DNA of 58,711 bases. It comes from a virus. Lineage: Duplodnaviria > Heunggongvirae > Uroviricota > Caudoviricetes. The DNA lies in IMG/VR virus record IMGVR_UViG_2925891887_000002. One strand, written 5' to 3'. The notes beneath the pieces are model-generated. The model had not been told where the DNA came from, did no database searches, and saw nothing but the letters and a program-made list of their open reading frames with translations. This document shows, in pieces, positions 1 through 58,711 of the stretch. Positions within the stretch are counted from its first letter, which is position 1. Each line of letters opens with the position of its first letter. Both the position numbers and the translations under genes were made by a program.

Positions 1-585
1 CTATTCGATAATGGGTCCTGTTGGCCATTCAATATCCGGTGCAGTTGATGTATCAACACGGTTCAGCAATACCCGATACTTTTTCCATGCTTCCAGCAAC
101 GAGATTTCTTCCTCCGTTGCAATTTCCAGATCTGCAGCATCCTGAAGCGGCGCAATATGCTCACTGGCTACCTGCATCAGGTTGTTTTTTGTTTCTTCCG
201 CCTCCCGGATCCGGAACAGTTTTTCTGCTTCCGTATCCTTCACCCAGGCTGTGCCGTTCCACTTCTGAAACTCCCCTTCCGGCGATAACCAGGTAACATT
301 TTCCGGTAACGGACCGAGTTCAGAAATAAATAACGCGTCGCCGGAAGCCACGTCATAAACCGTTTTACCCCGATGATCTTCAACGAGATGCCACGATGAC
401 TCATCACTGTTGAAAACAGCCACGAAGCCAGCCGGAATATCTGGCGGTGCAATATCGGTACTGTTTGCTGGCAGACCTGTATGAGGCGGAATATATGCAT
501 CACCTTCACCAATAAATTCATTAGTTCCGGCCAGCAGATTATAAATTTTTATGGTCCGTGGTTGTTCACTCATTCTGAATGCCAT
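1..585 (-). CDS. tfa: Tail fiber assembly protein Tfa
   Basis: 194 aa, matches lambda Tfa as recalled; stop codon at 1..3. Confidence 0.9.
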
Positions 586-3500
586 TATGCAAGCCTCACA
601 ATATAGTTAAATGCGATGTTTTTGACGGTGTTTTCCGCGTTACCAGCAGCGTTAACGGTGATGGTGTGTCCATGTGAACCAATCGCAACGGAGTGCGTAT
701 GAGCACCAATACCGACAGTATGCGCGTGTGCACCTGCAGATGCTGCTGTGCCGGACAGTGAGTGGCTATGATTACCATCTGTACTGGTATTAGCTAACCA
801 CCCCGTAGACATACCTACTGAGCCTTGTACACCCCAGGTATTTTGACCTGAGCTTGTATAACCATATTGATAAGTATCTTTAAAAACACTGGGGTTAAAT
901 CGACGGCCATCTCTATGGCTGTGATTACCAGCTGCATTCGTGCTGCCACTTAAACTATGGGTATGCGCACCAGTGTTATTCGTGGATTTAGTGCCGTAAT
1001 CAAACGACGATGTGGTTTTCGTCCCCAAATCCGTACTGGATGCGCTGGCGCTGTGGGTATGCGATTTAATGCCGTCCTGTTCCTGAGACAATACGGCCCG
1101 ACCACTGGTAGGTTTGCCCTTAATCGTCCAGCCACGCATATCAGGGATCACGCCTGACGGATAAGCCGCTGCAAGTTTCGGGTATGCAGATTTGTCAAAA
1201 GTCTGCCCCTGCATCAGGGCATAGCCAGACGGAACGGTATCTGATGGCCACGGGATTGGTGCACCGACTGGATAAAACTCTGCAGGAGGATGAGCCGAGG
1301 TGTAAAGCTGCGCCCACGGCGACCAGTTTGCGTCGGTCGTATCCCGTCGTGAACGAATAAATGCCGGAGCATGAGCACCGCTTGTACCACTCCAGCCGAT
1401 GAGTAACTCACCTTCGCCAACGGCTGTCATCCCTTTCAGGTGAATGATATTTCCATACGCTGTTGGATATCCGTTGTTATACACCTCGTATAACTCAAGA
1501 CCTGTTGCCCCCTGCGTATTGTCTGTCAGCGCGGTTACCCGACCTTTTGAAGACAGATTAACTGATGATACTGCTGTTCCACCTGACGGTAACGCCCCGA
1601 TCTCTGATGCCGTTGGCTTATTTCTGGAGTTATAGTCCCTTCGCCAGCCAGGTGAATAATCTGTTCCGTGATTAATATAGGTAAACTGGGCGTTAGTTGT
1701 TCCACCACCAGTGGAGGTGGTCGGTGTGGTAATGCGGATCGTCATCGCTGACTTTATCCCCATTACTTCAATGACAGCTCCGGCGAGATGAATATTACCG
1801 CAGTCAGTATCAGTAATGATTTTATTATTGCCATAAGACCAGGAACCCTTGCACATCCAGTAGGGATGGTTAAATGCTCCCTGAGAATCCAGCCACTCGA
1901 TAAACTGTGCAGTCGTCCAGTTTCCTGTTATTGTGCTTACTGACCCACCAAAGGCACGGCAGGCACCAATATTTTTCGTAAAGGTGTCTTTGCCAGGGAT
2001 ATCCGCACCGTTCTGATCTTTCTGCAGACGTTTCTCAGCATTGTCATAGGCTGTTTTTACTGCCTTTGGTGTCGCGGCAAGCGTTTCAGACGTGCTGTTG
2101 GTCGCGCTGCTTAGCTGGATTATCCCTTTCTGTGCTGTCGTTGCATCCTGTGCGGTGTATTTCCCGTTAGCCAGGTCATACGCGGCCTTAACGGCTTTTG
2201 GTGTTGCCGCCAGTGACTCGGAAGTGCTGTTAGTCGCACTACTGAGCTGTACTATCCCCTTTTTCGTCGTGCTCGCATCCTCAAGCGCCACAGCGGATGC
2301 AATATCCTCTGCCCGTTTTGCCGCTGTCTCGGCGCGCGTTGCCGCGGTTTCTGCCGTACTTTTGCTCTGTGCTGCCGCTGTCGCACTGCCAGCAGCCTCT
2401 GTCGCCTTCGTGGATGCTGTCGTGGCGCTGCCCTTCGCTGCTGACGCCTGTCTGGTCGCCTCATCTTTTGAAGCTGACGCCGATGATGCCGATGAAGCCG
2501 CCGAACTGGCGGACGATGCGGCAGCCGTTTTTGAGGATTCTGCGCTGGTTTCCGACGCTTTCGCGTTCGTCTCGGATGTCTTCGCTGCGGAAGCAGACCT
2601 CGCTGCTGCACTGGCCTGTTCAGTGGCTTCGCCAGCCTTCGTTGTGGCTGTTGAAGCAGACGAGGCGGCACTTTCTGCCGACTTTCCGGCAGCGGTGGCA
2701 CTGGCTGAGGCCTGCCCGGCACTTGTTGAGGCGGCACTGGCAGATGATGCAGCCGCTGTTTTTGAGCCTGCCGCAGCTGAGGCACTCTGTCCCGCTGCCG
2801 TTTCAGAAGACCTGGCGTTCGTCTCAGACGTCTTTGCCGCCTTCGCGGAATTTCCTGCCGCCGTTGCCGAGGAAGCGGCACTACTGGCGCTTGATGATGC
2901 GTTCGTTTCTGATGATTTCGCTGCCTCTTTTGAGGCCGCCGCATCCCGGGCTGAGGTGGCAGCTTCTGACGCCTTTGTGGTCGCTGCGGATGCAGAAGTG
3001 GCTGCAGATTTTTGTGACGCTGCCGCATTCGTTTCTGACGTTTTCGCCGCACCGGCACTGGTAGCTGCCGCGCTTTTTGAGGACTCTGCAGCGGCAGCAC
3101 TTTTTGATGCTTCAGTAGCCTTTGTTGATGCCGTTCCTGCGCTGGAAGACGCTGACTGAGCCGACGTCGCGGCCTGCCCGGCTGATGTGCTGGCTGCGCG
3201 TGCTGAGCCTGCAGCATCAGTCGCATGGGTTGCCGCCTCACGTGCTGATGTGCCGGCATCGCTGGCTGACTTCTTCGCGGCTGCCGTGTTCTGTGCCACC
3301 GCGGACGCGTTACGCGCCACCTCTTCCACCATCAGTTCAAAACGGCGCAGTGCCTCCGGACGGGCATCATCCTCCGTCATGGCACCGAGAAAATCATTCA
3401 GCGTACCGGGTCGGGAATCTTCATACACGGTGATGGTCCCGGCATGTGACGGCGGGAATCCTTCCACCAACAGAATAACGCTGTACTGACCGTACTCAAC

Positions 3501-3656
3501 GTCCATACTGTAACGCCCGGCTTCATCCGGATTTTCAGATGCCAGCGTGTTCACCACCACCGTGGTACTGTTACGTTTTGCTTTCAGCTGGATTGTGCAG
3601 TTCTGTACCGGTTTTCCTGTGCCGTCTTTCAGTACACCTGAAATTTTTACTGCCAT
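585..3656 (-). CDS. stf: Side tail fiber protein Stf
   Basis: Lambda Stf N-terminus ([12 protein letters not shown]) from ATG at 3654..3656 (upstream GTG in track), long Ala/Ser/Thr-rich repeat shaft, His-rich GAHxH repeats at C-terminus. Confidence 0.9.
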
Positions 3657-3664
3657 ATTCACCC

Positions 3665-3697
3665 CACAAAAAAGCCCGCCTGAACCGGCGGGCTGTC
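3665..3697 (-). terminator. Rho-independent terminator between lom and stf
   Basis: Minus-strand hairpin AGCCCGCC..GGCGGGCT followed by a T-run. Confidence 0.6.
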
Positions 3698-3720
3698 ATA
3701 ACACTGTGTTACCTGGCTAA

Positions 3721-4320
3721 TCAGAATTTATAACCAACACCCACGATGAACCCGTCAGTGCGCCAGTCACCACTGCCGGAGCCTTCATAAGCGACATCAA
3801 TGGCCACGGATTCGGTCGGGTTAAACTGCACGCCAGCTCCCCACGCCAGAGACGTGTTGTTGTGGCGACCGTCATCACTTCCGGTCAGCACATCGTGCTT
3901 TTTCCCCTTGTTGTCAGTTACGCGGAGATAATCCCCGGAGAAAGTCGACACACGGCTGTAAGCCATACCCGCCATCGCATACGCGCTGAACCATTCATTC
4001 ACGCGCACAGACGGCCCCGCCATCACGCTGAACCAGCGATTACGCACGGAATCTTCATGCCAGCGGGTATCGCTGTAACGGGTCAGCTGGCGATTCTTGT
4101 CTCCTGCATAGCTGAACGACGTCTCCAGCCCCAGTGTGTCCGTAAACTCATAACGGTATTTCACGTTAATCCCGTTCAGATCATCACTGCCGGGAACGTT
4201 CGTCGAGGCATGAAGATAGCCCGCGCTCAGCGTGGACTGATGTTCAGACGCCCATGCAGGCGCACCGGATACGGCCAGACAGATGGCTGCGGACAAAATG
4301 GCGGCATAAAGTTTACGCAT
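3721..4320 (-). CDS. lom: Outer membrane protein Lom (Ail/Lom family)
   Basis: 199 aa with signal peptide, lambda Lom-like. Confidence 0.9.
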   Translation of the reverse strand: MRKLYAAILSAAICLAVSGAPAWASEHQSTLSAGYLHASTNVPGSDDLNGINVKYRYEFTDTLGLETSFSYAGDKNRQLTRYSDTRWHEDSVRNRWFSVMAGPSVRVNEWFSAYAMAGMAYSRVSTFSGDYLRVTDNKGKKHDVLTGSDDGRHNNTSLAWGAGVQFNPTESVAIDVAYEGSGSGDWRTDGFIVGVGYKF

Positions 4321-4344
4321 AATTACCTCTCGCTTTTCTGCAAT

Positions 4345-4368
4345 AAAAAAGGCGTCATTCCTGACGCC
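4345..4368 (-). terminator. Putative rho-independent terminator downstream of J
   Basis: GGCGTCA..TGACGCC hairpin followed by a T-run on the minus strand. Confidence 0.45.
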
Positions 4369-4390
4369 CTTTATTGGGGTTATAAATATT

Positions 4391-7300
4391 TCAACGAATA
4401 CTGATGCCGGAAGCGGCTTTTTTGGTCACAATCACCGTACAGTCGGTGATATTGCCTGCCCCCTGATTGCCTTTCTGGAAAATCTTAAACTCCAGAGTGA
4501 CGCTTCCCCTGCCACTCGGCATATCAATAACTGCACTGTAACTACCGGGAATGGCCCCTTTAGTTTCTCTGGATGCGATTAATACGCCGTTTTTGCGAAC
4601 TTCAAAACCATAACCCGTGTATCGCGTGCCTCCTGGGTTATTTCCGCTCCCCGGATCGTCATACGCTATACCGTTAAAAATAATGGGCGGAATAATAATC
4701 TGGCGGTCAAAGTTATGATCATCGCTGATGGTGACTGTAACCGTACCGTTTGGTGTTTCCGTGTTACCCCACGTACCGACTTTTTTCGGGAAGGCTTTTG
4801 ATACAGCTTTAACGAAATCTCCTCTGACCTGGGTCGCCTCCAGCATGCCCTTAATCGTACAGTTCTGGTTAATCGTGACATTGTTGAGCGTTCCTGAGTT
4901 CGCATTCACACTGCCACTGATATCCACATTTTTCGCCGTCAGTCTCCCGTCTGATGTCAGGGAAAATGCCGGAGGATTACCGCCGCTGGTAATGGTGGGG
5001 GCCGTCAGGCGTTTCAGGAACACTTCATTCATGAATATCTGATCGCCCTGACCAACAAACATCGGCTTTGTGTTGCCATTCGCAGGATTAATCATCGCAA
5101 TCCTGTCTGCTGCCAGCAGCACCTGACTCTGCATGCCGTCAGGGGTGTTCTCAATACCGGCACCGATACCCGCAATATAAAGGCGTCCGTCCTGCATCTG
5201 CTGCAGCTTCACTGCCCACATGCTGTTCAGGTTATTATTTGTATCAACCTGAACCTTCTGTATCTGCTGGATCGCTGCACTCTGGTCTTCCAGTTTCTTA
5301 TTGACGGTCTGTGTTATTTCATTGCTGACATCCGTTATGGACGTCCTGATTTCAGTCAGGTCAGGCGCAAGCTGACCGTTATCAATCTGCGTCCACAGCT
5401 CCTGAGCCAGATGGGTTTTCCCTATCTCGCCTTTGAAAAAATCCAGATAGCCTGATGCATCATCACTCGGCTGACCGACAGCCTCCACGAATGCCGATTT
5501 GCCAACGGTGTTCACACTGCGAACGTAAAAATAATAATCATGGCCCGGTTTGATATTGATACTGGCGGCTATCCAGTACAGTGCCGTACCAAGATAACGC
5601 GCGCTGGTTTCAACCTGCCTGATATCCGCAATCCGTTTTTCCGAGAACCAGAACTCAAACTGTACCGTCGGGTCATAAACCGCAAGATGCGGCGTGGCGG
5701 TTATCTGAAAATAGCCCGGCGTCAGCTCAATCCGCGACGGCGCTGCCGGTGCGGCAATCCGGAACGATACCGACGCCGGATCGCCCTGCTGCCCCCACGC
5801 ATTTACTGCCCGGACTGTCAGCCTGTAGTTCCCCAGAGCCAGTTGTGTGAAGCGGTAAGTGGTTTCCGTCGTCCGGGCCGTGCTGACCAGCCGCTCACGG
5901 CCGTCATCCGCTGCCACGGTCAGGCGAAGCATAAAGCTCACGCCCTTCACCACCTTCGGCGTGTCCCAGCGGGCCAGTATCTGATACTCCCCGCTGTCTG
6001 CGGTGACTTCGGCAGTCAGGTGCTGCACCGCTGGCGGCGTGACACCATTCACCGTGCCGCTCTGGTCGCCGTCAAAGTGCGCCCCGTTATCCACGATGGC
6101 TTCTTTTTCCGGTACATGCTGCACGGCAGTGATGGCATACGTGCCGTCATCGTTCTCACGGATACTCACACAGCGGAACAGGCGCTGGCGCAACGTCGGC
6201 AACTTCAGCCCCCATACGCTGTATCCGGCAACGCCGTCAGGAACACGGCTCACTTTTACCTTCACGCCGTCGGTGACGGACTGGACCTCCACGCTGACCG
6301 GATTGCCACTTCCGTCAACCAGGCTTATCAGCGTGGTACCGGAGGATGGCAGCGTGATTTCACGGTCGAGCGTCAGCGTCCGGCTCTGGCTGTTCACCGC
6401 CAGCACGCGCCCGCCGGTGCTGATACCGGCATAGTCATCATCGCAGATTTCAATGACATCGCCCGGTACATGGCGAAGCCCTTCAGCCCCCACGCTGAAG
6501 TCCACGGTCTGCGTTTCCAGCAGCTCCGTTTTAATCAGCCACAGCCCGGCGCGATGTGCCTGCCCCCGGCTGGTACAGCCAAAGGCATCCATCTTCGTGA
6601 CGTTACGACCGTAACGGGCAATGGCCTGCGTGTCCTCCACAAGCTCTGTCGCCGTCTCCCAGCCGTTATTCGGGTCAATCCAGTTCACCTCAACGGCATT
6701 ATGGCGGTCCTTCAGGGCGCTGAAGCTGTAGCGGAACGGCGCGCCATCATCCGGCATCACCACATTACTGCGGTTATAGGTCCACACCTTATCTGATGGT
6801 CGGTCCTGCACGAACGTCAGCGTCTGCCCGTTCCATACCGGCATACAGCGCATCGCCGAGCAGAAATCACTGAGCACATCCCACGCCTTGCGCTGTGTGG
6901 TCAGGTACGCATTACAGGTGATGCGCGGCTCCGTGCCGCCAAAGCCGTCCGGCACTGACTGGTCGCAGTACTGGCCGATGACATACAGCGCCCATTTATC
7001 CACGTCCGCCGCACCAAGACGTTTTCCCATGCCGTAGCGCGGATGGGTCAGCATATCCCACAGACACCAGGCCATGTTGTTGCTGTATGCTGGCTTAAAC
7101 GTTCCGTCCCAGATACCGCTGTATTGCCGCGTCTGCGGGTTATAGTTCGACGGCACCTGCAGAATGCGCCCGCGCAGATGATAATTACGGCTCACCTGCT
7201 GGCTGCCGAACTGCTCCGAATCCACCTGCACGCCGACCAGTGCCGTGTTCGGGTAGCACTGTTTCACATCGATGATTTCGGTGTATGACGACCAGAGTGT

Positions 7301-7888
7301 TTTGTTCTGCAGCTGGTCTGTGGTGCTGTCCGGCGTCATCCTGCGCATCCGTATATTGAACGGGCGCGGCGGCAGGTTACCCACCACCACCGAGGCCAGA
7401 TACTGCGAGGTGGTTTTGCCCTTAATGGTGATGTCTTTTTCCGTCACCCAGCCACCATTACGCTGGATCTGAACCAGCAGGCGGACTTCCGACGGATTCC
7501 GGTCCCCCTTTGAGGTGGTTTCCACCAGTGCCTGCACGCCGAAGGTAAAGCGCAGACGGTCGATGTTTGCAGACGTAATGGTGCGGGTGATCGGCGTGTC
7601 ATATTTCACTTCCGTACCCAGCACCGTCTCGGAGCCGGAGGATTCAAACCCCTCCGGCGGTGTCTGCTCCTGCTCACCGGCACGGAACACCACCGTGACA
7701 CCGGAGATGTTGGTATTCCCCTCAGTGTCCAGCACCGGCGTACTGTTCAGCAGCACGCTTTTTAATCCATCCACCGGACCTTCAACCGGCCCTTCGCTGA
7801 TGGCATCGATCACACTCAGCAGCTGCGTGGACTTCAGGTTGTCCTTCGCTTCGCGCGGGGTATGCCCCTTACTGCTGCCTTTACCCAT
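4391..7888 (-). CDS. J: Central tail fiber / host specificity protein J
   Basis: 1165 aa; lambda J-like over most of its length, C-terminal part differs from my recollection of lambda J. Confidence 0.95.
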
Positions 7889-7948
7889 TCCTCACGCTCC
7901 ATAAATGACAAAACCGCCCGCAGGCGGTTTCACATAAAACATTTTGCA

Positions 7949-8620
7949 TCAGCGACCAATCACCACAACCTGACCACCGTCCCCTTCGTCTGCCGTGCTG
8001 ATCTCCTGAGAAACCACGCGAGACCCCACGCGCATTTCCCCGTACAGAACAGGCAGAACATTGCCCTGGGCAACCATGTTATCCAGTGAGGAGAAATAGG
8101 TGTTCTGCTTACCGTTATCCGTTGTCTGTGTACGGGGAGTTCTGGCTTTCGGTGCCAGCATCTGCGCCACACCACCGAGCACCATACTGGCACCGAGAGA
8201 AAACAGGATGCCGGTCATACCACCGGTCCCAATGGCTGCCCCCCATGCTGCAAGGGTGGCTCCGGCGGTAAAGAATGATCCGGCAATGGCGGCAGCCCCC
8301 AGGACAATCTGGAATACGCCACCTGACTTGGCCCCGGCGACTCTGGGAACAATATGAATCACAGCGCCATCAGGCAGAGTCTCATGTAACTGCGCCGTTA
8401 ACCCGGACGTGCTGACGTCCCGCCCGGCAATCCGTACCTGATACCAGCCGTCGCTTAGTTTCTGACGAAACGCCGGGAGCTGTGTGGCCAGTGCCCGGAT
8501 GGCTTCAGCCCCCGTTTTCACACGAAGGTCGATGCGGCGACCAAATCGTTGTAAATCCCCGTAAAGGCAGATGCGCGCCATGCCCGGTGACGCCAGAGGG
8601 AGTGTGTGCGTCGCTGCCAT
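7949..8620 (-). CDS. I: Tail assembly protein I
   Basis: 223 aa, lambda I match. Confidence 0.9.
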   Translation of the reverse strand: MAATHTLPLASPGMARICLYGDLQRFGRRIDLRVKTGAEAIRALATQLPAFRQKLSDGWYQVRIAGRDVSTSGLTAQLHETLPDGAVIHIVPRVAGAKSGGVFQIVLGAAAIAGSFFTAGATLAAWGAAIGTGGMTGILFSLGASMVLGGVAQMLAPKARTPRTQTTDNGKQNTYFSSLDNMVAQGNVLPVLYGEMRVGSRVVSQEISTADEGDGGQVVVIGR

Positions 8621-9261
8621 TTGTCGGTGTACCTCTCTCGTTTGCTCAGTTGTTCAGGAATATGGTGCAGCAGCTCGCCGTCGCCGCAGTAAATTGCGGC
8701 GTGATTCGGCACTGATGAACCAAAACAGCACAGCAGCACATCGCCCGGCTGTGCCGCTGACAACGGCACCTGATACAGCCCCGTCGCCTCCAGATTATCC
8801 AGATAGAGATTCTGGCCGTTACGCCACCAGTCATCCTCACGATAAAAGTCCGGCATCTCAATCCCCGCCAGATGATAAGCATCCCGGAACAGTGTGTAAC
8901 AGTCCGTCACACCGTGCTCAAAGCGCCGCCCGGTGAGATGCGGCACACAGCGGAACTTATGAATCGTCCCCCGGCAGACCAGCCACCACGGCAAATCACT
9001 CTGCACCTGCAGCCGCCGGTCGGCCTCACTCAGCCAGGGCAGACCACCGGGGTGACTGTGGACCAGCGCCACAATCTCACCCTGCATTTTGGCCTGCAGC
9101 CAGTCCTCCGGCGACATCCGGAAATAATCCTCCGGCTCACCGGAGATATTCACGCAGGGAAAATATCTTTCCCCCTCCGGCGTGCTTACCACGAAGCCGC
9201 ACGACTCCGCTGGCGCACATCGCCGGGCGTGCGCCAGAATCGCTGATTCTGTCTGTGTCAT
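8518..9261 (-). CDS. K: Tail assembly protein K (JAB/MPN plus NlpC/P60)
   Basis: 247-aa ORF; HSHP motif; lambda annotation uses the internal Met (199 aa, start 9117) but tight packing with L favours 9261. Confidence 0.85.
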   Translation of the reverse strand: MTQTESAILAHARRCAPAESCGFVVSTPEGERYFPCVNISGEPEDYFRMSPEDWLQAKMQGEIVALVHSHPGGLPWLSEADRRLQVQSDLPWWLVCRGTIHKFRCVPHLTGRRFEHGVTDCYTLFRDAYHLAGIEMPDFYREDDWWRNGQNLYLDNLEATGLYQVPLSAAQPGDVLLCCFGSSVPNHAAIYCGDGELLHHIPEQLSKRERYTDKWQRRTHSLWRHRAWRASAFTGIYNDLVAASTFV

Positions 9262-9266
9262 GGGAT

Positions 9267-9965
9267 TTACTGCGAAAGTTTGTTAATGGAAAGGAAGCCG
9301 CCAAAGTTGCCGACGTTATTGCGGAACTTACAACCGCTCAGGCATTTGCTGCATTTATCCTTCGTGATATCGGACGTTGGCTGGTCATATTCATCCGCGA
9401 CAGCCGGACCGCTATAACCGCACTCGTCACCGCGATAGGTCCAGGTGCAGGTGTTGGCCAGCATGATACGTCCCGGAAAAACAGCGCCATCCGTTTCCGT
9501 CGGCGTGGACAGTACAAAGGAGGCACTCACCGCGCTCAGTTCGCTGCACTGCTCAATGCGCCAGCGGCTGATCACCTCCTGCTCCGGATCGGCGTAACTG
9601 TTTCCGTTGACGAAGTTCACCGCATCCAGAAAACGGGCGTAAACCTTACGCCGGACCACCGTTCCGCCGACCAGACTCTGCATATCTTCCGCCATCCCGG
9701 TGACCATACCGTACAGGTTAGAAACCGTCAGCGTGGGGCGCGTACTGGTGCCTTTGCCATTCAGTTCAAAACCGCTCCCCTGAATGGGATACGGCTGATA
9801 CTGTCGCCCCTGCCAGGTGACCGGCTCACCTTTTTCGTTCTGCTCATTACAGAAAAAATAACGTTCTCCACCGACCTCTGTCAGGTCGATTTCCCAGAGC
9901 ACCACGCTGGCCGACTGCTCCGCACGGGTGCATTCATTCAGTGTTTCCTGCCGGATATCCTGCAT
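9267..9965 (-). CDS. L: Tail tip protein L
   Basis: 232 aa, lambda L match. Confidence 0.9.
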   Translation of the reverse strand: MQDIRQETLNECTRAEQSASVVLWEIDLTEVGGERYFFCNEQNEKGEPVTWQGRQYQPYPIQGSGFELNGKGTSTRPTLTVSNLYGMVTGMAEDMQSLVGGTVVRRKVYARFLDAVNFVNGNSYADPEQEVISRWRIEQCSELSAVSASFVLSTPTETDGAVFPGRIMLANTCTWTYRGDECGYSGPAVADEYDQPTSDITKDKCSKCLSGCKFRNNVGNFGGFLSINKLSQ

Positions 9966-10294
9966 CAGTTCACCACCTGTTCAAACTCTGCGCTGAACTC
10001 AACACGCAACATACTGACCCGCGACGACCATTTTGCGCAGGTCACCTTTATCTGCCGCCACTCATAAGGCGGCGTCCACAGAAAGGATTTCCAGCCCCCG
10101 TGCTCTTCCAGAAACGACTCCAGTACCGTGGCCTCCTCACGGGGGACAGAAAGCGTCACGCTGTACGTTTTCAGGTTGGCATTCAGCCCGGCAGGCGCTC
10201 GCTGAGAATAGCCATCACCAAAGCGCACCTTTCTTACAGAAGGGACCGAAGCCACATCCATACCGGGTTTCACTTTCCAGCGGAAGGTCTTCAT
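9965..10294 (-). CDS. M: Tail tip protein M
   Basis: 109 aa, position and size as lambda M. Confidence 0.9.
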   Translation of the reverse strand: MKTFRWKVKPGMDVASVPSVRKVRFGDGYSQRAPAGLNANLKTYSVTLSVPREEATVLESFLEEHGGWKSFLWTPPYEWRQIKVTCAKWSSRVSMLRVEFSAEFEQVVN

Positions 10295-12852
10295 CGTCCA
10301 CCTCCGGAGAACAGGCCACCATCACGCATCTGTGTCTGAATTTCATCACGGGCACCCTTGCGGGCCATGTCATACACCGCCTTCAGAGCAGCCGGACCTA
10401 TCTGCCCGTTCGTGCCGTCGTTGTTAATCACCACATGGTTATTCTGCTCAAACGTCCCGGACGCCTGCGACCGGCTGTCTGCCATGCTGCCCGGTGTACC
10501 GACATAACCGCCGGTGGCATAGCCGCGCATCAGCCGGTAAAGATTCCCCACGCCAATCCGGCTGGTTGCCTCCTTCGTGAAGACAAATTCACCACGGTGA
10601 ACAATCCCCGCTGGCTCATATTTGCCGCCGGTTCCCGTAAATCCTCCGGTTGCAAAATGGAATTTCGCCGCAGCGGCCTGAATGGCTGTACCGCCTGACG
10701 CGGATGCGCCGCCACCAACAGCCCCGCCAATGGCGCTGCCGATACTCCCGACAATCCCCACCATTGCCTGCTTAAGCAGAATTTCTGTCATCATGGACAG
10801 CACGGAACGGGTGAAGCTGCGCCAGTTCTGCTCACTGCCGGTCAGCATCGCCGCCATATTCTGTGCAATACCATCAAAGGTCTGCGTGGCTGCACTTTTT
10901 ACCTGCGACATACTGTCCGTGGCGCTCTCTTCCCACTCACTCCAGCCGGACTTCAGGCCTGCCATCCAGCTCCCGCGAAGCTGGTCTTCAGCCGCCCAGG
11001 TCTTTTTCTGCTCTGACATGACGTTATTCAGCGCCAGCGGATTATCGCCATACTGTTCCTTCAGGCGCTGTTCCGTGGCTTCCCGTTCTGCCTGCCGGTC
11101 AGTCAGCCCCCGGCTTTTCGCATCAATGGCGGCCCGTTTTGCCCGTTGCTGCTGTGCGAATTTATCCGCCTGCTGCGCCAGCGCGTTCAGGCGCTCCTGA
11201 TACGTAACCTTGTCGCCAAGTGCAGCCAGCTGGCGTTTGTACTCCAGCGTCTCATCTTTATGCGCCAGCAGGGATTTCTCCTGTGCAGACAGCTGGCGAC
11301 GTTGCGCCGCCTCCTCCAGTACCGCGAACTGACTCTCCGCCTTCCACAAATCCCGGCGCTGCTGGCTGATTTTCTCATTTGCTCCGGCATGCTTCTCCAG
11401 CGTCCGGAGTTCTGCCTGAAGCGTCAGCAGGGCAGCATGAGCACTGTCTTCCTGACGATCGCCCGCAGACACCTTCACGCCGGACTGTTTCGGCTTTTTC
11501 AGCGTCGCTTCATAATCCTTTTTCGCCGCCGCCATCAGCGTGTTGTAATCCGCCTGCAGGATTTTCCCGTCTTTCAGTGCCTTGTTCAGTTCTTCCTGAC
11601 GGGCGGTATATTTCTCCAGCGGCGTCTGCAGCCGTTCGTAAGCCTTCTGCGCCTCTTCGGTATATTTCAGCCGTGACGCTTCGGTATCGCTCTGCTGCTG
11701 CGCATTTTTGTCCTGTTGACTCTGCTGCTCAGCCTTCTTTCGGGCGACTTCAAGCGCAAGACGGGCCTTTTCACGATCATCCCAGTAACGCGCCCGCGCT
11801 TCATCGTTAACAAAATAATCATCCTTGCGCAGATTCCAGATATCGTCCGCTTTCTTAAACGCGGCCTCTGCCTTAATCAGCATCTCCTGCGCGGTATCAG
11901 GACGACCAATATCCAGCACCGCATCCCACATGGATTTGAATGCCCGTGCTGTCCTGTCTGCCCAGGTTTCCAGCGTGCCCATGTTCTCTTTCAAGCGTCG
12001 GGTCTGGTCATCAAACCCTTTCGTTGCGGCCTCGTTCGCCGCCTGCAATGCCCCGGCTTCATCGCCGGAACGCTGCAACTGAGCAACATACGCAATCTGC
12101 TCCGCCGTCACGTTATGGAACTGGCGTGCCATCGCCGTCAGCCCCGACGTCGGGTCTGTGGTCAGCTTCCCGAAGGCTTCAGCGACCTTGTCCACCTCCA
12201 CGCCGGATGCAGAGGAGAAACGCGCCACACTCTGGCTGATGGACGCAATCTGAGCCTCACCGCTTACCCCCGCCTTAACCAGTGCGCTGAGTGACTCGCT
12301 GGTCTGGTTAAACGTCAGCCCTGCCGCCTGCCCGGCTCTGGACAGGACCAGCATACGATCTGCCGTCAGTCCCGCCTGATTGCCGGAAAGGACCAGCGTT
12401 TTGTTGAAATCGGACAGGGTTGAGTTGCCCTGATACCAGGCATACGCCAGCGCTCCGGTCGCCACCGCCAGCGAGGTAGCCCCCACCATCGGCAGGGTGA
12501 TCGCACCGGCAAGCCCCCGGAACATGGGGATCATCCCGCCGAAGGAGTCCTTCACCTGACCCCCCTGTTGCAGCAGGATCAGCCACGGACTTTGCCCGCC
12601 TGCAAGCTGCGTGGCCACGTCAGTGAACTGCGCAGGCAGCATACGCATGGCGGCTTTATACTGCCCGACGGAAATTCCCGCTTTCTGTGCAGCCAGCGCC
12701 TGCCGGTTCATCGACTGTTCAACGACTGCCGCTGTTTTTTTCGCATCACTTTCCGTACCGGAAAAATGACGCCTGACTCTGGCCATCTGCTCGTCAAATC
12801 TGGCCGCATCCAGACTCAAATCAACGACCAGATCGCCTACCGGTTCAGCCAT
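10291..12852 (-). CDS. H: Tail tape measure protein H
   Basis: 853 aa, same length as lambda H. Confidence 0.95.
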   Translation of the reverse strand: MAEPVGDLVVDLSLDAARFDEQMARVRRHFSGTESDAKKTAAVVEQSMNRQALAAQKAGISVGQYKAAMRMLPAQFTDVATQLAGGQSPWLILLQQGGQVKDSFGGMIPMFRGLAGAITLPMVGATSLAVATGALAYAWYQGNSTLSDFNKTLVLSGNQAGLTADRMLVLSRAGQAAGLTFNQTSESLSALVKAGVSGEAQIASISQSVARFSSASGVEVDKVAEAFGKLTTDPTSGLTAMARQFHNVTAEQIAYVAQLQRSGDEAGALQAANEAATKGFDDQTRRLKENMGTLETWADRTARAFKSMWDAVLDIGRPDTAQEMLIKAEAAFKKADDIWNLRKDDYFVNDEARARYWDDREKARLALEVARKKAEQQSQQDKNAQQQSDTEASRLKYTEEAQKAYERLQTPLEKYTARQEELNKALKDGKILQADYNTLMAAAKKDYEATLKKPKQSGVKVSAGDRQEDSAHAALLTLQAELRTLEKHAGANEKISQQRRDLWKAESQFAVLEEAAQRRQLSAQEKSLLAHKDETLEYKRQLAALGDKVTYQERLNALAQQADKFAQQQRAKRAAIDAKSRGLTDRQAEREATEQRLKEQYGDNPLALNNVMSEQKKTWAAEDQLRGSWMAGLKSGWSEWEESATDSMSQVKSAATQTFDGIAQNMAAMLTGSEQNWRSFTRSVLSMMTEILLKQAMVGIVGSIGSAIGGAVGGGASASGGTAIQAAAAKFHFATGGFTGTGGKYEPAGIVHRGEFVFTKEATSRIGVGNLYRLMRGYATGGYVGTPGSMADSRSQASGTFEQNNHVVINNDGTNGQIGPAALKAVYDMARKGARDEIQTQMRDGGLFSGGGR

Positions 12853-13683
12853 ACCGGACTCCTCCTGCGATCCCTTCTGATACTGTCATCAGCATTACGT
12901 CATCCTCCGTCATGTCCGCCACATCCGGGGAAGCGGGGATAACTTCATTCCCGTCCGGGCCAAAGCGGACGCCTCCGGCAAGCCCTGCCGCTTTCTGCAT
13001 CAGCACATCATCTTCAGGCTCTTCGTCAGCCTCGCGCCGGTTCAGCAGACTGAAATCCAGCGGATGCATATCCGGATCGCTGAAAAACAGGCTGAGTACG
13101 GTGTACGTCAGCCCGGAAAAGTGCATATCCAGCAGAACATCATGAAAATAATGGGTACTGTAAAAGCGGTGCCAGTCGGCATACTCCGTGGATGACATCC
13201 CGGCAAGCATGGCGCGCCAGTCGGGTCGCCCCATCTCACGCGCCAGTTTCAGGGCAAAACTCAGCTCACCGTCGAACACTTTCCCGCAGAAACAGGCTCT
13301 GCTGGCCCGGCGTCATCTGCCTGTTCAGGTGCATCATTCACAACAAACTCAGACATACCGGACAGACGCATTACCACATTTTCAGCCTGAGCAATTGCCT
13401 CTGTGGGCCAGGTGGTAAGCACTTCCTGCTCAATTTGTTTAACGGCTTCATTCATGGACGGCATCTTTGTCTTCTGCGGATGGCTATGCCACAGGGACAT
13501 CGCCACCAGAAAAGCACCGGTTCTGACGAGATCTTCCACGCTCACCTGTCGATTGAGACTGGATCCCGCCTGTTCTGCCTGTCGTTTCAGCAGGGCGAGA
13601 TGCTCAATTCGCTGCAGGGCTGACAGTTCAGAAAGCGTGACGCTCACACCGTTATATTCAAATGATTCGGTTTTCAGGAACAT
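12845..13683 (-). CDS. T: G-T fusion chaperone made by programmed -1 frameshift
   Basis: T-frame ORF 12845..13279 overlaps the G 3' end; slippery heptamer GGGAAAG present. Confidence 0.85.
13261..13683 (-). CDS. G: Tail assembly chaperone G
   Basis: 140 aa, lambda G match. Confidence 0.9.
   Translation of the reverse strand: MFLKTESFEYNGVSVTLSELSALQRIEHLALLKRQAEQAGSSLNRQVSVEDLVRTGAFLVAMSLWHSHPQKTKMPSMNEAVKQIEQEVLTTWPTEAIAQAENVVMRLSGMSEFVVNDAPEQADDAGPAEPVSAGKCSTVS
13281..13287 (-). other. Slippery sequence GGGAAAG for the G-T -1 frameshift
   Basis: CTTTCCC on the plus strand at 13281..13287, inside the G 3' end. Confidence 0.85.
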
Positions 13684-13698
13684 CGCTGACTCTCCGGA

Positions 13699-14439
13699 TT
13701 AACTGTCGGTGACGGTGATTTCTGCAACCTCAGCAAGTTCACCATTACCGGATACAACCGGAATGTTGACCTTGCCTGCAGCAACACCTTTCACGGTGAT
13801 GGTCATACCACTGACCGACACGGTGGCTTTTGTTTTATCCGCAGACACCGCACGGAAGCTCTTGTCGGTTGCGCCTTCCGGCTGGAATGCCACGGTCAGC
13901 GTGGTGCTCTGCCCTTTCACCACCGAAGTGCTGGCAGGCGTCACGGTCATGCCGGTTGCCGCTGTTACCGTGCTGCGATCTTCTGCCATCGACGGACGTC
14001 TCACGTTGGTGACTTTCACCGTGCGGGTGATCACTTCCTTCGCCGTCACCGCCTTACCGATACTGCTGACCCAGCCGCGGAACACATCGACCGTGCCGTT
14101 CGGGAAGCGGATTTTATAGGCACGGGTATCCCCTTCATTAAACCACGCCAGCAGCGCCTGCTGCCCCTGCTCTCCGGGCATCCACGCCAGCGTGAAGCTG
14201 GTATCTCCGGCAGATTTCTGCCCCTGCCCGGTCGCAGTCCAGTCCGCATCTTCATCATCGAGATAGCTGTCGTCATAGGACTCAGCGGTCAGTTCGCCGG
14301 GCGTCAGGTCTTTAACTTTAGCCAGACGCGACCAGTCAACGTCTGAAAGCGGGTTCGCATAAGGGTCACCGTTCCCCTTATAAACCCACAGTGTGGTCCC
14401 GGCCCCTTTCACCGGCATTACTGGATTTGGTACAGGCAT
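13699..14439 (-). CDS. V: Major tail protein V with C-terminal Ig-like domain
   Basis: 246 aa from MPVPNP, lambda V match. Confidence 0.95.
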
Positions 14440-14446
14440 ATCGTCC

Positions 14447-14842
14447 TCACATTTCATAGGTAATGACATAAGTCAGATCGGCTGAACTCCACAGGCCCGC
14501 ATCATCGTCGCGCCGGTAGTCATAGCCACTGGCCACCATACTGGTGATCAAATCTGACAGTGCCGGGACATCGCTCATCACCGGATAAATCCGGGACTCC
14601 ATCCACGAATCCAGCTCTGAATCCGGCACCTGAGCAGGCAGGAAAACTTCAATATGCAGCTCCGCCTGCCAGGTATCACTGTCCAGCTCTTCGCCCGTGT
14701 ATTCAGCGCCGGTGAGATAAACGGCAATTGCCGGAAAATCCGCCTCATCAAAAACAGCGGGGCGACCATCAAAAAGCGTCGCCCCGGTGTCATGCTTCTC
14801 CAGTGCATCCAGTACGGCTGCACGGAGTTCAGTATGTTTCAT
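14447..14842 (-). CDS. U: Tail terminator protein U
   Basis: 131 aa, lambda U match. Confidence 0.9.
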
Positions 14843-15417
14843 CGCTTTATTACCATTCTCAGTTGATGCTGCAGCGCATAGCCCAGCTCTTTCGGAAGAC
14901 GTTCACGCCGTATCCGTTCAATATTCTGTTTAAACGCCGTGGTAAGCGGCACCGCCATCGGGATTTTCACCACATCAATGGGGTAACGGTTTTTCCCGGC
15001 CACACGCTGCATGACATGCCACCGGCCATTTTTCAGTTGCTGAATAAACGCGCCGGGAATACGACGGTTTCCCACCACAAGCACGCTGCCGCCACCTTTC
15101 AGGGATGAACGCTGCCCCTTTTTACGACGTCTGCGGCGGGAAAGGACAACCCGCGCGTTACCCAGCTTGATTACGGGCAAATCCCCCCGGTTAACCCTGA
15201 TTCTGGCCTGCGGATTTTTGACCGTGGCCCTTTTCAGCCTGGCCCTTTCCTTTACCAGTTTCCGGCGTACCTTTGTCTCACGGGCAACCTGTGACGCAGA
15301 CTGCGATATCGCGGATGACGCAACGCGGTTAATGGCCATTGCGGCGGCACCAGGCACCGCCGTTTTGCTGATACGGCTGAGGTTTTCAACGGCCTGCTCA
15401 AGGCCTTTTATGGCCAT
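14839..15417 (-). CDS. Z: Tail completion protein Z
   Basis: 192 aa, lambda Z match. Confidence 0.9.
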   Translation of the reverse strand: MAIKGLEQAVENLSRISKTAVPGAAAMAINRVASSAISQSASQVARETKVRRKLVKERARLKRATVKNPQARIRVNRGDLPVIKLGNARVVLSRRRRRKKGQRSSLKGGGSVLVVGNRRIPGAFIQQLKNGRWHVMQRVAGKNRYPIDVVKIPMAVPLTTAFKQNIERIRRERLPKELGYALQHQLRMVIKR

Positions 15418-15428
15418 ACATCCCCCTT

Positions 15429-15782
15429 TCAGCGGCGACGGTTAACGGCAGGCGGCACGCCACGCCCAAGCCAGAGATGACAGCTTCCGCCATCATCCGG
15501 CGAAATCCGGTCCACCCAGAAGTTTTCCTCGCCGATGGTCAGTGTGTCTCCACGCCGCAGCTGCCGCACATCATCAGTCCGGACAAACAGGGACGGGCTG
15601 GAGCCTTCAACGCGCACCCCCTGTCCGGCATAGCTGATATTTTCAGGGTCATCAAAAACACCACGTATCACAGCACCGGACAGCTCACCGGATGTCATGG
15701 TGGCTGACGTTCCCATGTACCCGCGTATCGTTTCATCGGCGCGGGCAATGGCAGCATCGAACAGGTTATCGGAATCAGCCAC
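15429..15782 (-). CDS. FII: Head-tail joining protein FII
   Basis: 117 aa, lambda FII match. Confidence 0.9.
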   Translation of the reverse strand: MADSDNLFDAAIARADETIRGYMGTSATMTSGELSGAVIRGVFDDPENISYAGQGVRVEGSSPSLFVRTDDVRQLRRGDTLTIGEENFWVDRISPDDGGSCHLWLGRGVPPAVNRRR

Positions 15783-15793
15783 AGCGCCTCCCG

Positions 15794-16192
15794 TTATTGC
15801 ATTCTGGCCAGGCCATGTTCTGTCATTTCGGCTGCCACACCGGCAGAGACACGAAACGCCGTTCCCGGCAGCACAAATGCCACAGGCTCATCCCGCGTGG
15901 CGTGAAGTGCATCAGTATGCAGCGTCACCAGTGCCACGACCGTGACCAGAGCAGCCGTATCAATCACGGTATCCGGCTGCGCTGATACCACCTCATTTTC
16001 ATGTCCGGTCAGCGCATTTTCCGGGCTGACAGATGTGTCCTGACCGGCAGCGTCATCCGTGTCATCAAGCTCCTCTTCCAGCTCTGCCACACGGAGCACC
16101 AGTTCTTCTTTCGTCCCCGTCAGGCTGACATCACGGTTCAGTTGCTCACCCAGCACCTGAAGACGGGCAATCAGTTCATCTTTCGTCATGGA
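15794..16192 (-). CDS. FI: DNA packaging protein FI
   Basis: 132 aa from MTKDELIARL, lambda FI match. Confidence 0.9.
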   Translation of the reverse strand, partial: SMTKDELIARLQVLGEQLNRDVSLTGTKEELVLRVAELEEELDDTDDAAGQDTSVSPENALTGHENEVVSAQPDTVIDTAALVTVVALVTLHTDALHATRDEPVAFVLPGTAFRVSAGVAAEMTEHGLARMQ

Positions 16193-16230
16193 CTCCTCCA
16201 CAGAGAGAAAATGGCCCCGAAGGGCCATGA

Positions 16231-16754
<524 letters not shown>

Positions 16755-16755
16755 G

Positions 16756-18535
<1,780 letters not shown>

Positions 18536-18590
18536 AAAAAAATCCCGTAAAAAAAGCCGCACAGGCGGCCTTTAGTGATGAAGGGTCAGG

Positions 18591-18923
18591 TTAAACGATG
18601 CTGATTGCCGTTCCGGCAAACGCGGTCCGTTTTTTCGTCTCGTCGCTGGCAGCCTCCGGCCAGAGCACATCCTCATAACGGAACGTGCCGGACTTGTAGA
18701 ACGTCAGTGTGGTGCTGGTCTGGTCAGCAGCAACTGCAAGAATGCCAACGGCAGCACCGTCGGTGGTGCCATCCCACGCAACCAGCTTACGGGTGGAGGT
18801 GTCCAGCATCAGCGGGGTCATTGCAGGCGCTTTCGCACTCAACCCGCCGGGCGCGGTTGCGGTATGAGCCGGGTCACTGTTGCCCAGCGGCTGGTAATGG
18901 GTAAAGGTTTCTTTGCTCGTCAT
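18591..18923 (-). CDS. D: Head decoration protein D
   Basis: 110 aa from [12 protein letters not shown], lambda D match. Confidence 0.9.
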
Positions 18924-18932
18924 AAACATCCC

Positions 18933-19328
18933 TTACACTGGTGTGTTCAGCAAATCGTTAACGGCATCAGATGCCGGGTTACCTGCAGCCAGCGGTGCCG
19001 GTGCCCCCTGCATCAGACGATCCAGCGCAGTGTCACTGCGCGCCTGTGCACTCTGTGGTGCTGCGGCCAGAATACGGCGGGCCGTTTCCACGGTCATACC
19101 GGGGGTTTCGGCCAGCACGCATGCCTGTTCTTCGCGTCCGTGAGCCTCCTCACAGTTGAGGATCCCCATAATGCGACTGTTTTCTGCCGCAACCGCTGCG
19201 GTGATCTGCGCGTTCACGTCCGGCTGCGCAGCGCTGGCGTTCTCGCCCTCCGTCGCTTGCACCACGCCAGTAACGTCAGCCTGCGAAGCAGTGGCTGAAA
19301 CAGTTGTTGATTGAGTCTCTTTGGTCAT
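18933..19328 (-). CDS. Nu3: Scaffolding protein Nu3, nested in frame in the C 3' end
   Basis: 131-aa in-frame product from internal Met (MTKETQSTTV). Confidence 0.7.
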   Translation of the reverse strand: MTKETQSTTVSATASQADVTGVVQATEGENASAAQPDVNAQITAAVAAENSRIMGILNCEEAHGREEQACVLAETPGMTVETARRILAAAPQSAQARSDTALDRLMQGAPAPLAAGNPASDAVNDLLNTPV

Positions 19329-20252
19329 TCGCCCTCCTGAGAGACGGGATTTACGTGCATCCAGTGCATCACGCATGACGGTGATCGCATCGGTACTGTT
19401 CACAAGTTCATCAGCCAGTCCGGCATCAATGGCCTCCTGACCGCTGTACACTGCAGCCTCGGTATCCAGCACAGCCTGCACGGACAGGCCGGTATATGCC
19501 GACACCTTCTGTGCAAACATCCGGCGGGTTGCATCCATCCGGGACTGCAGTGTTTCCCGGACATCATCCGGTAGATGGCTGTAGGGGTTGCCATCCACCT
19601 TATGGCTGCCGCTGTAAATCAGCGTGATTTCCACGCCCTGTTTCTCCAGCGCAGCACCGTAATTACTGTGAGCCATCATGACGCCGATGGAGCCTGTCCG
19701 GGCGGTCTGCGTGACCAGACGCCGGGAGGCGGCGCTGGCAAGCAGCTGACCTGCACTGCAGTTCATGTCGTTGGCCAGCGCCCATACCGGTTTTATGTCT
19801 CGCACACGGGCGATGATGTCAGCACAGTCAAATGCTCCCGCCACCATCCCGCCCGGTGTGTCCATATCCAGCAGAATGCCGTCCACAATCGGATCGCTGG
19901 CAGCCTGTTGCAGACGGGCGATAATGCCGTTGTAACCGGTCATCCCCGAATACGGCTGCAGCGCCCGCGTCCGGCTGACCAGCGTGCCGGACACCGGCAG
20001 CACGGCGATGCCGTTCATGACCTGATAACTGCGGGCCTGTCGTGGTCCGTCATCATCAACGGATAACGCCAGCGCCGCGGGTGCCTCTCCGGCAGTCAGG
20101 CTGTCGCCGGACACCGCATCCGCCAGGCGGCTGATCCCAAGCTGGCCTGCAAGCGCACAAAAGAAAACCCGCGCATAGGCGGGTTCAAGCATCAGCGGCT
20201 CATTAAAGGCCATACTGGCAATATGCGGGAGATTACGCAGCTCTGCTGTCAC
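18933..20252 (-). CDS. C: Capsid assembly protease C
   Basis: 439 aa from GTG (VTAELRNLPHIASMAF), lambda C match. Confidence 0.9.
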   Translation of the reverse strand: MTAELRNLPHIASMAFNEPLMLEPAYARVFFCALAGQLGISRLADAVSGDSLTAGEAPAALALSVDDDGPRQARSYQVMNGIAVLPVSGTLVSRTRALQPYSGMTGYNGIIARLQQAASDPIVDGILLDMDTPGGMVAGAFDCADIIARVRDIKPVWALANDMNCSAGQLLASAASRRLVTQTARTGSIGVMMAHSNYGAALEKQGVEITLIYSGSHKVDGNPYSHLPDDVRETLQSRMDATRRMFAQKVSAYTGLSVQAVLDTEAAVYSGQEAIDAGLADELVNSTDAITVMRDALDARKSRLSGGRMTKETQSTTVSATASQADVTGVVQATEGENASAAQPDVNAQITAAVAAENSRIMGILNCEEAHGREEQACVLAETPGMTVETARRILAAAPQSAQARSDTALDRLMQGAPAPLAAGNPASDAVNDLLNTPV

Positions 20253-21012
20253 TCTTCTCCTCCTCTGTTGATTGTCGCAGCCCGGATTCAAATGCTGCAG
20301 CCGCCCAGGCGGGCGGTTTAAGACCGGCTGCACGGCGCTCCATCGTTTCACGGACCTGCTGGGCAAAAATTTCCTGATAGTCGTCACCGCGTTTTGCGCA
20401 CTCTTTCTCGTAGGTACTCAGTCCGGCTTCTATCAGCATCACCGCTTCCTGAACTTCTTTCAGACCATCGATGGCCATACGACCGGAGCCTATCCAGTCG
20501 CAGTTCCCCCAGGCACTGCGGGCTTCCTGAAAACTGAAGCGCGCTTTTGAAGGTAACGTCACCACGCGGCGAACGATGGCCTCTTCCAGCCAGCACAGAA
20601 ACATCTGGCTCGCCTGACGGGATGCGACGAATTTTCGCCGCCCCATAAAGTACGCCCACGACTCGTTCGCACTGGCCCGTGCCGTGGAGTAGCTCATCTG
20701 GGCGTAATTCCGGGAAAGCTGCTCATACGAGACACCCAGCCCGGCAGCAATATACCGCAACAGTGACTGCTCAAACACGGAGTAGCCGTTATCCGTGTCC
20801 TGAGCCGTCTGCAGGTTCAGTGAGTCCCCCGGCATCAGGTGCGGCACTTTTGCGCCTCCCAGCCGGACCGGTGCTGCGGCGTAATACGCGGCAATTTCAC
20901 CAATCCAGCCAGTCAGCCTTTCCCGCTGCTCCTGACTGTTCGCGCCCAGAATAAAATCCATCGCTGACTGCGTATCCAGCTCACTCTCAATGGTGGCGGC
21001 ATACATCGCCTT
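20233..21012 (-). pseudogene. B: Portal protein B, C-terminal fragment
   Basis: MYAATIESELDTQSAMDF...EEEKSDSRAA matches the lambda B C-terminal half; homology stops at the satellite junction. Confidence 0.9.
21001..21012. other. Satellite att core copy, left junction (ATACATCGCCTT)
   Basis: Direct repeat of 31400..31411 with one mismatch. Confidence 0.65.
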
Positions 21013-21086
21013 TATGAAAAGACAGGAAAAAATAAAATTTAAAAACAGTACATTACGAATGCTCAGACCTATCGTTTAAAGGAGTC

Positions 21087-21107
21087 GCAATACACACTGC
21101 AATACAC
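21087..21107 (+). repeat. Two GCAATACAC direct repeats, putative integrase arm-type sites (left end)
   Basis: Same 9-mer occurs three times at the int-proximal end. Confidence 0.5.
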
Positions 21108-21194
21108 GATTATTTATAAGATGAGCGGCATCCGTCATAAAGCTGGTGGATGCTTTTTCTATGCATATATGCACAGTTTTAGTGGGCGTTAATG

Positions 21195-21218
21195 TCGATA
21201 TAGGGATCCCCATATCGA
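21195..21218. repeat. Nested palindrome TCGATATAGGGATCCCCATATCGA
   Basis: 7-bp inverted arms flanking a GGATCC core. Confidence 0.4.
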
Positions 21219-21450
21219 GATTGGATACCTGGCTTTTTTCCGGTTAACCTTTAATCAGGCTGGTGGGCTTTACCTGTTTTGTATGAGTGGTCATCATGAC
21301 CATGTCATAACAAAAACCCCATATTCGTGGTTTTTCTGTGTCGGGCTATTCTGTCGTTGCTGTGCTGATTTGGCTGGTGGGCTGAATCATCATTACGGCG
21401 ATGCAGCTATGTAGACGTTCCGGCCTCCTCAAATTGAGGATTGTGGAAGA

Positions 21451-21810
21451 ATCAATGGGTTAGTCTTACTTTCCCGACATCCCCCAATGGGGGTTTTCGA
21501 AACAATCAATAGCTTAGGCTTACTTCCCCGATTTCCTGCATTGCAGGTTTTCGAAATAATCAATGGGTTAGGCCATCGTGCAATTTTGCACTTTGCCAGC
21601 CAGCGCAATGTCGCGTTATCAGTCCTCAGATGTGAGGGATGTAGCCAGCTTTTCCCCCAGTGGGGGATATCCAGCACCGACGGCTTAACTGTGCGTGCCA
21701 GCACAAGGTAGCCTTGAACTACTTACTGCATCCCATCTTACAGGCCGTGCCTTCCTGCTTAACTTTTTGCAATGCAACAAGTCAGCCAGCGCAATTTTGC
21801 GTTATCGGGA
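21451..21810. repeat. Array of 54-bp tandem repeat units and 12 to 14-bp GC-rich palindromes, several followed by T-runs
   Basis: Units at 21451, 21505, 21559; palindromes at 21481, 21535, 21578, 21654, 21790. Confidence 0.7.
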
Positions 21811-21821
21811 ATATCAGCAAG

Positions 21822-22103
21822 TTACCGCCGCAATCGTTCCGGCTTCTTCCACTGGTAAGTATTTTTCGCGCTCTCCCTCCGTTGTTGAGAACGGCGACGA
21901 TATGCCAGCAACTCAAGGACTCTTGTTCGTATGTTGCGCATATCCACGCCGTTAAGCTCAATACCGTCACGGCGCATCACCTCAGCCACTACACGCACAT
22001 AATTATCTGCGGTCACGCTGTCCGGCTGCGTGGCCTGTTCGTCATGCTGCTTGCTGATTCCACAAGCACGGCGGATTAATCGCAGTATTTCGGATTCAGT
22101 CAT
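21822..22103 (-). CDS. Hypothetical protein (satellite)
   Basis: 93-aa ORF just downstream of the terS-like gene, same strand. Confidence 0.4.
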   Translation of the reverse strand: MTESEILRLIRRACGISKQHDEQATQPDSVTADNYVRVVAEVMRRDGIELNGVDMRNIRTRVLELLAYRRRSQQRRESAKNTYQWKKPERLRR

Positions 22104-22114
22104 AGCGTACTACG

Positions 22115-22642
22115 TTACTTATCTTTATTCGGCTGCAACTTATCCGGTACGTTTCCGGCAGTTTCCATCAGATAATCGGACAGCATCAGCGGTATGTTTT
22201 CGTCAAGTTTTGCGCATGCGTTACGGGCTCTGATAACTTCTTTTTTCAGTCCATCCAGCATAGACGGCTTCATGTCGGGAAACTTCCTTGTCATGGCAAG
22301 CGGCAGGCTGTCCATGATTGAAGAAATCTGACTCGCTAGTTTTGAAATCGCGTAGATGCAAAACTTTGTATCAATCACCTCGCCGCGTTCGCGCTCGTTT
22401 TTAAGTTCCTGCGCTTCCGCCTGGGCCGTCATTAATCTGATTCTTACGCGTAAAAGTTCATCATCATCAATCTCGCCTTTGTCGTCTGTAATCTGGTTAA
22501 TTGCATTGCTAACCCGATTGTCTATTACGCTGGCAACATCATAAAACGCCTCGCGGCCTTTACGTTCAACGGGAGTCACTCCCCACTTGTCGAACGCTGT
22601 CGCACTTACACGGCAGCTTTGCGCCATGTTTTTTTTGTTCAT
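22115..22642 (-). CDS. Small terminase (Nu1)-like protein, candidate packaging-redirection factor
   Basis: C-terminal two thirds align with Nu1 at 34333..34878 (RLxxAQAxAQELKN..); N-terminus divergent; start chosen at MNKKNMAQ. Confidence 0.7.
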   Translation of the reverse strand: MNKKNMAQSCRVSATAFDKWGVTPVERKGREAFYDVASVIDNRVSNAINQITDDKGEIDDDELLRVRIRLMTAQAEAQELKNERERGEVIDTKFCIYAISKLASQISSIMDSLPLAMTRKFPDMKPSMLDGLKKEVIRARNACAKLDENIPLMLSDYLMETAGNVPDKLQPNKDK

Positions 22643-22790
22643 CAGGTGCGATTTCATCAATATCCCCACTTAAGTAATGTTTCAGGTTGGTGTATTGGCT
22701 TTATCTTTTCCTTTTTATTCATAGAGATAGAGCGAACAACAAAACCACCACCAGCACCCGAAAAAGGCTCATAAATAGCGAAAACCCGCG

Positions 22791-22802
22791 AGGTCGCCGC
22801 CC
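22791..22802. other. Satellite cosN (12-nt cohesive-end sequence)
   Basis: AGGTCGCCGCCC with lambda-like flanks on the cosQ side, divergent on the cosB side. Confidence 0.8.
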
Positions 22803-22858
22803 CGTAGCCTACCGGATCGCCGGAAAGGACCCGCCAGCCAGAACGGGCCCTAATTTCA

Positions 22859-23263
22859 TCAACCAATCAACTTATAGCGACCATCCCGTGCATTGCGACG
22901 TACACGCTCAATCTTGAGGCATAGCGCCGCATCTGGCTTTTTTGGGACAGGTACGCGGCAATATTCAGAAGATCGAGGAATATTGTTTATCCAGTCGATC
23001 ACTTCACTTAAATACCAGGCCTTACGCCCTTCCGTAACCTGTACGCGTTCGGGGAACTCTCCGCGAGCCTCAAGGTTTAGCAATGTGCGACGGCTAAGGG
23101 TAGTAAGTTCCATCACCTGATTCATATCAACAAGGCGTTCACTTAAACGCATTTTGTCAGCAATAGCCTTTAATTCCTCTACTGCTGGATCCGGATACAT
23201 CATTTCGGCAATTGGCTTAAGGTCATTGTAATGATTCTGCATTGTATCCCCCTTTACACACAA
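22859..23263 (-). CDS. AlpA-like HTH protein with N-terminal extension
   Basis: 134-aa ORF; C-terminal half has an AlpA/excisionase-like motif. Confidence 0.5.
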   Translation of the reverse strand: MCVKGDTMQNHYNDLKPIAEMMYPDPAVEELKAIADKMRLSERLVDMNQVMELTTLSRRTLLNLEARGEFPERVQVTEGRKAWYLSEVIDWINNIPRSSEYCRVPVPKKPDAALCLKIERVRRNARDGRYKLIG

Positions 23264-23595
23264 GCCAGCGGCTGAACAGAAATACCTGAGCCAACAAACG
23301 CGGCAACCTTTGCCGACAGTTCTTTTACAGACTCAGGCCAGTTCAGAGCATCAACATTTAAAACACCTGTCTTATAAACCTGTGCCTGTGTTTTTTTCGC
23401 TGTGTCGATTTGTACAGCGGAAACATAAACCGCTTTACCTACGCTCGAACCATCCCATACCACCAGTGCACCTGTTGCATCTTCCTGCATCAGTGGCGTA
23501 AATGCAGGAATTACCCCTTTATTAGCTGAAAATATCCCCAGCGTAGTCACCAGTGCTTCAGTGCCAGCCATGAGTTCAGTGTAATGAGTAGCCAT
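23254..23595 (-). CDS. Head decoration protein D homologue (satellite)
   Basis: 113 aa; conserved blocks shared with D at 18591..18923 (TPLM..WDG, K(S/T)G..WPE). Confidence 0.7.
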   Translation of the reverse strand: MATHYTELMAGTEALVTTLGIFSANKGVIPAFTPLMQEDATGALVVWDGSSVGKAVYVSAVQIDTAKKTQAQVYKTGVLNVDALNWPESVKELSAKVAAFVGSGISVQPLACV

Positions 23596-23604
23596 TGCTC
23601 CCCC

Positions 23605-24651
23605 TTAGCCAATGCGAACGGTAACAAAACGATTGATGCGGGCCGGTATTGGCTGTGGTGCTGAATGTGTCTGCACATATTCAATAGCCGGATCACCAGG
23701 CACAATATAGTTTTTCGGTGCAAGTTCGGCTTTAGTCAGCCCCATTCGGATTAGCTCCGGATCCTGAATACCGCCATAGGCGACAATCCCCTGAAGAGCC
23801 GTATTGCCAAGCACCATCAAATCAGGATCAAGGAAATGTTTTTCTGTTCCGTCCTCGTCGGTATAACGCCCGCTGTAAACAACAATCGCAACATCGCCCA
23901 TATACCCTTTAAAACTCACCGAATCACCAAGGTCTTTAAGGGCCGTTTCCAGTTCGGAATTAGAACCACGACGGGTATCCAAAGCCTCTTTTATCGCTCT
24001 GAATGAACGGTATTTCTTCCATACATTACCACCCATAATGATGATATTAGTGACGCCCTCACTAAATTCTGCGTAGCTCTCAATATCATCATTTGGATCA
24101 AAAGTTTCTTTATCCTTACCTGACCACTCAGTACCGCCAGACTGAGTGATGATATTTTGTGGTTTTATATTCCAGTCCAGCTCATAACGTTCAATACCAT
24201 CGCCCTCAATGATATTTTTCCCCGTTGTGATTGCCTGAACAGCAAGCCATTCAATACGTGCACGAATAGCTTTAGCCTGATTTACAATCGCCTGTTTAAC
24301 TTTAATATTACGCGCCCCAAAAGCATTGTATTGCTCAGGTGACACACCAGCAGGGCGCACAGCTAACTTATTTGGATCAATGCTGCTTTTCGGCTTCATA
24401 TAACCTGGACGAATTGTTTTTGATTCGTATCCCTCATCTCGTGAAACTTTACTGCCCACCATAGGAGAGCAAAACGCCGCGATCGGGATATTTGGATCGT
24501 CGATCGTATCAAGAATAATGTCTCTCGATTCAAACATTACCGAGCGAGTGAAAAACAAACTGGTAAACAACGCATTTAATTTTTTTTGCACATCTTCAGC
24601 ATTAGCCACCTGCACAAGCTGTGTAGGCGAATATAAATCAACCATACGCAT
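23605..24651 (-). CDS. Major capsid protein E homologue (satellite)
   Basis: Aligns with E along its length (ITQSGGTEWS, DPxDDIE, LDTRRGSNSELETA, AIVVYSG); start chosen at MRMVDLY; ORF extends upstream to 24819. Confidence 0.75.
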   Translation of the reverse strand: MRMVDLYSPTQLVQVANAEDVQKKLNALFTSLFFTRSVMFESRDIILDTIDDPNIPIAAFCSPMVGSKVSRDEGYESKTIRPGYMKPKSSIDPNKLAVRPAGVSPEQYNAFGARNIKVKQAIVNQAKAIRARIEWLAVQAITTGKNIIEGDGIERYELDWNIKPQNIITQSGGTEWSGKDKETFDPNDDIESYAEFSEGVTNIIIMGGNVWKKYRSFRAIKEALDTRRGSNSELETALKDLGDSVSFKGYMGDVAIVVYSGRYTDEDGTEKHFLDPDLMVLGNTALQGIVAYGGIQDPELIRMGLTKAELAPKNYIVPGDPAIEYVQTHSAPQPIPARINRFVTVRIG

Positions 24652-24862
24652 CCTCTTTGCATTCATTAAAAATAATTGTGGATATATGCTATCACCGATA
24701 TTTGTCATGCGAATACATGCAACCGAGTGCAATGTTGTATAAAGTTTTGGGATAACAACTTCAGCGCGGATAATTAGTGTTAATATCTTCACTCCCTTTG
24801 GTCGGGATTTATGTAGCATGCCGGAAAATTTATTTTTTTCCGGCCTTTTTTATTGGCAATAT

Positions 24863-25312
24863 TTAAAACGGAATATCATCTCCCCATTGCTCATTTTCTC
24901 CCACTGGTGGATGGCTTCCTTGCTGATCTGCCTGTTGTTTTGCTCTGTTCAGTGCGTCAGTAGCCTGACCCTGTTGACCTTTTTTGCCGCCCGGTCGCAC
25001 CGTTCGCGCACTGATTACGCTGTCTGCGATAACCTGCCAGCCCTGCCGCGTTTCACCGTTCTGGCCTGTCCACTGTCTTACCTGCATGTTACCCGCCACG
25101 CTCACCAGTTCGCCTTTGTGGTGTTTTGCCAGTGCGTCGGCCTGTCTGCCAAACGCCAGGACGGATAACCACATCGTCGCCGTTCCGTCATCTGCCTGGC
25201 TGCACGGAAGGGGGACCGCCATACTAGCCATCGTCATTTGTGTACCCTTGCTGGTGGTCTTTAACTGCGGGTCAGCCACCAGCCGCCCGTAAGCCGCTAT
25301 CTGTGCTGTCAT
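24863..25312 (-). CDS. ssb: Single-stranded DNA-binding protein
   Basis: 149 aa, OB-fold-like, ends with the SSB acidic tip DDIPF. Confidence 0.7.
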   Translation of the reverse strand: MTAQIAAYGRLVADPQLKTTSKGTQMTMASMAVPLPCSQADDGTATMWLSVLAFGRQADALAKHHKGELVSVAGNMQVRQWTGQNGETRQGWQVIADSVISARTVRPGGKKGQQGQATDALNRAKQQADQQGSHPPVGENEQWGDDIPF

Positions 25313-25560
25313 GCTGTCTGCTCTCCAGTTTTAACGTTGATGGTTGTCACCTGTTCCGCTTCGGCAATCTCCCGTTCTGTCAGCGTGGCAAAGTTTGCCG
25401 CCGTCGTGGTCATGAATGCGCTTATCAGTTCGGGGTGTGCTTTCGCGTATCCTTCCCCAGCGTGGCGGTCTATCGTTCTGATTGCCACCTTTAAGGCGTG
25501 CTCTGTCATGTCTAACGCTTTATATTTTGGCGCTGTCTTATCTCTGGTTTTTCTGGTCAT
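25309..25560 (-). CDS. Hypothetical protein (satellite)
   Basis: 83-aa ORF between ori and ssb. Confidence 0.4.
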   Translation of the reverse strand: MTRKTRDKTAPKYKALDMTEHALKVAIRTIDRHAGEGYAKAHPELISAFMTTTAANFATLTEREIAEAEQVTTINVKTGEQTA

Positions 25561-25765
25561 TCCTCACTGCTCCCCACTTTTACTACCCACTTTTTGAAAT
25601 TACCCAACGTCTCCCCACTTCTTTTTTTTGTGATTCTAACGTGATGTTTTTCAATGTGTTTTTTATTCCCCACTTTTTGGGGTATATACAGGTGGGAAAG
25701 TGGGGAATCACGTTTCAATTTTGTTAAATTCCCCACACTCCCCACTTTTACTACCCACTTTTTAC
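25561..25765. repeat. Putative satellite replication origin with CCCCACT iterons
   Basis: At least eight CCCCACT(T) motifs in both orientations plus AT-rich stretches, directly 3' of the rep gene. Confidence 0.6.
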
Positions 25766-27177
25766 AGTGGGCGCACGTCATCACCGTCAATAGCAATAAC
25801 GCCATCACCTTCCAGCTTGTACAGCCAGCGCCGGAAGTGTTTCATCTCATACCCCAGCTTTTTCATATCATCGCGCAACAACGGAATAGTGCATTTATCT
25901 CCGCGCTGTGTGCGTGAACGGATACAGCCCCATAGCGCGGCATGATTCTCCGTCTTGTTCCCGGCTTCCTCGATGCGCTCCAGTTCAACGGGTGGGCGCG
26001 GCTTATCCACAACAACCAGCGACGTGATTAACTCCCCGTCAGTGTCGGTAAAAAGCTCCACCACACGTAAATCGTATGCGGCCTCTTTCAGTTCCTCCGC
26101 GTCCTTCATTTTTGTGCAGGAGATAACCAGGGCTTCACTGTCTGCACCTTCACGGCGAATACGGTATTCAGCGTCCAGAGATGCACGAAATGCACTGGAA
26201 CCACGCGCCCCCTTTGTTTCATCCTTGCCGGAATGGTGAACCACCAGCACCGTGGCCCCTGTGCGGCGTTTCAGTTCGTCACATCCACGGATAAACGCCC
26301 CCATATCCCGCGCGTCATTTTCATCATTACCGCCAAAGCAACGCGCCAGCGTATCAAGAATAATCATGCGTACCGGTTTACCCGTTTCCCGTTCAACCTG
26401 GCGGGAAGCGATGACCATTTCATCAACATCAAGCGGGACTGCCGGAAAAATCGGGCGGTTTACCAGGTACAGATTTTCCACCCGTTCATCATTAACGATT
26501 TCCCATGCCTTGATACGGCGGGGGACACCAATGCCACCTTCACCGACAACATACATCACCGAACCATGCGCCACCCTGCGGCCTCCCCAGTGACGGCCAG
26601 TGGCAACATGACACGCCCAGGAACACGCGAGGAACGATTTATAGGAACCGCTCGCGCCGTATGTGCTGCACAATGAATTAGCCGGAATCACGCCCTTAAC
26701 GACATAATCAAGCTGTGTGTCGTACCCTGCAGATCCAATGCTCATTGGTAGCGTGGTTTTTCGCTGGCTGTATTGCTCGTCAGTAAGTATTTCCCCGCGC
26801 TCTGCCTGTTCGCGGATCCGTTGCAGGTAGTCGTGCCAGTTCTCCAGCTTCTGGCTGTGCATTCCATCAGGGTAATAATTCGCATCCCGTACACCTGCCG
26901 CCGCCAGCTTTTGCCCGATAGCATTAATATTTGACGGCTTGATGTGGCCTGCCTTGTACAGCCGGACACAATAGCGACCATCGTCGATAATTTTCAGGTC
27001 TGCCAGTTCGTCAAGCTGGCTGTCTCCCAGCCATACAGGCGGGACGTTATCACCAGCAAGTCGCCCGTCCTGTTCCTGCCACTGTTTCGCGTGCGCCCAG
27101 GCATCACTACCCGCAAAAATAATGACTTCGGTCATTTTGTCGTGTGGCTGTTTTTTTAAGTTCGGTGCCAGTTTCAT
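25762..27177 (-). CDS. Replication initiator ATPase (RepA/AAA_25-like helicase with primase-like N-terminus)
   Basis: 471 aa; Walker A GASGSYKS; ILDTLARCF and LVVHHSGK motifs. Confidence 0.7.
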   Translation of the reverse strand: MKLAPNLKKQPHDKMTEVIIFAGSDAWAHAKQWQEQDGRLAGDNVPPVWLGDSQLDELADLKIIDDGRYCVRLYKAGHIKPSNINAIGQKLAAAGVRDANYYPDGMHSQKLENWHDYLQRIREQAERGEILTDEQYSQRKTTLPMSIGSAGYDTQLDYVVKGVIPANSLCSTYGASGSYKSFLACSWACHVATGRHWGGRRVAHGSVMYVVGEGGIGVPRRIKAWEIVNDERVENLYLVNRPIFPAVPLDVDEMVIASRQVERETGKPVRMIILDTLARCFGGNDENDARDMGAFIRGCDELKRRTGATVLVVHHSGKDETKGARGSSAFRASLDAEYRIRREGADSEALVISCTKMKDAEELKEAAYDLRVVELFTDTDGELITSLVVVDKPRPPVELERIEEAGNKTENHAALWGCIRSRTQRGDKCTIPLLRDDMKKLGYEMKHFRRWLYKLEGDGVIAIDGDDVRPL

Positions 27178-27473
27178 TTTTTGCCCCTGAATGCGTTAAT
27201 CATGTTTTTCATTTTCTGAATATTTGCCCGTGCCTTTGCGTTGCTGGTGGGCTGTTTGCGTGGTGTGGCCTGTATCAGTGAAAAATCACGCCGGAACTGA
27301 TAAGCAGGCATCACGCAGTCATAGCCGTACCCATCACGGCGGTAAGTAACGCACCGCCCCGCCACGCTTTTAATCGTTACCGTGCCACCGTAGTTATCCC
27401 GGAAAATATCGCCGGGGCGGATTTCAGGCCGAGGGAGACCACTGGCAGTAAAGCCAGAATTTTTCTGTTTCAT
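27174..27473 (-). CDS. Hypothetical protein
   Basis: 99-aa ORF. Confidence 0.4.
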   Translation of the reverse strand: MKQKNSGFTASGLPRPEIRPGDIFRDNYGGTVTIKSVAGRCVTYRRDGYGYDCVMPAYQFRRDFSLIQATPRKQPTSNAKARANIQKMKNMINAFRGKK

Positions 27474-27479
27474 GTTTTT

Positions 27480-27698
27480 TTACTCCAGAGGCAGATTTTT
27501 AGCGGCGAGTTCAATATCAGATGTCAGAGAAACCTGTGTATTTGCCAGGTCTAACAACAAAGAAATAAGAATTTCCTCTCTGCTATCGGATTCATCGGTG
27601 CTAAGGCTGTTCATCCACATATTGACGACTTCCCTGATTTTTTTCGCAGAGTGCAGGGCTTCAAATGCCAGGTCTTCAATATCATGTTTATTTCGCAT
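27480..27698 (-). CDS. Hypothetical small protein
   Basis: ORF from internal Met MRNKHDIEDL. Confidence 0.3.
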   Translation of the reverse strand: MRNKHDIEDLAFEALHSAKKIREVVNMWMNSLSTDESDSREEILISLLLDLANTQVSLTSDIELAAKNLPLE

Positions 27699-27900
27699 AA
27701 TCGCCCCCGCGTAACTGGTCTGCACTAACACCCGATTTAGTGAGCATTTCAGAAAATCCCGCAAGAGTGCTGATAAATTCGTTTTCCATTAAACGGCACT
27801 GGCATTTAACCCGGCCTTTTTCCAGATACACCAGTACGCGCCACGTATAATCTGACGGCACATTCAGCACTACAGATAAGTGCGCTTCATTATTATTCAT
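27688..27900 (-). CDS. Hypothetical small protein
   Basis: 70-aa ORF. Confidence 0.35.
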   Translation of the reverse strand: MNNNEAHLSVVLNVPSDYTWRVLVYLEKGRVKCQCRLMENEFISTLAGFSEMLTKSGVSADQLRGGDYAK

Positions 27901-28129
27901 GGCTCACCACCTCCATATCAGCCATGATAATTTTGCTGGCCTCATTCAGTGCCATATCAGCACTAAGTTGCATTACAGCCAGTGAATGAGGAACGAAAGC
28001 CCCGGCATATTCTGTTTCACTGGTAGCGTGCTTATGCGCCCTGTCCGCGATAACAGAAATATCAATCAGCGCATCAATCAGTGTTTTGATTGCTTCGGCG
28101 GCTGCGTCCGGACGGGTGTTATTGCACAT
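27893..28129 (-). CDS. Hypothetical small protein
   Basis: 78-aa ORF. Confidence 0.35.
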   Translation of the reverse strand: MCNNTRPDAAAEAIKTLIDALIDISVIADRAHKHATSETEYAGAFVPHSLAVMQLSADMALNEASKIIMADMEVVSHE

Positions 28130-28325
28130 GGTGCACCCCCTGACGAATACGGGCGGCGAATACCATCACGCAGCCAGCCGGTGATTGCTGACGGGCTTCC
28201 TGTTCGCTGGTGGCCTCAATGGTAATCACGCGCGGTTGTGCCGTACTCAGGGCGATAAAACGCCAGATGTATTTATTCAGGTTGTGCGAGCCCCGCCCTT
28301 GCGGGTGTGTGGTATGATTTCTCAT
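28119..28325 (-). CDS. Hypothetical small protein, first gene of the leftward satellite operon
   Basis: 68-aa tail of a longer spurious ORF, starting at ATG 28323..28325 next to the operator region. Confidence 0.35.
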   Translation of the reverse strand: MRNHTTHPQGRGSHNLNKYIWRFIALSTAQPRVITIEATSEQEARQQSPAGCVMVFAARIRQGVHHVQ

Positions 28326-28422
28326 AGCTACCTCGATACTGTTGCTATCGTTGGTGGTTAGAAGCCCGGTTAGTGTTAGCGCACTGCCGGGTTTCGTCGT
28401 TTCTGCACCTTGCACCAACAAG

Positions 28423-28474
28423 GTGTTGAACACCAATTTAAACCCAGGTGTTGAACACGTCAAGTGTTGAACAC
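28423..28474. promoter_or_regulatory. Three direct repeats of GTGTTGAACAC in a divergent promoter region (putative operators)
   Basis: Repeats at 28423, 28448 and 28464 between divergent small genes. Confidence 0.55.
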
Positions 28475-28524
28475 TTGTTTTTTTTCCTGCATACTGCATT
28501 TGTTTTTTGTGAGGGGTACACAAC

Positions 28525-28704
28525 ATGGCGACAAAAGCAGTAAACGCAAAATCACAAACAGTTGCGGCAAGGGTTCCGCATGAAGTTATGAACAATGTTG
28601 AGGCGGTAAAAATGCCTGGTGAAAGTACAGGGCAGTTTGTAACAGCAGCATTAAAGCGAGAAGTTGAATACCGCCAGCGACGCAAGGCTAAAGAGCAAGA
28701 ATAA
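28525..28704 (+). CDS. Small putative DNA-binding regulator
   Basis: 59-aa ORF (not in the track) with GAGGGG Shine-Dalgarno 8 nt upstream. Confidence 0.45.
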   Translation: MATKAVNAKSQTVAARVPHEVMNNVEAVKMPGESTGQFVTAALKREVEYRQRRKAKEQE

Positions 28705-28761
28705 TCACTATCAGCGCTGTGGTGTGAGGTACTCCGGCGCATTGCTTTACAGGTCGGCACT

Positions 28762-28971
28762 ATGAGCAAAAAATACCTATCCACTGAAGAGATTTTCGCA
28801 GAACAACGAAGATTGCTTTTACAGAGCATTGTTGCACGCCAGAAAGAAAAGGCACACGCTAAACAAATGCCACCAAATACAGAACCAGCGCCTACAAAAT
28901 TTGCGCTTGATGAGTTTCTCAATAAACAGCCCCGGGTAATGAAAGCTAACAGGAACCGCCCACCAGGCTGA
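28762..28971 (+). CDS. Hypothetical small protein
   Basis: 69-aa ORF downstream of the regulator. Confidence 0.4.
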   Translation: MSKKYLSTEEIFAEQRRLLLQSIVARQKEKAHAKQMPPNTEPAPTKFALDEFLNKQPRVMKANRNRPPG

Positions 28972-29067
28972 TCACATTGCCCACCAGCCGCAAATGTGGC
29001 ATTGTTGGTGATGCTTTTGTTTTCCCTTGTTCCCACTGGCGACCCTTTTGCGGTCGCCTTTGTTTTG

Positions 29068-29646
29068 TCACTGAATGCGGTTACCAAAGTAAAACTCAGG
29101 CTGATATTCACGTATCAGCGTTTTTTCTTCTTCCTCCAGCTCACGCTTTTTGCGCTTACATGCCTGTAGCTCCCTCCCCTTCTCGCTGGCACTTATTTGA
29201 TATTGCTCTTTACGGCGGGAAAAATCCTGTAATGCACCCCACGGGATACCATAAGCCCCCGTTTTTCTGATACCCGGTATCACATTTCTGAATACCCAGT
29301 TACTGAAACGATGAGCAAATGTGCCAGGCGTCGTTGCTTTGCGGCTGCGGGCTATTAGTTTGTAGAAACCTGACTCAGAGATAATTCTCATATTCTGATT
29401 TCCTCCTGGGGTGTAAGTTAAATTTACTCCCTTTTCATCATCATCAAGCATCTGCAACGCCGTACGCGAATTGGTTAGTTCCAGCACAGCACAAACATCT
29501 TTTGCAACAAACCACGGATCGCCGTTCAGATACACCACACGAACGTTCACACTATCAAAGCGCAGAACGACGAGATCACGAATATCGCAGAATTTTTTCA
29601 CTGGACGAGCGTACCCCTTGCCCGTCACGGCAATATTTTTATTCAT
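29068..29646 (-). CDS. Bro-N domain protein (antirepressor-like)
   Basis: 192 aa; N-terminal motif VRVVYLNGDPWFVAKDV typical of Bro-N. Confidence 0.65.
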   Translation of the reverse strand: MNKNIAVTGKGYARPVKKFCDIRDLVVLRFDSVNVRVVYLNGDPWFVAKDVCAVLELTNSRTALQMLDDDEKGVNLTYTPGGNQNMRIISESGFYKLIARSRKATTPGTFAHRFSNWVFRNVIPGIRKTGAYGIPWGALQDFSRRKEQYQISASEKGRELQACKRKKRELEEEEKTLIREYQPEFYFGNRIQ

Positions 29647-29663
29647 CGCGTTTTTACCTTATA

Positions 29664-29690
29664 GACAAAAAACCCCTCGTGATGAGGGGC
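29664..29690 (-). terminator. Rho-independent terminator downstream of alpA
   Basis: CCCCTC..GAGGGG hairpin followed by a T-run on the minus strand. Confidence 0.55.
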
Positions 29691-29702
29691 ATTATTTACT
29701 GG

Positions 29703-29960
29703 TTATTGCTGTTTTGTTTTTCCAGGTTTCCATCCAGGATGCCACTCACCACGGATCCATGCCTGAACCTCTGAAAGTCGATACCCTGCAGCACGTTCAC
29801 CGATCTTGATACGTCGCGGGAATTTACCTGCCTGCTCCATTTTCCAGCGTGTTGAGTTTGCCAGCGTGGTAAGTGCTATGCACTCTTTTTCACGAATGAA
29901 CCGATCAATGTCCTTCATTGTGCGCAAATCGTTTTCATCAACAAGAGAATAAATTGCCAT
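29703..29960 (-). CDS. alpA: AlpA-family regulator / excisionase
   Basis: 85 aa, AlpA motif, directly downstream of int. Confidence 0.75.
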   Translation of the reverse strand: MAIYSLVDENDLRTMKDIDRFIREKECIALTTLANSTRWKMEQAGKFPRRIKIGERAAGYRLSEVQAWIRGEWHPGWKPGKTKQQ

Positions 29961-29961
29961 A

Positions 29962-31203
29962 TCACACCACCTCTTTATTAAGCTCGATAACGTTGTTGTT
30001 AAATCCTGCTATCGTATTAAGGTAATTAACCCATATATTAAGCACCTCAAGTTTTTTCTTTATATGCCTGCTTTTATTGTAAACACCAGCAACCCCTTTC
30101 ACTTTATGACCTAAAAGAAGTTCGACAATATAAGGATCCGCCCCCATATCATTAAGCGTAGTGGAAAATGTGCGCCTGAAATCATGTATGCACCACAAGC
30201 CATTAGTATCATGACCAAGACGCCTGCATATTCTGTTTGCAGCCCCTGTTATTGTCGCCCTTTGCAAAGCACAACCGACAACATAACCGCGATTTTTTGT
30301 TTCTGCGTAAAGATTAACGATCCATTGTTTTATTCCGTCAGGAACAGGCCTTACTATAGCCTCCTTGTTTTTGCTGTGCTCTTTTGGGACTGTCCATACC
30401 CAGTTTTTTAAATCCCATTCGTCCCAGGTGGATAGCCTCGCCTCCTGCTGTCGGCAACCAAACACCAGGCAGATAACCATTATTCTTCGGTTATATATTG
30501 ATGACAGAGTTAGCAAATTATTACCGTAAGCATAAGACCATACATCAGCGGTTTCATTGATATTAAGAACGCGATCCCTTATACCGGATGAGCGCCCGAC
30601 ATAACTTACGTTAATATCTCCAAAGGGATCGCACGCGATGTATTGCCTGACGCGACAAAAACGCAACGCCTGTTTGATATCAAGAAAAATTGCACCAGAC
30701 ATAACAGGCGCATTTTTTTTGATCCTGTCAAAGACGGTAAGCCATGTGTGTAATTTGCACTGTTCTATAGCCATATCACCGATATAGGGGAAGATATGCT
30801 TTTCAAATCGTTTTATTAAATATTCATGCTCTTTTCTGGCTGTTGTGGCGTGATTGTCGTACCAGTAAAACAGCGCATCCCTTACGGTCACTGGTTGCAT
30901 AGTTTTTTCGGCAGCAAGTTTTATTTGCCTGCGGGGGTCCAGATTTTCAGCCAGCCATTCACGGCACTGATCACGCATGCGCCTGGCCGTTGCAAGAGAC
31001 ATGTCAGGATAGCGACCAAGTGTAAGCCATACCGGAGGGGATTCCCTGCCACCAAGACGATAGTAAAAAACAAAGCTGATCCCCCCAACCATGCTTACAC
31101 GCACAGACAACCCGCGCCCATCCGCTATTGTTTTTTGTTTGTCCTGCCGTTTTCCGACAAGACTCTTTAACAGTTTGTCACTGAGTTTGTTTTCAATAGC
31201 CAT
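29962..31203 (-). CDS. int: Tyrosine integrase (P4/PICI-type)
   Basis: 413 aa; C-terminal HDFRRTF and LLGH..Y catalytic motifs. Confidence 0.85.
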   Translation of the reverse strand: MAIENKLSDKLLKSLVGKRQDKQKTIADGRGLSVRVSMVGGISFVFYYRLGGRESPPVWLTLGRYPDMSLATARRMRDQCREWLAENLDPRRQIKLAAEKTMQPVTVRDALFYWYDNHATTARKEHEYLIKRFEKHIFPYIGDMAIEQCKLHTWLTVFDRIKKNAPVMSGAIFLDIKQALRFCRVRQYIACDPFGDINVSYVGRSSGIRDRVLNINETADVWSYAYGNNLLTLSSIYNRRIMVICLVFGCRQQEARLSTWDEWDLKNWVWTVPKEHSKNKEAIVRPVPDGIKQWIVNLYAETKNRGYVVGCALQRATITGAANRICRRLGHDTNGLWCIHDFRRTFSTTLNDMGADPYIVELLLGHKVKGVAGVYNKSRHIKKKLEVLNIWVNYLNTIAGFNNNVIELNKEVV

Positions 31204-31223
31204 TAAAAGCCCTCAAGAGATTT

Positions 31224-31274
31224 GCAATACACACCCATCCCGATCGCCAATTTGCAATACACATTGCAATACAC
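31224..31274 (+). repeat. Three GCAATACAC direct repeats, putative integrase arm-type sites (int-proximal)
   Basis: Copies at 31224, 31254 and 31266. Confidence 0.5.
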
Positions 31275-31399
31275 AAAACCGCGAAAAACTGGAAGGGTGA
31301 TGAACGGTCATCAAAAGCATGGAAAACGACATTCCAGACGCAGCAAGGGTTTCAGTGGAGTTGGCGAACGATGCGGGCAACTACGGTGAGATGATAGAC

Positions 31400-34332
<2,933 letters not shown>

Positions 34333-34358
<26 letters not shown>

Positions 34359-34878
34359 TCAGCAACCCCGGTATCAGTTCATCCAGCGCGGCTGCTTTGT
34401 TCATGGCTTTGATGATATCCCGTTTCAGGAAATCAACATGTCGGTTTTCCAGTTCCGGAAAACGCCGCTGCACCGACAGGGGGATCCCGTCGAGAATACT
34501 GGCAATTTCACCTGCGATCCGCGACAACACGAAAGTACAGAATGCGGTTTCCACCACTTCAGCGGAGTCTCTGGCATTCTTCAGTTCCTGTGCGTCGGCC
34601 TGCGCACGCGTAAGTCGATGGCGTTCGTACTCAATAGTCCCTGGCTGGAGATCTGCCTCGCTGGCCTGCCGCAGTTCTTCAACCTCCCGGCGCAGCTTTT
34701 CGTTCTCAATTTCAGCATCCCTTTCGGCATACCATTTTATGACGGCGGCAGAGTCATAAAGCGCCTCATTACCCTTGCCACCGCCTCGCAGAACGGGCAT
34801 TCCCTGTTCCTGCCAGTTCTGAATGGTACGGATACTCGCACCGAAAATGTCAGCCAGCTGCTTTTTGTTGACTTCCAT
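34333..34878 (-). CDS. Nu1: Terminase small subunit Nu1
   Basis: 181 aa, lambda Nu1 match. Confidence 0.95.
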
Positions 34879-35055
34879 TGTTCATTCCACGGACAAAAAC
34901 AGAGAAAGGAAACGACAGAGGCCAAAAAGCTCGCTTTCAGCACCTGTCGCTTCCTTTCTTTTCAGAGGGTATTTTAAATAAAAACATTAAGTTATGACGA
35001 AGAAGAACGGAAACGCCTTAAACCGGAAAATTTTCATAAATAGCGAAAACCCGCG

Positions 35056-35067
35056 AGGTCGCCGCCC
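35056..35067. other. Prophage cosN (12-nt cohesive end)
   Basis: AGGTCGCCGCCC with flanks matching both lambda ends as recalled. Confidence 0.9.
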
Positions 35068-35266
35068 CGTAACCTGTCGGATCGCCGGAAAGGACCCGCA
35101 AAATGATAATAATTATCATCTGCATGTCACAACGTGCATCTACGCCATCAAACCACGTCAAATAATCAATTATGACGCAGGTATCATATTAATTGATCTG
35201 CATCAACTTAACGTAAAAACAACTTCAGACAATACAAATCAGCGACACTGAATACGGGACAACCTC

Positions 35267-35500
35267 ATGTCAACGAAGAACAGAACCCGCAGAACAACAA
35301 CCCGCAACATCCGCTTTCCTAACCAAATGATTGAACAAATTAACATCGCTCTTGATCAAAAAGGGTCCGGGAATTTCTCAGCCTGGGTCATTGAAGCCTG
35401 CCGCCGGAGACTGTGCTCAGAAAAAAGAGTTTCTCCTGAAGCAAACAAAGAAAAGAGTGACATTACTGAATTGCTCAGAAAACAGATCAGACCAGATTGA
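35267..35500 (+). CDS. Ribbon-helix-helix-like small protein
   Basis: 77 aa; RNIRFPNQMIEQINIALDQKGSGNFSAWVIEACRRRL resembles an RHH fold. Confidence 0.5.
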   Translation: MSTKNRTRRTTTRNIRFPNQMIEQINIALDQKGSGNFSAWVIEACRRRLCSEKRVSPEANKEKSDITELLRKQIRPD

Positions 35501-35541
35501 AGCAATTTAGATAATCGTGCAGACTACGCCCCTCATATCAC

Positions 35542-35967
35542 ATGGAAGGTACTACAATGGCTCAGGTTGCCATTTTTAAACAAATATTCGATAAAGTGAG
35601 AAATAATTTAAACTATCACTGGTTTTATTCTGAACTAAAACGTCACAATGTCTCACATTACATTTACTATTTAGCCACAGAGAATATTCATCTTGTTCTT
35701 GAAAACGATAATACGGTTTTAATAAAAGGACAGGGTAAGGTTGTAAATGTAAGATTTTCAAAAAATAAATGCCTTATAGAAGCCACCTTAAAAGGATTCA
35801 AATCAGGAGAGTTATCATTTTACGAATACAGGAAAAATCTTGCTACAGCAGGGGTTTTCAGATGGATTACAAATATCCACGAAAACAAAAGGTATTACTA
35901 TACCTTTGATAATTCATTACTCTTTACTGAGAACATTCAGAACACTACACAAATATTTCCGCACTAA
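35542..35967 (+). CDS. Hypothetical protein in AT-rich cos-proximal region
   Basis: 141-aa ORF; no family recognised. Confidence 0.5.
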
Positions 35968-36253
35968 ATCATAACGTCCGGTTTCTTCCGTGCCAGAACC
36001 GGACTCGCTGGCATGATGAAATATGTGTACCCGGTAACCCCGGTGTGCATCGTTTTTGATTATTCCCACACACTCGCGCAGAAGGAGTTCCCCGTCGGGC
36101 TACGGTCTCTGTTAATACGGGAATACGGCGACGATACAGCGCATGATGTGTCAGGCTTGAATACCTTTATCCTTTAAAAGGGATATCAGTTAAGTTATCC
36201 CGTGTAGGGTATAAGCCATTATCAAGCCCACCCGTAGATAGGCTTTGTAATGG

Positions 36254-36511
36254 CTACTTCGCTTTTGCTTCCGCTCGCTTACGCCGGCGCTCTTCTTTCC
36301 TCTCGGCTTTTGCCATGTCCATGAATGCCTGCATGATCGAGTTCCGCATCATGTAGCTAACAAAGTGATGATTGACACAGCCGTTGAGGCGCAGCTGCTC
36401 GCCAAACTCATCCACCGAGGCCAATGCTTCCATCATGCCCTTCTCGCCTTTCATGAACTCTGAGAAGTCGCGCCCCGCTCTGGAGGCGCATTCAATAACA
36501 CGATCACTCAT
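36254..36511 (-). CDS. Hypothetical protein
   Basis: 85-aa ORF with basic C-terminus. Confidence 0.45.
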   Translation of the reverse strand: MSDRVIECASRAGRDFSEFMKGEKGMMEALASVDEFGEQLRLNGCVNHHFVSYMMRNSIMQAFMDMAKAERKEERRRKRAEAKAK

Positions 36512-37005
36512 CCCGGAAGCCCGGGGATCGTAATCTGCAGCTGGTTAGCCAGGGAGTTAATCTCAGCGACCAACACTGGCTTCGTATAGCGCCATGCTGC
36601 CAGCCCTTGTCCGCAGAAGCTCGCCATGTCTTTCTTCTGGTCAAACTCATGACATTTCATGTTGAGCTGCGCACTTAAGCTGTTGCGATGCTGAAGTTCT
36701 CCGGTGAAGTAGTCATCGAGGACTTTATAGGCCGCGTACTTGAACCCGGGGTTTAACCAAGCCGCATAATCGTAAGCAACAAACTTCCCGCCATATGTTC
36801 CACCGTGTACACCGCGCTCAGTAAAAACCACAGATTCGTGGTTTTTCTCCAGCTCGGCTAAGAACTCTTTGGTCTGCTTGTTTCGCAGGTAGTGGTAAGG
36901 TGATTCAGATTCACTTTTACCACTGGCTTTCCACATATCAGTGAGGCAGATCATGCCATCTTCACCGATACGAATTGGTTGATTGAAGAGGGTTAATGAT
37001 TTCAT
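36508..37005 (-). CDS. KilA-N domain protein
   Basis: 165 aa; N-terminal pattern typical of KilA-N. Confidence 0.6.
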   Translation of the reverse strand: MKSLTLFNQPIRIGEDGMICLTDMWKASGKSESESPYHYLRNKQTKEFLAELEKNHESVVFTERGVHGGTYGGKFVAYDYAAWLNPGFKYAAYKVLDDYFTGELQHRNSLSAQLNMKCHEFDQKKDMASFCGQGLAAWRYTKPVLVAEINSLANQLQITIPGLPG

Positions 37006-37206
37006 AGCGTGTACCTACTCTTTGAAATGAACCTTTGCCGCACAGGAAACCAGCCCACCGAGGCTCGCCAGCACTAACTGGTATCCTCAAAGGCCCATTC
37101 CAAAGGGGCAGGTTCGGTGTAAAAAACATGCGTTGCGGTACGCATTTATTGCAAAAAGCCCCGCATCGCGAGGCTCATTAAATGGACTTTGTGATTTGCA
37201 AAAAAA

Positions 37207-37665
37207 TTATTTCAGGCATTGCGTCCTGATGTATTCCTGCAGGTAGTTAACCTGCGCGGTTATCTTGTCGATTCCACTTCGGAGACGGTAATAATTGAGT
37301 TCAGCATCTGCTGTAAGTCCTGGGCTTTCTCCATCGCCCATGCCGCTGGCTCCGGTCGTAGACTTTGCACAGGTGGCGGCGACTTGCAGGCGCTTACGCC
37401 CAGCAGAAACATCAGCACGGAGACTTTCGATAGTCGCGTTAGCATCAGCAAGCTCCTTTGTGTATCTTGCGTCGAGTTCTGCTACATCACGTTGACGCTT
37501 CCGCATGTCAGCGATGGTAGCGTTCGCCTTCTCCAGTTCACTGGCCTTGTTATCGCGCTGCTCTTTGTAGGCGATTGCGTTATCACGGTAATGATTAACA
37601 GCCCATGACAGGCAGACGATGATGCAGATAACCAGAGCGGAGATAATCGCGGTTACCCTGCTCAT
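37207..37665 (-). CDS. Rz: Spanin inner-membrane subunit Rz
   Basis: Start at [14 protein letters not shown]; lambda Rz-like. Confidence 0.9.
37260..37451 (-). CDS. Rz1: Spanin outer-membrane lipoprotein Rz1, nested in Rz
   Basis: 63-aa nested ORF with lipobox (VSAC) and Pro-rich region. Confidence 0.75.
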
Positions 37666-38159
37666 TGTTGCCCCCACAAACAGACCTCACGCTCAATCTC
37701 ACGACGAGTCATCAGGCCTTTCCATTGCTTACCGCCAGCGTATGCCCAGCGACGTAGCTGGTCACATGCGCCCTTGATATCGCCCTGGTTTATTTTGCGA
37801 AGAAGAGTAGATGTTCTGAAATTGCCTGCGCCCACGTTATAGACGAACGAGTAAAGAGCGCCGCGCGTTGTTTCCGGTATATCGACTTTGATGTACGGGT
37901 TAATTTGTCTGGCGACCGTGGCAAGGTCTTTATTCAAGAGTGTTTTGCATTCTGCTTTGGTATACGTTTTACCGAGTATGATGTCTTTTCCTGTATGCCC
38001 GTGACATACAGTCCATACACCAACAATATCTTTGTATGGTATGTAGCTGACACCTTCCAGACCATCGTTACCACTTGGGCCAGTAATTAACACTGATGCT
38101 ATAGCAATTGCTCCGCCACCAATAGCAGCAGCAACGGCTTTTCGTAATGATGGAGGCAT
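37662..38159 (-). CDS. R: SAR endolysin (phage 21 R-type lysozyme)
   Basis: 165 aa with Gly/Ala-rich N-terminal signal-anchor-release segment. Confidence 0.85.
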
Positions 38160-38374
38160 TATTCACCTCTCGCAGCCTTGCGCTTATCTTCTTTAATCTT
38201 GAAATAAAGGTTTGTCAGGTACGTCAGCAGGCCAAATACCAAGCTACCCAGCACACCTATTGCTGCCCACTGTGAGGGCGTGACTTTATCGAGCAGCTGT
38301 AAAAACCAGTAGCCAGCACTGCCTGCGGAGGTGCCGTAGGCAATGCCCGTTGTTAACTTATCCATGGATTTCAT
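38159..38374 (-). CDS. S: Pinholin (phage 21 S-type)
   Basis: 71 aa with dual-start MKSMDK, two TM segments. Confidence 0.85.
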
Positions 38375-38561
38375 AGCCTCACCTCCGCAAATAACGGATG
38401 GTGTACACGGTTCGGAACGAAGAGGAAAGGTATAGAAGTTACATTAGCGTAAGGCTTGAACATCTATTCAAAAAGAAAAACGCCGCGATTATTCTGGCGT
38501 AGCTGAAAGCATCATACAATTATCAAATACGAAAATTACAAAATCATTAAAACGCATCACG

Positions 38562-39149
38562 TTACATCATGTCTTTTTCTAAAAAAAATCTTGATGAATA
38601 TTGATGGGGAGGAACACCAAAATACCTTCTGAAAACACTTACAAAATATGACGTGTTTTCATAACCGCATATCTCAGCAACTTTTCCAACAGAATATAAA
38701 TTGTAGCTTAATAATCTTTCCGCCATCACCATTCGCTCTTCAAGAATTAACTTACTAAATGATAAGCCTTCGTGCTTTAATTTTCTTTTTAACAGACTTT
38801 CACTCAGATACAGTCTTGAAGATATATCACAAAGTCTCCATGCTGCAGATATATCCGTGTGAATAATAGCCTTAACTTTACTTCCTAAACTATTAAGACA
38901 TCCAAATAAAAAACTTTGCACTATTTTCTCTGAAGATAAGATAGCAAGACATGCAAGTGATATTTGATTTCTAACAAAATCCACAGTTCTGCCATCACAA
39001 TTCAAGCATGCAATCAAGTTCTTTAACAATGAAAAATCTTCACATTCCACCATCAAGTATGCCGGATAAAACCTTCTTACAGAAAAAGGTGAGAGTGTGT
39101 TGCTTTTAAAGAAATCATTAACTGTTTTTTCTTCAACATCTACGATCAT
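38562..39149 (-). CDS. AraC-family transcriptional regulator
   Basis: 195 aa; C-terminal AraC-type HTH; AT-rich context. Confidence 0.7.
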   Translation of the reverse strand: MIVDVEEKTVNDFFKSNTLSPFSVRRFYPAYLMVECEDFSLLKNLIACLNCDGRTVDFVRNQISLACLAILSSEKIVQSFLFGCLNSLGSKVKAIIHTDISAAWRLCDISSRLYLSESLLKRKLKHEGLSFSKLILEERMVMAERLLSYNLYSVGKVAEICGYENTSYFVSVFRRYFGVPPHQYSSRFFLEKDMM

Positions 39150-39643
39150 TACATGATCTATATTTGATGAAAAAAATCTTTTAAATTGTAATCAATGAGA
39201 ACAGCATTTCCTTTTTTAAACAAAATATCTTCTTTACCAATTCGGACATCAAACGAATTCAACACCAAAATGATAGAACATATGTATGGCATATTATCCA
39301 CCTGATATCATTGGGGTTACACCAGGTAAGTATAGGTGGAAAATCAATATTCGCCAGTTCAACAATAAGGAAAATTTCATTACATCACAAGTATAAAATT
39401 ATGTATTTAACTCACAAAGACAAATTATTAAACCAATCTGTTATATTATATATAGCTGCGTGGAATCATAATATTATATATTTTGACTGGCATGTTTACC
39501 AACTTTAAGTTGCATCTCAATTGTTTCTTCAGCGTAAACAGAGTTTTTATACAAACTGACACTCTGGGTATCATAGTGTAGTTTTTACGATTGTAAATAT
39601 CCTGCATGCAGGAACTCATCCTTTTGGATGATATCGCATACAA

Positions 39644-40603
39644 TTAATTTACCATCAGTCTTAGAGCCAGTTCGTCCGGATAGGGATCGAAGTAATTCTG
39701 TGTAAGCAAGTAATCATTAGGATACTCACCCAGATAATGCTTCAGCAGAGTCAACGGCGCAAGAAGAGGTAATGTGCCAGAACGATAGTTAAGTATAACC
39801 TCGCTCAACTCTTTACGCTGGCGTGTACTTAAGTAGTTACTAAAATACCCCTGTATATGCATCAGCACATTCGTGTGATTTTTACGTGATGCAGGTTTTC
39901 TGAGAATCGCCATCAGCTTATCACGATACACCTCAAAGTATGATTCAAGGTCCGCCCACTCGTGTATTGCAGCCACAAATGGTCCCATATCTTTATAGCC
40001 TGCCTGACTATGCGCCAACAACTGAAGCTTATAACGACTATGAAAAGCTAATAACTCTCTTCTTGATAATTTCTCCTTGTAAAGGTGATTGAGCTCATGC
40101 AAAGCAAAAACTCTTTCAACAAAATTCTCACGAAGCACTGGATCATGTAATCGCCCATCCTCTTCAACCGGTAGCCAGGAAAACTTTTCCATCAAAGTGC
40201 TCGTAAATAGTCCCACTCCATCTTTACGACCTCGATTACCATTTTCATCATAGACACGCACGCGCTCCATGCCACAGCTGGGAGATTTAGCACAAACCAC
40301 AAACCCCGATACATCCTTTAATTTGTCCATATAAGAACGACTAAACTCTGTCATTCTCTCTGTCACATCCTCATTCTGGTCGTGGCTGAAACACATCCGT
40401 ATATTTCCTTGCATCGAGCGCACAAGACGTAGAGCAGGACGCGGAACTGGCAGCCCTATAGCCATTTCCGGACATACTGGTCTGAATGTTACCCATTCCA
40501 CTAATTTGTCCATTAAAAAGTCAGCTCTTTTGTGACCACCATCAAAACGAACAGCAGAACCGGCCAAACAACCGCTGATTCCAATCACAGGTTTTTTTAT
40601 CAT
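39644..40603 (-). CDS. DUF523/DUF1722 fusion protein (YbgA/TudS-like)
   Basis: 319 aa; Cys-containing N-terminal domain. Confidence 0.6.
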   Translation of the reverse strand: MIKKPVIGISGCLAGSAVRFDGGHKRADFLMDKLVEWVTFRPVCPEMAIGLPVPRPALRLVRSMQGNIRMCFSHDQNEDVTERMTEFSRSYMDKLKDVSGFVVCAKSPSCGMERVRVYDENGNRGRKDGVGLFTSTLMEKFSWLPVEEDGRLHDPVLRENFVERVFALHELNHLYKEKLSRRELLAFHSRYKLQLLAHSQAGYKDMGPFVAAIHEWADLESYFEVYRDKLMAILRKPASRKNHTNVLMHIQGYFSNYLSTRQRKELSEVILNYRSGTLPLLAPLTLLKHYLGEYPNDYLLTQNYFDPYPDELALRLMVN

Positions 40604-40795
40604 ATTCTCCCCCTTGACTAATTCATTAACACATAAACTGTGTAGTGCACGGAATAAATTGCCTTTCTGGCGTCATCACTGACAATTTTTCTGTTATGGA
40701 CTATTCCTAATATAGTATGAAAGTTCTTTAAGTGATCGGTCGTAATCATCTATCTTTCATACTTACTCTCAACTATCAAAAGTACAGGATTTATT

Positions 40796-41320
40796 ATGAA
40801 GTTATGGCCTGTGTTGACTGGCATTGCACTCTCTTTCACTCTTATAGCATGTAAGGCCCCGACACCACCTAAAGGTGTGCAGCCGATTACAAATTTTGAC
40901 GCCAACCGCTACCTCGGAAAATGGTATGAAATAGCTCGCCTCGAGAACCGGTTCGAACGTGGTCTGGAACAGGTCAGCGCTACTTATGGAAAACGGAACG
41001 ACGGAGGGATTCGTGTACTTAACCGTGGATACGATCCAACGAAAAATAAATGGAGCGAGAGCGAAGGTAAAGCATACTTTACTGGAGATACTAAAACTGC
41101 AGCATTGAAGGTTTCGTTTTTTGGCCCCTTCTATGGTGGCTATAATGTAATCAAACTGGATGATGAGTATAAGTATGCTCTTGTCAGTGGTCCGAACAGA
41201 GAATACCTATGGATTCTGGCAAGGACCCCAACTATTCCAGATAAAGTAAAAGCAGACTATGTGCGAACCGCTCAAAAGTTGGGATTCAATGTCAATGAAT
41301 TATTATGGGTTAAACAATAA
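40796..41320 (+). CDS. blc: Bacterial lipocalin (Blc-like outer-membrane lipoprotein)
   Basis: 174 aa; lipobox; NFDANRYLGKWYEIAR and YFGPFYGGYNVI motifs. Confidence 0.8.
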   Translation: MKLWPVLTGIALSFTLIACKAPTPPKGVQPITNFDANRYLGKWYEIARLENRFERGLEQVSATYGKRNDGGIRVLNRGYDPTKNKWSESEGKAYFTGDTKTAALKVSFFGPFYGGYNVIKLDDEYKYALVSGPNREYLWILARTPTIPDKVKADYVRTAQKLGFNVNELLWVKQ

Positions 41321-41346
41321 AATCCCTACCCGAAATAATACTTATT

Positions 41347-41376
41347 AGAAAAAAACCAGCCTTTGGGGAGGCTGGC
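41347..41376 (-). terminator. Rho-independent terminator downstream of Q (tR'-like)
   Basis: CCAGCCT..AGGCTGG hairpin followed by an 8-nt T-run on the minus strand. Confidence 0.6.
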
Positions 41377-41475
41377 TAAATCAGGAAACAAGCTGTTATA
41401 TGATAATAACTACGTTGTGATTCCAACATTTAAAATGTTAGACTAATGACAATCAGACAGCAACTTTTCCTTTAA

Positions 41476-41868
41476 TTATTTCGAACAATCAGCATCCATC
41501 TCCAATCGGAGATCCAACACCATCAGCATACCCTCCACTACGCCCTCAGCTTTCTGAAGCATCCTGCCAACCCAACAATCAGATCGCCCATGCTTACGTG
41601 CAAGCGCCATAAAAGTCATGCCGCCGACATAATAGTCCACCAATAAATCATGCAAATCGCTGTTGTTCTTTTTCAGACGGGCCATGCACCCGCAAATGAT
41701 CATCGCGTCATCGTCACAACATTGTGGGCGAGATTTTACTTTTGAAGGAATTAATCCCTTAAAACCGGCGGCAATGGACGACCAGGTCACATCTTCATGA
41801 TTATTAGCCGCCCACGCTCCCCAACGCTCAAGAACCATCTGAATATCACGCATCAACTTACTCCACAA
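41476..41868 (-). CDS. Q: Late antiterminator Q (DLP12 QuuD-type)
   Basis: 130-aa ORF, close match to QuuD as recalled. Confidence 0.8.
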
Positions 41869-41937
41869 AACTCAGACCAGAACGCCAATTACAAGCAAAA
41901 ATCAACAAAACAGTATTAGTTGATTGTTATCTCTGAC

Positions 41938-42078
41938 TTCATACTCCTGCTCCTGTCAGTGTTTTGGCGTAATTCTTCAGTATTCGGTAATCGGTCAAAA
42001 CAGAACCGGGGAAACGATATAAGCGCAGACGCCCCCAGCGGTGGCGAAGAAGTTCTGCCATATTAAACTCAAACATCA
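41938..42078 (-). CDS. ylcG: YlcG-like small protein
   Basis: 46-aa ORF (below track threshold) between rusA and Q. Confidence 0.6.
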
Positions 42079-42438
42079 TTCATTCCCCATTTCGGTGATG
42101 GTCAGTTCCAGCCTCCCACCTTTGGTAACAGGCATCTTCACAACGCGGTAATCAACGACCTGAGCATCATCCAGCCAGAAACCTGCTTTAGTGAGTGCGT
42201 CAAAAGCGGCTTTTTGCAGATTATCCAGGTCACGGCGACGGCGATCCGGCATGTGGCACTCAATACGGATTTTCACTGGCATAGCCAGGCCGATATCCAG
42301 CATTGCGTTTTTAATGATTCGGGTGACGTTATCGCGGTATGCCTGCCCTTCTGCGCTGATGTGCGTGCGCCCGCGATTATGCCGGTAGTAGCGGTTATTG
42401 CTCGGAGGCCAGGGTAATGTGATGCTGTAGGTATTCAC
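42076..42438 (-). CDS. rusA: Holliday junction resolvase RusA
   Basis: 120 aa, RusA match. Confidence 0.9.
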
Positions 42439-42457
42439 GCCTTAATAACCCCCTCTT

Positions 42458-42652
42458 TCAGCCAGATAACCTGTGTTCTCGCCATACCTTCCAGCGCGCA
42501 TTCTTTTGCATATGCAGCATCGACTTGCTTGGCATGCCCTTTACCGGCAATCTTCTGTATGCGCTAAACCTAGATAGAATCCACTCTGTGCACATTGAAG
42601 CCCGCTCTATGCTTCCTTTCAGGTATTGAAGGGATTGAGATGGGCTAAGCAT
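42458..42652 (-). CDS. Hypothetical small ORF
   Basis: 64-aa ORF only; weak. Confidence 0.25.
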
Positions 42653-43028
42653 TATTGGCCTCCTGCATCAGGAGAAAGACAATCATGGCGGCGCGGAGAG
42701 GTCTGGTATCAAATATTGGGCTTACGCCTTTTGCATCCACACACCATTCAGTTAACTGGTCTAAGATAGAAATCCTGTATTTCTCAATAATCGGCCATGA
42801 AGCGCTCGGATCATTGCAGTAGTCAGGCAAATGATTTAATGGCTCAAAAGTTGTATCAGCATTTCCGTAATACCATTTGTTGGTGTTATTCCCTGATGTT
42901 TCCGGTTTACTTGCCCAAAGGCCTTTAAAAATTATGTCTCCTACCATTCTGTTAATTTCAAAATCACTTAACTGTGAATAATCCATTGTCATTTCCTCGC
43001 ACGATATCTTAGCCACCGGATATCCCAC
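42645..43028 (-). CDS. Hypothetical nin-region protein
   Basis: 127-aa ORF in the nin region. Confidence 0.5.
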
Positions 43029-43165
43029 AGGTGAGCTGTGTAATTGAAGGTTTTTACGTCAGATTCTTTTGGGATTGGCTTGCGTTTATTTCTGGAGCGT
43101 TTCGTTGGAAGGTATTTGCAGTTTTCGCAGATGATGTCGGTGAAACTTCGTCGCTGTCGCCTCAT
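42989..43165 (-). CDS. ninE: NinE
   Basis: 58 aa from [20 protein letters not shown], lambda NinE match. Confidence 0.8.
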
Positions 43166-43689
43166 GCCGCCCTCCTGACGCCCTGCCCGATCGCCATCAA
43201 TGCCGCTTTGGATACGGTAGTAAACATCCGTCGAGGACTGATGAACGGTCGCCAAATCAGCAGCATGGAGCCTTTGCTGTTTCCCTTCTTCTCCAGCCCT
43301 GTCGATGGTTCGATAAAATTAATCCGTCCATCAGTGATAATGCGAACTTCGTCGACACTCTCCAGAGCCTTGCTGAACCATCCGACTGACATATCCTCTG
43401 GCACAAGCATAACTACCGTCTGTCGCTGTTGTATGCACTGCTCAGCGGCTTTTTCCACCCACGGCCTGATATTGCTGTACGGTGGGTTATTCCAGATTGC
43501 ACCGTGGCTTACCCACTCAGAATTGAGCGCGTCGTCGGCCTCAGTTAGCCAGTGAGCACACAGAGCATTTTTGTCGCTCGCTGCCGAATCCAGCCAGAAT
43601 CCAAACTCAATATCCAGTGCATCAAAAAGCCAAAGCGGCGTTTGCCAGCAGTCCTTGTCGTGTGCTGGCGTATTTGATTTGATAGTCAT
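43162..43689 (-). CDS. Phage DNA N6-adenine methyltransferase
   Basis: NPPYS motif; start chosen at [18 protein letters not shown]; ORF extends to 43749. Confidence 0.75.
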
Positions 43690-44126
43690 GCAGCCCGATC
43701 TCCCCATCTCGCTTTCCACTCCAGAGCCAGTCTCGCTTCGTCTGACCACTTAACGCCACGCTCTGTACCGAATGCCTGTATAAGCTCTAATAGCTCCGCA
43801 AATTCGCCTACACGCATCCTGCTAGTTGACTGGCCTATTACCACAAAGCCATTCCCGGCAAGGTTAGGAACAACATCCTGCTGCTTTAATGCTGCGGTAA
43901 ACACACACTTCCAGCTTTCTGCATCCAGCCAGCGACCATGCCATTCAACCTGACGAGAGACGTCACCTAAGCAGGCCCATAGCTTCCTGTTTTGGTCTAA
44001 GCTGCGGTTGCGTTCCTGAATGGTTACTACGATTGGTTTGGTTGGGTCTGGAAGGATTTGCTGTACTGCGTGAATAGCGTTTTGCTGATGTGCTGGAGAT
44101 CGAATTTCAAAGGTTAGTTTTTTCAT
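43686..44126 (-). CDS. ninB: Recombination protein NinB
   Basis: 146 aa from MKKLTFEIRSPAHQQ, lambda NinB match. Confidence 0.9.
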   Translation of the reverse strand: MKKLTFEIRSPAHQQNAIHAVQQILPDPTKPIVVTIQERNRSLDQNRKLWACLGDVSRQVEWHGRWLDAESWKCVFTAALKQQDVVPNLAGNGFVVIGQSTSRMRVGEFAELLELIQAFGTERGVKWSDEARLALEWKARWGDRAA

Positions 44127-44199
44127 GACTTCCCTCTCCCCCAAATAAAAAGGCCTGCGATTACCAGCAGGCCTGTTATTAGCTCAGTAATGTAGATGG

Positions 44200-44490
44200 T
44201 CATCTTTTAACTCCATATACCGCCAATACCCGTTTCATCGCGGCACTCTGGCGACACTCCTTAAAAATCAGGTTCGTGCTCATCTTTCCTTCCCGTTCTT
44301 CCCTGGTAGCAAACCGGTAATACACCGTTCGCCAGACCTTACCTTCGATAACCAGAAGACCTGCCCGTGCCATTTTAGCCGCGGCCTGATTTATGCTGGT
44401 TACTGTTGCGCCTGTTAGCGCGGCAACGTCCGGCGCACAGAAGCTATTATGCGTCCTCAGGTAATGAATAATTGCCTCTTTGCCCGTCAT
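44200..44490 (-). CDS. ren: Ren
   Basis: 96 aa, lambda Ren match. Confidence 0.9.
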   Translation of the reverse strand: MTGKEAIIHYLRTHNSFCAPDVAALTGATVTSINQAAAKMARAGLLVIEGKVWRTVYYRFATREEREGKMSTNLIFKECRQSAAMKRVLAVYGVKR

Positions 44491-45188
44491 ACACTTGCTC
44501 CTTTCAGTCCGAACTTAGCTTTGATTTCTGCGATCTTCGCCAGAGCCTGTGCACGATTTAGAGGTCTACCGCCCATGACAGGAAGTTGTTTTACTGGTTC
44601 AGGGATCGCCTCACCACGGTTAATTCTCGCAGTCATATGGACAAGCTCATCTGCGGCCTTACGGCGTAATTCCGCATCAGTAAGCGCATTGGCCCGCATG
44701 TTCTGATACAGGTTGGTAACCAGCCAGTAGTGCGCGTTTGATTTCCACGGATAAGACTCCGCATCCGGATACAGGCCTCGCTTCCGGCAATACTCGTAAA
44801 CCATATCAACCAGCTCGCTGACGTTTGGCAGTCCGGCGATAACGGATGCTTCTTCCCGGCACCATGCAACAAACTGCCCGGGTGATGGCAGAAATGGTCG
44901 ATTCTGCCGACGGGCTACGCGCATTCCTGCGTTAACCTGTTCCATTGTGGTGATCCCGTTTTCCCGGAAAGCCAGAACCCACTGGCGGCGGATTTCGTTC
45001 AGTTCGTTCTGGTCACGGTTAGCCAGACTCGCCGGGAAAGTTGCCAGTAACTGGCTGAACACACCGTTGATGATCTGCGCTACCTGCTGTACCTGCGGCT
45101 TTTCGTCGTACTGTTCCGGCATGTTGTTGGCGATCCTACGCATCTGCTCACGGTCAAAGTTAACCATCTGTGCGGCGATGTTTTTCAT
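44487..45188 (-). CDS. P: Replication protein P
   Basis: 233 aa, lambda P match. Confidence 0.95.
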   Translation of the reverse strand: MKNIAAQMVNFDREQMRRIANNMPEQYDEKPQVQQVAQIINGVFSQLLATFPASLANRDQNELNEIRRQWVLAFRENGITTMEQVNAGMRVARRQNRPFLPSPGQFVAWCREEASVIAGLPNVSELVDMVYEYCRKRGLYPDAESYPWKSNAHYWLVTNLYQNMRANALTDAELRRKAADELVHMTARINRGEAIPEPVKQLPVMGGRPLNRAQALAKIAEIKAKFGLKGASV

Positions 45189-46084
45189 AGATCCACCCCG
45201 TAAATCCAGTCTGTGTTTGTCAGGTCGAGTTTTGGTTTGCTGGCTGTCACGACTGCCTGTTGCTTGTTACGGTTGATTTCGAGCTGGGTCCACTTGTCGC
45301 GGAGTTTGGCCGGGCTCAGCACGTTACCGGACCAGAAGTTGTCCTGGCATGCCCAGCGGAACAGCACGCACATGTCGCGGTGGTTACGTCCGTCACGTTC
45401 ACGCATCAGGCGGATATCGTTAGCCCACCCAGCAAAATTCGGTTTTCTGGCTGATGGTGCGATAGTCTTCACCATGTCAAACATCCACTCTGCGGCGGTC
45501 AGGTCTTCTGCTGTCCCCCACTTGCTGCCGCTCTGAATTGCAGCATCCGGTTTCACCACAGAAAGGTCGTTTTCTGGCTGGTCAGAGGATTCGCCAGAAT
45601 TCTCTGACGAATAATCTTTTCTTTTTTCTTTTGTAATAGTGTCTTTTGTGTCCCCCTGTTTTGAGGGATAGCAATCCCCCAATTTGAGGGATGTTTTATC
45701 CCTCGTTTTAGGGGATTTTCCCTCGTTTTGAGGGATGCACCATTCTGAGATGTTTTTATTTGGTCCAAACATGCCGCCTTGCTGCTTGATAATATTCATT
45801 CTGACGAGTTCTAACTTGGCTTCATTGCACCGTTTGACGGGTAACTTTGTAATCTCGCTAAGTTGAGAATCGGTGATTCTGTCCATTGGTTTATTCCACC
45901 CATAGGTTTTACGCAGAATGGCAAGCAGCACTTTAAACTGTCGCTTGGTCAGATCTGCGCCCGAATAAGCCTCAAGCAGCATATTTGATAGTCTGGCGTA
46001 ACCATCATCGAGATCTGCCACATTACGCTCCTGTCCGGCAAAGTTACCTCTGCCGAAGTTGAGTATTTTTGCTGTATTTGTCAT
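45185..46084 (-). CDS. O: Replication initiator O
   Basis: 299 aa, lambda O match. Confidence 0.95.
   Translation of the reverse strand: MTNTAKILNFGRGNFAGQERNVADLDDGYARLSNMLLEAYSGADLTKRQFKVLLAILRKTYGWNKPMDRITDSQLSEITKLPVKRCNEAKLELVRMNIIKQQGGMFGPNKNISEWCIPQNEGKSPKTRDKTSLKLGDCYPSKQGDTKDTITKEKRKDYSSENSGESSDQPENDLSVVKPDAAIQSGSKWGTAEDLTAAEWMFDMVKTIAPSARKPNFAGWANDIRLMRERDGRNHRDMCVLFRWACQDNFWSGNVLSPAKLRDKWTQLEINRNKQQAVVTASKPKLDLTNTDWIYGVDL
45611..45737. repeat. ori-lambda: four iterons plus AT-rich region, inside O
   Basis: Repeated TCCCTCAAA-type iterons at 45650..45737 with an adjacent T-rich tract. Confidence 0.85.
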
Positions 46085-46116
46085 AATGACTCCTGTTGAT
46101 AGATCCAGTAATGACC

Positions 46117-46410
46117 TCAGAACTCCATCTGGATTTGTTCAGAACGCTCGGTTGCCGCCGGGCGTTTTTTATTGGTGAGAATCGCAGCAACTTGTCGCGC
46201 CAATCGAGCCATGTCGTCGTCAACGATCCCCCATTCAAGAACAGCAAGCAGCATTGAGAACTTGGGAATCCAGTCTCTCTTCCACCTGCTGATCTGCGAC
46301 TTATCAACTCCCACAGCTTCCGCTGTCTTCTCAGTTCCAAGCATTGCGATTTTGTTAAGCAACGCACTCTCGATTCGTAGTGCCTCGTTGCGTTTGTTTG
46401 CACGAACCAT
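46117..46410 (-). CDS. cII: Transcriptional activator cII
   Basis: 97 aa from MVRANKRNEALRIES, lambda cII match. Confidence 0.9.
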   Translation of the reverse strand: MVRANKRNEALRIESALLNKIAMLGTEKTAEAVGVDKSQISRWKRDWIPKFSMLLAVLEWGIVDDDMARLARQVAAILTNKKRPAATERSEQIQMEF

Positions 46411-46489
46411 ATGTAAGTATTTCCTTAGATAACAATTGATTGAATGTATGCAAATAAATGCATACACCATAGGTGTGGTTTAATTGGAT

Positions 46490-46521
46490 GCCCTTTTTCA
46501 GGGCTGTGATGTGTAAGAGCG
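46490..46521 (-). promoter_or_regulatory. nutR (boxA and boxB)
   Basis: boxB hairpin GCCCTGAAAAAGGGC and boxA-like CGCTCTTACAC on the minus strand. Confidence 0.75.
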
Positions 46522-46528
46522 GTGTTAT

Positions 46529-46738
<210 letters not shown>

Positions 46739-46755
46739 TTAGTACATGCAATTAT

Positions 46756-46819
46756 TATCACCGCTAGAGGTAAAACAGTCAACACGCACGGTGTTAGATA
46801 TTTATCCCTTGCGGTGATA
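46756..46819. promoter_or_regulatory. Right operator OR1-OR2-OR3 with PR and PRM
   Basis: 17-bp sites at 46756, 46780 and 46803; OR1 differs from my recollection of lambda by one base. Confidence 0.85.
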
Positions 46820-46826
46820 GATTTAA

Positions 46827-47543
<717 letters not shown>

Positions 47544-47593
47544 TGATAAGTCGCCGAGATGCTCGTAGAGCATACAGCGATGCAGGAGAATTT

Positions 47594-48028
47594 ATGGCAC
47601 TTAATTTAGAAAGAATATCTTTTATAACCCCATTTGATAGCAGCGAAGAACCCAACCAACCGACGCTTAATTTTACATGCAATGAATTTCCTGCGCGGCT
47701 ATCAATTGATTTCAGGGTTGGTATGATCGGGTTGAAACCAAATTCAAGATATAATTTGGGTATTATGGTAATCCCCGCGCACCTAATTATAAAAAAAGGT
47801 GAGGAAATTCAATTCCCTGACGGCTCTTCGGAATCAGTTTCACTTTTCATCGATACGAAAGATAGCCATTTTGAAACAGGGGTTGGCGGACAGGTAATAG
47901 TAACATTGAAAGAAATTAGGGTCCCAGCTAAAGGGCTGTATAGTGTTATAGGGAGATTGCAAGATAATGAAGACCCTAAAAATGAACTTCATAAAAATGA
48001 ATCATTTTTCACCGTAGAGCTATTATGA
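47594..48028 (+). CDS. Hypothetical protein, first gene of the cassette in the rexA position
   Basis: 144 aa from ATG 47594 with AGGAGA Shine-Dalgarno (track ORF starts at 47540); no resemblance to RexA. Confidence 0.6.
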   Translation: MALNLERISFITPFDSSEEPNQPTLNFTCNEFPARLSIDFRVGMIGLKPNSRYNLGIMVIPAHLIIKKGEEIQFPDGSSESVSLFIDTKDSHFETGVGGQVIVTLKEIRVPAKGLYSVIGRLQDNEDPKNELHKNESFFTVELL

Positions 48029-48466
48029 GTGACGACAGCAATTTAAATAATCATGGAAAGCAAGACACCAACATATCTGAAAGCCGGAGGTTGAAGGTTG
48101 TTGGCGGTTCCGATTTTGAGGCTGAATTTGATAATTCTCCCACCAAGGTGCAAAATAATTACATAAAACCGCCACAAACGGAGGAAGAAGTGGGAACGAT
48201 CAGCAGAGAGGAACTTGATGCTCGCTTAGCTGCTAATAAAGCAGAGATGGAGTCTATTGCTTCTTCCATTAGGGCTGACATGGCTCTATCTCGTGAAAGC
48301 GTTAATGTCCAATTTGCATCACTTAATGCGGCCATAAGCTCTCTATCGTCCAAGATCGATGGAAAAATGGATAGCGCTGCTGGCGATTTAAAAGCAATTA
48401 ATGGGAGATTCGGTGATGCTGCCAACTTACTGATTTAGTGTATGATGGTGTTTTTGAGGTGCTCCA

Positions 48467-48742
48467 GTGGCTTCTGTTTCTATCAGCTGTCCCTCCTGTT
48501 CAGCTACTGACGGGGTGGTGCGTAACGGCAAAAGCACCGCCGGACATCAGCGCTATCTCTGCTCTCACTGCCGTAAAACATGGCAACTGCAGTTCACTTA
48601 CACCGCTTCTCAACCCGGTACGCACCAGAAAATCATTGATATGGCCATGAATGGCGTTGGATGCCGGGCAACTGCCCGCATTATGGGCGTTGGCCTCAAC
48701 ACGATTTTACGTCACTTAAAAAACTCAGGCCGCAGTCGGTAA
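48467..48742 (+). CDS. insA: IS1 InsA
   Basis: 91 aa, InsA match. Confidence 0.9.
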
Positions 48743-49164
48743 CCTCGCGCATACAGCCGGGCAGTGACGTCATCGTCTGCGCGGAAATGGACGAACAGTG
48801 GGGCTATGTCGGGGCTAAATCGCGCCAGCGCTGGCTGTTTTACGCGTATGACAGGCTCCGGAAGACGGTTGTTGCGCACGTATTCGGTGAACGCACTATG
48901 GCGACGCTGGGGCGTCTTATGAGCCTGCTGTCACCCTTTGACGTGGTGATATGGATGACGGATGGCTGGCCGCTGTATGAATCCCGCCTGAAGGGAAAGC
49001 TGCACGTAATCAGCAAGCGATATACGCAGCGAATTGAGCGGCATAACCTGAATCTGAGGCAGCACCTGGCACGGCTGGGACGGAAGTCGCTGTCGTTCTC
49101 AAAATCGGTGGAGCTGCATGACAAAGTCATCGGGCATTATCTGAACATAAAACACTATCAATAA
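48661..49164 (+). CDS. insB: IS1 InsB frame (expressed as InsAB' by -1 frameshift)
   Basis: InsB match; A6C slippery motif TTAAAAAACTC at about 48716. Confidence 0.85.
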
Positions 49165-49422
49165 GTTGGAGTCATTACCGGGAGATTCGAAGGAATTCAA
49201 GGACAAATAACAGGGGTTAATACCGCAATTAGTGGTGTTCAGTCGGGTATTTCTATACGATTAGCCATTTTTAGTGTCATTATCGCTGTAATAGTTGCGA
49301 TTCCCGGGCTGGTATCAGCTTTAAAGTCAGACCACGCACCTTTGCAACAGCCTTCCACTTTGCAAGCGCCGCCACAAAATACCCAGCCAACAGACAACAA
49401 AAAAATCACTCCCCAGCATTAA

Positions 49423-49448
49423 CCCGGCCTCAGCGCCGGTTTTTCTTT
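49423..49448 (+). terminator. Putative terminator after the immunity-region cassette
   Basis: CCGGC..GCCGG hairpin followed by TTTTT. Confidence 0.45.
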
Positions 49449-49605
49449 GCCTCACGATCGCCCCACCTAAAAACACATAACCAATTGTATTTATTGGAAA
49501 ATAAATAGATACAACTCACTAAACAACGCAATTCTGATCTCTCCTTACATCGCCGAGGCAATACACTCACTCGAAAAAATAAATCCATATAAAAAACATA
49601 CAGAT

Positions 49606-49666
49606 AACCATTTGCGGTGATAAAATATCTCTAGCGGTGTTGACACAAATACCACTAGCGGTGATA
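49606..49666. promoter_or_regulatory. Left operator OL3-OL2-OL1 with PL
   Basis: 17-bp sites at 49606, 49626 and 49650 resembling lambda OL. Confidence 0.8.
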
Positions 49667-49708
49667 CTTAGCCCGTCAGCAGGACGCACTAACCACCATT
49701 GAAGGTGA

Positions 49709-49739
49709 GGCTCTTAAAAATTTAGCCCTGAAGAAGGGC
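49709..49739 (+). promoter_or_regulatory. nutL (boxA and boxB)
   Basis: GCTCTTAAA then GCCCTGAAGAAGGGC. Confidence 0.8.
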
Positions 49740-49849
49740 AGCATTCAAAGCAGAAAGCTTTGAGTAGCGCGAAATGCAGCTGCAAGACAGCAACCGTGGG
49801 GATAAGCATCACGGCGCGTTACTCAAAGCTAACTGACAGGAGAATCCAG

Positions 49850-50747
<898 letters not shown>

Positions 50748-50869
50748 TTAAAAGACAGGCACAATCTTTACTACCGCAATCCACTATTTAAGGTGATATA
50801 TGGAAGAAGAATTTGAAGAGTTCGAAGAGCATCCTCAGGATGTGATGGAACAATACCAGGACTATCCGT

Positions 50870-51070
50870 ATGACTACGACTATTGATAAAAATCAATGGT
50901 GTGGACAATTCAAGCGATGCAATGGATGCAAGCTGCAATCGAAATGCATGGTTAAGCCTGAAGAAATGTTTCCTGTAATGGAAGATGGGAAATATGTCGA
51001 TAAATGGGCAATACGAACGACGGCAATGATTGCCAGAGAACTTGGTAAACAGAACAACAAAGCTGCCTGA
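50870..51070 (+). CDS. ral: Restriction alleviation protein Ral
   Basis: 66 aa, lambda Ral match. Confidence 0.85.
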   Translation: MTTTIDKNQWCGQFKRCNGCKLQSKCMVKPEEMFPVMEDGKYVDKWAIRTTAMIARELGKQNNKAA

Positions 51071-51252
51071 TAGTGGCCTTTATTTTTGGCATAAATAACA
51101 GAATAAACACTGCACTGTGTATTCATTCCAACGAGTGAATACACGGAGCAATGTCGCTCGTAACTAAACAGGAGCCGACTTGTTCTGATTATTGGAAATC
51201 TTCTTTGCCCTCCAATGTGAGGGCGATTTTTTATCTGTGAGGATATGAACAG

Positions 51253-51621
51253 ATGTCAAACATCAAAAAATACATCATTGATTACGACTGGAAAGCATCA
51301 ATAGAAATTGAAATCGACCATGACGTAATGACAGAGGAAAAACTTCACCAGATTAATAATTTCTGGTCAGACTCTGAATACCGACTCAATAAACACGGCT
51401 CTTTATTAAATGCTGTATTAATCATGCTGGCGCAACATGCTCTGCTTATAGCAATTTCGAAAGACTTAAATGCATATGGTGTTGTTTGTGAGTTCGACTG
51501 GGATGATGGAAATGGTCAGGAAGGATGGCCTCCAATGGATGGAGGTGAAGGAATAAGAATTACCGATATCGATACATCAGGAATATTTGATTCAGATGAT
51601 ATGACTATCAAGGCCGTCTGA
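51253..51621 (+). CDS. Ea10-like early protein
   Basis: 122 aa, resembles lambda Ea10 as recalled. Confidence 0.65.
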   Translation: MSNIKKYIIDYDWKASIEIEIDHDVMTEEKLHQINNFWSDSEYRLNKHGSLLNAVLIMLAQHALLIAISKDLNAYGVVCEFDWDDGNGQEGWPPMDGGEGIRITDIDTSGIFDSDDMTIKAV

Positions 51622-51693
51622 GTGCGGTTTTACCGCATACCAATAACGCTTCACTCGAGGCGTTTTTCGTTATGTATAAATAAGGAGCACACC

Positions 51694-51858
51694 ATGCAAT
51701 ATGCCATTGCAGGGTGGCCTGTTGCTGGCTGCCCTTCCGAATCTTTACTTGAACGAATCACCCGTAAATTACGTGACGGATGGAAACGCCTTATCGACAT
51801 ACTTAATCAGCCAGGAGTCCCAAAGAATGGATCAAACACTTATGGCTATCCAGACTAA
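51694..51858 (+). CDS. cIII: cIII
   Basis: 54 aa from MQYAIAGWPVAGCPSES, lambda cIII match. Confidence 0.9.
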   Translation: MQYAIAGWPVAGCPSESLLERITRKLRDGWKRLIDILNQPGVPKNGSNTYGYPD

Positions 51859-51970
51859 ATTCACTATCGCCACTTTTATTGGCGATGAAAAGATGTTTCG
51901 TGAAGCCGTCGACGCTTATAAAAAATGGATATTAATGCTGAAACTGAGATCAAGCAAAAGCATTCACTAA
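51827..51970 (+). CDS. kil: Kil
   Basis: 47 aa from [12 protein letters not shown], lambda Kil match. Confidence 0.8.
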
Positions 51971-52341
51971 CCCCCTTTCCTGTTTTCCTAATCAGCTTGG
52001 CATTTCGCGGGCGATATTTTCACAGCTATTTCAGGAGTTCAGCCATGAACGCTTATTACATTCAGGATCGTCTTGAGGCTCAGAGCTGGGCGCGTCACTA
52101 CCAGCAGATCGCCCGTGAAGAGAAAGAGGCAGAACTGGCAGACGACATGGAAAAAGGCCTGCCCCAGCACCTGTTTGAATCGCTATGCATCGATCATTTG
52201 CAACGCCACGGGGCCAGCAAAAAAGCCATTACCCGTGCGTTTGATGACGATGTTGAGTTTCAGGAGCGCATGGCAGAACACATCCGGTACATGGTTGAAA
52301 CCATTGCTCACCACCAGGTTGATATTGATTCAGAGGTATAA
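51925..52341 (+). CDS. gam: Gam (RecBCD inhibitor)
   Basis: 138 aa, lambda Gam match. Confidence 0.95.
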
Positions 52342-52346
52342 AACGG

Positions 52347-53132
52347 ATGAGTACAGCACTCGCAACGCTGGCAGGGAAGCTGGCTGAACGTGTCGGCATG
52401 GATTCTGTCGACCCACAGGAACTGATCACCACTCTTCGCCAGACGGCATTTAAAGGCGATGCCAGCGATGCGCAGTTCATCGCATTGCTGATCGTCGCCA
52501 ACCAGTACGGCCTTAATCCGTGGACGAAAGAAATTTACGCCTTTCCTGACAAGCAGAACGGCATCGTTCCGGTGGTGGGCGTTGATGGCTGGTCCCGCAT
52601 CATCAATGAAAACCAGCAGTTTGATGGCATGGACTTTGAGCAGGACAATGAATCCTGTACATGCCGGATTTACCGCAAGGACCGCAATCATCCGATCTGC
52701 GTTACCGAATGGATGGATGAATGCCGCCGCGAACCATTCAAAACCCGCGAAGGCAGAGAAATCACGGGGCCGTGGCAGTCGCATCCCAAACGGATGTTAC
52801 GGCATAAAGCCATGATTCAGTGTGCCCGTCTCGCCTTCGGATTTGCTGGTATCTATGACAAGGATGAAGCCGAGCGCATTGTCGAAAATACCGCATACAC
52901 TGCAGAACGTCAGCCGGAACGCGACATCACTCCGGTTAACGATGAAACCATGCAGGAGATTAACACTCTGCTGATCGCCCTGGATAAAACATGGGATGAC
53001 GACTTATTGCCGCTCTGTTCCCAGATATTTCGCCGCGACATTCGTGCATCGTCAGAACTGACACAGGCCGAAGCAGTGAAAGCTCTTGGATTCCTGAAAC
53101 AAAAAGCCACTGAGCAGAAGGTGGCAGCATGA
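52347..53132 (+). CDS. bet: Recombinase Bet
   Basis: 261 aa, lambda Bet match. Confidence 0.95.
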
Positions 53133-53809
53133 CACCGGACATTATCCTGCAGCGTACCGGGATCGACGTGAGAGCTGTCGAACAGGGGGATGATGCATGG
53201 CACAAATTACGGCTCGGCGTCATCACCGCTTCAGAAGTTCACAACGTGATAGCAAAGCCCCGCTCAGGAAAGAAGTGGCCTGACATGAAAATGTCCTACT
53301 TCCACACCCTGCTTGCCGAGGTTTGCACCGGTGTGGCTCCGGAAGTTAACGCTAAAGCACTGGCCTGGGGAAAACAGTACGAGAACGACGCCAGAACCCT
53401 GTTTGAGTTCACTTCCGGCGTGAATGTTATTGAATCCCCGATCATCTATCGCGACGAAAGTATGCGTACCGCCTGCTCTCCCGATGGTTTATGCAGTGAC
53501 GGCAATGGCCTTGAGCTGAAATGCCCGTTTACCTCCCGGGATTTCATGAAGTTCCGGCTCGGTGGTTTCGAGGCCATAAAGTCGGCTTACATGGCCCAGG
53601 TGCAGTACAGCATGTGGGTGACACGAAAAGATGCCTGGTACTTTGCCAACTATGACCCACGTATGAAGCGTGAAGGACTGCATTATGTCGTGGTTGAGCG
53701 GGATGAAAAGTACATGGCGAGTTTTGACGAGATGGTGCCGGAGTTCATCGAAAAAATGGACGAGGCACTGGCTGAAATTGGTTTTGTATTTGGGGAGCAA
53801 TGGCGATGA
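53129..53809 (+). CDS. exo: Lambda exonuclease Exo
   Basis: 226 aa, lambda Exo match. Confidence 0.95.
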
Positions 53810-53988
53810 AGCATCCTCACGATAATATCCGGGTAGGTGCGATCACTTTCGTCTACTCCGTTACAAAGCGAGGCTGGGTATTTCCCGGCCTTTCTGTTAT
53901 CAGAAATCCCCTGAAAGCACAGCGGCTGGCTGAGGAGATAAATAATAAACGGGGAGCTGTATGCACAAAGCATCTCCCGTTGAGTTAA
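53800..53988 (+). CDS. Lambda orf60a-like protein
   Basis: 62-aa ORF in lambda position. Confidence 0.6.
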
Positions 53989-54152
53989 GAACGAGTATCG
54001 AGATGGCACATAGCCTCGCTCAAATTGGAGTCAGGTTTGTGCCAATACCAGTAGAAACAGACGAAGAATTTCATACGTTAGCCGCATCCCTTTCACAAAA
54101 GCTGGAAATGATGGTGGCGAAAGCAGAAGCAGATGAGAGAGACCAGGTATGA
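53961..54152 (+). CDS. Lambda orf63-like protein
   Basis: 63-aa ORF. Confidence 0.65.
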   Translation: MHKASPVELRTSIEMAHSLAQIGVRFVPIPVETDEEFHTLAASLSQKLEMMVAKAEADERDQV

Positions 54153-54228
54153 CAACCACTGAATGCATTTTTCTGGCAGCGGGCTTCATATTCTGTGTGC
54201 TTATGCTTGCCGACATGGGGCTTGTTCA

Positions 54229-54444
54229 ATGACACCTCAGCAAGAAAACGCCCTTCGCAGCATTGCCCGTCAGGCTAATTCTGAAATCAAAAAAGCCAGA
54301 CAGCAGTTTCCGGATAAAAACGTCGATGACATTTGCCGTAGCGTACTAAAGAAGCACCGCGAAACGGTAACGCTGATGGGATTCACACCGACTCATTTAA
54401 GCCTGGCGATCGGCATGTTGAACGGCGTCTTTAAGGAACGGTGA
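54229..54444 (+). CDS. Lambda orf61-like protein
   Basis: Start chosen at MTPQQENALRS inside the track ORF 54163..54444. Confidence 0.55.
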   Translation: MTPQQENALRSIARQANSEIKKARQQFPDKNVDDICRSVLKKHRETVTLMGFTPTHLSLAIGMLNGVFKER

Positions 54445-54542
54445 ACATGAAAAGCAAAATCATCAGGGAGCTACAGGCTCCTTTTTTATTATTCGCATTC
54501 ACCCTCAAGCGTATTAACCAACAATTCAGGGATTAATGAAAG

Positions 54543-54764
54543 ATGGCAGACATAATTGATTCAACATCAGAAATTGAAGAATTACAGCGCAACACAGCAA
54601 TAAAAATGCGCCGCCTGAACCACCAGGCTATATCTGCCACTCATTGTTGTGAGTGTGGCGATCCGATAGATGAACGAAGACGCCTGGTCGTTCAGGGTTG
54701 TCGGACTTGTGCAAGTTGCCAGGAGGATCTGGAGCTTATCAGTAAACAGAGAGGTTCGAAGTGA
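54543..54764 (+). CDS. TraR/DksA-type C4 zinc-finger protein (lambda orf73-like)
   Basis: 73 aa with CxxC..CxxC. Confidence 0.7.
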   Translation: MADIIDSTSEIEELQRNTAIKMRRLNHQAISATHCCECGDPIDERRRLVVQGCRTCASCQEDLELISKQRGSK

Positions 54765-54974
54765 GCGAAATTAACTAGAAGCCAAAGATAAAATCATCGC
54801 TGAGCAGGAGAAAATCGCTAACGGAGAAAAGACAGTAAGTCAGTATATGAAAACCGCATGATATCATCAGATAAAAATCGGTCGTAAAGCGAAATATTAA
54901 TACCAGAACAAACGAGTCGAGGTAAATTATATTACCTCGATAAATTAACTAAAACTTGCCCGCTATATACTATA

Positions 54975-55577
54975 TCATTCAGTATCATCACGCGCGGTCT
55001 GTGCATATGTCACTACCGCACCTAATATATTAATTTTCTTTTCAACATAGATAATATTATCGTACTCATAATTGCCATACGGATAGCAAATGCGAATATT
55101 CTCATGTAGTTCGGGGTCATCCACCTCAGCTCCAGAACAACTTTTTGAACTACCGGAAGTATACCGATACGGTGCAACATAAGACGATGTCTCTCCAGGC
55201 AAAAAATAAGTTAGTGTCGTAAGGGGTATAATCAGAAAAAATCCAGCAAATATGCACATCCCTGCATAAACCTTAAGGTATGCTGACAGACTCTTCCAGC
55301 CTCTTTGTTTTACTATCCCCTTCTTAACCCAAAACAGAGATAACAGAAAAGCTATTCCCATGCTAAACAGAATGTAATAGTGGGATATACTCTGATTAAG
55401 AAACGTGACCCTGTAGATATCTGCCCGCCACCAGAAGAAAAGGAAAATAAAGATTAGCCCTGAAACTGTCATGCAAATCAAATAAGGATACGAATCTTTT
55501 TTCATGTTTAGCGCCCATAAAATTTTTCCTGACCCGGACAAATTTACCATCCATTTTTTGCGCAGAAAATAGCTCAT
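54975..55577 (-). CDS. Hypothetical polytopic membrane protein (AT-rich accessory gene)
   Basis: 200-aa ORF, several hydrophobic segments, opposite strand to the early operon. Confidence 0.55.
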   Translation of the reverse strand: MSYFLRKKWMVNLSGSGKILWALNMKKDSYPYLICMTVSGLIFIFLFFWWRADIYRVTFLNQSISHYYILFSMGIAFLLSLFWVKKGIVKQRGWKSLSAYLKVYAGMCIFAGFFLIIPLTTLTYFLPGETSSYVAPYRYTSGSSKSCSGAEVDDPELHENIRICYPYGNYEYDNIIYVEKKINILGAVVTYAQTARDDTE

Positions 55578-55819
55578 TACTTACTGCACAATAATACACA
55601 AAATTGCGTAAATTTTTTGCATGGATTTTAGCTCTTTCAGCCGAAATTTAAGGGGTAAATAGCATTTCCTAAAAGCAACTGCACCAACCCAACAGAATGG
55701 GCTACCGCTTACGTTGAGAGCAAAAAAGTGTATAGCAGCAATGAACAGCATCCTCGCACTGACGAGGATTTCTTTTATCTGAACTCGCTACGGCGGGTTT
55801 TGTTTTATGGAGATGATAA

Positions 55820-55987
55820 ATGCACTTCCGAGTCACAGGTGAATGGAATGGAGAACCATTCAACAGAGTTATCGAAGCCGAGAACATCAGCGACTGCTAT
55901 GACCACTGGATGCTGTGGGCGCAGATAGCACATGCAGACGTAACCAATATTCGAATTGAAGAACTGAAAGAACACCAAGCCGCCTGA
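55820..55987 (+). CDS. Lambda orf55-like small protein
   Basis: 55-aa ORF upstream of xis (below track threshold). Confidence 0.5.
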   Translation: MHFRVTGEWNGEPFNRVIEAENISDCYDHWMLWAQIAHADVTNIRIEELKEHQAA

Positions 55988-56000
55988 TGGCGGTTTTTTC
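55979..56000 (+). terminator. Putative rho-independent terminator
   Basis: CCGCC..GGCGG hairpin followed by TTTTTT. Confidence 0.45.
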
Positions 56001-56026
56001 TTGCGTGTAATTGCGGAGACTTTGCG

Positions 56027-56245
56027 ATGTACTTGACACTTCAGGAGTGGAACGCACGCCAGCGACGCCCAAGAAGCCTTGAAACAGTTCGTCGATGGGT
56101 ACGCGAGTGCAGGATATTCCCTCCTCCGGTTAAGGATGGAAGAGAGTATCTGTTCCACGAATCAGCGGTAAAGGTTGACTTAAATCGACCAGTAACAGGT
56201 AGCCTTTTGAAGAGGATCAGAAATGGGAAGAAGGCGAAGTCATGA
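56027..56245 (+). CDS. xis: Excisionase Xis
   Basis: 72 aa, lambda Xis match. Confidence 0.95.
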   Translation: MYLTLQEWNARQRRPRSLETVRRWVRECRIFPPPVKDGREYLFHESAVKVDLNRPVTGSLLKRIRNGKKAKS

Positions 56246-57293
56246 GCGCCGGGATTTACCCCCTAACCTTTATATAAGAAACAATGGATATTACTGCTAC
56301 AGGGACCCAAGGACGGGTAAAGAGTTTGGATTAGGCAGAGACAGGCGAATCGCAATCACTGAAGCCATACAGGCCAACATTGAGTTATTTTCAGGACACA
56401 AACACAAGCCTCTGACAGCGAGAATCAACAGTGATAATTCCGTTACGTTACATTCATGGCTTGATCGCTACGAAAAAATCCTGGCCAGCAGAGGAATCAA
56501 GCAGAAGACACTCATAAATTACATGAGCAAAATTAAAGCAATAAGGAGGGGTCTGCCTGATGCTCCACTTGAAGACATCACCACAAAAGAAATTGCGGCA
56601 ATGCTCAATGGATACATAGACGAGGGCAAGGCGGCGTCAGCCAAGTTAATCAGATCAACACTGAGCGATGCATTCCGAGAGGCAATAGCTGAAGGCCATA
56701 TAACAACAAACCCTGTCGCTGCCACTCGCGCAGCAAAATCAGAGGTAAGGAGATCAAGACTTACGGCTGACGAATACCTGAAAATTTATCAAGCAGCAGA
56801 ATCATCACCATGTTGGCTCAGACTTGCAATGGAACTGGCTGTTGTTACCGGGCAACGAGTTGGTGATTTATGCGAAATGAAGTGGTCTGATATCGTAGAT
56901 GGATATCTTTATGTCGAGCAAAGCAAAACAGGCGTAAAAATTGCCATCCCAACAGCATTGCATGTTGATGCTCTCGGAATATCAATGAAGGAAACACTTG
57001 ATAAATGCAAAGAGATTCTTGGCGGAGAAACCATAATTGCATCTACTCGTCGTGAACCGCTTTCATCCGGCACAGTATCAAGGTATTTTATGCGCGCACG
57101 AAAAGCATCAGGTCTTTCCTTCGAAGGGGATCCGCCTACCTTTCACGAGTTGCGCAGTTTGTCTGCAAGACTCTATGAGAAGCAGATAAGCGATAAGTTT
57201 GCTCAACATCTTCTCGGGCATAAGTCGGACACCATGGCATCACAGTATCGTGATGACAGAGGCAGGGAGTGGGACAAAATTGAAATCAAATAA
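56223..57293 (+). CDS. int: Lambda integrase Int
   Basis: 356 aa, lambda Int match. Confidence 0.95.
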   Translation: MGRRRSHERRDLPPNLYIRNNGYYCYRDPRTGKEFGLGRDRRIAITEAIQANIELFSGHKHKPLTARINSDNSVTLHSWLDRYEKILASRGIKQKTLINYMSKIKAIRRGLPDAPLEDITTKEIAAMLNGYIDEGKAASAKLIRSTLSDAFREAIAEGHITTNPVAATRAAKSEVRRSRLTADEYLKIYQAAESSPCWLRLAMELAVVTGQRVGDLCEMKWSDIVDGYLYVEQSKTGVKIAIPTALHVDALGISMKETLDKCKEILGGETIIASTRREPLSSGTVSRYFMRARKASGLSFEGDPPTFHELRSLSARLYEKQISDKFAQHLLGHKSDTMASQYRDDRGREWDKIEIK

Positions 57294-57381
57294 TGATTTT
57301 ATTTTGACTGATAGTGACCTGTTCGTTGCAACAAATTGATAAGCAATGCTTTTTTATAATGCCAACTTAGTATAAAAAAGC
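57294..57381. other. attL: lambda P' arm plus 15-bp core (TTAGTATAAAAAAGC at 57367..57381)
   Basis: Reverse complement of the lambda core GCTTTTTTATACTAA; P' arm sequence as recalled; junction to host DNA. Confidence 0.85.
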
Positions 57382-57427
57382 AGGCTTCAACGGATTCATT
57401 TTTCTATTTCATAGCCCGGAGCAACCT

Positions 57428-58711
57428 GTGAACACATTTTCAGTTTCCCGTCTGGCGCTGGCATTGGCTTTTGGCGTGACGCTGACCGCCTGTAGCTCAA
57501 CCCCGCCCGATCAACGTCCTTCTGATCAAACCGCGCCTGGTACCTCTTCTCGCCCGATTCTGTCGGCAAAAGAAGCGCAGAATTTCGATGCTCAACACTA
57601 TTTTGCATCCCTGACACCAGGTGCAGCAGCGTGGAATCCTTCCCCGATTACCCTGCCTGCGCAACCTGACTTTGTTGTCGGCCCGGCGGGCACTCAAGGT
57701 GTAACGCATACCACGATTCAGGCGGCGGTAGATGCGGCAATTATCAAGCGTACCAACAAGCGCCAGTATATTGCCGTGATGCCTGGTGAGTATCAGGGAA
57801 CGGTATATGTCCCTGCCGCTCCGGGTGGAATTACTCTGTACGGTACAGGTGAAAAACCGATTGATGTGAAGATTGGGCTTTCCCTTGATGGTGGCATGAG
57901 CCCTGCCGACTGGCGTCACGACGTCAACCCGCGCGGCAAATATATGCCAGGTAAACCAGCGTGGTATATGTACGATAGCTGCCAGAGCAAACGCAGCGAC
58001 AGTATCGGTGTTCTCTGCTCTGCGGTCTTCTGGTCACAAAACAATGGCCTGCAACTGCAAAATCTGACCATCGAAAACACGCTGGGCGATAGCGTAGATG
58101 CAGGTAACCATCCGGCGGTGGCACTGCGTACTGATGGTGACCAGGTACAGATTAACAACGTTAACATTCTCGGTCGTCAGAACACCTTCTTTGTCACCAA
58201 CAGCGGTGTGCAGAACCGTCTGGAAACGAATCGTCAGCCGCGTACGCTGGTGACCAACAGCTACATTGAAGGGGATGTGGATATCGTTTCTGGTCGCGGC
58301 GCAGTGGTGTTCGATAACACCGAATTCCGCGTGGTGAACTCACGTACTCAGCAAGAAGCGTATGTGTTTGCACCGGCTACGCTGTCCAACATTTACTACG
58401 GTTTCCTCGCCGTAAACAGCCGTTTCAATGCTTTCGGTGATGGTGTGGCGCAACTGGGCCGCTCGCTGGATGTTGATGCCAATACCAACGGTCAGGTGGT
58501 GATCCGTGATAGCGCCATCAACGAAGGTTTTAACACGGCTAAACCGTGGGCCGATGCGGTGATCTCTAATCGTCCGTTTGCGGGTAATACCGGCAGCGTA
58601 GATGATAACGACGAAATACAGCGCAATCTGAATGACACTAACTACAACCGCATGTGGGAATACAATAACCGCGGCGTGGGTAGTAAAGTGGTTGCAGAGG
58701 CGAAGAAGTAA
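57428..58711 (+). CDS. ybhC: Host outer-membrane lipoprotein YbhC (pectinesterase-like)
   Basis: 427 aa with lipoprotein signal peptide; this gene flanks att-lambda in E. coli. Confidence 0.9.
   Translation: MNTFSVSRLALALAFGVTLTACSSTPPDQRPSDQTAPGTSSRPILSAKEAQNFDAQHYFASLTPGAAAWNPSPITLPAQPDFVVGPAGTQGVTHTTIQAAVDAAIIKRTNKRQYIAVMPGEYQGTVYVPAAPGGITLYGTGEKPIDVKIGLSLDGGMSPADWRHDVNPRGKYMPGKPAWYMYDSCQSKRSDSIGVLCSAVFWSQNNGLQLQNLTIENTLGDSVDAGNHPAVALRTDGDQVQINNVNILGRQNTFFVTNSGVQNRLETNRQPRTLVTNSYIEGDVDIVSGRGAVVFDNTEFRVVNSRTQQEAYVFAPATLSNIYYGFLAVNSRFNAFGDGVAQLGRSLDVDANTNGQVVIRDSAINEGFNTAKPWADAVISNRPFAGNTGSVDDNDEIQRNLNDTNYNRMWEYNNRGVGSKVVAEAKK

Follow-up and report, generated by a model that had tools for sequence, protein, structure and literature searches.

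Helper-embedded phage-inducible chromosomal islands (HE-PICIs) are satellites located in the late genes of prophages (Tommasini, Mageeney & Williams, NAR Genom Bioinform 2023, PMC10111431). The founding, experimentally induced HE-PICI is described as 11capE/61icd of E. coli NRG857c, at site E:Phage_cap_E:80. After mitomycin C, the 11capE composite was excised and replicated, and the satellite was then excised with precise restoration of the site. After satellite excision the target gene was whole again in 42-98% of the excised composites, and neither virions nor plaques of the composite were recovered (PMC10111431). Gram-negative PICIs (such as EcCICFT073, and the fis/hpt PICIs) reside in chromosomal genes and interact with a helper in trans only. 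The satellite P4 integrates in a tRNA-Leu gene, uses the alpha primase-helicase and remodels the capsids of its helper, P2, with Sid/Psu.

The window analysed here, the whole stretch of 58,711 nt, contains a lambda-like prophage at the classical lambda attachment site of E. coli CFSAN064035, flanked by ybhB and ybhC. Genes and sites described below lie on the minus strand unless a strand is given. The lambda-type portal gene B of this helper prophage is split at 21005-21012/31404-31411 by a 10,399-bp insert of lower GC content (0.42-0.54 compared to ~0.59 in the flanks), with an abrupt GC shift at each junction. The N-terminal fragment of B (31404..32233; 276 codons, ending ...NTQLQSAIVKA) matches positions 2-237 of the Pfam Phage_portal_2 profile (E=9e-63), and its open reading frame (31352..32233) runs past ...SAIVKA through 17 insert codons to a stop at 31352. 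The C-terminal fragment (20233..21004; 257 codons, starting MYAATIESELD) matches positions 238-354, indicating that the two are halves of one Phage_portal_2 domain, split at profile position 237|238. The fragments are annotated as 'phage portal protein, missing C-terminus' and 'missing N-terminus', respectively. The original prediction held that a 10.4-kb insert separates the two halves of B, and proposed joining the flanks in silico. Joining them over the 8-bp core AAGGCGAT gave an intact, uninterrupted lambda-type portal ORF of 533 aa, reading ...SAIVKAMYAATIESELD..., as predicted.

Over 76465-86875, NZ_CP031134.1 matches the insert at 100% identity, and CP031134.1 76473-86871 corresponds to 21009-31407 of the window. 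Supplementary File 1 of PMC10111431 lists Eco9790.10.B_Phage_portal_2_241 at CP031134.1/86871-76473, with helper Eco9790.59.PBP|ybhC and core aaggcgat; its site, B:Phage_portal_2:241, is one of the common HE-PICI sites in that article. This entry and the insert are the same element by accession, coordinates, core, ybhC helper, zone order and doubled TGTATTGC motif. Taken jointly, our results are best explained, with very high confidence, by the insert being an HE-PICI of site group B:Phage_portal_2:241 that resides within a lambda-like prophage, in its portal gene. The reading of the insert as a satellite within the portal gene of its helper is supported, though it was already published: the satellite is real, ordinary for its class and known since 2023.

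The imperfect 12-bp direct repeats predicted to bound the insert were located at 21001-21012 (ATACATCGCCTT) and 31400-31411 (ATAAATCGCCTT); they share 8 bp perfectly, which read ATCGCCTT along the plus strand and AAGGCGAT in the direction of the gene. This identity block is common to the attL core (31404..31411, in the context GTGAAGGCGATTTATGtctatc) and the attR core (21005..21012, in the context ttttcATAAAGGCGATGTATGCCGCC). The P4-type integrase of the satellite recombined the attP site ttttcATA-AAGGCGAT-TTATGtctatc with GTG-AAGGCGAT-GTATGCC in gene B, and crossover took place within the 8-bp core. The doubled TGTATTGC motif is reported as HE-PICI-specific, with spacings of 132±2 and 81±2 (PMC10111431). 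Measured on the reconstructed attP, the doubled motif of the int-proximal arm (31254..31273) starts ~132-134 nt from the core centre, with a fifth half-site nearby (31224-31231), and that of the distal (upstream) arm (21087..21106) ends ~78 nt from the core centre. The offset of the upstream doubled motif, ~78 versus 81±2, probably reflects the definition of the core centre. The window holds 11 copies of the TGTATTGC motif compared to 2.4 expected, and five of these are within the two attP arms.

Gene calls were tested with Pfam at its curated cut-offs, and those made earlier (integrase, AlpA, AAA_25 ATPase, SSB, Phage_cap_E, HDPD and Phage_Nu1) all scored above them. The tyrosine integrase (29962..31203, 413 aa; Arm-DNA-bind_3, Phage_int_M and Phage_integrase) is followed by an AlpA-type excisionase/regulator of 85 aa (29703..29960; Phage_AlpA, E=5e-14), a terminator-like hairpin (29690..29672) and a Bro-N domain protein in the 'Bro zone' (29068..29646; Bro-N, E=5e-20). 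Two small divergent ORFs, annotated as a YlcI/YnfO family protein of 59 aa and a hypothetical protein of 69 aa (28525..28971, plus strand; phrog_949), are the sole satellite genes on the opposite strand, the others being co-oriented with the helper late operon. Next to them lie an annotated Icd-like protein (28119-28325) and three small ORFs without assigned function (together 27480..28325), with matches to phrog_6196 ('transcriptional repressor'), phrog_5146, phrog_340 and phrog_2196. A DUF4222 gene (27174..27473; E=7e-24), which holds the same position in relatives, is directly upstream of and overlaps the replication gene, rep (25762..27177). The latter encodes a RepA-family helicase/ATPase of 471 aa (AAA_25, E=3e-44; annotated 'helicase RepA family protein'), in whose place most relatives have a 'DNA primase family protein'. 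A hypothetical protein (25309-25560; phrog_1231) and SSB (24863-25312; E=1e-16) precede the late zone, which comprises homologues of the lambda major capsid protein E (23605..24645, 346 aa; Phage_cap_E, E=5e-41) and head decoration protein D (23254..23595, 113 aa; HDPD, E=4e-15), a second AlpA-like helix-turn-helix regulator (22859..23242; Phage_AlpA, E=1.5e-8; phrog_2790), a homologue of the terminase small subunit Nu1 (22115..22657, 180 aa; Phage_Nu1 profile 80-162 only, phrog_57 over its full length) and, as the last satellite gene, a conserved 93-aa protein (21822..22103; phrog_1561), which in relatives is WP_000140265.1. Identity of the capsid protein is 34% to one half of helper E and 51% to the other, and the decoration protein is 38% identical to helper D. 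The order of integrase, AlpA, Bro-N, replication, SSB and late-zone genes is the published four-zone HE-PICI order, and the satellite ORFs are all intact. A promoter scan of the satellite gave no excess over shuffles.

The satellite had also been predicted to carry an iteron origin beside its replication ATPase and a cos of its own; an iteron-like array and the cos were found. The putative origin, in the gap directly downstream (3') of rep (25572..25761), consists of seven iteron-like AAAGTGGG(G/T) sites in direct and inverted orientation, and every exact copy of the 9-mer in the window falls within this gap. This position matches that in Gram-negative PICIs, whose ori is described as downstream of pri. 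The window contains just two exact copies of the lambda cosN 12-mer, GGGCGGCGACCT: at 22791-22802, in the satellite cos (22757..22834) upstream of the Nu1-like gene, and at 35056..35067, in the helper, upstream of Nu1 (34333-34878) and A (32433-34358). The cosQ-cosN block of the satellite is nearly identical to that of the helper, whereas the cosB side diverges. No segment of the satellite other than cos is common to isolated phage genomes. The satellite Nu1 homologue is 37% identical to helper Nu1, which it resembles in its C-terminal two-thirds; the N-terminal DNA-binding part diverges most. The shared cosQ-cosN block, the different cosB side and the diverged N-terminus of the satellite's own Nu1 homologue suggest, at the level of sequence, a hybrid terminase preferring the satellite's cos.

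The B:241 satellite shares with 11capE the int-alpA pair, the Bro/Icd zone, DUF4222 with a replication gene, SSB, the E/D homologues, the AlpA-like regulator, co-orientation with the helper late operon and a doubled TGTATTGC motif at equal distance from attL. The two integrases are 54% identical over their full length. In contrast, the target of 11capE is capsid gene E, not portal gene B; this element carries a DNA primase in place of the RepA helicase, and has a HEPN/DUF262 pair and no terS where the B:241 satellite has a Nu1 homologue. Induction data are those of 11capE, the B:241 satellite being known from sequence. Gram-negative PICIs (such as EcCICFT073, and the fis/hpt PICIs) have in common with it the int-alpA-replication-late order, a size of 10-20 kb, cos packaging by lambdoid helpers and, often, a capsid-E homologue, but they do not have the doubled attP motif, and EcCICFT073 has no terS. 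P4 and the B:241 satellite both have a P4-type integrase, an AlpA/Vis-like regulator, an Icd-like gene and a reliance on helper structural genes; P4 is not known to have E/D/Nu1 homologues. A C4/isrK-type immunity RNA, as in P4, was looked for in the satellite and was not detected.

An ancestral fixed module of the phage lineage was the refuting scenario named in the original prediction, which had proposed a search for empty and occupied sites; an assembly artefact was considered with it. The survey covered isolated phage records and 5,426 complete genomes of E. coli. Empty B sites were abundant: the gene is uninterrupted in 3,117 of the 5,426 genomes and in 80 records of isolated lambdoid phages. 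Over its 608 nt, the reconstructed empty site has 100% identity with the uninterrupted portal genes of several other E. coli genomes, so the match is not a chance resemblance. Occupied attL junctions were found in 62 genomes and occupied attR junctions in 59. The prophages concerned lie at different chromosomal loci: att-lambda in CFSAN064035, and also proP, icd and 'R' among the catalogued helper loci of the occupied site (PMC10111431). In two other strains the occupied prophage has a different backbone, with genes named for DLP12. All three proposed tests, on the rejoined flanks, the empty sites and the occupied sites, favoured the original prediction. The insert, its cos block excepted, was not found in any phage record searched. 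Two complete, independent genomes have the same junctions, as do ~60 more in which the satellite is a variant. With these searches and the sharp GC shifts against it and nothing in its favour, a fixed module or artefact is extremely improbable, and we rejected it.

That the satellite is a decaying, immobile remnant of a single integration into a prophage since domesticated or inactivated, with neither partner functional in CFSAN064035 and gating of B without a present role, is possible but doubtful. The helper is indeed damaged: IS621 (IS110 family, 1,279 bp; 16699..17977), an annotated second disruption unrelated to the first, lies within the major capsid gene E, an IS1A copy in the immunity region separates the genes there from N, and a frameshift affects one helix-turn-helix gene. 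Many HE-PICI helpers are reported to look truncated, their satellites 'potentially abandoned', and no virions were obtained even from the model composite 11capE (PMC10111431). However, no satellite ORF is broken, the two att cores are preserved, as are the four motif half-site pairs, and the family occupies the B site in ~60 genomes, in different prophages. Strain 22AR0322 has an otherwise matching composite with an identical satellite and an intact E (1,026 nt), which indicates that the IS621 insertion is recent and strain-specific. The remnant reading bears on the state of one copy, not on the nature of the element. It is unlikely that the element acts mainly as a lock on helper virions, benefiting host or satellite through gene disruption rather than transfer. 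Satellites generally cut helper yield, and 'regulated gene integrity' serving the HE-PICI is a term used in PMC10111431; a B gene that is non-functional during integration fits such interference. Nevertheless, a complete integration/excision module, an origin, a cos and a TerS homologue have been kept, which makes sense only if the satellite excises and is packaged, and 11capE excision restored its target gene at the frequencies given above. The lock is less a competitor of the HE-PICI explanation than a complement to it. The available text and supplements of PMC10111431 were not found to contain details of IS621 in helper E or of the private cosB/Nu1 pair.

Since attP brings no replacement for the 257 missing codons of B, the portal gene is inactive for as long as the HE-PICI is integrated. 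By analogy with the published model and the induction of 11capE, SOS induction would cause the whole composite to leave the chromosome and replicate. Late transcription antiterminated by helper Q would then enter the satellite int-alpA genes, leading to satellite excision and restoration of B. The free 10.4-kb circle would replicate from its own putative iteron origin with the RepA helicase that it encodes, and the helper large terminase subunit (gpA) would package it. As B is restored only by satellite excision, this step would gate portal synthesis and hence the output of both particle kinds. In CFSAN064035, the composite is probably defective because helper E is broken by IS621; from its sequence, this helper probably no longer makes virions unaided, and for the composite this may be a dead end, barring entry of another helper into the cell.

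The window corresponds to positions 55465-114175 of the E. coli CFSAN064035 chromosome (NZ_CP031134.1), whose annotation was aligned with it, and the insert is 100% identical to positions 76465-86875 of that record. The prophage that surrounds the insert, here called the helper, is lambda-like, occupies the classical lambda attachment site in the ybhB/ybhC interval and carries its late genes on the minus strand. As the original prediction had claimed, its portal gene B is split: a N-terminal piece of 276 codons ending ...NTQLQSAIVKA (32233..31404, minus strand) corresponds to positions 2-237 of the Pfam Phage_portal_2 profile, and a C-terminal piece of 257 codons starting MYAATIESELD (21004..20233, minus strand) to positions 238-354. 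Past ...NTQLQSAIVKA, the N-terminal frame continues for 17 unrelated codons and then reaches a stop. The 12-bp imperfect repeats predicted at the boundaries lie at 21001-21012 and 31400-31411, and the block of perfect identity common to both junctions is the 8-bp core AAGGCGAT. Joining the B pieces over this shared core yielded the intact frame that had been anticipated, a single ORF of 533 aa. The restored B junction reads ...GTGAAGGCGATGTATGCC... and the reconstructed attP of the inserted satellite contains ttttcATAAAGGCGATTTATGtctatc. The insertion is site-specific, with the crossover inside AAGGCGAT, and it inactivates B: attP supplies no replacement for the missing sequence, and the 257-codon C-terminal part is encoded nowhere in the satellite. 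The GC content is ~0.59 in the flanks compared to 0.42-0.54 across the insert.

The distribution of the insertion site was examined in complete E. coli genomes and in phage records. Of 5,426 complete E. coli genomes, 3,117 carried the rebuilt 608-nt empty site without interruption, in several cases with 100% identity, and 80 isolated lambdoid phage records did likewise. Occupied junctions were detected in the same genome set (attL in 62 genomes, attR in 59), so that both states of the site exist as predicted. At least 80% of the exact satellite variant was found in only two of the 5,426 genomes. Two other strains have the same site filled by variant satellites whose replication module contains a primase, and the helper of these variants is a prophage with a different backbone, named after DLP12 genes. 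The insert was absent from deposited phage genomes, in which the shared DNA was only a 66-80-nt block around cos. The opposing scenario, in which the insert is an ancestral, non-mobile part of the phage that never shows an empty site, is ruled out by the abundant empty sites and by this absence from phage records. These distributions identify the insert as a mobile element in its own right.

Every satellite gene call of the original prediction was recovered by Pfam, in all cases above the curated cut-offs. The gene order obtained from Pfam and the annotation is Int, AlpA, Bro-N, Icd-like, DUF4222, RepA helicase, SSB, E, D, AlpA-like, cos and Nu1-like, and only two small ORFs run against the direction of the helper late operon. 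The integrase is P4-type (minus strand; Arm-DNA-bind_3, Phage_int_M and Phage_integrase) and is accompanied by AlpA (minus strand), Bro-N and DUF4222 proteins, a RepA-type helicase (25762-27177, minus strand; AAA_25), SSB and a second AlpA-like regulator. The homologue of the lambda capsid protein E (Phage_cap_E) is 34-51% identical to helper E, that of the decoration protein D (HDPD) is 38% identical to helper D, and the small terminase (TerS) homologue (Phage_Nu1) is 37% identical to helper Nu1. A mechanical ORF list also gave a 330-aa ORF at 28119..29111 and further long, overlapping ORFs, which were rejected as spurious; the gene annotated at that place encodes a 68-aa Icd-like protein. 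Seven AAAGTGGG(G/T) sites in the 190-nt gap directly downstream of the replication gene constitute a candidate origin. By its sequence, the satellite retains an intact integration/excision module, an origin, a cos and a TerS homologue. The replication slot at 25762-27177 holds the RepA-type (AAA_25) helicase, in contrast to the DNA primase or DUF5906 of most same-site relatives, and the replication module looks to have been swapped between satellites that are otherwise ~96% identical.

P4-type immunity RNAs (C4/isrK) have been reported in some HE-PICIs (helper-embedded PICIs). No C4/isrK-type RNA was detected with Rfam at gathering thresholds in the whole window or at E<=1 in the insert. A weak, sub-threshold SymR-like match (28326-28398, plus strand; 32.9 bits, cut-off 61, E=0.004) lies antisense to and directly upstream of the Icd-like gene, in the zone of immunity RNAs in some PICIs, and is probably due to chance. 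Sigma-70 promoters were not enriched in the insert (12 found, 14.8 expected from shuffles). Terminator-like hairpins were enriched (29 compared to 11.6 expected), and only the hairpin after alpA is interpreted, tentatively.

The reading of the insert as a satellite in a helper portal gene is supported by the features that define HE-PICIs (Tommasini, Mageeney & Williams 2023, PMC10111431). A prophage late gene is disrupted, the att junctions are precise and the target gene can be rebuilt, and int, alpA and the replication gene are co-oriented with the interrupted gene, on the minus strand like helper Nu1-A-W-B-C-D-E. Over its full length, the integrase shares 54% identity with that of 11capE, the founding HE-PICI; this identity, together with an entry in the catalogue built from the HE-PICI integrase clade, supports its placement in that clade. 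The lack of a target-gene replacement in attP agrees with the 'regulated gene integrity' of the class, and the satellite has the four-zone GN-PICI layout (integration, Bro, replication, late). In the 2023 paper, an HE-PICI-specific doubled motif, tgTGTATTGCantgTGTATTGCa, is placed once per attP arm, ~81 nt upstream and ~132 nt downstream of the centre (PMC10111431). Here, doubled tgTGTATTGCantgTGTATTGCa occurs at 21087-21106 and 31254-31273, one per arm. In the reconstructed attP, the downstream motif starts ~132 nt from the core centre, matching the published spacing, and the upstream motif ends ~78 nt from it compared to the published 81±2, which is 1-2 nt outside, the exact offset varying with the definition of the centre.

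The same paper describes 491 further HE-PICI examples at 14 late-gene sites, and 97% of those catalogued fall into five sites, which lie in genes A, B, C and E (PMC10111431). Its Supplementary File 1 includes the entry HE-PICI Eco9790.10.B_Phage_portal_2_241 (CP031134.1/86871-76473, helper Eco9790.59.PBP|ybhC, aaggcgat), which equals window 21009-31407, and three further catalogued elements have the same gene profile, giving four copies in all (PMC10111431). The phenomenon, the site and the exact copy were therefore already published in 2023. Our literature search retrieved no later experimental HE-PICI work beyond citations of that paper.

The gene order and attL motif spacing of the satellite are the same as those of 11capE, which resides in capsid gene E of E. 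coli NRG857c. 11capE lacks terS, whereas the present satellite encodes a Nu1 homologue (PMC10111431). Where the present satellite has cos, the Nu1-like gene and the phrog_1561 gene, 11capE has a HEPN/DUF262 pair (10237-11953 of locus L007), likely defence cargo. The late zone therefore ends in a variable cargo slot. Capsid-forming PICIs (cf-PICIs) carry a full head module (HNH, TerS, TerL, portal, protease, major capsid and connectors) and take only tails from the helper. Membership of this group is ruled out, since the satellite has E, D and Nu1 homologues only, without portal, TerL or protease; an assignment to the P4 family was likewise discarded because of the genes present.

The lambda cosN 12-mer occurs in two exact copies in the window, each upstream of one Nu1-type gene: 22791-22802 (satellite cos) and 35056-35067 (helper cos). 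The satellite thus has the cos of its own that had been predicted. A ~70-nt block over cosQ and cosN is nearly identical between the two sites and the cosB sides diverge. The satellite Nu1 homologue has diverged from helper Nu1 in its N-terminal DNA-binding part and is better conserved in its C-terminal part. The combination of shared cosQ-cosN, private cosB and a Nu1 homologue suggests that the satellite TerS may pair with helper gpA, and the two proteins may steer packaging to the satellite cos. Portal, large terminase, protease and tail genes were absent from the satellite in both Pfam and annotation. As these are missing beside cos, TerS, E and D, we strongly infer from gene content that the satellite depends on the helper for particles.

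Lambda has a genome of ~48.5 kb, and its packaging limits set a maximum genome size. The unexcised composite of helper and satellite, at ~59 kb, should therefore be too large for packaging. The published account also regards the unexcised composite as oversized (PMC10111431). The two cos sites of the composite are co-oriented and 12.3 kb apart. On a replicated unexcised composite, the longer path leading from satellite to helper cos would measure ~47 kb, inside the lambda packageable range. Such a molecule would retain neither Nu1, A and W nor the front half of B, and only a minor part of the satellite.

The helper in CFSAN064035 carries a second, separately broken head gene beside the split B. 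Its major capsid gene E (16231-18535) is split by a 1,279-bp IS621 of the IS110 family (16699-17977; transposase 16805-17785, minus strand). The halves, 558 and 468 nt, sum to exactly 1,026 nt, the size of intact E in the matching composite of a second strain, 22AR0322. Since E is intact there with the same satellite and helper, the IS621 insertion is recent and strain-specific. An IS1A at 48467-49164 in the immunity region, flanked by two hypothetical genes downstream of the cI-like repressor and N, and a frameshifted helix-turn-helix gene at 38562-39292 are further signs of prophage decay. Elsewhere in the window, Rfam matches above the gathering score were an IS009 sRNA family match in the tail-fibre assembly gene region (44-242, minus strand) and a lambda cIII thermoregulator element upstream of helper cIII (51681-51739, plus strand), which fits a helper closely related to lambda. 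The CFSAN064035 helper is probably defective unaided, and its satellite may be stranded, barring substitution by its own E homologue or the arrival of another helper.

Such substitution would be expected if the satellite, through its E, D and Nu1 homologues and its private cosB, were partly autonomous in head assembly, with shells of its own E and D formed on the helper portal and filled by a hybrid terminase of satellite TerS and helper gpA. We consider this improbable, as published work has found PICI capsid genes to be dispensable for transfer. If it were true, portal-site HE-PICIs would be intermediate between classical and capsid-forming PICIs, and CFSAN064035 would offer a natural test: with helper E destroyed by IS621, particles formed after induction would need the satellite capsid protein.

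For a satellite that depends on its helper, the published model, taken together with the data on 11capE, suggests how the two might be coupled. In 11capE, induction leads first to composite excision and next to composite replication, after which the satellite excises and the site is precisely restored; this staging was measured in 11capE alone, by qPCR and deep sequencing (PMC10111431). Virions of 11capE were not recoverable, and none have been obtained so far for any HE-PICI (PMC10111431). By analogy, SOS induction would cause the present composite to excise and replicate, late transcription from the helper would enter the satellite int-alpA genes, and the satellite would then excise and restore B. 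Portal, and hence particle, production would be gated on satellite excision.

Collectively, these results confirm the observation of a satellite-split portal gene and support its interpretation; with the principle, site and copy published in 2023, they add no new principle. Use of a helper structural gene as the att site would place virion output under the control of the satellite's own excision. The embedded satellite would also be replicated and transcribed in cis by its helper, in a parasite-parasite relationship.

Follow-up and report, generated by a model that had tools for sequence, protein, structure and literature searches.

The window analysed here is the whole stretch of 58,711 nt deposited as IMG/VR virus record IMGVR_UViG_2925891887_000002. 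It contains a helper-embedded PICI (HE-PICI) lying within the portal gene of an Escherichia coli prophage. A preliminary description made from the letters alone had spoken of a satellite, and rightly so: the element carries Int and AlpA, a Bro zone, primase/helicase and SSB, and a late zone, is inserted in a prophage late gene, and has the clade-specific attP motif (PMC10111431). In HE-PICIs, attP holds the arm motif TGTATTGC in doubled form, at about 81 and 132 bp from the crossover (PMC10111431). The following features surround the array.

21087..21106, - strand: HE-PICI attP arm motif TGTATTGCAGTGTGTATTGC (partner at 31254-31273), the inner limit of attP
21142..21380, + strand: three Chi sites (at 21142, 21259 and 21373), between attP and the array
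21822..22103, - strand: orf93 (phrog_1561, function unknown), last gene of the satellite late operon
22115..22669, - strand: satellite gene for the terminase small subunit, Nu1-like (TerS)
22791..22802, - strand: satellite cosN GGGCGGCGACCT, with a lambda-identical cosQ flank

The array starts where orf93 ends, at its stop codon, and is flanked by the late operon and attP. It is about 1.2-1.4 kb away from cosN and >300 bp further in from the attP arm motif, and is made up as follows.

21420..21473, + strand: unit 1, with palindrome TCCTCAAATTGAGGA (21426-21440), spacer TTGTGGAAG and IHF core AATCAATGGGTTA (21450-21462)
21474..21527, + strand: unit 2, with palindrome CCCCCAATGGGGG (21481-21493), spacer TTTTCGAAAC and IHF core AATCAATAGCTTA (21504-21516)
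21528..21581, + strand: unit 3, with palindrome CCTGCATTGCAGG (21535-21547), spacer TTTTCGAAAT and IHF core AATCAATGGGTTA (21558-21570)
21578..21591, no strand: palindrome GTGCAATTTTGCAC, without IHF core and without phage homologue
21597..21667, no strand: degenerate modules, a 24-nt repeat CAGCCAGCGCAATGTCGCGTTATC followed by palindromes CCTCAGATGTGAGG (21624-21637) and TCCCCCAGTGGGGGA (21653-21667)
21783..21824, + strand: terminal unit, with palindrome CGCAATTTTGCG (21790-21801), spacer TTATCGGGAA and IHF-like core TATCAGCAAGTTA (21812-21824, one mismatch)

A repeat search placed three 54-nt tandem copies in register (starts 21420, 21474 and 21528; together 21420-21581), and TRF reported 21450-21573 (period 54, 2.3 copies, 80% matches). 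With a palindrome scan, these searches bear out tandem 54-bp units that carry different perfect palindromes, as previously described. The 54-bp period also stood, but the start given at 21451 did not; the natural unit start is 21420, which is why the first palindrome (CCTCAAATTGAGG) had been missed. Two of the palindromes said to occupy the same position do so, but GTGCAATTTTGCAC, in the register of that description, lies 19 nt rather than 30 from where the conserved block starts; its counterpart is GTGCAAATTTGCAC in satellite loci L004, L102 and L104, and its arms are lengthened to 11 bp in L103. The palindromes noticed near 21654 and 21790 were recovered (21653-21667 and 21790-21801), and further perfect ones occur at 21704 (CAAGGTAGCCTTG) and 21767 (TTGCAATGCAA). 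Palindrome classes are CCTCAA/TTGAGG (unit 1), CCCCCA/TGGGGG (unit 2) and CCTGCA/TGCAGG (unit 3). The 24-nt repeat is a copy of 21783-21806, and the degenerate modules are kept in L004. The TTA of the terminal unit is the stop codon of orf93 (- strand), and in other satellites a TTCGCCGCTGGCGAA...TATCAACCAGTTA unit occupies this position.

Nine short palindromes (arms ≥5, centre ≤4) fall in 411 nt (21420-21830). This count was never reached in 1000 dinucleotide shuffles (mean 1.7, maximum 6) or in 281 other segments of the same sequence (mean 1.8, maximum 7). The earlier view that no ORF explains the region holds in that there is no credible gene, but program-made ORFs of 74 aa (+) and 91 aa (-) do cross it. 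The open + frame through the three units is the inherited reading frame of the phage gene roi. A coding tandem repeat was rejected: the first start codon lies inside unit 2 with no Shine-Dalgarno sequence visible by eye, and the frame is broken by a 43-bp spacing in L102 and by variable spacers elsewhere.

Origin of the units

Each unit is a sense-strand copy of an 18-codon piece (codons about 41-58) of lambdoid-phage roi, whose product has a Rha-type winged-helix N-domain and a KilAC domain. Unit 1 is 96% identical to roi genes (sense orientation) and matches the phi330/Lahn2/L003-type allele. Unit 2 is 90.6% identical to roi of about 60 phages (sense orientation) and matches the Stx-phage (VT2-Sakai) allele, whose palindrome, CCCCCAATGGTGG, is imperfect in the phage; alignments of these two units span 49-53 nt. 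Unit 3 has its palindrome and spacer in common with the L031-type roi allele and a half-site in common with HK022 roi. From these alignments, the units almost certainly derive from the roi module. The homology, absent from the preliminary description, is the key to the array.

An nhmmer profile of the unit scored 137 of 164 phage roi-like loci, and each held exactly one unit at the same codons; HK022-type loci were not scored by this profile, and HK022, looked at separately, has a single module. Across all 164 loci the roi palindrome occurs at most once per locus. In the HK022 genome the module palindrome is the sole copy, and the module IHF core is the sole consensus match in 50 kb of VT2-Sakai and 13.7 kb of HK022. 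No extra operator copies of the roi palindromes were found near roi or elsewhere in HK022 and VT2-Sakai, and the remaining zone of the satellite (21017-21425 and 21570-21800) gave no phage homologues above chance.

No roi/Rha homologue was found in the 58.7-kb window, prophage included, or in any satellite locus. The embedded helper prophages of this window and of L231 are both degraded and without roi; the L103 helper has its early region deleted, and no roi was found in it. Literature searches for Roi together with satellites returned nothing relevant.

Distribution among satellites and islands

Satellites and related islands hold 0-6 modules each, non-coding and with several palindrome classes side by side (at least 7 classes among satellites). 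Even among closely related satellites the number varies from 0 to 6, and since some relatives hold 0-1, satellites can do without the array. The unit found most widely (TTCGCCGCTGGCGAA) shares only 81% identity with the phage allele nearest to it; among the samples searched, no close phage allele was found for satellite classes TTCGCCGCTGGCGAA, CAGCCGTTGGCTG and CCACAGTCTGTGG. At all 28 of the 28 satellite loci the units are roi-sense, on the strand opposite the satellite genes. The same units are present in non-satellite dinD islands, where the array comes after perC and is in sense orientation; satellites and dinD islands differ in how the array is oriented to the upstream gene.

The uniform strand in satellites is what an antisense RNA array would predict, in which late-operon read-through (- strand), complementary to roi mRNAs of several phage types, pairs with the phage early-right transcript and triggers its cleavage upstream of Q. 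There is no terminator between orf93 and the array, identity to phage alleles reaches 49/50 (unit 1) and 48/53 (unit 2), and regulation by RNA is known in satellites of this group (PMC10111431). Such an array would nevertheless have little use for a kept IHF consensus or perfected palindromes, which pairing does not need; identity decays beyond palindrome and spacer, with flanks and the NNNN of the IHF core being satellite-specific. The low identity of the most widespread unit, the sense orientation after perC, and the lack of roi in both embedded helpers also speak against it, and we consider it improbable.

Two IHF-like cores 54 bp apart were sought in representative-genome contigs, giving 16 chance matches in unrelated taxa and no enterobacterial one, so the array is absent from single representative genomes. 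A looser tandem pattern in IMG/VR returned only E. coli-type satellites and a few unrelated AT-rich coding repeats.

Conservation of palindromes and IHF cores

In 40 distinct units, 87.9% of cells are paired, against 67.2% when shuffled and 29-52% with slid partners, and double changes are seen in 7/7 pairs. Selection on dyad symmetry while the sequence changes, as proposed earlier, is supported by these comparisons of sequence. Satellite copies are moreover more symmetric than the coding originals (CCCCCAATGGGGG versus CCCCCAATGGTGG; 15 bp versus the 13-bp CCTCAAATTGAGG).

Kept pairing would also be expected of single-strand hairpins, whether RNA stem-loops in the untranslated terS-orf93 3' tail (REP-like stabilisers or processing sites), weak terminators, or ssDNA signals for priming or initiation; the IHF motif would then be secondary. 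Each strand folds more stably than its shuffles do (z = -3.4 and -4.1), the array starts at the stop codon that closes the operon, and the satellite encodes its own SSB and a helicase. Among imperfect palindromes, G.T exceeds A.C on the + strand by 8 to 2 overall and by 7 to 1 in satellites, the latter a weak hint of a hairpin constraint; the mismatch of the commonest phage allele is C.T, however, which is no wobble. The stems are short (5-7 bp, centres of 1-3 nt), and hairpins alone leave unexplained the identity of satellite palindromes with phage roi alleles, the IHF core at a fixed distance, and the tracking of a protein helix by palindrome class (see below). Orientation to the upstream gene, unlike between satellites and dinD islands, is a further objection. 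We regard hairpins as an unlikely explanation.

The preliminary description had offered terminators, small RNAs and packaging sites among possible functions, and none of these is supported, as regards small RNAs for known families. Under a terminator criterion of a G+C-rich stem of ≥5 pairs followed by ≥5 T in 8 nt, no unit palindrome was called, and the T-run is not conserved, many unit classes lacking it (spacers ATTGTGGAAG, TTCCCGAAAA and others). Rfam 15 gave no match to known small RNA families in 20900-22200 at gathering score or at E≤5 (C4, IsrK and terminator-like elements included). A lambda-type cos site was rejected for the array, since exact lambda cosQ/cosN lies at 22791-22802. 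A promoter scan found only one weak promoter-like site on the - strand (21138-21109).

The IHF core consensus WATCAANNNNTTR has perfect matches at 21450, 21504 and 21558. The whole 58.7-kb window has 6 matches (expected, 2.4), of which 3 are in the array; as a positive control, the same scan recovered the lambda attP H' core in the window. The shared flank of the earlier account is present, but its nature had gone unrecognised: AATCAATGGGTTAG is a perfect IHF core consensus. The palindrome-to-core distance is fixed at 9-10 bp in array units and phage roi modules alike. The Leu codon within the core is the rare TTA in 22/22 distinct phage alleles, and non-coding satellite units keep the core even with bases unlike the phage version (AATCAACGGGTTA versus AATCAATAACTTA). 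Read at the level of sequence, the IHF core is under DNA-level constraint. Products of the Rha family stop phage growth in IHF-deficient hosts, and rha is regulated by IHF (PMC4936722).

Within Roi-like proteins, palindrome class co-varies perfectly with residues about 22-40 in two gene backgrounds. These residues form the putative HTH recognition helix (Pfam Phage_pRha above threshold; sub-threshold winged-HTH matches covering the same residues), by which the proteins fall into classes KRHDNVKRTIETL, SRHDKVKQSIERL and SRPDNVKISIERL or HK022; NVK[I/V]SI is common to the two otherwise divergent CTGCA alleles. The correlation could be mere linkage, because helix and palindrome codons are about 50 bp apart, in one recombination block. 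A search by sequence for a solved structure of the Roi N-domain returned none.

IHF sites are a usual part of cosB, attP and many origins, and the units might instead be a cis-site of the satellite's own life cycle (accessory packaging site, replication enhancer or origin, or outer attP arm), with the palindromes bound by a satellite protein (AlpA-like, Bro-N or orf93). The place of the array between late operon and attP would suit this, as would spacings of 54 and 43 bp, close to whole helical turns, and a zone with other palindrome families and the Chi cluster. Against it, cosQ/cosN and the cosB position lie upstream of terS, where no IHF core was found. In this integrase clade, the attP arm motifs are no further than about 130 bp from the core, and they are unlike IHF sites (PMC10111431); with those of this element at 21087-21106 and 31254-31273, an attP arm was rejected for the array. 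A single satellite protein could not read 3-6 different palindrome sequences, variation from 0 to 6 units among close relatives is unlikely for an essential cis-site, and units also occur in dinD islands. The probability that we attach to such a site is low. An iteron- or centromere-type array was likewise rejected, the three units being three different palindromes.

PICIs of this group capture helper DNA (PMC10111431). The units might thus be non-functional debris, either scars of satellite-roi recombination or a decayed, captured roi fragment amplified by slippage, and the frame still open across three units and the variable, dispensable array would agree with that. Decay would hardly keep the 54-bp module only and never the neighbouring roi sequence, nor retain the IHF core, nor place different alleles next to one another in register; of 36 distinct non-coding units, most have perfect or near-perfect palindromes, with greater symmetry than in the genes. 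The same pattern recurs for a second, unrelated antirepressor palindrome: the 21-bp AACTACGAAAATTTCGTAGTT falls within the coding sequence for the N-domain in another antirepressor family (for one member, Pfam confirmed the KilAC domain), and is also found in operator-like intergenic phage places and, for about 12 satellites, in the same non-coding zone. Debris therefore seems a poor prospect.

Proposed function

Since each copy matches a different roi variant, the units are most likely decoy or sensor sites for phage regulators. Of the two options first put forward, structure or dimeric protein binding, the latter is better supported than structure alone, because the palindromes are roi-internal and IHF-adjacent and their class tracks a putative helix. 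There is slightly more than an even chance that the units work as DNA-level sites for IHF and Roi-type proteins. The fuller reading, in which the array is a set of binding modules for IHF and phage Roi-type dimers that serves as operator decoy or sensor, we hold to be evenly poised.

Host IHF would bind and bend each unit at WATCAANNNNTTR, and a dimer of a phage Roi-type winged-helix protein would sit on the adjacent palindrome, whose class would select the Roi variant. Because the satellite has no Roi gene, the three units would be orphan operators working in trans, one for each of three Roi specificities belonging to helper or competing phages. Their most likely role would be that of a decoy (sponge) on the multicopy replicating satellite, drawing Roi off the one autoregulatory site that it has, upstream of phage Q. 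In close variants, the same binding would let the satellite sense phage early expression or would put a roadblock where its late operon ends. No sensor output is evident, as there is no recognisable promoter next to the array. To name a decoy rather than a sensor or roadblock is a doubtful choice. We put forward only tentatively the wider idea that PICI-type satellites carry an evolvable non-coding library of operator mimics from antirepressor-family regulators (Roi/Rha, KilAC). Each unit would be a specificity palindrome plus an IHF site copied from an intragenic autoregulatory site, and the library would be a sponge or eavesdropping device against several helper or rival phage types at a time that, by taking Roi from its site upstream of Q, resets the helper early-to-late switch.

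The phage site itself is the nearest known system. Clerget & Boccard (1996) reportedly located a Roi site inside its own gene, close to an IHF site, with IHF steadying Roi binding. As in the array, the palindrome (HK022, CTGCATTGCAG; others, CCTCAAATTGAGG, CCCCCAATGGTGG and CCTGCATTGCAGG) is 9-10 bp upstream of WATCAANNNNTTR. HK022 and lambdoid roi have a single module, inside coding sequence and beside the gene of the cognate protein, whereas the array has its modules in non-coding DNA and in tandem (3 here, as many as 6 elsewhere), with mixed classes, greater symmetry and no Roi encoded by the element.

RIB/RIP elements (BIMEs) of E. coli are REP palindromic units flanking an IHF site at operon 3' ends. 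Like the array, they combine extragenic palindromes with an IHF consensus just after the last operon gene. The array, however, has no visible REP consensus, palindromes of 13-15 bp rather than about 35 bp, and a phage-gene origin, and is confined to satellites and islands, not dispersed in the chromosome.

Titrating clusters such as datA (DnaA boxes with an IHF site that is essential), F sopC (12 repeats of 43 bp, each containing a 7-bp inverted repeat) and plasmid iterons are also tandem or clustered sites, some needing IHF, that sequester or organise a trans-acting protein. They pair one site with one protein on the same replicon, whereas the array has differing palindromes and a presumed phage-encoded ligand.

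In lambda cosB, R sites for Nu1 accompany IHF site I1, a comparable setting of an IHF site beside short protein-binding repeats, and the satellite TerS is Nu1-like. The array has no similarity to R sites, and the satellite cosQ/cosN is 1.2 kb off, directly upstream of terS as in lambda. P4/P1-type RNA immunity (CI/seqA, C4, IsrK; reported in some HE-PICIs) involves short repeats tied to a Bro-network antirepressor gene; the array, with no Rfam match, is at the late end of the element, outside the Bro zone.

Little is known of the ways in which Gram-negative PICIs perceive or manipulate their helpers. If the decoy or sensor reading is true, a DNA array directed at a helper regulator would be a kind of satellite-helper interaction for which we know of no precedent, the known cases using proteins or RNAs. 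The comparison also places a probable Roi operator and its IHF partner inside roi, from sequence alone, and suggests a cis basis for the old Rha/Roi phenotype (growth block in IHF-deficient hosts). It further suggests a simple recognition code, helix variant to half-site variant. The gene is also a clear example of overlapping codes: the domain that presumably reads the palindrome and the rare-codon IHF core has both maintained within its own coding sequence.

Most of the array is present in about 196 of 5,426 complete E. coli genomes, among them pathogenic lineages that carry Stx phages with roi alleles matched by units.

Helper-embedded satellite in the window

The window is an E. coli lambda-like prophage with a 10.4-kb element inside its portal gene (about 21007-31400), a helper-embedded PICI in the sense of Tommasini, Mageeney and Williams (PMC10111431). 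The element encodes an integrase, an AlpA homologue, a Bro-N protein, an Icd-like protein, a RepA-type helicase, an SSB, a major capsid protein, a head decoration protein, a second AlpA-like protein, a Nu1-like small terminase, and a 93-aa protein without known function (orf93). The clade-specific attP arm motif given for helper-embedded PICIs in PMC10111431 is present twice, and the satellite cosQ/cosN, an exact lambda copy, lies directly upstream of the Nu1-like terS.

Features of the element and its borders
About 21006-21016, end of the C-part of the portal gene
21087-21106, attP arm motif TGTATTGCAnTGTGTATTGC
21420, 21474 and 21528, the three 54-nt units of the array
21822-21824, stop codon of orf93, the last late gene
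22791-22802 (-), satellite cosQ/cosN GGGCGGCGACCT
31254-31273, second copy of the attP arm motif
About 31401, start of the N-part of the portal gene
35056-35067 (-), the prophage's own cos

The array lies in an 800-bp noncoding stretch from orf93 to attP. Since cosN and the attP motifs are mapped elsewhere in the element, the array is neither cos nor attP, and the packaging site offered in the preliminary description is not supported.

Structure of the array

Tandem Repeats Finder reported a period of 54 (2.3 copies, 80% matches) at 21450-21573, and a gapless repeat search placed the 54-nt copies in the register listed. Each unit holds a different perfect palindrome at equal offset (TCCTCAAATTGAGGA, CCCCCAATGGGGG, and CCTGCATTGCAGG), and six more short palindromes follow, as far as 21801. 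The array zone contains nine palindromes in 411 nt (arms of ≥5 bp, centre of ≤4 nt), a count never reached in 1,000 dinucleotide-preserving shuffles (mean, 1.7) or in 281 windows taken elsewhere in the sequence (mean, 1.8); the region is a real, nonrandom repeat. Repeat searches and palindrome controls thus bear out the preliminary description of tandem 54-bp units with different palindromes, except that its register was shifted, the first palindrome was missed, and GTGCAATTTTGCAC was wrongly equated with the other two. The unit "flank," AATCAATGGGTTAG, is a perfect fit to the IHF core consensus WATCAANNNNTTR, which has six matches in the 58.7-kb window; three of the six are the units, and a fourth is the lambda attP H' core (TATCAATTTGTTG, 57329-57341 [-]), ordinary for a lambda-like prophage. 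In many satellites, the IHF-like core of the last unit overlaps the orf93 stop codon, a position taken in the window by CGCAATTTTGCG, the final hairpin, and the TATCAGCAAGTTA after it (21812-21824).

Origin in phage roi genes

When the array region was compared by BLAST with E. coli genomes and phage records, matches fell inside annotated genes. Unit 1 is 94 to 96% identical to roi or "antirepressor KilAC domain" genes of phi330/Lahn2-type phages, and unit 2 is 90.6% identical to roi of VT2-Sakai and about 60 other Stx phages, both sense oriented relative to roi; unit 3 contains the palindrome and spacer of a third roi allele (CCTGCATTGCAGG-TTTTCGAAA), with a half-site common to HK022 roi. The homologous piece covers roi codons about 41 to 58, in the N-terminal Rha-type domain; Pfam Phage_pRha was above threshold in two of three proteins tested (phage loci L129 and L003), and HK022 Roi was just under it (25.2 versus 29.9 bits). 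Derivation of the array units from a roi module is close to certain.

The 164 phage loci collected for their roi-like genes each hold the palindrome no more than once, and exactly one unit was found in every one of the 137 loci scored by the unit profile (HK022-type loci unscored). The phage palindrome lies at constant codons, falls into at least six sequence classes, and is always followed 9 to 10 bp further on by an IHF core. HK022, checked directly, has the same pattern, with a single occurrence of its palindrome in the 40.7-kb genome, and no consensus match besides the roi IHF core was found in the 13.7 kb of HK022 or the 50 kb of VT2-Sakai scanned. All 22 distinct alleles encode the Leu within this core by the rare codon TTA, which points to selection at the DNA level. 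Clerget and Boccard are said to have found in 1996 that HK022 Roi binds a site inside its own gene, near an IHF site, and that IHF stabilizes the binding. The palindrome and IHF findings in the phage loci fit the Rha family, whose Rha-type products stop phage growth in IHF-deficient hosts and whose rha gene is regulated by IHF (PMC4936722). In Roi-like proteins, residues about 22 to 62 form a variable cassette that moves between two gene backgrounds (loci L002, L003, L005-L085, and L129-L209): the nin-region Roi, which has a KilAC domain, and a gene that follows cro and has another C-domain.

Selection on symmetry

Seven dyad pairs were scored in 40 distinct units (28 satellite, 12 phage). Pairs were standard in 87.9% of cells against 67.2% in shuffles (0 of 500 reached the observed value), pairing dropped to 29 to 52% with the partner column slid, and both-side changes occurred in every pair, with four Watson-Crick types at pair 10-18. 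Because pairing exceeds shuffles and every pair changes on both sides, the compensatory changes are real, and the earlier claim of selection on symmetry stands on this covariance check.

The preliminary description had attributed that selection to structure or to dimeric protein binding; of the two, duplex DNA read by proteins is favoured over a single-strand hairpin, on four observations. Satellite palindromes coincide with phage allele classes, adjacent spacer included. The IHF core keeps its distance in the noncoding copies although free positions differ from the phage version. In phages, palindrome class tracks protein residues about 22 to 40 (the putative recognition helix, as placed by sub-threshold winged-HTH profiles) without exception and in two gene backgrounds, and NVK[I/V]SI is common to both CTGCA alleles, which diverge elsewhere; against this, the link could be simple linkage.

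Putative helix variant and palindrome half-site in phage alleles
KRHDNVKRTIETL, CCTCAA
SRHDKVKQSIERL, CCCCCA
SQHSDVKRSIERL, CCGCCA
SQHKDVKRSIERL, GCGCCA

The fourth observation is that a second, unrelated palindrome, AACTACGAAAATTTCGTAGTT (21 bp, perfect), behaves in the same way. In at least 16 phage contigs (e.g., L234:1201-1226), it is part of the sequence encoding the N-domain of a different antirepressor family (codons about 50 to 58, LNYENFVV; KilAC domain Pfam confirmed for one member, from a Hafnia phage); about 10 other phage contigs have it between genes, at operator-like positions; and about a dozen satellites (among them L232:4925-4950, L004 at about 5885, L105, L109, L116, and L119) have it in the same noncoding zone as the array. 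Here, too, satellites copy a palindrome from within an antirepressor gene, in this case with no accompanying IHF core.

Satellite copies exceed their coding originals in symmetry, as freedom from coding constraint would allow if affinity were selected. For the hairpin, G.T outnumbers A.C on the + strand of imperfect satellite palindromes by 7 to 1, which hints weakly at a hairpin constraint; folding of both strands is also better than in shuffles, as it must be for any palindrome-rich sequence. The terminator scan called none of the unit hairpins and the T-run is not conserved among units, so the terminators first suggested are not supported; nor are the suggested small RNAs, as no Rfam family matched the array, or a replication site.

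Distribution

The unit profile found 73 copies (36 distinct) across 28 satellite or island loci, namely, another helper-embedded PICI (situated in the terL gene of a prophage), satellite-sized short contigs from IMG/VR, and islands adjoining dinD. Unit direction is uniform inside each element and, in satellites, opposed to the satellite genes. Elements carry from 0 to 1 unit (O157 PICI by phoQ; PICI by clpS) to about 6, with several palindrome classes together; beyond the three of the window, these are TTCGCCGCTGGCGAA, CAGCCGTTGGCTG, CCGCCAATGGCTG, and CCACAGTCTGTGG. Spacing in one island is 43 rather than 54 bp, an 11-bp deletion of about one helical turn that breaks the reading frame; the array is therefore not a coding repeat. 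At least 80% of the three-unit array is present in about 196 of 5,426 complete E. coli genomes, and scans of genome contigs and IMG/VR found none outside E. coli-type elements. A Roi/Rha homologue is encoded in no satellite locus examined, nor anywhere in the window.

The dinD islands with roi-type units (L102, 7001-7096; L104, 6996-7048; L004, 6001-6107) are not clearly satellites. In two, the units are directly downstream of a perC-family gene; one has the 43-bp spacing, and in one a Q-antiterminator gene on the opposite strand has the units some 200 bp upstream of it.

Comparison with known systems and proposed mechanism

Among known objects, the array comes nearest to the Roi/IHF site inside roi; it departs from that site in location (outside roi) and copy number (multiple) and is derived from it and re-used. 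With its palindromes and IHF sites at an operon end, the array is similar to RIB/RIP BIMEs both in composition and in position; with its sites clustered for a trans factor, it shares the logic of datA, sopC, and iteron arrays. Unlike all of these, its recognition sequence differs per repeat and its putative ligand is encoded by another mobile element. As a cosB, attP, Rfam RNA, or terminator array it is ruled out by the mapped cos and attP and by the Rfam and terminator scans. It is a satellite-borne array of putative protein-binding sites built from a phage autoregulatory module, with a function that we infer. No prior description was found in the literature searched, and the helper-embedded PICI paper (PMC10111431) mentions neither the array nor Roi nor these IHF sites.

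On balance, we lean towards the units being DNA-level binding modules for IHF and a Roi-type protein. IHF would bind the unit core and bend the DNA, and a phage Roi-type dimer would bind the adjacent palindrome, the class of which would decide the fitting Roi variant. Because the satellite is without Roi and the phage has a single site, within roi a short distance upstream of Q, orphan high-affinity operators arrayed on the replicating satellite would compete with it. A decoy (sponge) that changes the helper's Roi autoregulation or roadblock is our tentative choice, held with low confidence, over near variants of the binding model, a sensor or an end-of-operon roadblock. By way of caution, the embedded helpers examined have no roi, though both are degraded, and no promoter that could give a sensor an output was found near the array. 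An arms-race accessory would fit better than an essential cis-site, because specificities stand side by side, units are gained and lost, the tail is noncoding, and symmetry is perfected.

Other features of the window

The noncoding zone of the array holds other palindrome families at 21162-21310 (TGCATATATGCA at 21162, TGGTCATCATGACCA at 21288) and a near-palindrome, AATGTCGATATAGGGA/TCCCCATATCGAGATT, at 21191-21222; BLAST found no phage homologue of these families. Related versions are repeated in L103 (6778-6870 and 7316-7410; CGATATGGGAATCCCCATATCG followed by a Chi site, and TGGTCATTATGACCA plus ATTCAGAAT), and similar palindromes are present in L232.

All 10 Chi sites (GCTGGTGG; 6 on +, 4 on -) of the 58.7-kb window lie within the 10.4-kb satellite (21142-28988), with none in the 48 kb of prophage (1.9 expected by chance; 10 reached in 0 of 100 shuffles). 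Three are clustered at about 115-bp intervals (21142, 21259, and 21373), in the orientation that RecBCD would meet on coming from the satellite cos end. As no Gam-like gene is annotated in the satellite, the concentration of Chi is suggestive of Chi-based protection for linear or rolling-circle forms of its DNA. Sequence downstream of the satellite cosN is unlike the prophage cos and includes a Chi site (22748-22755), which suggests a satellite-specific cosB that, read by satellite TerS, would redirect the helper's large terminase.

In an identical E. coli record, the prophage major capsid gene (about 16800-17800) is interrupted by a copy of IS621 (IS110 family), so that, with the portal gene insertion, the helper prophage is doubly disabled. 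Rfam matches in the window include IS009 at 44-242 (-) and the lambda cIII thermoregulator element at 51681-51739 (+), the latter ordinary for a lambda-like prophage.

Follow-up and report, generated by a model that had tools for sequence, protein, structure and literature searches.

A satellite embedded in a lambda-like prophage encodes a Nu1-family small terminase beside its own N15-type cosB, suggesting packaging by way of the helper's large terminase

The 58,711-nucleotide stretch of viral DNA analyzed here (the window; IMG/VR record IMGVR_UViG_2925891887_000002) contains a lambda-like helper prophage and, inserted into it, a helper-embedded PICI, or HE-PICI. We propose that positions 22115-22834 are probably the packaging-specificity module of this satellite, in which its own small terminase subunit (TerS) would act on its own cosB while the large subunit (TerL) of the helper would cut a cosN shared by both elements. 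As judged from sequence, it holds that the satellite keeps the elements used by TerL (cosQ, cosN and the flanking sequence as far as bp 34), has another cosB in place of the one recognized by TerS and encodes a TerS alongside. Such an arrangement would redirect the helper terminase to the satellite cos. The element itself has already been catalogued (Tommasini 2023), and an own TerS with an own cosB, as a presumed means of being packaged by the helper, is common among such satellites.

In the catalogue (PMC10111431, Supplementary File 1; Tommasini 2023) the satellite has the entry CP031134.1/86871-76473, and window coordinates equal the record coordinates minus 55464. It is inserted in the portal gene B of the helper, co-oriented with the helper late genes, and its genes follow in the order int, AlpA-type regulator, Bro-N, Icd-like, RepA helicase, SSB, E-like capsid, D-like decoration, AlpA-like, cos, TerS and orf93 (Table 1). 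Both portal halves and all core satellite genes are on the minus strand. The tyrosine integrase contains Arm-DNA-bind_3 and Phage_integrase domains and the RepA gene an AAA_25 domain. Late-gene insertion, co-orientation, the doubled TGTATTGC arm motif and the integration-Bro-replication-late layout, with integrase and AlpA at the upstream end, are all shared with the HE-PICIs (Tommasini, Mageeney and Williams 2023); membership in their integrase clade is presumed from the catalogue listing. The AAGGCGAT block found at both junctions is the one given for the portal site group (PMC10111431). Only two matches to the doubled arm motif occur in the window (chance expectation 0.03), and their distances from the AAGGCGAT cores are about 80-90 bp and 135-145 bp. 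For the HE-PICI-specific doubled tgTGTATTGCantgTGTATTGCa, distances from the attP center of about 81 bp (upstream) and 132 bp (downstream) have been described (PMC10111431). The satellite capsid protein is 43% identical to the E protein of a lambda-like prophage and 55% to the capsid protein of EcCICFT073, and the AlpA-like gene is found in the same place in all loci of the family. The helper carries an IS621 in its capsid gene E, so the present helper-satellite pair may not be productive.

Table 1. Features of the satellite and its helper in window coordinates
Feature	Position	Strand	Remarks
Helper-embedded PICI satellite, 10,399 bp	21009..31407	-	catalogued as Eco9790.10.B_Phage_portal_2_241
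Portal gene B, 3' part	20233..21015	-	Pfam Phage_portal_2 positions 235-354; RefSeq pseudogene
attR identity block AAGGCGAT	21005..21012	-	satellite/portal 3' part junction
HE-PICI doubled att-arm motif TGTATTGCagtgTGTATTGC	21087..21106	-	exact match
Conserved 93-aa protein orf93, PHROG 1561	21822..22103	-	downstream of terS
Satellite small terminase, 180 aa, Nu1 family	22115..22657	-	RefSeq WP_032195591.1 'terminase small subunit'
R1-like box, degenerate, GTGGGGATATT	22659..22669	-	bp 134-144; overlaps terS ribosome-binding region
R2-like box, inverted, AATACACCAAC (reverse complement GTTGGTGTATT)	22686..22696	+	bp 107-117
R3-like box GGTGGTGGTTTTGTTGTT	22735..22752	-	bp 51-68 of satellite cosB
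Shared cos block	22769..22834	-	63/66 vs 35034-35099; bp 1-34 also identical to lambda
Satellite cosN 12-mer GGGCGGCGACCT	22791..22802	-	same as helper and lambda bp 1-12
Satellite cosQ GGGTCCT	22826..22832	-	bp -30..-24; same sequence and cosN distance as helper copy
AlpA-like helix-turn-helix gene	22859..23242	-	directly upstream of satellite cos; Pfam Phage_AlpA, RefSeq
Lambda-D-like decoration gene	23254-23595	-	Pfam HDPD
Lambda-E-like major capsid gene	23605-24645	-	Pfam Phage_cap_E
HE-PICI doubled att-arm motif, second copy	31254..31273	-	exact match
Portal gene B, 5' part	31400..32233	-	Pfam Phage_portal_2 positions 2-239; RefSeq pseudogene
attL identity block AAGGCGAT	31404..31411	-	portal 5' part/satellite junction; read from sequence
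Helper A	32433-34358	-	annotated terminase large subunit; 86% identical to N15 gp2
Helper Nu1	34333-34878	-	179/181 identical (99%) to lambda Nu1
Helper lambda-type cosB (R3, I1, R2, R1)	34879..35033	-	between cosN and Nu1; lambda bp 35-190 with 2-3 differences
Helper cosQ, cosN and right flank	35034..35099	-	12-mer at 35056-35067

Positions in cos are numbered in phage orientation, which is the minus strand of the window, with bp 1 as the first G of the 12-mer. The cohesive end of lambda, GGGCGGCGACCT, reads AGGTCGCCGCCC on the opposite strand. An exact-match scan detected two copies of AGGTCGCCGCCC, and no more, in the window, one spanning 22791-22802 and the other 35056-35067; only 4 of 100 shuffled windows held two or more copies at up to one mismatch. 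The two copies have the same orientation and are spaced by 12,265 bp, as a first-pass annotation of this DNA had stated (12.3 kb). The same annotation placed the whole satellite between the two cos sites, which is incorrect because the satellite cosB, terS, orf93 and the attR arm (21009-22790, 1.8 kb) lie outside the inter-cos interval. Its remark that the 12-mer and the cosQ-side flank closely match the helper cos is borne out by the alignment it had suggested, in which bp -32 to +34 (satellite 22769-22834, helper 35034-35099) were identical at 63 of 66 positions. This block comprises cosQ, cosN and the next 22 bp (right flank), and over bp 1-34 the satellite is identical to both the helper and lambda (34/34). 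Beyond the block, identity to the helper drops to 43% over bp 35-125. The helper cos is near-identical to lambda throughout bp 1-190. GGGTCCT, which we take to be the lambda cosQ from its right-end coordinates, was found in 70 of the 72 distinct contexts of the satellite family. An identical 12-mer in satellite and helper is no general rule: in two other embedded pairs the satellite carries GGGCGTCAGGCG and the helper GGGCGGCGACCT. Positions of the R sites in the helper follow PMC9026076. The HE-PICI Eco567.11capE lacks a terS and has 258 bp at 90% identity in common with its helper at cos (PMC10111431), which implies a cosB of the helper type. In contrast, the window satellite shares only 66 bp and brings its own TerS and cosB. 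The 2023 paper contains no analysis of cos or TerS specificity (PMC10111431).

The first-pass annotation had described the satellite cosB as divergent. This is true in relation to the helper, but the site is not unrelated to known ones: its sequence indicates an ordered lambdoid array of N15-type R3, R2 and R1 sites with altered R sequences. Aligned without gaps to cosB from an N15-type prophage of E. coli, it matched at 59 of 91 positions (65%), compared with a mean of 24.9 (sd 4.2) for shuffled sequences. Among satellites from E. coli, from O157 and of the Citrobacter/Enterobacter type, the segment at bp 51-68 shows 89-100% conservation and the flanking segments 39-62%. The boxes stay conserved at fixed positions even between satellites that share only 59% TerS identity. 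The R3 box has the register of R3 in the N15-type prophage, with GGTTGTTGT at bp 51-59, and overlaps the R3 positions of both N15 (bp 48-60) and lambda (bp 50-65; PMC9026076). In 50 of 53 distinct family contexts the R2 box is present at its exact position with at most one mismatch. Its register (bp 107/108) is again that of the N15-type prophage, and, counted with its flanks, 12 of 14 positions agree with the inverted R2 that the N15-type helper at locus L123 carries. The R1-like box is the weakest of the three: an exact direct GTTGGTGTATT at bp 134 occurs in the O157 PICI and in 12 of the 53 contexts, and the window copy shows three mismatches to it. The satellite therefore has the cosQ, 12-nt cosN, R3, inverted R2 and, in degenerate form in the window, R1 of a lambdoid cos. 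No IHF consensus at up to one mismatch was found in the spacer of the satellite cosB. The GGTGGTGG core was also considered as a Chi site and rejected; the exact Chi octamer is present in the window and absent from other family members.

The terS gene starts directly downstream of cosN-cosB, with its ATG at bp 146 from cosN compared with bp 191 in lambda; alternative starts are at 22642 (an ATG, the start used in the first pass) and 22669. Its product had previously been regarded as Nu1-like only in the C-terminal two thirds. The Pfam model Phage_Nu1 (PF07471) indeed aligns with aa 70-152 only (82.3 bits, cut-off 30). However, PHROG 57 matched over aa 1-176 (E 1.3e-50), BLASTP against the helper Nu1 at 34333-34878 (37% identity, E 4e-35) covers aa 10-171 of the 184-aa version of the ORF, and the N-terminus resembles N15 gp1. 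By sequence, the satellite TerS is therefore assigned to the Nu1 family over its full length, with a DNA-binding domain of the N15 type. An N-terminal third unrelated to Nu1 is ruled out; this part is predicted to form a winged helix-turn-helix as in the Nu1 family, with N15 as its subtype. The homology to Nu1 on which the first-pass annotation depended thus withstood proper alignment. The protein is 46% identical to N15 gp1 and likewise to the TerS of an N15-type prophage, and in the DNA-binding domain the identity is 52-58% with N15 gp1 and 29-35% with the helper Nu1. The predicted secondary structure is strand-helix-helix-hairpin-long helix. A fold search with a structure model of low confidence (pLDDT 62.5) gave MerR-type winged helix-turn-helix proteins as the best, weak match (E 0.2), and we use the prediction only as consistent with a winged helix-turn-helix fold, not as proof. 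A sequence search of the PDB at E up to 10 returned no meaningful match, solved Nu1 and RppC structures included.

N15 gp1 and the TerS of N15-type prophages are the closest phage relatives and of the same subtype (...AFDKWGV.PVE..GRE.F.DV.SV...), and their R sites are likewise built on GGTTGTTGT in the same register. Differences concern the R sites, which carry T-to-G changes in the satellite (GGTGGTGGT, GTTGGTGTATT), the start of the recognition helix (SAT against SVQ), and the C-terminus, which in the satellite is of its own type with an extra tail GNVPDKLQPNKDK. N15-type TerS is encoded beside its own TerL, whereas no TerL gene was found in the satellite, and the sole TerL present is the helper gene A.

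Across three module classes the type of DNA-binding domain tracks the type of cosB: the N15-type domain goes with GGTGGTGGT/GTTGGTGTATT, in the C5 PICI a domain of the 21 type is accompanied by CATGTCGG sites, and Rpp goes with ACCACCACC. The terS ORF is intact and under purifying selection, with a dN/dS of 0.22 overall and 0.09 in the DNA-binding domain, and the C-terminal half evolves fastest. The latter would also suit an interference factor, a TerS that competes for or mis-targets the helper TerL but contributes little to the use of the satellite cos. Since recognition of lambda cosB by N15-type terminase has been reported, the satellite TerS might act on the helper cos too, and the cos sites of EcCICFT073 are transduced by lambda without Rpp, at reduced frequency. 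However, the strongest constraint falls on the DNA-binding domain and the adjoining cosB boxes, which fits a cognate protein-site pair. In addition, lambda terminase reportedly fails to package N15 cos, and in C5 the gene of the 21-type chimera still has a cosB of the corresponding type next to it. We consider interference as the main function quite unlikely.

The tail of the satellite TerS keeps LDExIPxxLxxY, a motif common to lambda and N15 TerS. Its C-terminal region is only 41% identical to that of lambda Nu1, little above the 34% between lambda and 21, two phages with distinct TerL specificities, and this counts against the proposal. TerL binding by lambda TerS has been placed in the C-terminal ~40 residues (PMC9026076). 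The TerL types of the helpers give the proposal no support and speak against strict TerL specificity: an identical TerS occurs in helpers whose TerL is only 54% identical in the N-terminal 50 residues, as well as in helpers with lambda-type and with N15-type TerS. Either TerL binding is promiscuous or embedding guarantees no compatibility. No association was found between cosN type and TerS C-terminal type, which likewise counts against the proposal.

A close known system is cos1-RppA of the E. coli cos PICI EcCICFT073 (Fillol-Salom 2018, 2019; Murialdo and Feiss 2022). Both elements have, in identical order, capsid, decoration, a gene of ~135 aa, cos, the specificity gene and a 93-aa gene; the ~135-aa gene is AlpA-like in the window satellite and lacks an annotation in CFT073. 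In both, the sequence is lambda-like through cosQ, cosN and the flank as far as bp 34, and the cosB differs from bp 35. The orf93 product is 76% identical to the protein downstream of rppA. The satellite TerS could work as Rpp does, entering mixed oligomers with the helper Nu1, blocking the helper cos and retargeting the complex, so that Nu1 would still be required. It occupies the rpp position beside a PICI cos with divergent cosB, its central oligomerization region is homologous to Nu1 (33% identity), Rpp itself has a TerS-like DNA-binding domain, and PICIs in general interfere with their helpers. In size and sequence, however, the two proteins differ. Rpp has 139-154 aa, as opposed to a 180-aa TerS with a Nu1-like C-terminal region; BLASTP gave no alignment between satellite TerS and RppA, the match between RppA and the TerS profile is confined to the first ~40 profile positions, and RppC was among the solved structures without a sequence match. 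The requirement of Rpp for TerS was argued from its missing TerL-binding domain (PMC9026076), and the satellite TerS keeps the region thought to bind TerL. It lacks, as does N15 gp1, an 11-residue segment after the 'SVI' motif (KWYAERDAEIE in lambda), and lambda mutations escaping Rpp lie there or adjacent (Y50N, A55V, E65K). Its occurrence in helpers with either type of TerS also speaks against the Rpp mode. At the DNA level, PICIs with Rpp have a single R3-like site without repeats as described, compared with R3, inverted R2 and R1 in the window cosB; the R3 core of the window satellite is the reverse complement of the Rpp R3 core, and EcCICFT073 has two cos sites instead of one. Overall we regard an Rpp-like mode as unlikely and continue with the proposal of a TerS acting on its own cosB.

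By DNA search, the module was present in 793 of 5,426 complete E. coli genomes and RppA/B in 110, which makes the satellite terS-cos module about 7 times commoner. Its carriers include O157:H7, ST95-type strains and EcN_Sk, a strain apparently derived from Nissle 1917. In IMG/VR, 108 contigs carried the satellite cosB (DNA pattern checked on known loci); none of the 108 was cos-ended, which says nothing on cutting since most are regions predicted in isolate genomes. A peptide-pattern search for TerS relatives in one genome per species found none, the representatives probably being without the element. Among 50,697 phage records no TerS was more than 60% identical to the satellite TerS, which points to an old satellite lineage and away from capture in recent times. 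These data bear on whether terS and cos might be an inert remnant of captured phage late genes with no present role. PICIs do capture helper late genes, the present pair may be defective through the IS621 insertion, and a promoter scan around cos and terS found no sigma-70-like promoter. Against this stand the intact ORF under purifying selection, the position and order of the module, which are fixed in hundreds of genomes of several genera, the conservation of the non-coding cosB boxes and the lack of a close phage TerS. This reading, already disfavored, is very improbable.

Satellites with a TerS of their own are known from other groups. The TerS-SP of the staphylococcal SaPIs is a satellite TerS homologue thought to pair with the helper TerL and to direct packaging to satellite DNA. 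SaPIs differ in that they package by headful (pac), live in Gram-positive cocci, have a TerS from another, unrelated family and use a protein of its own, Ppi, for interference, whereas the window satellite is predicted to use cos-type packaging with defined cohesive ends and cosQ-dependent termination. The cf-PICIs also encode their own major capsid protein and TerS, but in addition TerL, portal, protease and head-tail connectors, all four of which are missing from the window satellite.

The anatomy, homologies, conservation and pairing of domain and site types described above are established observations. From these we infer the following course, in which DNA binding by TerS, recruitment of gpA, cutting and independence from Nu1 are deduced. 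Upon induction of the composite prophage the satellite would excise at AAGGCGAT, restoring portal gene B, and replicate. Its TerS would dimerize and bind the satellite cosB through the predicted N15-type winged helix-turn-helix, contacting R3 (bp 51-68), the inverted R2 (bp 107-117) and the weak R1, probably with a bend in the A/T-rich spacer. The Nu1-like C-terminal region may then recruit the lambda-type gpA of the helper, which would nick the cosN common to satellite and helper and translocate satellite DNA into proheads, until packaging stops at the next satellite cos, where cosQ, cosN and the right flank are conserved for this purpose. Nu1 of the helper (99% lambda) should not recognize the satellite cosB, so the satellite would have a private initiation signal while using the nuclease and motor of the helper. 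This specificity may be less private than proposed, since the R sites of the satellite are 1-2 bases apart from those of N15-type phages and N15 terminase has been reported to package lambda DNA (PMC9026076). The very poor transfer reported for IHE3034 and 18098, the two TerS-encoding E. coli islands tested, for which no helper was identified (Fillol-Salom 2018), counts against the proposal.

The two cos sites may have a further consequence. Cos-to-cos packaging of the unexcised, replicating composite could yield hybrid molecules, which would be able to circularize because the embedded satellite cos and the helper cos are co-oriented and have identical cohesive ends; we consider this improbable. 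Candidates could be the 12.3-kb segment from helper cos to satellite cos (Nu1, A, W, the 5' part of B and most of the satellite) and the ~46.7-kb segment from satellite cos to helper cos, the latter length being derived from the 59-kb composite size in the catalogue. If such hybrids do form, they would offer a route to the capture of helper late genes by PICIs, towards capsid-forming satellites, and the divergent 12-mers seen in other embedded pairs would act as insulation against them.

Rpp is the only mechanistically understood takeover of lambda-type packaging by E. coli cos satellites, and it acts through the helper TerS. The module in the window takes the place of Rpp, with a complete TerS of N15-like specificity and its own ordered cosB. 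Since the pairs differ by few residues and by 1-2 bases per R site, they provide natural material for the study of TerS-cosB specificity. If our proposal is correct, most cos PICIs of E. coli would need only the large terminase of the helper, which would change the range of eligible helper phages and bear on the spread of PICIs and of the defence and virulence genes they carry.

The window is 100% identical to E. coli CFSAN064035 and carries a lambda-like prophage on the minus strand, in which, according to the RefSeq annotation, the portal gene appears as two pseudogene halves around an insert of ~10.4 kb. The insert encodes, in this order, an integrase, an AlpA-type regulator, Bro-N, an Icd-like protein, a RepA helicase, SSB, a lambda-E-like capsid protein, a D-like decoration protein and a second AlpA-like protein, followed by cos, a 'terminase small subunit' (TerS) and a 93-aa protein (orf93). 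This is the configuration of helper-embedded PICIs (HE-PICIs) as described by Tommasini, Mageeney and Williams (PMC10111431). The HE-PICI-specific doubled motif TGTATTGCnnnnTGTATTGC is present in exactly two copies, at the expected spacing from the identity blocks, and the portal is broken at Pfam Phage_portal_2 position ~235–239. The element is catalogued as Eco9790.10.B_Phage_portal_2_241 (CP031134.1/86871-76473; Supplementary File 1, PMC10111431). The satellite as such is thus a known one. The catalogue study did not analyse its cos or terS, saying only that the prototype 11capE lacks terS and has 258 bp at 90% identity in common with its helper at cos (PMC10111431).

The helper is broken twice, since the satellite sits in B and IS621 (IS110 family) in the major capsid gene E; because the latter gene is also split, the helper-satellite pair in this genome may be non-productive. 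For its part, the satellite encodes an E-like capsid protein with 43% identity to an E protein of lambda type. The ~800 bp from attR to the 93-aa gene contain no annotated gene and a single mechanical ORF, and two Rfam matches in the window exceed the gathering score. In related HE-PICIs the Bro zone or the neighbourhood of terS holds variable cargo, such as FRG-domain, DUF3892, TIR-domain and abortive-infection genes, likely anti-phage systems.

Location of features in the window and in comparison loci (L002, EcCICFT073; L011, O157:H7 PICI; L012, E. coli C5 PICI; L123, strain K56-43-un; L004–L010 and L123/L124, related HE-PICI loci)
Feature	Location	Strand	Remark
Satellite, catalogued extent	21009-31407	-
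AAGGCGAT identity blocks	21005-21012; 31404-31411		distance reference for the doubled motif
Att-arm motif TGTATTGC	21087-21106; 31254-31273
attR to 93-aa gene	21013-21821
Mechanical ORF	21429-21704	-	91 aa, GTG start
terS	22115-22657	-	RefSeq start; GGGGA ribosome-binding site 5 nt upstream
Conserved TerS tail	22115-22156	-	last ~13 codons
R2/R1 core GGTGTATTG	22686-22696
R3 core GGTGGTGGT	22744-22752
Chi octamer GCTGGTGG	22748-22755	-	bp 48-55
Satellite cosN 12-mer	22791
cosQ hairpin	22826-22850	-	7 bp
Helper cosN 12-mer	35056
IS621	~16699-17977		transposase 16805-17785
IS009 RNA (Rfam)	44-242	-
Lambda cIII thermoregulator element (Rfam)	51681-51739	+
Cargo genes	L004-L010 7559-8916; L123/L124 13278-13961, 21432-22193
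Embedded pairs, satellite cosN	L123:20055; L124:20055
Embedded pairs, helper cosN	L123:5035; L124:5252
K56-43-un helper TerL	L123:5741-7669
C5 PICI module	L012:10979-11800
Proposed Rpp binding core ACCACCACC	L002:2613-2621		EcCICFT073 cos1 bp 55-63
Second cos	L011:10810	+
Second cos	L002:3309	-

The first-pass annotation had proposed two co-oriented cos sites 12.3 kb apart, which was borne out: AGGTCGCCGCCC, a 12-mer that is the lambda cohesive end in reverse complement, has exactly two copies in the window, in the same orientation and with a spacing of 12,265 bp. Counting in phage orientation from the first G of GGGCGGCGACCT, 63 of 66 positions are identical between satellite and helper cos from bp -32 to +34, with all of bp 1–34 matching and cosQ GGGTCCT at bp -30 to -24 in both, so the resemblance described for the 12-mer and the cosQ-side flank was correct. 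Over bp 35–125 the identity is only 43%. The upstream site is a true lambda cos, since its bp 1–190 are almost identical to lambda and the helper Nu1 matches lambda Nu1 at 179 of 181 residues. The helper's Nu1, A and W and the 5' part of its B lie between the two sites, together with the int-to-AlpA-like portion of the satellite. The whole satellite had been placed there, but 1.8 kb beyond its cos, comprising satellite cosB, terS, orf93 and the attR arm, falls outside.

Sharing of the helper's exact 12-mer is not general among satellites of the family. Satellites of one cosB and TerS type have at least 10 different cosN 12-mers (10 among 72 distinct family contexts), and in two embedded pairs 6 of the 12 positions differ between the satellite's GGGCGTCAGGCG and the GGGCGGCGACCT of both helpers, with cosQ and both flanks kept. 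The window satellite has a single cos; the O157:H7 PICI and EcCICFT073 possess a second one in opposite orientation with phage-like repeated R sites. A hairpin (GGGCCCG...CGGGTCC) overlaps the satellite cosQ, and related PICIs show a canonical terminator hairpin and T run directly upstream of cosQ. Because of these hairpins terS expression may depend on read-through.

Absence of homology to Nu1 on proper alignment had been set beforehand as a refutation of the proposed arrangement. The ORF following the satellite cos is 37% identical to the helper Nu1 (E 4e-35) and lies above the Pfam Nu1 threshold. The likeness had been assigned to the C-terminal two thirds only, a figure reflecting the extent of the Pfam alignment (aa 70–152); PHROG 57, which includes lambda Nu1 and N15 gp1, aligns over aa 1–176, and the Pfam alignment is full-length in close relatives of the satellite TerS and in N15 gp1. 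Among 50,697 phage records N15 gp1 was the best match (46% identity), and none contained a TerS more than 60% identical to that of the satellite. Identity to N15 gp1 amounts to 58% in the DNA-binding domain (aa 1–50; 52% in a second alignment), 34% in the middle and 45% in the C-terminal region, versus 29% (35%), 33% and 41%, respectively, for the helper Nu1. Like N15 gp1, the satellite TerS lacks the 11-residue segment after the 'SVI' motif of lambda Nu1 (KWYAERDAEIE); N15 gp1 also lacks lambda N60. The predicted secondary structure (strand, helix, helix, beta-hairpin, long helix) is consistent with a winged helix-turn-helix in a low-confidence model (pLDDT 62.5), whose fold matches, to MerR-type proteins, were weak. 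Compared with the O157 homologue the gene as a whole has a dN/dS of 0.22 and its DNA-binding domain one of 0.09, with the fastest change in the C-terminal part; judged from the sequences, terS is under purifying selection. A conserved tail, GNVP(D/E)KLxxxKxx, ends the E. coli satellite TerS and is absent from phage TerS and from Citrobacter/Enterobacter-type satellite TerS.

We compared the region downstream of cosN in the window satellite, in chromosomal PICIs from E. coli (O157:H7 and others), and in HE-PICIs of Citrobacter/Enterobacter-type hosts (TerS 59% identical). Conservation reaches 89–100% at bp 51–68 (GGTGGTGGT-T/G-TTGTT-G/A-TT) versus 39–62% in adjoining segments, and this R3 box overlaps the published R3 of lambda (bp 50–65) and N15 (bp 48–60; PMC9026076). 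A second box, AATACACCAAC at bp 107–117, is the reverse complement of GTTGGTGTATT, and 50 of 53 distinct family sequences have it at precisely these positions with no more than one mismatch; the O157 PICI has an exact direct copy at bp 134, which in the window satellite is degenerate. The K56-43-un prophage, which hosts a related HE-PICI and encodes an N15-type TerS, has R sites on GGTTGTTGT at bp 51 (R3), bp 108 (R2, inverted) and bp 188 (R1). Aligned without gaps, the two cosB regions agree at 59 of 91 positions (shuffle mean 24.9, sd 4.2); the satellite R3 equals the phage R3 with T54G and T57G, and the flanked satellite R2 is identical to phage R2 at 12 of 14 positions. Because of this gapless alignment and the R3/R2 match, the satellite cosB is an ordered N15-type lambdoid cosB with slightly altered R sequences; it had been called divergent, which holds in relation to the helper.

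Chi was considered as a further conserved feature and rejected: in the window an exact octamer overlaps the beginning of the R3-like box, and several family members also have one, but it is absent from the O157 PICI and a related HE-PICI (L004). The R2/R1 core resembles the HE-PICI att-arm motif. The same box also exists in chromosomal PICIs, where the doubled att-arm motif was not found; the motif is reported as missing from other PICIs, e.g. fis attPs (PMC10111431).

Three kinds of module occupy one place in otherwise syntenic PICIs. In the family of the window satellite an N15-type DNA-binding domain accompanies GGTGGTGGT/GTTGGTGTATT boxes, in the E. coli C5 PICI a phage-21-type domain joined to a satellite-type C-terminal half adjoins 21-type CATGTCGG R sites, and in EcCICFT073 Rpp goes with ACCACCACC. 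Based on this pairing of domain and site, the best evidence available, we propose that the N-terminal domain of the satellite TerS reads the adjacent cosB. The C5 PICI, with its chimeric TerS, lies at tRNA-Pro, carries cosN GGGCGGCAGACG and has no capsid genes. No similarity was detectable between satellite TerS and RppA, and RppA matches the TerS profile over no more than the first ~40 profile positions; the genes downstream of rppA and terS are 76% identical. Reverse-complementing the TerS-type R3 core gives the proposed Rpp binding core, which lies almost equally far from cosN, and an 11-mer, GGTGGTGGTGT, is common to L004, L008 and the reverse complement of CFT073 bp 49–65.

TerS from PICIs has been counted as a core PICI component (PMC10085698), some E. 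coli islands were reported to 'encode TerS' (Fillol-Salom 2018), and the gene is already annotated in RefSeq. In the searchable literature, neither the N15-type nature of this TerS nor the arrangement of its cosB into R3/R2/R1 nor a relation to the Rpp module was found described. A DNA search placed the module in 793 of 5,426 complete E. coli genomes, versus 110 for RppA/B, with RppC left out as too divergent for such a search.

In lambda, nicking and termination by the large subunit make use of cosQ, cosN and the flank as far as bp 34 (PMC9026076). The boundary of helper-satellite identity is informative, suggesting that large-subunit elements are kept and the part read by TerS is replaced. 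According to Murialdo and Feiss, the helper TerS is required by Rpp because Rpp has no C-terminal TerL-binding region (PMC9026076), whereas the satellite TerS has a C-terminal region with the motif LDExIPxxLxxY, common to lambda and N15 TerS. Because it has the region that Rpp is argued to lack, we propose that the satellite TerS would fully replace Nu1 on satellite DNA: it would bind R3 and R2 of the satellite cosB and recruit the helper gpA, which would cut the cosN common to both. The C-terminal region is only 41% identical to that of lambda; lambda and 21, with distinct TerL specificities, are 34% identical there. Identical satellite TerS occurs in two helpers that have only 54% identity in the N-terminal 50 residues of TerL, and the cosN 12-mer showed no tracking by TerS C-terminal type. 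The TerL of the K56-43-un helper, whose TerS is N15-type, is a mosaic, its first 50 residues forming a separate type (56% identity with lambda A and 44% with the 21 type) and the rest sharing 96% identity with the CFT073 prophage's TerL, which is 21-type. Published work holds a single test of E. coli islands that encode TerS, in which transfer was very poor and no helper was identified (Fillol-Salom 2018).

N15 cos is reported not to be packaged by lambda terminase, whereas lambda is reported to be packaged by N15 terminase (PMC9026076). The helper Nu1 may by analogy be shut out from the satellite signal, and the converse need not hold. More speculatively, products running from cos to cos on the unexcised composite could form circles given their identical ends, a possible route to late-gene capture.

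Follow-up and report, generated by a model that had tools for sequence, protein, structure and literature searches.

The satellite embedded in the prophage of this window (the whole 58.7-kb stretch of DNA that was analysed) encodes a major capsid protein (MCP) and a decoration protein (Dec) that, judged from sequence comparisons, form an old, satellite-only lineage under strong purifying selection. The pair is real, but it is a published feature of Gram-negative PICIs. EcCICFT073 was described with a capsid gene (c1499) and a head decoration gene (c1500) (Fillol-Salom 2018, PMC6092414). Of 29 reference Gram-negative PICIs, 21 have capsid genes, and insertions in gene B are catalogued among the helper-embedded PICIs (HE-PICIs), whose sites are concentrated in the helper genes A, B, C and E (Mageeney 2023, PMC10111431). 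The novelty implied by the original prediction for this DNA therefore does not hold. What we add is the satellite-only lineage, the absence of a close phage relative, the purifying selection and the fixed, inverted gene order.

The window is 100% identical to a region of E. coli CFSAN064035 (NZ_CP031134.1). The DNA is that of a lambdoid prophage in reverse orientation, which occupies the lambda attachment site in the bio/ybhB–ybhC interval. This prophage is the helper, and its head genes run D then E (Table 1). Helper E is a pseudogene in CFSAN064035, broken by IS621 between ...DDIEA and YALNAS..., so that the sole intact E-type gene of the window is that of the satellite. The helper is further damaged by an IS1.

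Table 1 Features of the satellite and of the helper head genes in the window.
Feature	Position	Strand	Remarks
Helper portal gene B, N-terminal fragment	31412..32233	-	runs on into the satellite, stop at 31352
att core AAGGCGAT, portal N-fragment/satellite junction	31404..31411	-	
Integration zone	29703..31203	-	tyrosine integrase 29962-31203; AlpA 29703-29960
Replication zone	24863..27177	-	RepA-type helicase 25762-27177; iteron ori 25570-25763; 83-aa ORF; SSB 24863-25312
Satellite MCP, 346 aa, lambda-E family, PICI-specific lineage	23605..24645	-	
Satellite Dec, 113 aa, lambda-D/SHP family	23254..23595	-	start 9 nt past the MCP stop codon
AlpA/excisionase-type HTH protein	22859..23242	-	directly 3' of Dec, same operon; PF05930; phrog_2790 2e-48
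Satellite cos	22769..22836	-	~66-bp block near-identical to helper cos; cosB side diverges
Nu1-like small terminase TerS, 180 aa, full length	22115..22657	-	PF07471; phrog_57 1e-50
Conserved 93-aa protein, last late-zone gene	21822..22103	-	phrog_1561
att core AAGGCGAT, satellite/portal C-fragment junction	21005..21012	-	
Helper portal gene B, C-terminal fragment	20233..21004	-	
Helper decoration gene D, intact	18591..18923	-	
Helper major capsid gene E, IS621-split	16231..18535	-	fragments 17978-18535 and 16231-16698; IS ~16699-17977

The satellite measures 10,399 bp between its two 8-bp AAGGCGAT cores, in agreement with the 10.4 kb first estimated. It splits portal gene B in frame at codon ~277 and is co-oriented with the helper late genes. 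Excision in silico, removing one core and the intervening DNA, regained an uninterrupted 533-aa Phage_portal_2 protein. The junction falls at position ~235-246 of the Phage_portal_2 profile, which fits the site B:Phage_portal_2:241 catalogued for HE-PICIs. Both att arms carry a doubled motif TGTATTGC (21086-21107 and 31254-31275) of a kind reported as unique to helper-embedded PICIs (Mageeney 2023, PMC10111431). As published, each attP arm has a doubled tgTGTATTGCantgTGTATTGCa, at 81 and 132 bp from the centre (Mageeney 2023, PMC10111431); here the copy on the int side begins ~132 bp from the centre of the core, and the second copy is ~78-98 bp from it. The integrase contains Arm-DNA-bind_3, Phage_int_M and Phage_integrase domains, an architecture that, as far as domain content goes, fits HE-PICI/fis-PICI integrases.

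All satellite ORFs except two small ones lie on one strand, in the layout int-alpA-Bro-Icd-DUF4222-helicase-ori-SSB-MCP-Dec-HTH-cos-TerS, followed by the 93-aa ORF. EcCICFT073 and PICIs inserted in the chromosome are laid out alike. Pfam and a repeat search predict that the RepA/AAA_25 helicase, iterons and SSB make up a replication module of the satellite's own. MCP, Dec and TerS are the only structural or packaging genes, and RefSeq annotation, Pfam and PHROGs agree with the original prediction that portal, protease, scaffold, large terminase (TerL) and tail genes are missing inside the satellite. PHROGs also returned no size-determining factor. The predicted partial head set thus stands as regards MCP and Dec, but the list omitted the cosN and the Nu1-like TerS. 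An Rfam scan of the satellite gave only one sub-threshold symR-like match, and three 54-nt repeats (21420-21581) showed no significant structure and no family match.

This organisation is that of the Gram-negative PICIs defined by Fillol-Salom 2018: an int and alpA end, a replication module with ori, a packaging signal and factor, and a small size within the ~10-15 kb range, with no lysis genes and an incomplete structural set. The portal, protease, head-tail connectors and TerL that define the capsid-forming PICIs (cf-PICIs) are absent, and the flanking portal fragments are the helper's. The satellite is a classical Gram-negative PICI, helper-embedded in portal gene B.

Sequence and model comparisons identify the satellite MCP as a complete HK97-fold, lambda-E-type shell subunit. 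It aligned to Pfam Phage_cap_E (PF03864, E 4.9e-41) over profile positions 4-327 of 329, and to helper E end to end (42% identity over 348 columns, E 8e-86). The alignment with helper E drawn earlier therefore holds, but the helper gene used for it is the IS621-split pseudogene, which was reconstructed here. Solved structures matched by the MCP include 3BQW (1e-121), whose sequence, crystallised in 2008, is that of the EcCICFT073 c1499 product, and lambda gpE (7VI9, 9e-78). An AF2 model (pTM 0.80) superposed with a TM of 0.89 on 3BQW and of 0.84-0.85 on lambda gpE, the structural comparison that had been proposed as a check. The gene itself was correctly called; its start at 24651 was two codons too far upstream, and 24645 is favoured by an AGAGGA Shine-Dalgarno sequence 5 nt upstream and by the RefSeq start. 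In a promoter and terminator scan upstream of MCP, counts were no higher than the shuffled expectation.

The Dec sequence is that of a lambda-D/SHP-type cement protein. Pfam HDPD (PF02924) aligned over profile positions 1-111 of 116 (E 4e-15) and helper D at 38% identity (E 8e-18), and PDB matches included 1TD0/1TD3 ('Head decoration protein', 4e-16) and lambda gpD (7VII_H/1C5E, 8e-12). With clear matches to gpE, 3BQW and gpD/SHP, the possibility that the two proteins have unrelated folds was rejected, and both capsid homologies of the original prediction were confirmed.

MCP and Dec form a tight operon with the HTH gene, just upstream of the satellite cos and TerS. The HTH gene is kept beside Dec in contexts L005-L008 and L011. 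An exact lambda-type cosN, GGGCGGCGACCT, lies at 22791-22802. TerS is 37% identical to helper Nu1 over 180 aa (E 3e-34); we considered and rejected its assignment as Rpp, as it aligns with Nu1 from end to end, and the match of RppA (c1503) is confined to the N-terminal wHTH.

Comparison of homologues separated the PICI proteins from those of phages. MCPs of PICIs from Escherichia, Serratia, Edwardsiella and Lelliottia share 51-84% identity with one another and only 39-47% with the E protein of any helper or phage. Among helper E proteins, identity is 60-81%, and Dec follows the same pattern. Clustering of 109 full-length MCP homologues gave 46 PICI-type and 63 lambda-type sequences with a mean between-cluster identity of 42%. 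No protein more than 60% identical to MCP or Dec was found in 50,697 phage records. Since, in addition, helper E and D are only 42% and 38% identical to the satellite proteins, recent capture from the resident helper was rejected. The genes run MCP-Dec in every PICI context examined and Dec-MCP in every phage context examined, so the reversed order seen at the outset is real and proved diagnostic for the PICI lineage.

The pair is widely distributed. It occurs in 395 of 5426 complete E. coli genomes and is retained in the PICIs of Serratia, Edwardsiella and Lelliottia; the attL junction occurs in 64 of the 5426 genomes. The late module is ~97% identical in DNA at three PICI sites: portal gene B (L006, in strain JNE23-011, whose helper E is intact), chromosomal clpS/cspD (L007) and helper gene E (L008). 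One scaffold from a metagenome (L013) encodes a chimeric lambda-E/PICI-MCP protein (P0043), in which the join falls within only 13 nt of identity. We dropped this chimera as evidence of compatibility because it stands on that single scaffold and is found in 0 of the 5426 E. coli genomes.

Neither ORF is broken in any of the contexts examined. MCP has a dN/dS of 0.03-0.09 and Dec one of 0.06-0.18, at dS values reaching ~1.4. Ratios of 0.03-0.18 indicate that the two genes are functional and not decaying captures. They bear on the view that the pair is a passive relic, an accidental capture of helper late genes that has no present function. PICIs do capture helper late-gene clusters (PMC10111431), and deletion of c1499 or c1500 had no laboratory phenotype, as a relic would predict. 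Against this, the ratios are low although dS reaches values above 1, the lineage spans genera with no close phage donor in the 50,697 records, and the inverted order is fixed with both reading frames kept. We regard a relic as scarcely credible and already close to refuted. Rather, a satellite-only lineage, purifying selection and a fixed order together imply that a real selective role must exist.

What this role may be is constrained by published work on EcCICFT073. Transductants per ml were 3.8e3 for delta-c1499, 8.7e3 for delta-c1500 and 8e3 for the wild type; neither deletion relieved interference with lambda; c1499::cat served as an efficient transfer marker; and the DNA encapsidated on induction with lambda was all phage-sized, the terminase skipping cos sites (PMC6092414). 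PICI capsid genes have likewise been reported as dispensable for transfer (Mageeney 2023, PMC10111431). EcCICFT073, the nearest experimental model, does not support the mixed or size-altered capsids of the original prediction and argues against an altered size.

With moderate confidence, we propose that MCP and Dec provide a self-supplied, redundant stock of shell subunits for full-size heads, with no size-determining device. Helper induction would lead to satellite transcription, to which read-through from the helper's Q-antiterminated late transcript would probably contribute. The satellite would excise at AAGGCGAT, repairing gene B, and would then replicate, using its own ori. MCP and Dec would act as real shell subunits on the helper portal, C protease and Nu3 scaffold, and the resulting heads would be full-size, T=7 and lambda-type, built from the satellite proteins with or without helper gpE and gpD. 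Helper TerL, which the satellite TerS would direct to the satellite's own cos, would package a four-unit concatemer (4 x 10.4 = 41.6 kb). This length is 86% of the lambda genome (48,502 bp) and within lambda packaging limits.

Such a stock would lessen the dependence of the satellite on helper E and D. It would be useful if these were interrupted, defective, mismatched or divergent, as may apply to PICIs embedded in gene E and to CFSAN064035. We propose full-size rather than small heads because EcCICFT073 packages only phage-sized DNA, and a back-up role because the MCP-Dec module is also present in PICIs embedded in helper gene E (PMC10111431). The retained transfer of the c1499 and c1500 deletions counts against a subunit stock, in that the pair is not needed under laboratory conditions when the helper is intact. 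A further weakness of the proposal is that the EcCICFT073 MCP is only 55% identical to the present one, and that element has Rpp instead of TerS, so that extrapolation to the present satellite is imperfect.

Another role for the pair would be redirection of head size. The satellite MCP, with its matched Dec, would join or replace helper gpE and change the curvature of the shell, giving small heads (e.g. T=4 or T=3) for one or two 10.4-kb genomes and excluding the helper genome. The Ccm protein of SaPIbov5, an MCP homologue, is reported to act in this way, and PmCI172 has an MCP homologue and forms small heads. The present lineage also has its own TerS, unlike EcCICFT073.

The distribution of sequence differences within the MCP could be read in the same direction. 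Twenty-two positions are conserved within each MCP clade yet differ between the PICI and lambda clades. The E-loop (43-90), the spine helix with its neighbouring P-domain strands (123-158) and the C-terminal P-strands (324-334) are where these positions are found, and A-domain residues 161-260 contain only 1 of the 22. In lambda, the E-loop and P-domain regions make inter-capsomer and Dec contacts (PMC5701804). On the modelled structure this pattern would fit an MCP and a Dec that are co-adapted, but it is only suggestive, as the regions were chosen post hoc. On inter-capsomer surfaces, the same residues could equally well reflect an altered geometry.

Size redirection is opposed by the exclusively phage-sized DNA packaged from EcCICFT073 with lambda, by the interference that persisted in both deletions, and by the lack of a scaffold or size-determining factor among the satellite genes. 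Moreover, Ccm acts with no decoration partner and is not itself a complete substitute for the shell protein. We consider this role unlikely.

A bolder version is specific to the TerS-bearing PICI branch. Here MCP and Dec would build the satellite's own shell, exclusive of gpE, on the helper portal, protease and scaffold, possibly with a smaller T number and holding one or two 10.4-kb units. We judge this decidedly unlikely. If true, it would make these elements intermediate in evolution and mechanism, since classical PICIs steal whole heads and capsid-forming PICIs tails only, and strains with an IS621-destroyed helper E would still release satellite particles.

The pair might instead act on the helper or the host. 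In this case MCP and Dec would poison helper head assembly, or would serve as decoys or alternative antigens by which the infected cell or the particles evade capsid-sensing host defences. Satellites often interfere with their helpers, and the pair is strongly conserved though dispensable for transfer, and has moved far from all known E and D proteins of helpers. However, lambda plaquing was not restored by delta-c1499 or delta-c1500, and EcCICFT073 interference maps to Rpp, c1503 (PMC6739421). A poison subunit would also have no need of a matched, full-length and well-conserved Dec, and the present analysis found no link to a defence system. We think a poison or decoy role very unlikely.

Capsid and decoration genes are the commonest phage late gene set in Gram-negative PICIs, and the only knock-outs made in them are free of a phenotype. 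The interest of the pair thus centres on why PICIs retain it. Natural configurations lend themselves to tests of this question, for example a helper E broken by IS621, as in CFSAN064035, and PICIs embedded in gene E.

Compared with known systems, the satellite resembles P4 in exploiting helper head proteins and carrying a helper-type cos. P4 has no MCP homologue and relies on Sid, an external scaffold, and Psu, a decoration protein; Pfam and PHROGs found no homologue of either in the present satellite, and the distinction from P4 drawn earlier is upheld. It is equally distinct, as predicted, from capsid-forming satellites, whose full head module it lacks. With the cf-PICI EcCIEDL933 it shares the PICI backbone (int, alpA and rep), a capsid gene of its own and TerS, but cf-PICIs also encode their own portal, protease, head-tail connectors, HNH and TerL and form small capsids, and those genes are absent here. 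SaPIbov5 is similar in that it lacks portal and protease and that its Ccm is a homologue of the HK97-fold MCP of the helper. Ccm steers the helper MCP towards small capsids and is not accompanied by a decoration protein, whereas the E. coli relative of the present pair yields only phage-sized DNA.

The closest parallels are with other PICIs. Like 11capE and the B:Phage_portal_2:241 group of HE-PICIs, the satellite lies within a helper late gene and is co-oriented with it, and it shares with HE-PICIs the doubled TGTATTGC in both att arms, the four-zone organisation and the MCP gene in the late zone. 11capE itself is inserted in gene E and lacks terS, whereas the present satellite is inserted in gene B and has TerS. 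EcCICFT073 differs in being chromosomal rather than helper-embedded, in having a primase where the present satellite has a RepA helicase, and in carrying Rpp (c1503) and no TerS in place of a full-length Nu1 homologue. Both elements nevertheless have a lambda-type cosN and place MCP, then Dec, downstream of the replication zone, and their products are 55% (MCP), 54% (Dec) and 76% (the last, 93-aa gene) identical.

The helper-embedded arrangement of the satellite, with a PICI inside the portal gene B (B-site) of a lambdoid prophage, closely resembles that in an Edwardsiella tarda locus, where a PICI divides the prophage portal gene into fragments encoding 286 and 257 aa. The B-site arrangement therefore reaches beyond Escherichia. 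The same capsid (MCP), decoration (Dec) and AlpA-type (HTH) gene module also occurs in a PICI of E. coli 14EC020, but this element carries a DUF262 and HEPN gene pair where the window element has its small terminase (TerS) region. We interpret this pair as likely defence cargo. The Lelliottia sp. SL45 PICI has a larger head-gene set than the window element, as it adds an S49 gpC-like protease that is 50% identical to the helper protease C. This set is a possible step towards capsid-forming satellites.

Features of the window and of comparison loci (L008, L009, L010 and L013)
Feature	Location	Strand	Context
IS621	window 16699-17977 (transposase 16805-17785)		inside helper gene E (16231-18535)
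Three tandem 54-nt repeats	window 21420-21581		near satellite end, downstream of last ORF
Iterons CTCCCCACTTTTACTACCCACTTTTT, spacing 83-85 bp	window 25570-25763		just downstream of RepA-type helicase gene
symR-like Rfam match, sub-threshold	window 28326-28398	+	32.9 bits vs gathering score 61
IS1A copy	window ~48467-49164		helper immunity and early region, beside cI-like repressor
PICI with MCP-Dec-HTH module	L008 6386-8102		E. coli 14EC020; embedded in helper capsid gene E
Helper-embedded PICI	L009 765-12681		Edwardsiella tarda; in portal gene of lambdoid prophage
PICI with MCP, Dec and protease	L010 10001-12752		Lelliottia sp. SL45; chromosomal, adjoins fis
Chimeric capsid gene	L013 2801-3829		metagenome scaffold ERZ28600228

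One metagenome scaffold encodes a chimeric capsid protein that matches lambda E from the N-terminus through ...LDTRRGSNSELETA and the window-type PICI MCP, at 100% identity, over the remainder. The switch falls within only 13 nt of common sequence. Lambda C and D lie ahead of the chimeric gene, and the PICI Dec comes after it. This arrangement was found in none of 5426 complete E. coli genomes. The chimera may be an artefact of assembly or may reflect true recombination.

The helper major capsid gene E is cleanly split by IS621. Because the same insertion recurs in several further complete E. coli genomes from differing sources (rows H145-H151), we suggest that lambda-type E genes contain a recurrent, sequence-specific IS621 target. 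Together with the IS1A copy beside the cI-like repressor, the interrupted E suggests that the helper prophage of this strain is defective.

Within the satellite, the iteron stretch is probably the replication origin. The tandem repeats are 65-72% identical and each contains a short palindrome; they had no Rfam match and their folding was not significant (z -1.9). The symR-like match sits directly upstream of the Icd-like gene, in antisense orientation to it, and may indicate an antisense regulatory RNA of the kind described in the immunity regions of P4 and PICIs.

Follow-up and report, generated by a model that had tools for sequence, protein, structure and literature searches.

An array of short repeats directly behind a helicase gene raises the question of whether it is the place where a phage satellite starts copying itself, and of which protein would read it. 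The array occupies positions 25561-25764 of the window, which here means the whole 58,711-nucleotide stretch of DNA that was analysed; this DNA is 100% identical to the chromosome of E. coli strain 22AR0322. Sequence analysis confirms the array and reveals a conserved layout. The array is swapped as a unit with the helicase core and predicted winged helix of the protein Rep, and one base of its repeats co-varies with one residue of this protein. The segment is very probably the vegetative replication origin of a PICI-like satellite, recognised by the product of the gene directly upstream. An iteron origin belonging to the upstream rep gene was the core of the original prediction, and everything that such an origin predicts at the level of sequence (position, conserved architecture, joint swap and co-variation) was borne out.

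The satellite island and its repeat array

The island extends from about 21016 to 31400 (10.4 kb), and the genes around the array all lie on the minus strand. Read along that strand, their order is integrase, HTH regulator, Bro-N, Icd-like, small ORFs, DUF4222, rep, the gap with the array, an 83-aa ORF, SSB, lambda-E-type major capsid, decoration protein, excisionase-like HTH and small terminase (terS). The features that matter most here are the following:

29962-31203, minus strand: tyrosine integrase
27174-27473, minus strand: DUF4222 gene, overlapping the start of rep and kept upstream of both RepA-type and primase-type initiators
25762-27177, minus strand: rep, encoding a 471-aa RepA-family helicase (Pfam AAA_25, E 3e-44), annotated as 'helicase RepA family protein'
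25561-25764, minus strand: whole putative origin, an intergenic array that starts in the rep TAA (25762-25764) and ends just before the ATG of the 83-aa ORF
25309-25560, minus strand: 83-aa ORF (phrog_1231, function unknown), always the next gene after the putative origin
24863-25312, minus strand: satellite SSB (Pfam SSB, E 1e-16; phrog_44), a probable accessory replication factor

By size and gene content, this element is a PICI-like phage satellite. PICIs are recognised by a length of about 10-15 kb, an integrase, a regulator, a rep-ori module, packaging or interference genes and a lack of tail and lysis genes, and this is what the island presents, with neither tail nor lysis genes among the annotated genes of its 10.4 kb. 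No portal, protease or terL gene is annotated inside the island either, and its head and packaging set consists of major capsid, decoration protein and terS; since portal, protease and large terminase are missing from this set, the island is not a full capsid-forming PICI (cf-PICI). The encoded lambda-E-type major capsid, D-like decoration protein and TerS (23254-24819 and 22115-22669) make it neither a classical PICI nor a full cf-PICI, and the surrounding prophage has E/D-type head genes of its own. Searches of Pfam and NCBIfam gave no match for the 83-aa ORF. Close relatives of the island are present in IMG/VR viral contigs of about 9-13 kb, many of which are apparently predictions from isolate genomes.

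The setting of the island is unusual in that the whole satellite is inserted within the portal gene of a lambdoid prophage (20233-21015 and 31400-32233), an arrangement for which the literature search returned no description. The two flanking portal halves are pseudogenes in the PGAP annotation, and the junctions near 21003-21015 and 31401-31413 carry an imperfect 13-nt direct repeat, AAGGCGAT(T/G)TATG. Because the satellite sits in this gene, the portal gene would be whole only once the satellite has been excised. Two portal fragments also flank sister islands in many E. coli genomes. Both ends of the island contain further repeats. At the terS-proximal end (21426-21571), three 38-nt direct repeats recur with a period of 54 nt, each opening with a short palindrome (TCCTCAAATTGAGGA and variants), and these are candidate packaging or recombination sites. 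Beside the integrase end (31220-31275), ATTTGCAATACACA occurs three times, with one less exact copy at the other end (21083-21096); these copies are candidate arm-type sites of the integrase.

The gap between rep and the 83-aa ORF measures 201 bp, or 204 nt with the rep stop codon. It contains 11 copies of the consensus AAAGTGGGKA, of which nine are direct and two inverted relative to rep; two of the direct copies are degenerate, reading TTGGG (25603-25607) and GTGAG (25563-25567). Read in the direction of rep, from 25764 to 25561, the array consists of TAAAAAGTGGGTAGTAAAAGTGGGGAGTGTGGGGAA, 23 nt, TTCCCCACTTTCCCACCTGTATATACCCCAAAAAGTGGGGAA, a 47-nt A-rich stretch, AAGTGGGGAGACGTTGGGTAATTTCAAAAAGTGGGTAGTAAAAGTGGGGAGCAGTGAGGA and then the ATG of the next gene. 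Its parts are listed below:

25732-25760, minus strand: left iteron cluster, three direct copies (AAAAAGTGGGTAG, TAAAAGTGGGGAG and TGTGGGGAA on that strand) with cores at 25754-25758, 25741-25745 and 25732-25736
25665-25708: central element, a perfect 12-nt inverted repeat, ATTCCCCACTTT / AAAGTGGGGAAT, at 25665-25676 and 25697-25708 (100% complementary)
25621-25667: A/T-rich spacer of 47 nt (77% A+T, A-runs on the rep strand) that separates the right iteron set from the central one
25563-25620, minus strand: right iteron cluster, five direct copies with cores at 25614-25618, 25603-25607, 25586-25590, 25573-25577 and 25563-25567
25570-25595 and 25738-25763: two copies of an exact 26-nt direct repeat of two tandem iterons, CTCCCCACTTTTACTACCCACTTTTT

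The original prediction had counted at least eight CCCCACT(T) motifs in both orientations. The two orientations were found as described, while exact CCCCACT occurs five times (four on the plus strand, one on the minus strand) and CCCACTT seven times, so that 'at least eight' is correct only for the core CCCAC/GTGGG. This core is strongly clustered, with 10 occurrences in the 204 nt from 25564 and at most three in any other stretch of this length across the 58.7-kb window (Poisson P ~3e-12, or ~8e-10 when corrected for the number of windows). The duplicated 25-bp block placed at 25572 and 25739 also exists, with an exact repeat length of 26 nt; the second 25-bp copy starts at 25740 rather than 25739, and the final base of the block is not the same in the two copies (G versus A). 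A start of the array at the rep stop codon had also been predicted, and the A-run of the first iteron does start within the TAA (25762-25764), as it does in all relatives. The left cluster likewise stands right after the stop codon in E. coli, Xenorhabdus, Kluyvera, Pantoea and others. At the opposite edge, the last copy of the right cluster (GTGAG) overlaps the ribosome-binding site of the 83-aa ORF.

The base composition and arrangement of the array resemble those of known origins. In PICIs of Gram-positive and Gram-negative bacteria, the origin lies directly 3' of the initiator gene and comprises two iteron sets around an A/T-rich region (Fillol-Salom et al. 2018, PMC6092414). The position directly behind rep agrees with this layout, as had been predicted, and the left and central iterons (25669-25760) together with the right iterons (25563-25620) surround the 47-nt spacer of 77% A+T. 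The array as a whole is 61% A+T and the window 50%. The AT-rich spacers of the original prediction are thus recovered at 25621-25667, a stretch that includes some of the least stable 30-mers of the region; the three least stable ones of 25300-26000 all fall within 25621-25688. The spacer is a candidate unwinding region, whose instability is moderate (top 3% of 30-mers in the window), which counts against the origin reading. The central inverted repeat encloses the second inverted core (25692-25696; the other one is at 25700-25704) and a conserved TATATA (25683-25688), and the central direct core lies at 25669-25673. The opposed copies (25692-25704 inverted, 25669-25673 direct) enclose TATATA and not the long spacer, which is flanked by co-directional copies. 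The central element is one candidate site of opposed Rep loading and first melting.

Scans of the gap revealed no sigma-70 promoter on either strand, no intrinsic terminator, no DnaA box or IHF site within one mismatch, no GATC and no Rfam match. Single-strand folding of the array is modestly better than that of shuffled sequences (z = -2.5), an excess that is explained by the inverted iterons and therefore does not represent independent evidence. An inverted CCCACT in the last rep codons (25766-25770) was considered as a further iteron and rejected because it does not switch to CTCAC in islands of the GTGAG type.

The Rep protein and its predicted DNA-binding domain

Rep appears to consist of three parts, an N-terminal alpha/beta domain (residues ~10-125), a RecA-type AAA_25 core (152-320) with a GASGSYKS P-loop-like motif that includes K180, and a predicted C-terminal winged helix (410-471). 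The family phrog_2850 matches the protein over its full length and is labelled 'unknown function' in PHROGs. Pfam assigns AAA_25 alone, with no SF3 (AAA+, D5/DUF5906-type) helicase domain and no match to Rep_3 (PF01051), and neither Pfam nor NCBIfam gives a match for the N-terminal or C-terminal domain. No recognisable primase domain was found in Rep, a point that counts against the origin reading as far as priming is concerned. Among solved structures, RSF1010 RepA (1g8y) alone resembles the motor in sequence, and this similarity is weak (E 0.004, residues 153-326).

In the full-length AlphaFold model, the motor is poor (pLDDT <50 for 154-178 and 316-407), while residues ~10-125 and 410-471 are modelled confidently. 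A Foldseek search with this model returned weak RecA-like matches (RadA/Rad51) among noise, as the motor is poorly modelled, and a domain-only model was therefore needed. The model of residues 392-471 reaches pLDDT >90 and has the order helix-helix-helix-strand-strand with a two-stranded wing. Its leading matches in the PDB are mostly winged-helix domains, including the MCM C-terminal WH, DtxR, LexA, IclR/PcaR, Fur, the MCM8 WH and the DnaD N-domain, with probability ~0.9, TM 0.55-0.67 and weak E-values of 0.1-0.4, as expected for a domain of 60 residues. Two features of this domain bear on the proposed recognition of the repeats:

25765-25950, minus strand: coding region of the predicted winged helix (Rep residues 410-471)
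25837-25839, minus strand: codon of His447 (CAC), directly before the predicted recognition helix (448-457)

The N-terminal part of Rep has a separate distribution. Residues 1-118 (26824-27177) and DUF4222 are common to islands with an initiator of the P4-type primase/DUF5906 kind, at 77% DNA and 55-75% protein identity, and the N-terminal domain partially matches phrog_864, 'DNA primase'. This module is present in both types of islands, which means that two unrelated helicase motors carry the same N-terminal module.

Joint exchange and co-variation of Rep and the repeats

A natural swap connects the repeats to Rep. In a sister island at the same insertion site (L093, E. coli JNE23-011), the place of RepA is taken by a P4-type primase family protein of 584 aa. 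Between the two islands, identity is 97.6% over 20800-25561 and ends at the base before the array, that is, at the distal edge of the putative origin. They are unrelated over 25562-26823, and homology returns at 26824 with 77% identity over the Rep N-terminal domain and DUF4222, rising to 99.8% over 28968-31600 in the region of the integrase-proximal HTH regulator. The sister island has its own gap of 348 bp, with TCTACC/GGTAGA repeats in both orientations. A different initiator accompanied by different iterons on a shared backbone indicates that the iterons belong to rep, and that helicase core, winged helix and iterons travel as one cassette:

25562-26823, minus strand: exchangeable replication cassette (helicase core, winged helix and iterons)

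Moreover, the 83-aa ORF is shared with the sister island despite the other iterons there and thus is not the iteron reader; in the same way, the 83-aa ORF, SSB and DUF4222 cannot be the specificity determinants.

The swap also bears on the idea that the repeats are operators through which a transcription factor different from Rep controls the orf83-ssb-capsid operon. The intergenic location of the array, directly ahead of a gene start, and the two HTH regulators encoded by the island would suit this function. The backbone outside 25562-26823 (HTH regulator 99.8%, downstream part 97.6%) is nevertheless shared with a sister island that has other repeats, no protein segment apart from the Rep helicase core and C-terminal domain varies along with these repeats, one Rep residue (447) predicts the repeat base, and no promoter-like site is present on either strand. 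Control by such a factor is accordingly very unlikely. Still less credible is a packaging signal (pac/cos or TerS binding sites) or a chance or low-complexity feature. The satellite has its own small terminase and terminase sites are often repeated, yet terS lies 3 kb away, and the repeats change together with rep, while terS keeps 97.6% identity to its counterpart in the sister island; the repeat set at 21426-21571, beside the packaging genes, is a better candidate for this role. Chance is ruled out by the clustering statistics of the core.

The same architecture is widespread. Among 5,426 complete E. coli genomes, 557 contain the 2.25-kb rep-ori-orf83 query at ≥80% coverage, with DNA identity of 82-100%. 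In all eight E. coli loci that were aligned, the gap is about 200 bp long and its elements follow in the same order; CTGTATA and the A-runs TAAAAAA, AAACA and AAAA are invariant in this alignment, and in four of the eight loci all copies, including the inverted ones, read GTGAG instead of GTGGG. A scan of one genome per species added 80 loci, with Rep identity of 50-71%, in Xenorhabdus, Citrobacter, Kluyvera, Kosakonia, Pantoea, Serratia, Pectobacterium, Morganella, Erwinia and others. Across Enterobacterales, Enterobacter included, Rep homologues of 50-100% identity are followed by the same architecture. Nearly all loci follow one plan: direct copies at the stop codon (one to three), a gap of about 25 nt, inverted copies (one or two), TATAT(A/G), a single direct copy, a second gap of about 50 nt and a final set of two to five direct copies. 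The order of inverted copy, TATAT(A/G) and direct copy recurs across genera.

One relative in IMG/VR deviates from this plan. In L100 (IMGVR_UViG_2541047774_000008), whose Rep is 99% identical, the 168 bp between the 26-nt repeats are lost, so that rep and the 83-aa ORF are separated by a single copy. This locus is a natural deletion of the putative origin through recombination between the two 26-nt repeats.

The correspondence between Rep and its repeats can be narrowed to a single position. In a co-variation scan of the last 110 residues of Rep across 71 loci, residue 447, which lies in the motif K-x-[FLM]-x-[RK]-W-L, was the only perfect predictor column, with mutual information equal to the type entropy (1.335 bits). 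His (11 loci) and Lys (28) both accompany GTGGG, Asn (25) accompanies GTGAG, and Ser (7) accompanies GTGCG. After the rule was set, it was applied to 80 independent IMG/VR loci, which gave His-G in 37 and Asn-A in 42; the one exception is the locus with the deleted origin described above. A fifth state, Gly, was found in three loci from Enterobacter and Citrobacter with GTGCG/ATGCG repeats and the same layout. Altogether, the rule (His/Lys with G, Asn with A, Ser/Gly with C at base 4) holds in 153 of 153 callable loci. His or Lys with G and Asn with A are common preferences in protein-DNA contacts.

In order to count the changes, a neighbour-joining tree of the C-terminal domain was built without the column of residue 447, and parsimony on this tree gave seven residue changes and six base changes. 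Close sister pairs are found in opposite states (L003/L006, and the window with L005). Some of these switches may reflect recombination of a linked block and not independent events, and residue 447 may be a direct read-out of base 4 or may be linked to the true determinant. What the pattern shows is that Rep and the repeats are matched in specificity; the repeats may act in initiation or in another Rep-dependent function. A related observation comes from three loci of Xenorhabdus and an Enterobacteriaceae MAG (L011, L020 and L032), which are of the Asn type with ATGAG cores and an unchanged K-N-F-x-R-W motif; because the motif is unchanged, a second determinant elsewhere in Rep must read base 1.

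The other Rep-dependent function just mentioned has to be weighed against initiation. The array could be a Rep-binding locus involved in copy-number control, handcuffing, incompatibility or a transcription roadblock toward ssb-capsid, with the true origin located elsewhere, either inside rep, as in lambda O and N15 repA, or at a distant second site, as in P4 ori/crr. In favour of this, co-variation by itself demonstrates no more than a match between Rep and the repeats, the ribosome-binding site of the 83-aa ORF is overlapped by the last iteron, and P4 uses two separate iteron loci. Against this stands the lack of any second iteron cluster in the window, where other 204-nt stretches contain at most three cores. 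Two copies of AAGTGGGGA near terS (22582 and 22665) were examined as a second Rep site and rejected because both are identical in the sister island with a different initiator. Opposed iterons around TATATA, together with an A/T-rich spacer between direct sets, also form the layout of an origin. A purely non-initiating locus thus appears improbable, though less so than operators or a packaging signal, and the reading of the array as the satellite's origin is the one followed below.

Putative initiation and comparison with known replicons

According to the proposed mechanism, Rep would be an initiator and helicase in one polypeptide, combining a RecA-type (RepA/AAA_25) motor with a C-terminal winged helix, in which His447, just before the recognition helix, would read base 4 of the core GTG-G-G. 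After induction and excision of the satellite, Rep would bind the opposed copies that enclose TATATA as well as the direct iterons in both the left and the right cluster. Rep hexamers would then assemble, and the duplex would open at TATATA or at the adjacent 47-nt A/T-rich spacer. The helicase would load itself without DnaA or a separate loader; the unwound strands would be coated by the satellite SSB, and synthesis would be carried out by the host primase and polymerase.

The closest architectural parallel is found in SaPIs. SaPI Rep is a helicase that uses a C-terminal winged helix to read 6-12 iterons located directly behind the rep gene; the initiator is itself both helicase and iteron reader, and so it loads itself (PMC9371898). 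The origins of SaPI1, SaPIbov1 and SaPI5 of Staphylococcus aureus resemble the array studied here in their location 3' of rep, two iteron sets and an A/T-rich centre; they also have opposed copies, which in the present array enclose TATATA and not the long spacer. The initiators are alike in being helicases with a C-terminal winged helix, which is predicted here, with recognition suggested by the co-variation of residue 447 and base 4. The motor is different, as SaPI Rep has an SF3 AAA+ motor and the present Rep a RecA-type AAA_25/RepA motor, and so are the hosts, Gram-positive S. aureus in one case and a Gram-negative bacterium in the other. No sequence relationship between Rep and SaPI Rep is detectable.

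In P4, the alpha protein combines helicase and origin recognition in one polypeptide, and its C-terminal DNA-binding domain reads repeated short sites. Rep shares with it the single polypeptide, the C-terminal DNA-binding domain (predicted here) and the satellite replicon. However, P4 alpha carries a primase and an SF3-type helicase and requires two separated iteron loci (ori and crr), whereas here one locus and no recognisable primase domain are found. As far as sequence can tell, Rep is an architectural analogue, and not a homologue, of SaPI Rep or P4 alpha.

Experimental evidence for a Gram-negative satellite origin comes from EcCICFT073, for which rep- and ori-dependent maintenance of a plasmid was shown (PMC6092414). 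Its pri-rep-ori region shares with the present one the E. coli host, the kind of satellite, the origin 3' of the initiator and the two iteron sets around an A/T-rich region, and a module of the EcCICFT073 kind occupies, in the sister island, the same slot as the cassette studied here. The EcCICFT073 initiator is apparently a P4-type primase-helicase, similar to the DNA primase/DUF5906 protein of the sister island, and only the N-terminal ~130 residues are shared with Rep. The tested origin therefore apparently belongs to a primase-type initiator, and this counts against the origin reading for the present array.

Plasmid initiators represent further points of comparison. RSF1010 (IncQ) RepA, from the same Pfam family AAA_25, has detectable similarity to the motor of Rep. 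This protein of 279 aa has no origin-binding domain, and the IncQ iterons are read by a separate RepC; in Rep, by contrast, the motor is joined to an N-terminal domain and to a predicted winged helix. In pPS10, F, R6K and pSC101, a winged-helix Rep reads direct iterons next to an A/T-rich region. These initiators are non-helicase proteins of the Rep_3 family that need DnaA boxes and loading of the host DnaB, unlike the AAA_25 protein and the gap without a DnaA box described here.

A more far-reaching reading, which we favour by a little, is that the side chain of residue 447 alone sets base 4 of the iteron, giving at least three orthogonal Rep-ori classes that would convert into one another by one substitution and a concerted change of about 10 repeats. 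Under the same slightly favoured reading, these proteins would be self-loading initiator-helicases of RecA type that are widespread in enterobacterial satellites, and would represent an SF4-like counterpart, arisen by convergence, of the SF3 initiators of SaPI and P4.

The rep-ori layout was already known for PICIs, and for this reason current understanding is not overturned; what is new is the residue-to-base rule and the exact boundaries of the cassette. The literature search found no description of the origin of an AAA_25-type satellite Rep, although an overlap with the iterons in Fig. 2a of PMC6092414 is possible. The array would mark the site where the satellite starts copying itself, and the cassette 25562-26823 distinguishes this satellite from otherwise near-identical islands. 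As phrog_2850 is common and yet carries the label mentioned above, this family would be given a function, together with a recognition rule that can be tested. From the rule it can be predicted which satellites might compete or cross-replicate within one cell, and the rule suggests single-residue swaps for orthogonal replicons, of which the Rep family, if the rule is true, would be a ready source.

A further idea, that the specificity classes diversified against incompatibility of co-resident satellites, is unsupported by base 4 alone, since pairs of the same class occur within one genome, as in Xenorhabdus, in Pantoea dispersa (L039/L058) and in Pectobacterium (L060/L061). A 16,971-bp record from K. 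pneumoniae (L089, CP018459.1, pKp_Goe_795-4), deposited as a circular plasmid, encodes a Rep of 58% identity and is satellite-like; besides this AAA_25-type Rep, it has genes for integrase, capsid, adaptor and terminase. The record represents either a satellite that exists as an episome or an excised form that entered the assembly, and is compatible with episomal replication.

Follow-up and report, generated by a model that had tools for sequence, protein, structure and literature searches.

A putative ribbon-helix-helix repressor and a predicted SymR-family antisense RNA: a probable two-layer maintenance switch in a Gram-negative phage satellite

Ribbon-helix-helix (RHH) repressors, operators lying over promoters and antisense RNAs lying over ribosome sites are all well known. 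The immI region of phage P22 contains the RHH repressors Mnt and Arc, the divergent promoters Pant and Pmnt and the sar antisense RNA. In the chromosomal symE-symR pair, LexA and the antisense RNA SymR (Rfam RF01809) act jointly on a harmful gene, and the omega protein of pSM19035 is an RHH repressor with repeated short sites in either orientation. P4 immunity (CI RNA, seqA/seqC, PLE/PLL) uses a processed RNA of the same strand, which causes termination. Stl and Rpr are helix-turn-helix repressors, whereas the satellite protein considered in this work has the RHH fold. In the Stl and Rpr systems a divergent regulatory gene separates the integrase side from the replication operon, as in the locus described here, and keeps the island quiescent (PMC6092414). 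For Gram-negative PICIs, whether a global repressor exists has been described in the literature as unclear. The interval analysed in this work is probably a two-layer maintenance (immunity) switch of a Gram-negative phage satellite, in which an RHH repressor would be backed up by an antisense RNA.

The window, that is, the whole stretch of 58,711 bases that was analysed, is 100% identical to sequence of E. coli 22AR0322 (NZ_CP195467.1), from which the gene annotation was taken. The interval lies within a ~10-kb helper-embedded PICI satellite (window ~21.0-31.35 kb). This satellite (~21006-31352) splits the portal gene of a lambdoid prophage, whose pieces are found at 20233-21006 and 31352-32233 on the - strand, and it is co-oriented with the prophage late operon. 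Insertion into the portal gene is the configuration described for helper-embedded PICIs (PMC10111431), and the co-orientation of int, alpA and the replicase gene, together with the late-gene insertion in a lambdoid prophage, agrees with the assignment to Gram-negative, helper-embedded PICIs. The satellite is encoded on the - strand apart from two genes, which code for proteins of 59 and 69 amino acids. The order starts with the integrase, the AlpA homologue (29703-29960, - strand; PF05930, E 5e-14), the Bro-N protein, the 59-aa and 69-aa genes (+) and the Icd-like gene, continues with four small ORFs, DUF4222, the RepA helicase, SSB and the major capsid protein, and ends with the decoration protein, a second AlpA-like protein and the small terminase. 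The satellite has its own lambda-E-like major capsid protein, decoration protein and small terminase (22115-24819, - strand) and no portal or protease; these genes have paralogues in the helper, at window ~17.5-19.6 kb. A candidate att core is the 11-bp sequence GCAATACACAC, repeated directly at 21087 and 31224. Outside the satellite, two Rfam matches exceeded the gathering score, IS009 RNA (44-242, -) and the lambda cIII thermoregulator (51681-51739, +).

The sequence-only reading had reported three 11-bp repeats, at 28423, 28448 and 28464, located between a leftward operon leading to rep and a rightward 59-aa gene. The repeats are exact and the gene layout is as described. The unit, GTGTTGAACAC, has three exact copies in the whole window, all on the + strand and spanning 52 bp; by chance, a given 11-mer would have ~0.03 exact copies over the two strands of the window. 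Matches with up to two mismatches elsewhere in the window numbered 14 and are attributed to chance, since 15.8 were expected from shuffled sequences. More operator copies were also sought in the helper prophage, and none was found beyond chance. Calling the repeats direct is only nominal because the unit is an imperfect palindrome (GTGTT-G-AACAC); single copies of the site are inverted in some relatives. The centre-to-centre spacings in the window, 25 and 16 bp, do not match a simple cooperative tandem array of the kind formed by omega or MetJ.

The sigma-70 scan of the interval found a single leftward promoter, P_left (28435-28463, - strand; 9/12 matches), which consists of the -35 hexamer TTGACG (28463-28458), a 17-nt spacer and the -10 hexamer TAAATT (28440-28435). 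The putative operator O1 (28423-28433) covers the predicted start of the leftward transcript, just downstream of the -10 hexamer, O2 (28448-28458) occupies the spacer between -35 and -10, and O3 (28464-28474) directly abuts the -35 hexamer on its upstream side. In one relative (L039, E. coli CP028381) the site sequence is different, yet the scan found TTGACG-17-TAATAT at the same relative position, and nearly all loci have GTCAA at a fixed place, -67 relative to the ATG of the 59-aa gene. P_left is predicted to drive an operon that begins with the Icd-like gene (28119-28325, - strand; RefSeq annotation, NF033153, 69.8 bits) and extends through DUF4222 to the distal gene for a RepA-family helicase (25762-27177, - strand; phrog_2850, AAA_25 in relatives). 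Successive ORFs from the Icd-like gene down to RepA overlap by 4-11 nt, and the alpA homologue lies upstream of, and co-oriented with, this operon.

On the + strand, a candidate promoter for the 59-aa gene, P_right (28467-28495), was read from the sequence as TTGAAC, 17 nt and CATACT, a weak match (8/12). Its -35 hexamer is contained in O3. The -10 hexamer (TATACT or CATACT) is kept across the alignment, and the call is given as a candidate because a good -35 hexamer is missing in most lineages. By geometry only, O2, which is centred ~48 bp upstream of the predicted rightward start, could serve the 59-aa protein to activate its own promoter. The rightward unit ends with an intrinsic terminator at 29038-29068 (+), where GGCGACC-loop-GGTCGCC is followed by a T-run; it is one-directional, having no T-run on the - strand side, and no leftward terminator was found between bro and the 59-aa gene. 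O3 itself is part of a longer perfect palindrome of 17 bp, CAAGTGTTGAACACTTG; nine T follow it (28461-28485), and this element was scored as a + strand terminator.

The 59-aa gene (28525-28704, +) encodes a member of the YlcI/YnfO family, the proposed repressor. The protein matches NCBIfam NF041551 with 59.7 bits (E 2e-16), above the curated cut-off of 30 bits, and phrog_949 with E 5e-22. Pfam DUF3950 (PF13132) did not match it at E up to 0.1, and its sole Pfam match, Med10, was considered spurious. Assignment to the RHH superfamily is based on the strand-helix-helix residue pattern, on the residues G32-E33-S34, which are invariant in 35 homologues and conform to the G-X-S/T/N inter-helix turn, and on the weak matches of relatives to the RHH-clan Pfam families PSK_trans_fac, RHH_1, HicB-like, ParB_C and TacA1. 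The AlphaFold monomer (mean pLDDT 80) has confident helices at residues 19-28 and 35-58; its N-terminus was modelled with low confidence as short helices, not as a strand. A Foldseek search with this model returned nothing significant, and neither did the PDB sequence profiles from alignments A1 and A2, for which the best relevant match was the RHH protein ParB 3no7 (E 0.25). PADLOC assigned none of the 59-aa, 69-aa, Bro and Icd-like proteins to a defence family. The helper prophage has its own gene of the YlcI/YnfO family at 35267-35500 (+; DUF3950 74.8 bits, phrog_949), which is divergent from nohD and adjoins cos. The literature found on YlcI/YnfO, on DUF3950 or on SymR in satellites consisted of mentions in gene lists.

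The module was compared in 31 loci (one genome per species), complemented by loci from exact-protein look-ups to a total of ~40. These came from Escherichia, Salmonella, Klebsiella, Edwardsiella, Pectobacterium, Serratia, Xenorhabdus, Proteus and other Enterobacterales, and the contexts of the module were P4-like, PICI and capsid-forming PICI. All compared loci keep the same architecture, with the sites at fixed positions relative to the ATG of the 59-aa gene: one at ~-102 in ~40 loci, where its sequence co-varies with the protein, one at -77 in all lineages, and, in lineages other than GTGTTGAACAC, a third that immediately follows the rightward -10, at -32. An extra site at ~-61/-63, the position of O3, is found only in the lineage characterized by QT[VIL]AA and GTGTTGAACAC; in the window the ancestral ~-32 site has been lost. 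For the GTGTTGAACAC specificity alone, 486 of 5,426 complete E. coli genomes (~9%) match the module over at least 80% of its length.

The site sequence varies by lineage and tracks residues 11-15 of the 59-aa protein, with ~11 specificities. Proteins having QT[VLI]AA at these residues are paired with GTGTTGAACAC, KKLEA or RKLEA with GTGTCAGCCAC, KRFDV with GTGTCGGACAC, KKIDV with GTGTCAGACAC, QSLKS or QALKA with GTGTGGCCCAC, QALRA with GTGTAGACCAC, QSVTA with GTGTAAGACAC, QK[VL]Q[AT] with GTGGACTCCAC, QKMSA with CTGGCACCCAG and QKIQA with CTGGATTCCAG. Four out-of-sample predictions were set down beforehand and all four came true. In Mantel tests the distance between sites correlated with the distance between residues 4-17 (r 0.58, p 5e-5, a value that is optimistic because related loci are not phylogenetically independent) and not with that of residues 18-50 (r 0.13, p 0.11). 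A natural swap is seen between the window and locus L033: identity is 88-98% up to 28407, falls to 44-76% over 28408-28650 and is 100% from 28651 on. The exchanged cassette therefore consists of the sites and the first ~40 N-terminal codons. Taken together, the comparative data support the view that the repeats are operators of the 59-aa protein, whose dimer would read DNA with its paired N-terminal strands, as the co-variation with residues 4-17 suggests.

These comparisons also bear on what else might bind the repeats. AlpA-family proteins are DNA-binding activators, and AlpA, the Bro-N protein or a host factor might recognize the sites while the 59-aa protein merely travels along with them. 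Such a binder would have to account for a site sequence that follows the 59-aa protein in its residues 4-17 but not in its C-terminal part, for a recombination cassette that ends inside the 59-aa gene, and for identical sites beside which the bro and alpA genes differ or are missing. We regard this explanation as very unlikely and rejected it on comparative grounds. An origin function was considered as well, with the repeats acting as iterons bound by RepA or a primase: they are repeated 11-mers near a replication operon, and the reverse strand of the unit, TGTTCAAC, resembles the P4 type I iteron, TGTTCACC. The repeats, however, do not follow the replicase. L033, which has a D5-type primase, and L034, which has an AAA_25 RepA, share an identical 59-aa protein and identical repeats, whereas the repA of the window is 96-100% identical to that of L034 and the repeats of the two differ; the same repeats accompany DUF927, Toprim and D5 replicases. 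In addition, the origin of Gram-negative PICIs was reported to be downstream of pri (PMC10111431). As the repeat sequence is independent of the initiator protein, the iteron explanation was rejected, and its probability is negligible.

The 69-aa ORF (28762-28971, +; from the ORF list) follows the 59-aa gene, and the two might form a type II toxin-antitoxin pair in which the 59-aa protein is the RHH antitoxin and the repeats serve for autoregulation only. The 69-aa ORF has no family match in Pfam, NCBIfam, PHROGs or PADLOC, including none to a toxin family, and is variable cargo: the downstream ORF is unrelated, 57-248 aa long, or absent, in L034, L037 and L044. Moreover, two of the three sites are on the divergent promoter and not on that of the 59-aa gene. 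A toxin-antitoxin pair is therefore highly improbable, and this candidate was dropped for want of a conserved adjacent toxin. Function as operators of a 59-aa repressor remains the preferred explanation for the repeats.

About half of the interval flagged by the sequence-only reading turned out to hold a feature that had been missed there, a predicted SymR-family cis-antisense small RNA gene of ~77 nt (~28326-28402, +). At gathering thresholds Rfam gave nothing in the interval. At a relaxed threshold the SymR model (RF01809) matched 28326-28398 (+) over model positions 1-77 with 32.9 bits (E 4e-4), below the gathering score of 61; other lineages scored 32-41 bits at the same place, likewise below the gathering score. 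The start of the match and the start codon of the Icd-like gene are one base apart. RNAalifold, applied to 26 aligned loci, found two hairpins, 28334-28350 and 28361-28395, with 96.8% of the cells paired and compensatory changes in 17 of 25 pairs; none of 500 shuffles and no slid control came near the observed value. The RNA was assigned to the + strand because 111 cells are G-U wobbles on this strand and 1 on the - strand, where 79.8% of the cells pair. Conversely, model R1, a covariance model built from satellite loci only, recovers the true symR of E. coli, which is antisense to the start of symE, with 39 bits (E 6e-11). The RNA is complementary to the leader of the Icd-like gene, to its ribosome site (28330-28334) and to the edge of its start codon. 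Like SymR, it thus has two hairpins and runs antisense to the gene opposite, over its ribosome site and start; unlike with SymR, this gene is Icd-like (NF033153) and not symE. Among eight records listed, none had an RNA feature annotated under the match to the GTGTTGAACAC-type module.

A candidate promoter for the small RNA, the extended -10 TGgTATGAT (28310-28318, +), is followed by 7 nt and the probable start A28326. The same geometry is found at symR, where TAGAAT and 7 nt precede the A that is the first base of the SymR-model match and, reportedly, the start mapped in the original SymR study. Other lineages have a TAnnnT hexamer at the same distance despite differences in the overlapping peptides. 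The call was made by manual reading and by analogy with symR, the span of the automated -35/-10 scan being too narrow for the main lineage.

Some relatives differ in composition. The leftward operon varies in its first gene or in an inner one: L041 has an Ash-family protein, L042 a KilA-N protein and no antisense RNA, and L044 a P4 epsilon-like 'Derepression' protein, so that in some satellites the switch may control helper-de-repressing functions. L039 (E. coli CP028381.1) carries a second tandem module at 4540-4864, in which a SymR-like RNA (62.3 bits) is followed by a small RHH-like gene with different palindromic upstream sequences. In L005 (8893-8961) and L037 (6387-6454) the stretch between int and alpA matches the Rfam int-alpA RNA (RF02996) with more than the gathering score; this RNA was not found in the window.

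From this arrangement we infer the following mode of action. The 59-aa RHH protein, made from P_right, would bind the three GTG-N5-CAC sites as dimers, and their occupancy would silence the operon running from the Icd-like gene through DUF4222 to RepA. RNA polymerase would be blocked since, at P_left, one site precedes the -35, one lies in the spacer and one covers the start point; as O3 also covers the rightward -35, the protein would limit its own synthesis as well. The second layer would be the SymR-family RNA of ~77 nt, transcribed rightward from the extended -10 that lies within the initial codons of the Icd-like gene. By pairing with the leader and ribosome site of leftward transcripts that escape repression, it would keep the Icd-like protein, whose toxicity is a prediction, and the products of the overlapping, apparently coupled cistrons from being translated. 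Because of the overlaps of 4-11 nt, the block at the Icd-like cistron may depress those downstream.

How the lock is opened is best discussed with EcCICFT073 (NC_004431.1), the model satellite of E. coli studied by Fillol-Salom et al., which has the same module as the window: a 59-aa YlcI/YnfO gene, GTGTGGCCCAC at -100 and -77, an Icd-like first cistron and an antisense RNA scoring 62.7 bits. The 59-aa gene of EcCICFT073 has a recently added RefSeq locus tag and was therefore probably missing from the earlier annotation. In this element helper phages activate the transcription of alpA, and over-expression of the activator AlpA alone, without a helper, leads to excision and replication (PMC6092414). 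Because these data come from an element with the same module, they place the documented step of helper sensing upstream, at the alpA promoter. The proposal of the sequence-only reading that the repeats are the site where helper induction is sensed is accordingly unsupported. Its more general idea of a repressor and operator control point stands for the divergent-promoter region itself, in view of the overlap of sites and promoters, the co-variation of the sites with the N-terminal strand and the swapped cassette.

It might still be supposed that a helper-encoded protein binds the RHH repressor and lifts repression at the repeats. Gram-positive PICIs work in this way with Stl (PMC6092414), the divergent arrangement of the genes is analogous, and cross-talk with the YlcI/YnfO homologue of the helper prophage (35267-35500) is imaginable. 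That homologue, however, is only 22% identical to the 59-aa protein of the satellite and has a different strand segment, and in EcCICFT073 helpers activate alpA transcription, with AlpA alone being sufficient (PMC6092414). We consider such derepression by a helper protein unlikely. The most probable escape would start upstream and not with an inactivated repressor at the repeats: transcription activated by the helper and dependent on AlpA would run leftward through bro, antisense across the repressor gene, and into the replication operon. Read-through of this kind appears to be the likeliest route because AlpA suffices for replication and the stretch from bro to the repressor gene showed no leftward terminator. 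In an embedded copy such as the present one, helper late transcription could act likewise, a contribution that Tommasini et al. proposed in general terms. The presence of the module in EcCICFT073 makes the repressor reading directly testable in an established system.

When the proposed switch is set beside the known systems, P22 immI, with its RHH repressor divergent from the target operon and its sar RNA, may be the closest functional analogue. There is no detectable sequence similarity between the two. P22 has one operator of 17-21 bp and the satellite module three or four separate 11-bp sites; sar acts on ant, whereas the satellite RNA lies over the first cistron, and the output of the satellite module is the Icd-like protein and the replication genes. 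With symE-symR the module shares a ~77-nt two-hairpin RNA beside the opposite start codon and antisense to the ribosome site, reciprocal covariance-model matches and the same -10-to-start geometry, and a transcriptional repressor and an antisense RNA would again act jointly on a harmful gene. It differs in that the RNA is below the Rfam gathering score, the target is Icd-like, the protein is RHH and not LexA, and the location is on mobile satellites.

The position between an alpA/vis homologue and the replication operon is shared with P4 immunity, and so, in the proposed mechanism, is a constitutive early promoter that is held in check in the quiescent state and overridden by upstream transcription. 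A gene that kills the cell or inhibits its division, as predicted for the satellite, is the first cistron in both cases (PMC10111431). In contrast to the terminating P4 RNA, the satellite would use a protein repressor and a cis-antisense RNA; searches for C4 or isrK RNA were negative, both over the window at the gathering score and over 27900-29100 at E up to 5. The 7-bp heptads bound by omega follow one another directly, whereas the 11-bp sites of the satellites are 16-45 bp apart. Unlike with Stl and Rpr, published data point to AlpA rather than to derepression by a helper protein (PMC6092414). In the searchable literature we found no such combination of elements, no role for YlcI/YnfO, no exchangeable specificity cassettes and no link to SymR.

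Tentatively, and with less confidence than for the switch itself, we suggest that RHH proteins of the YlcI/YnfO type could be the global repressor of Gram-negative PICIs, that the exchangeable cassettes define immunity groups, and that symE-symR is a domesticated relative. If this is true, cassettes of operators and N-terminal strands, with at least 11 specificities, would decide which satellites coexist and which exclude each other, and the chromosomal symE-symR pair would be a domesticated relative of the satellite antisense lock. The analysis gives a testable function to a family that had been labelled only as 'YlcI/YnfO, prophage-associated', and it offers natural matched pairs of RHH protein and operator that can be used to study or engineer RHH specificity. 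It also brings mobile satellites into the SymR RNA family, which had comprised one chromosomal locus.
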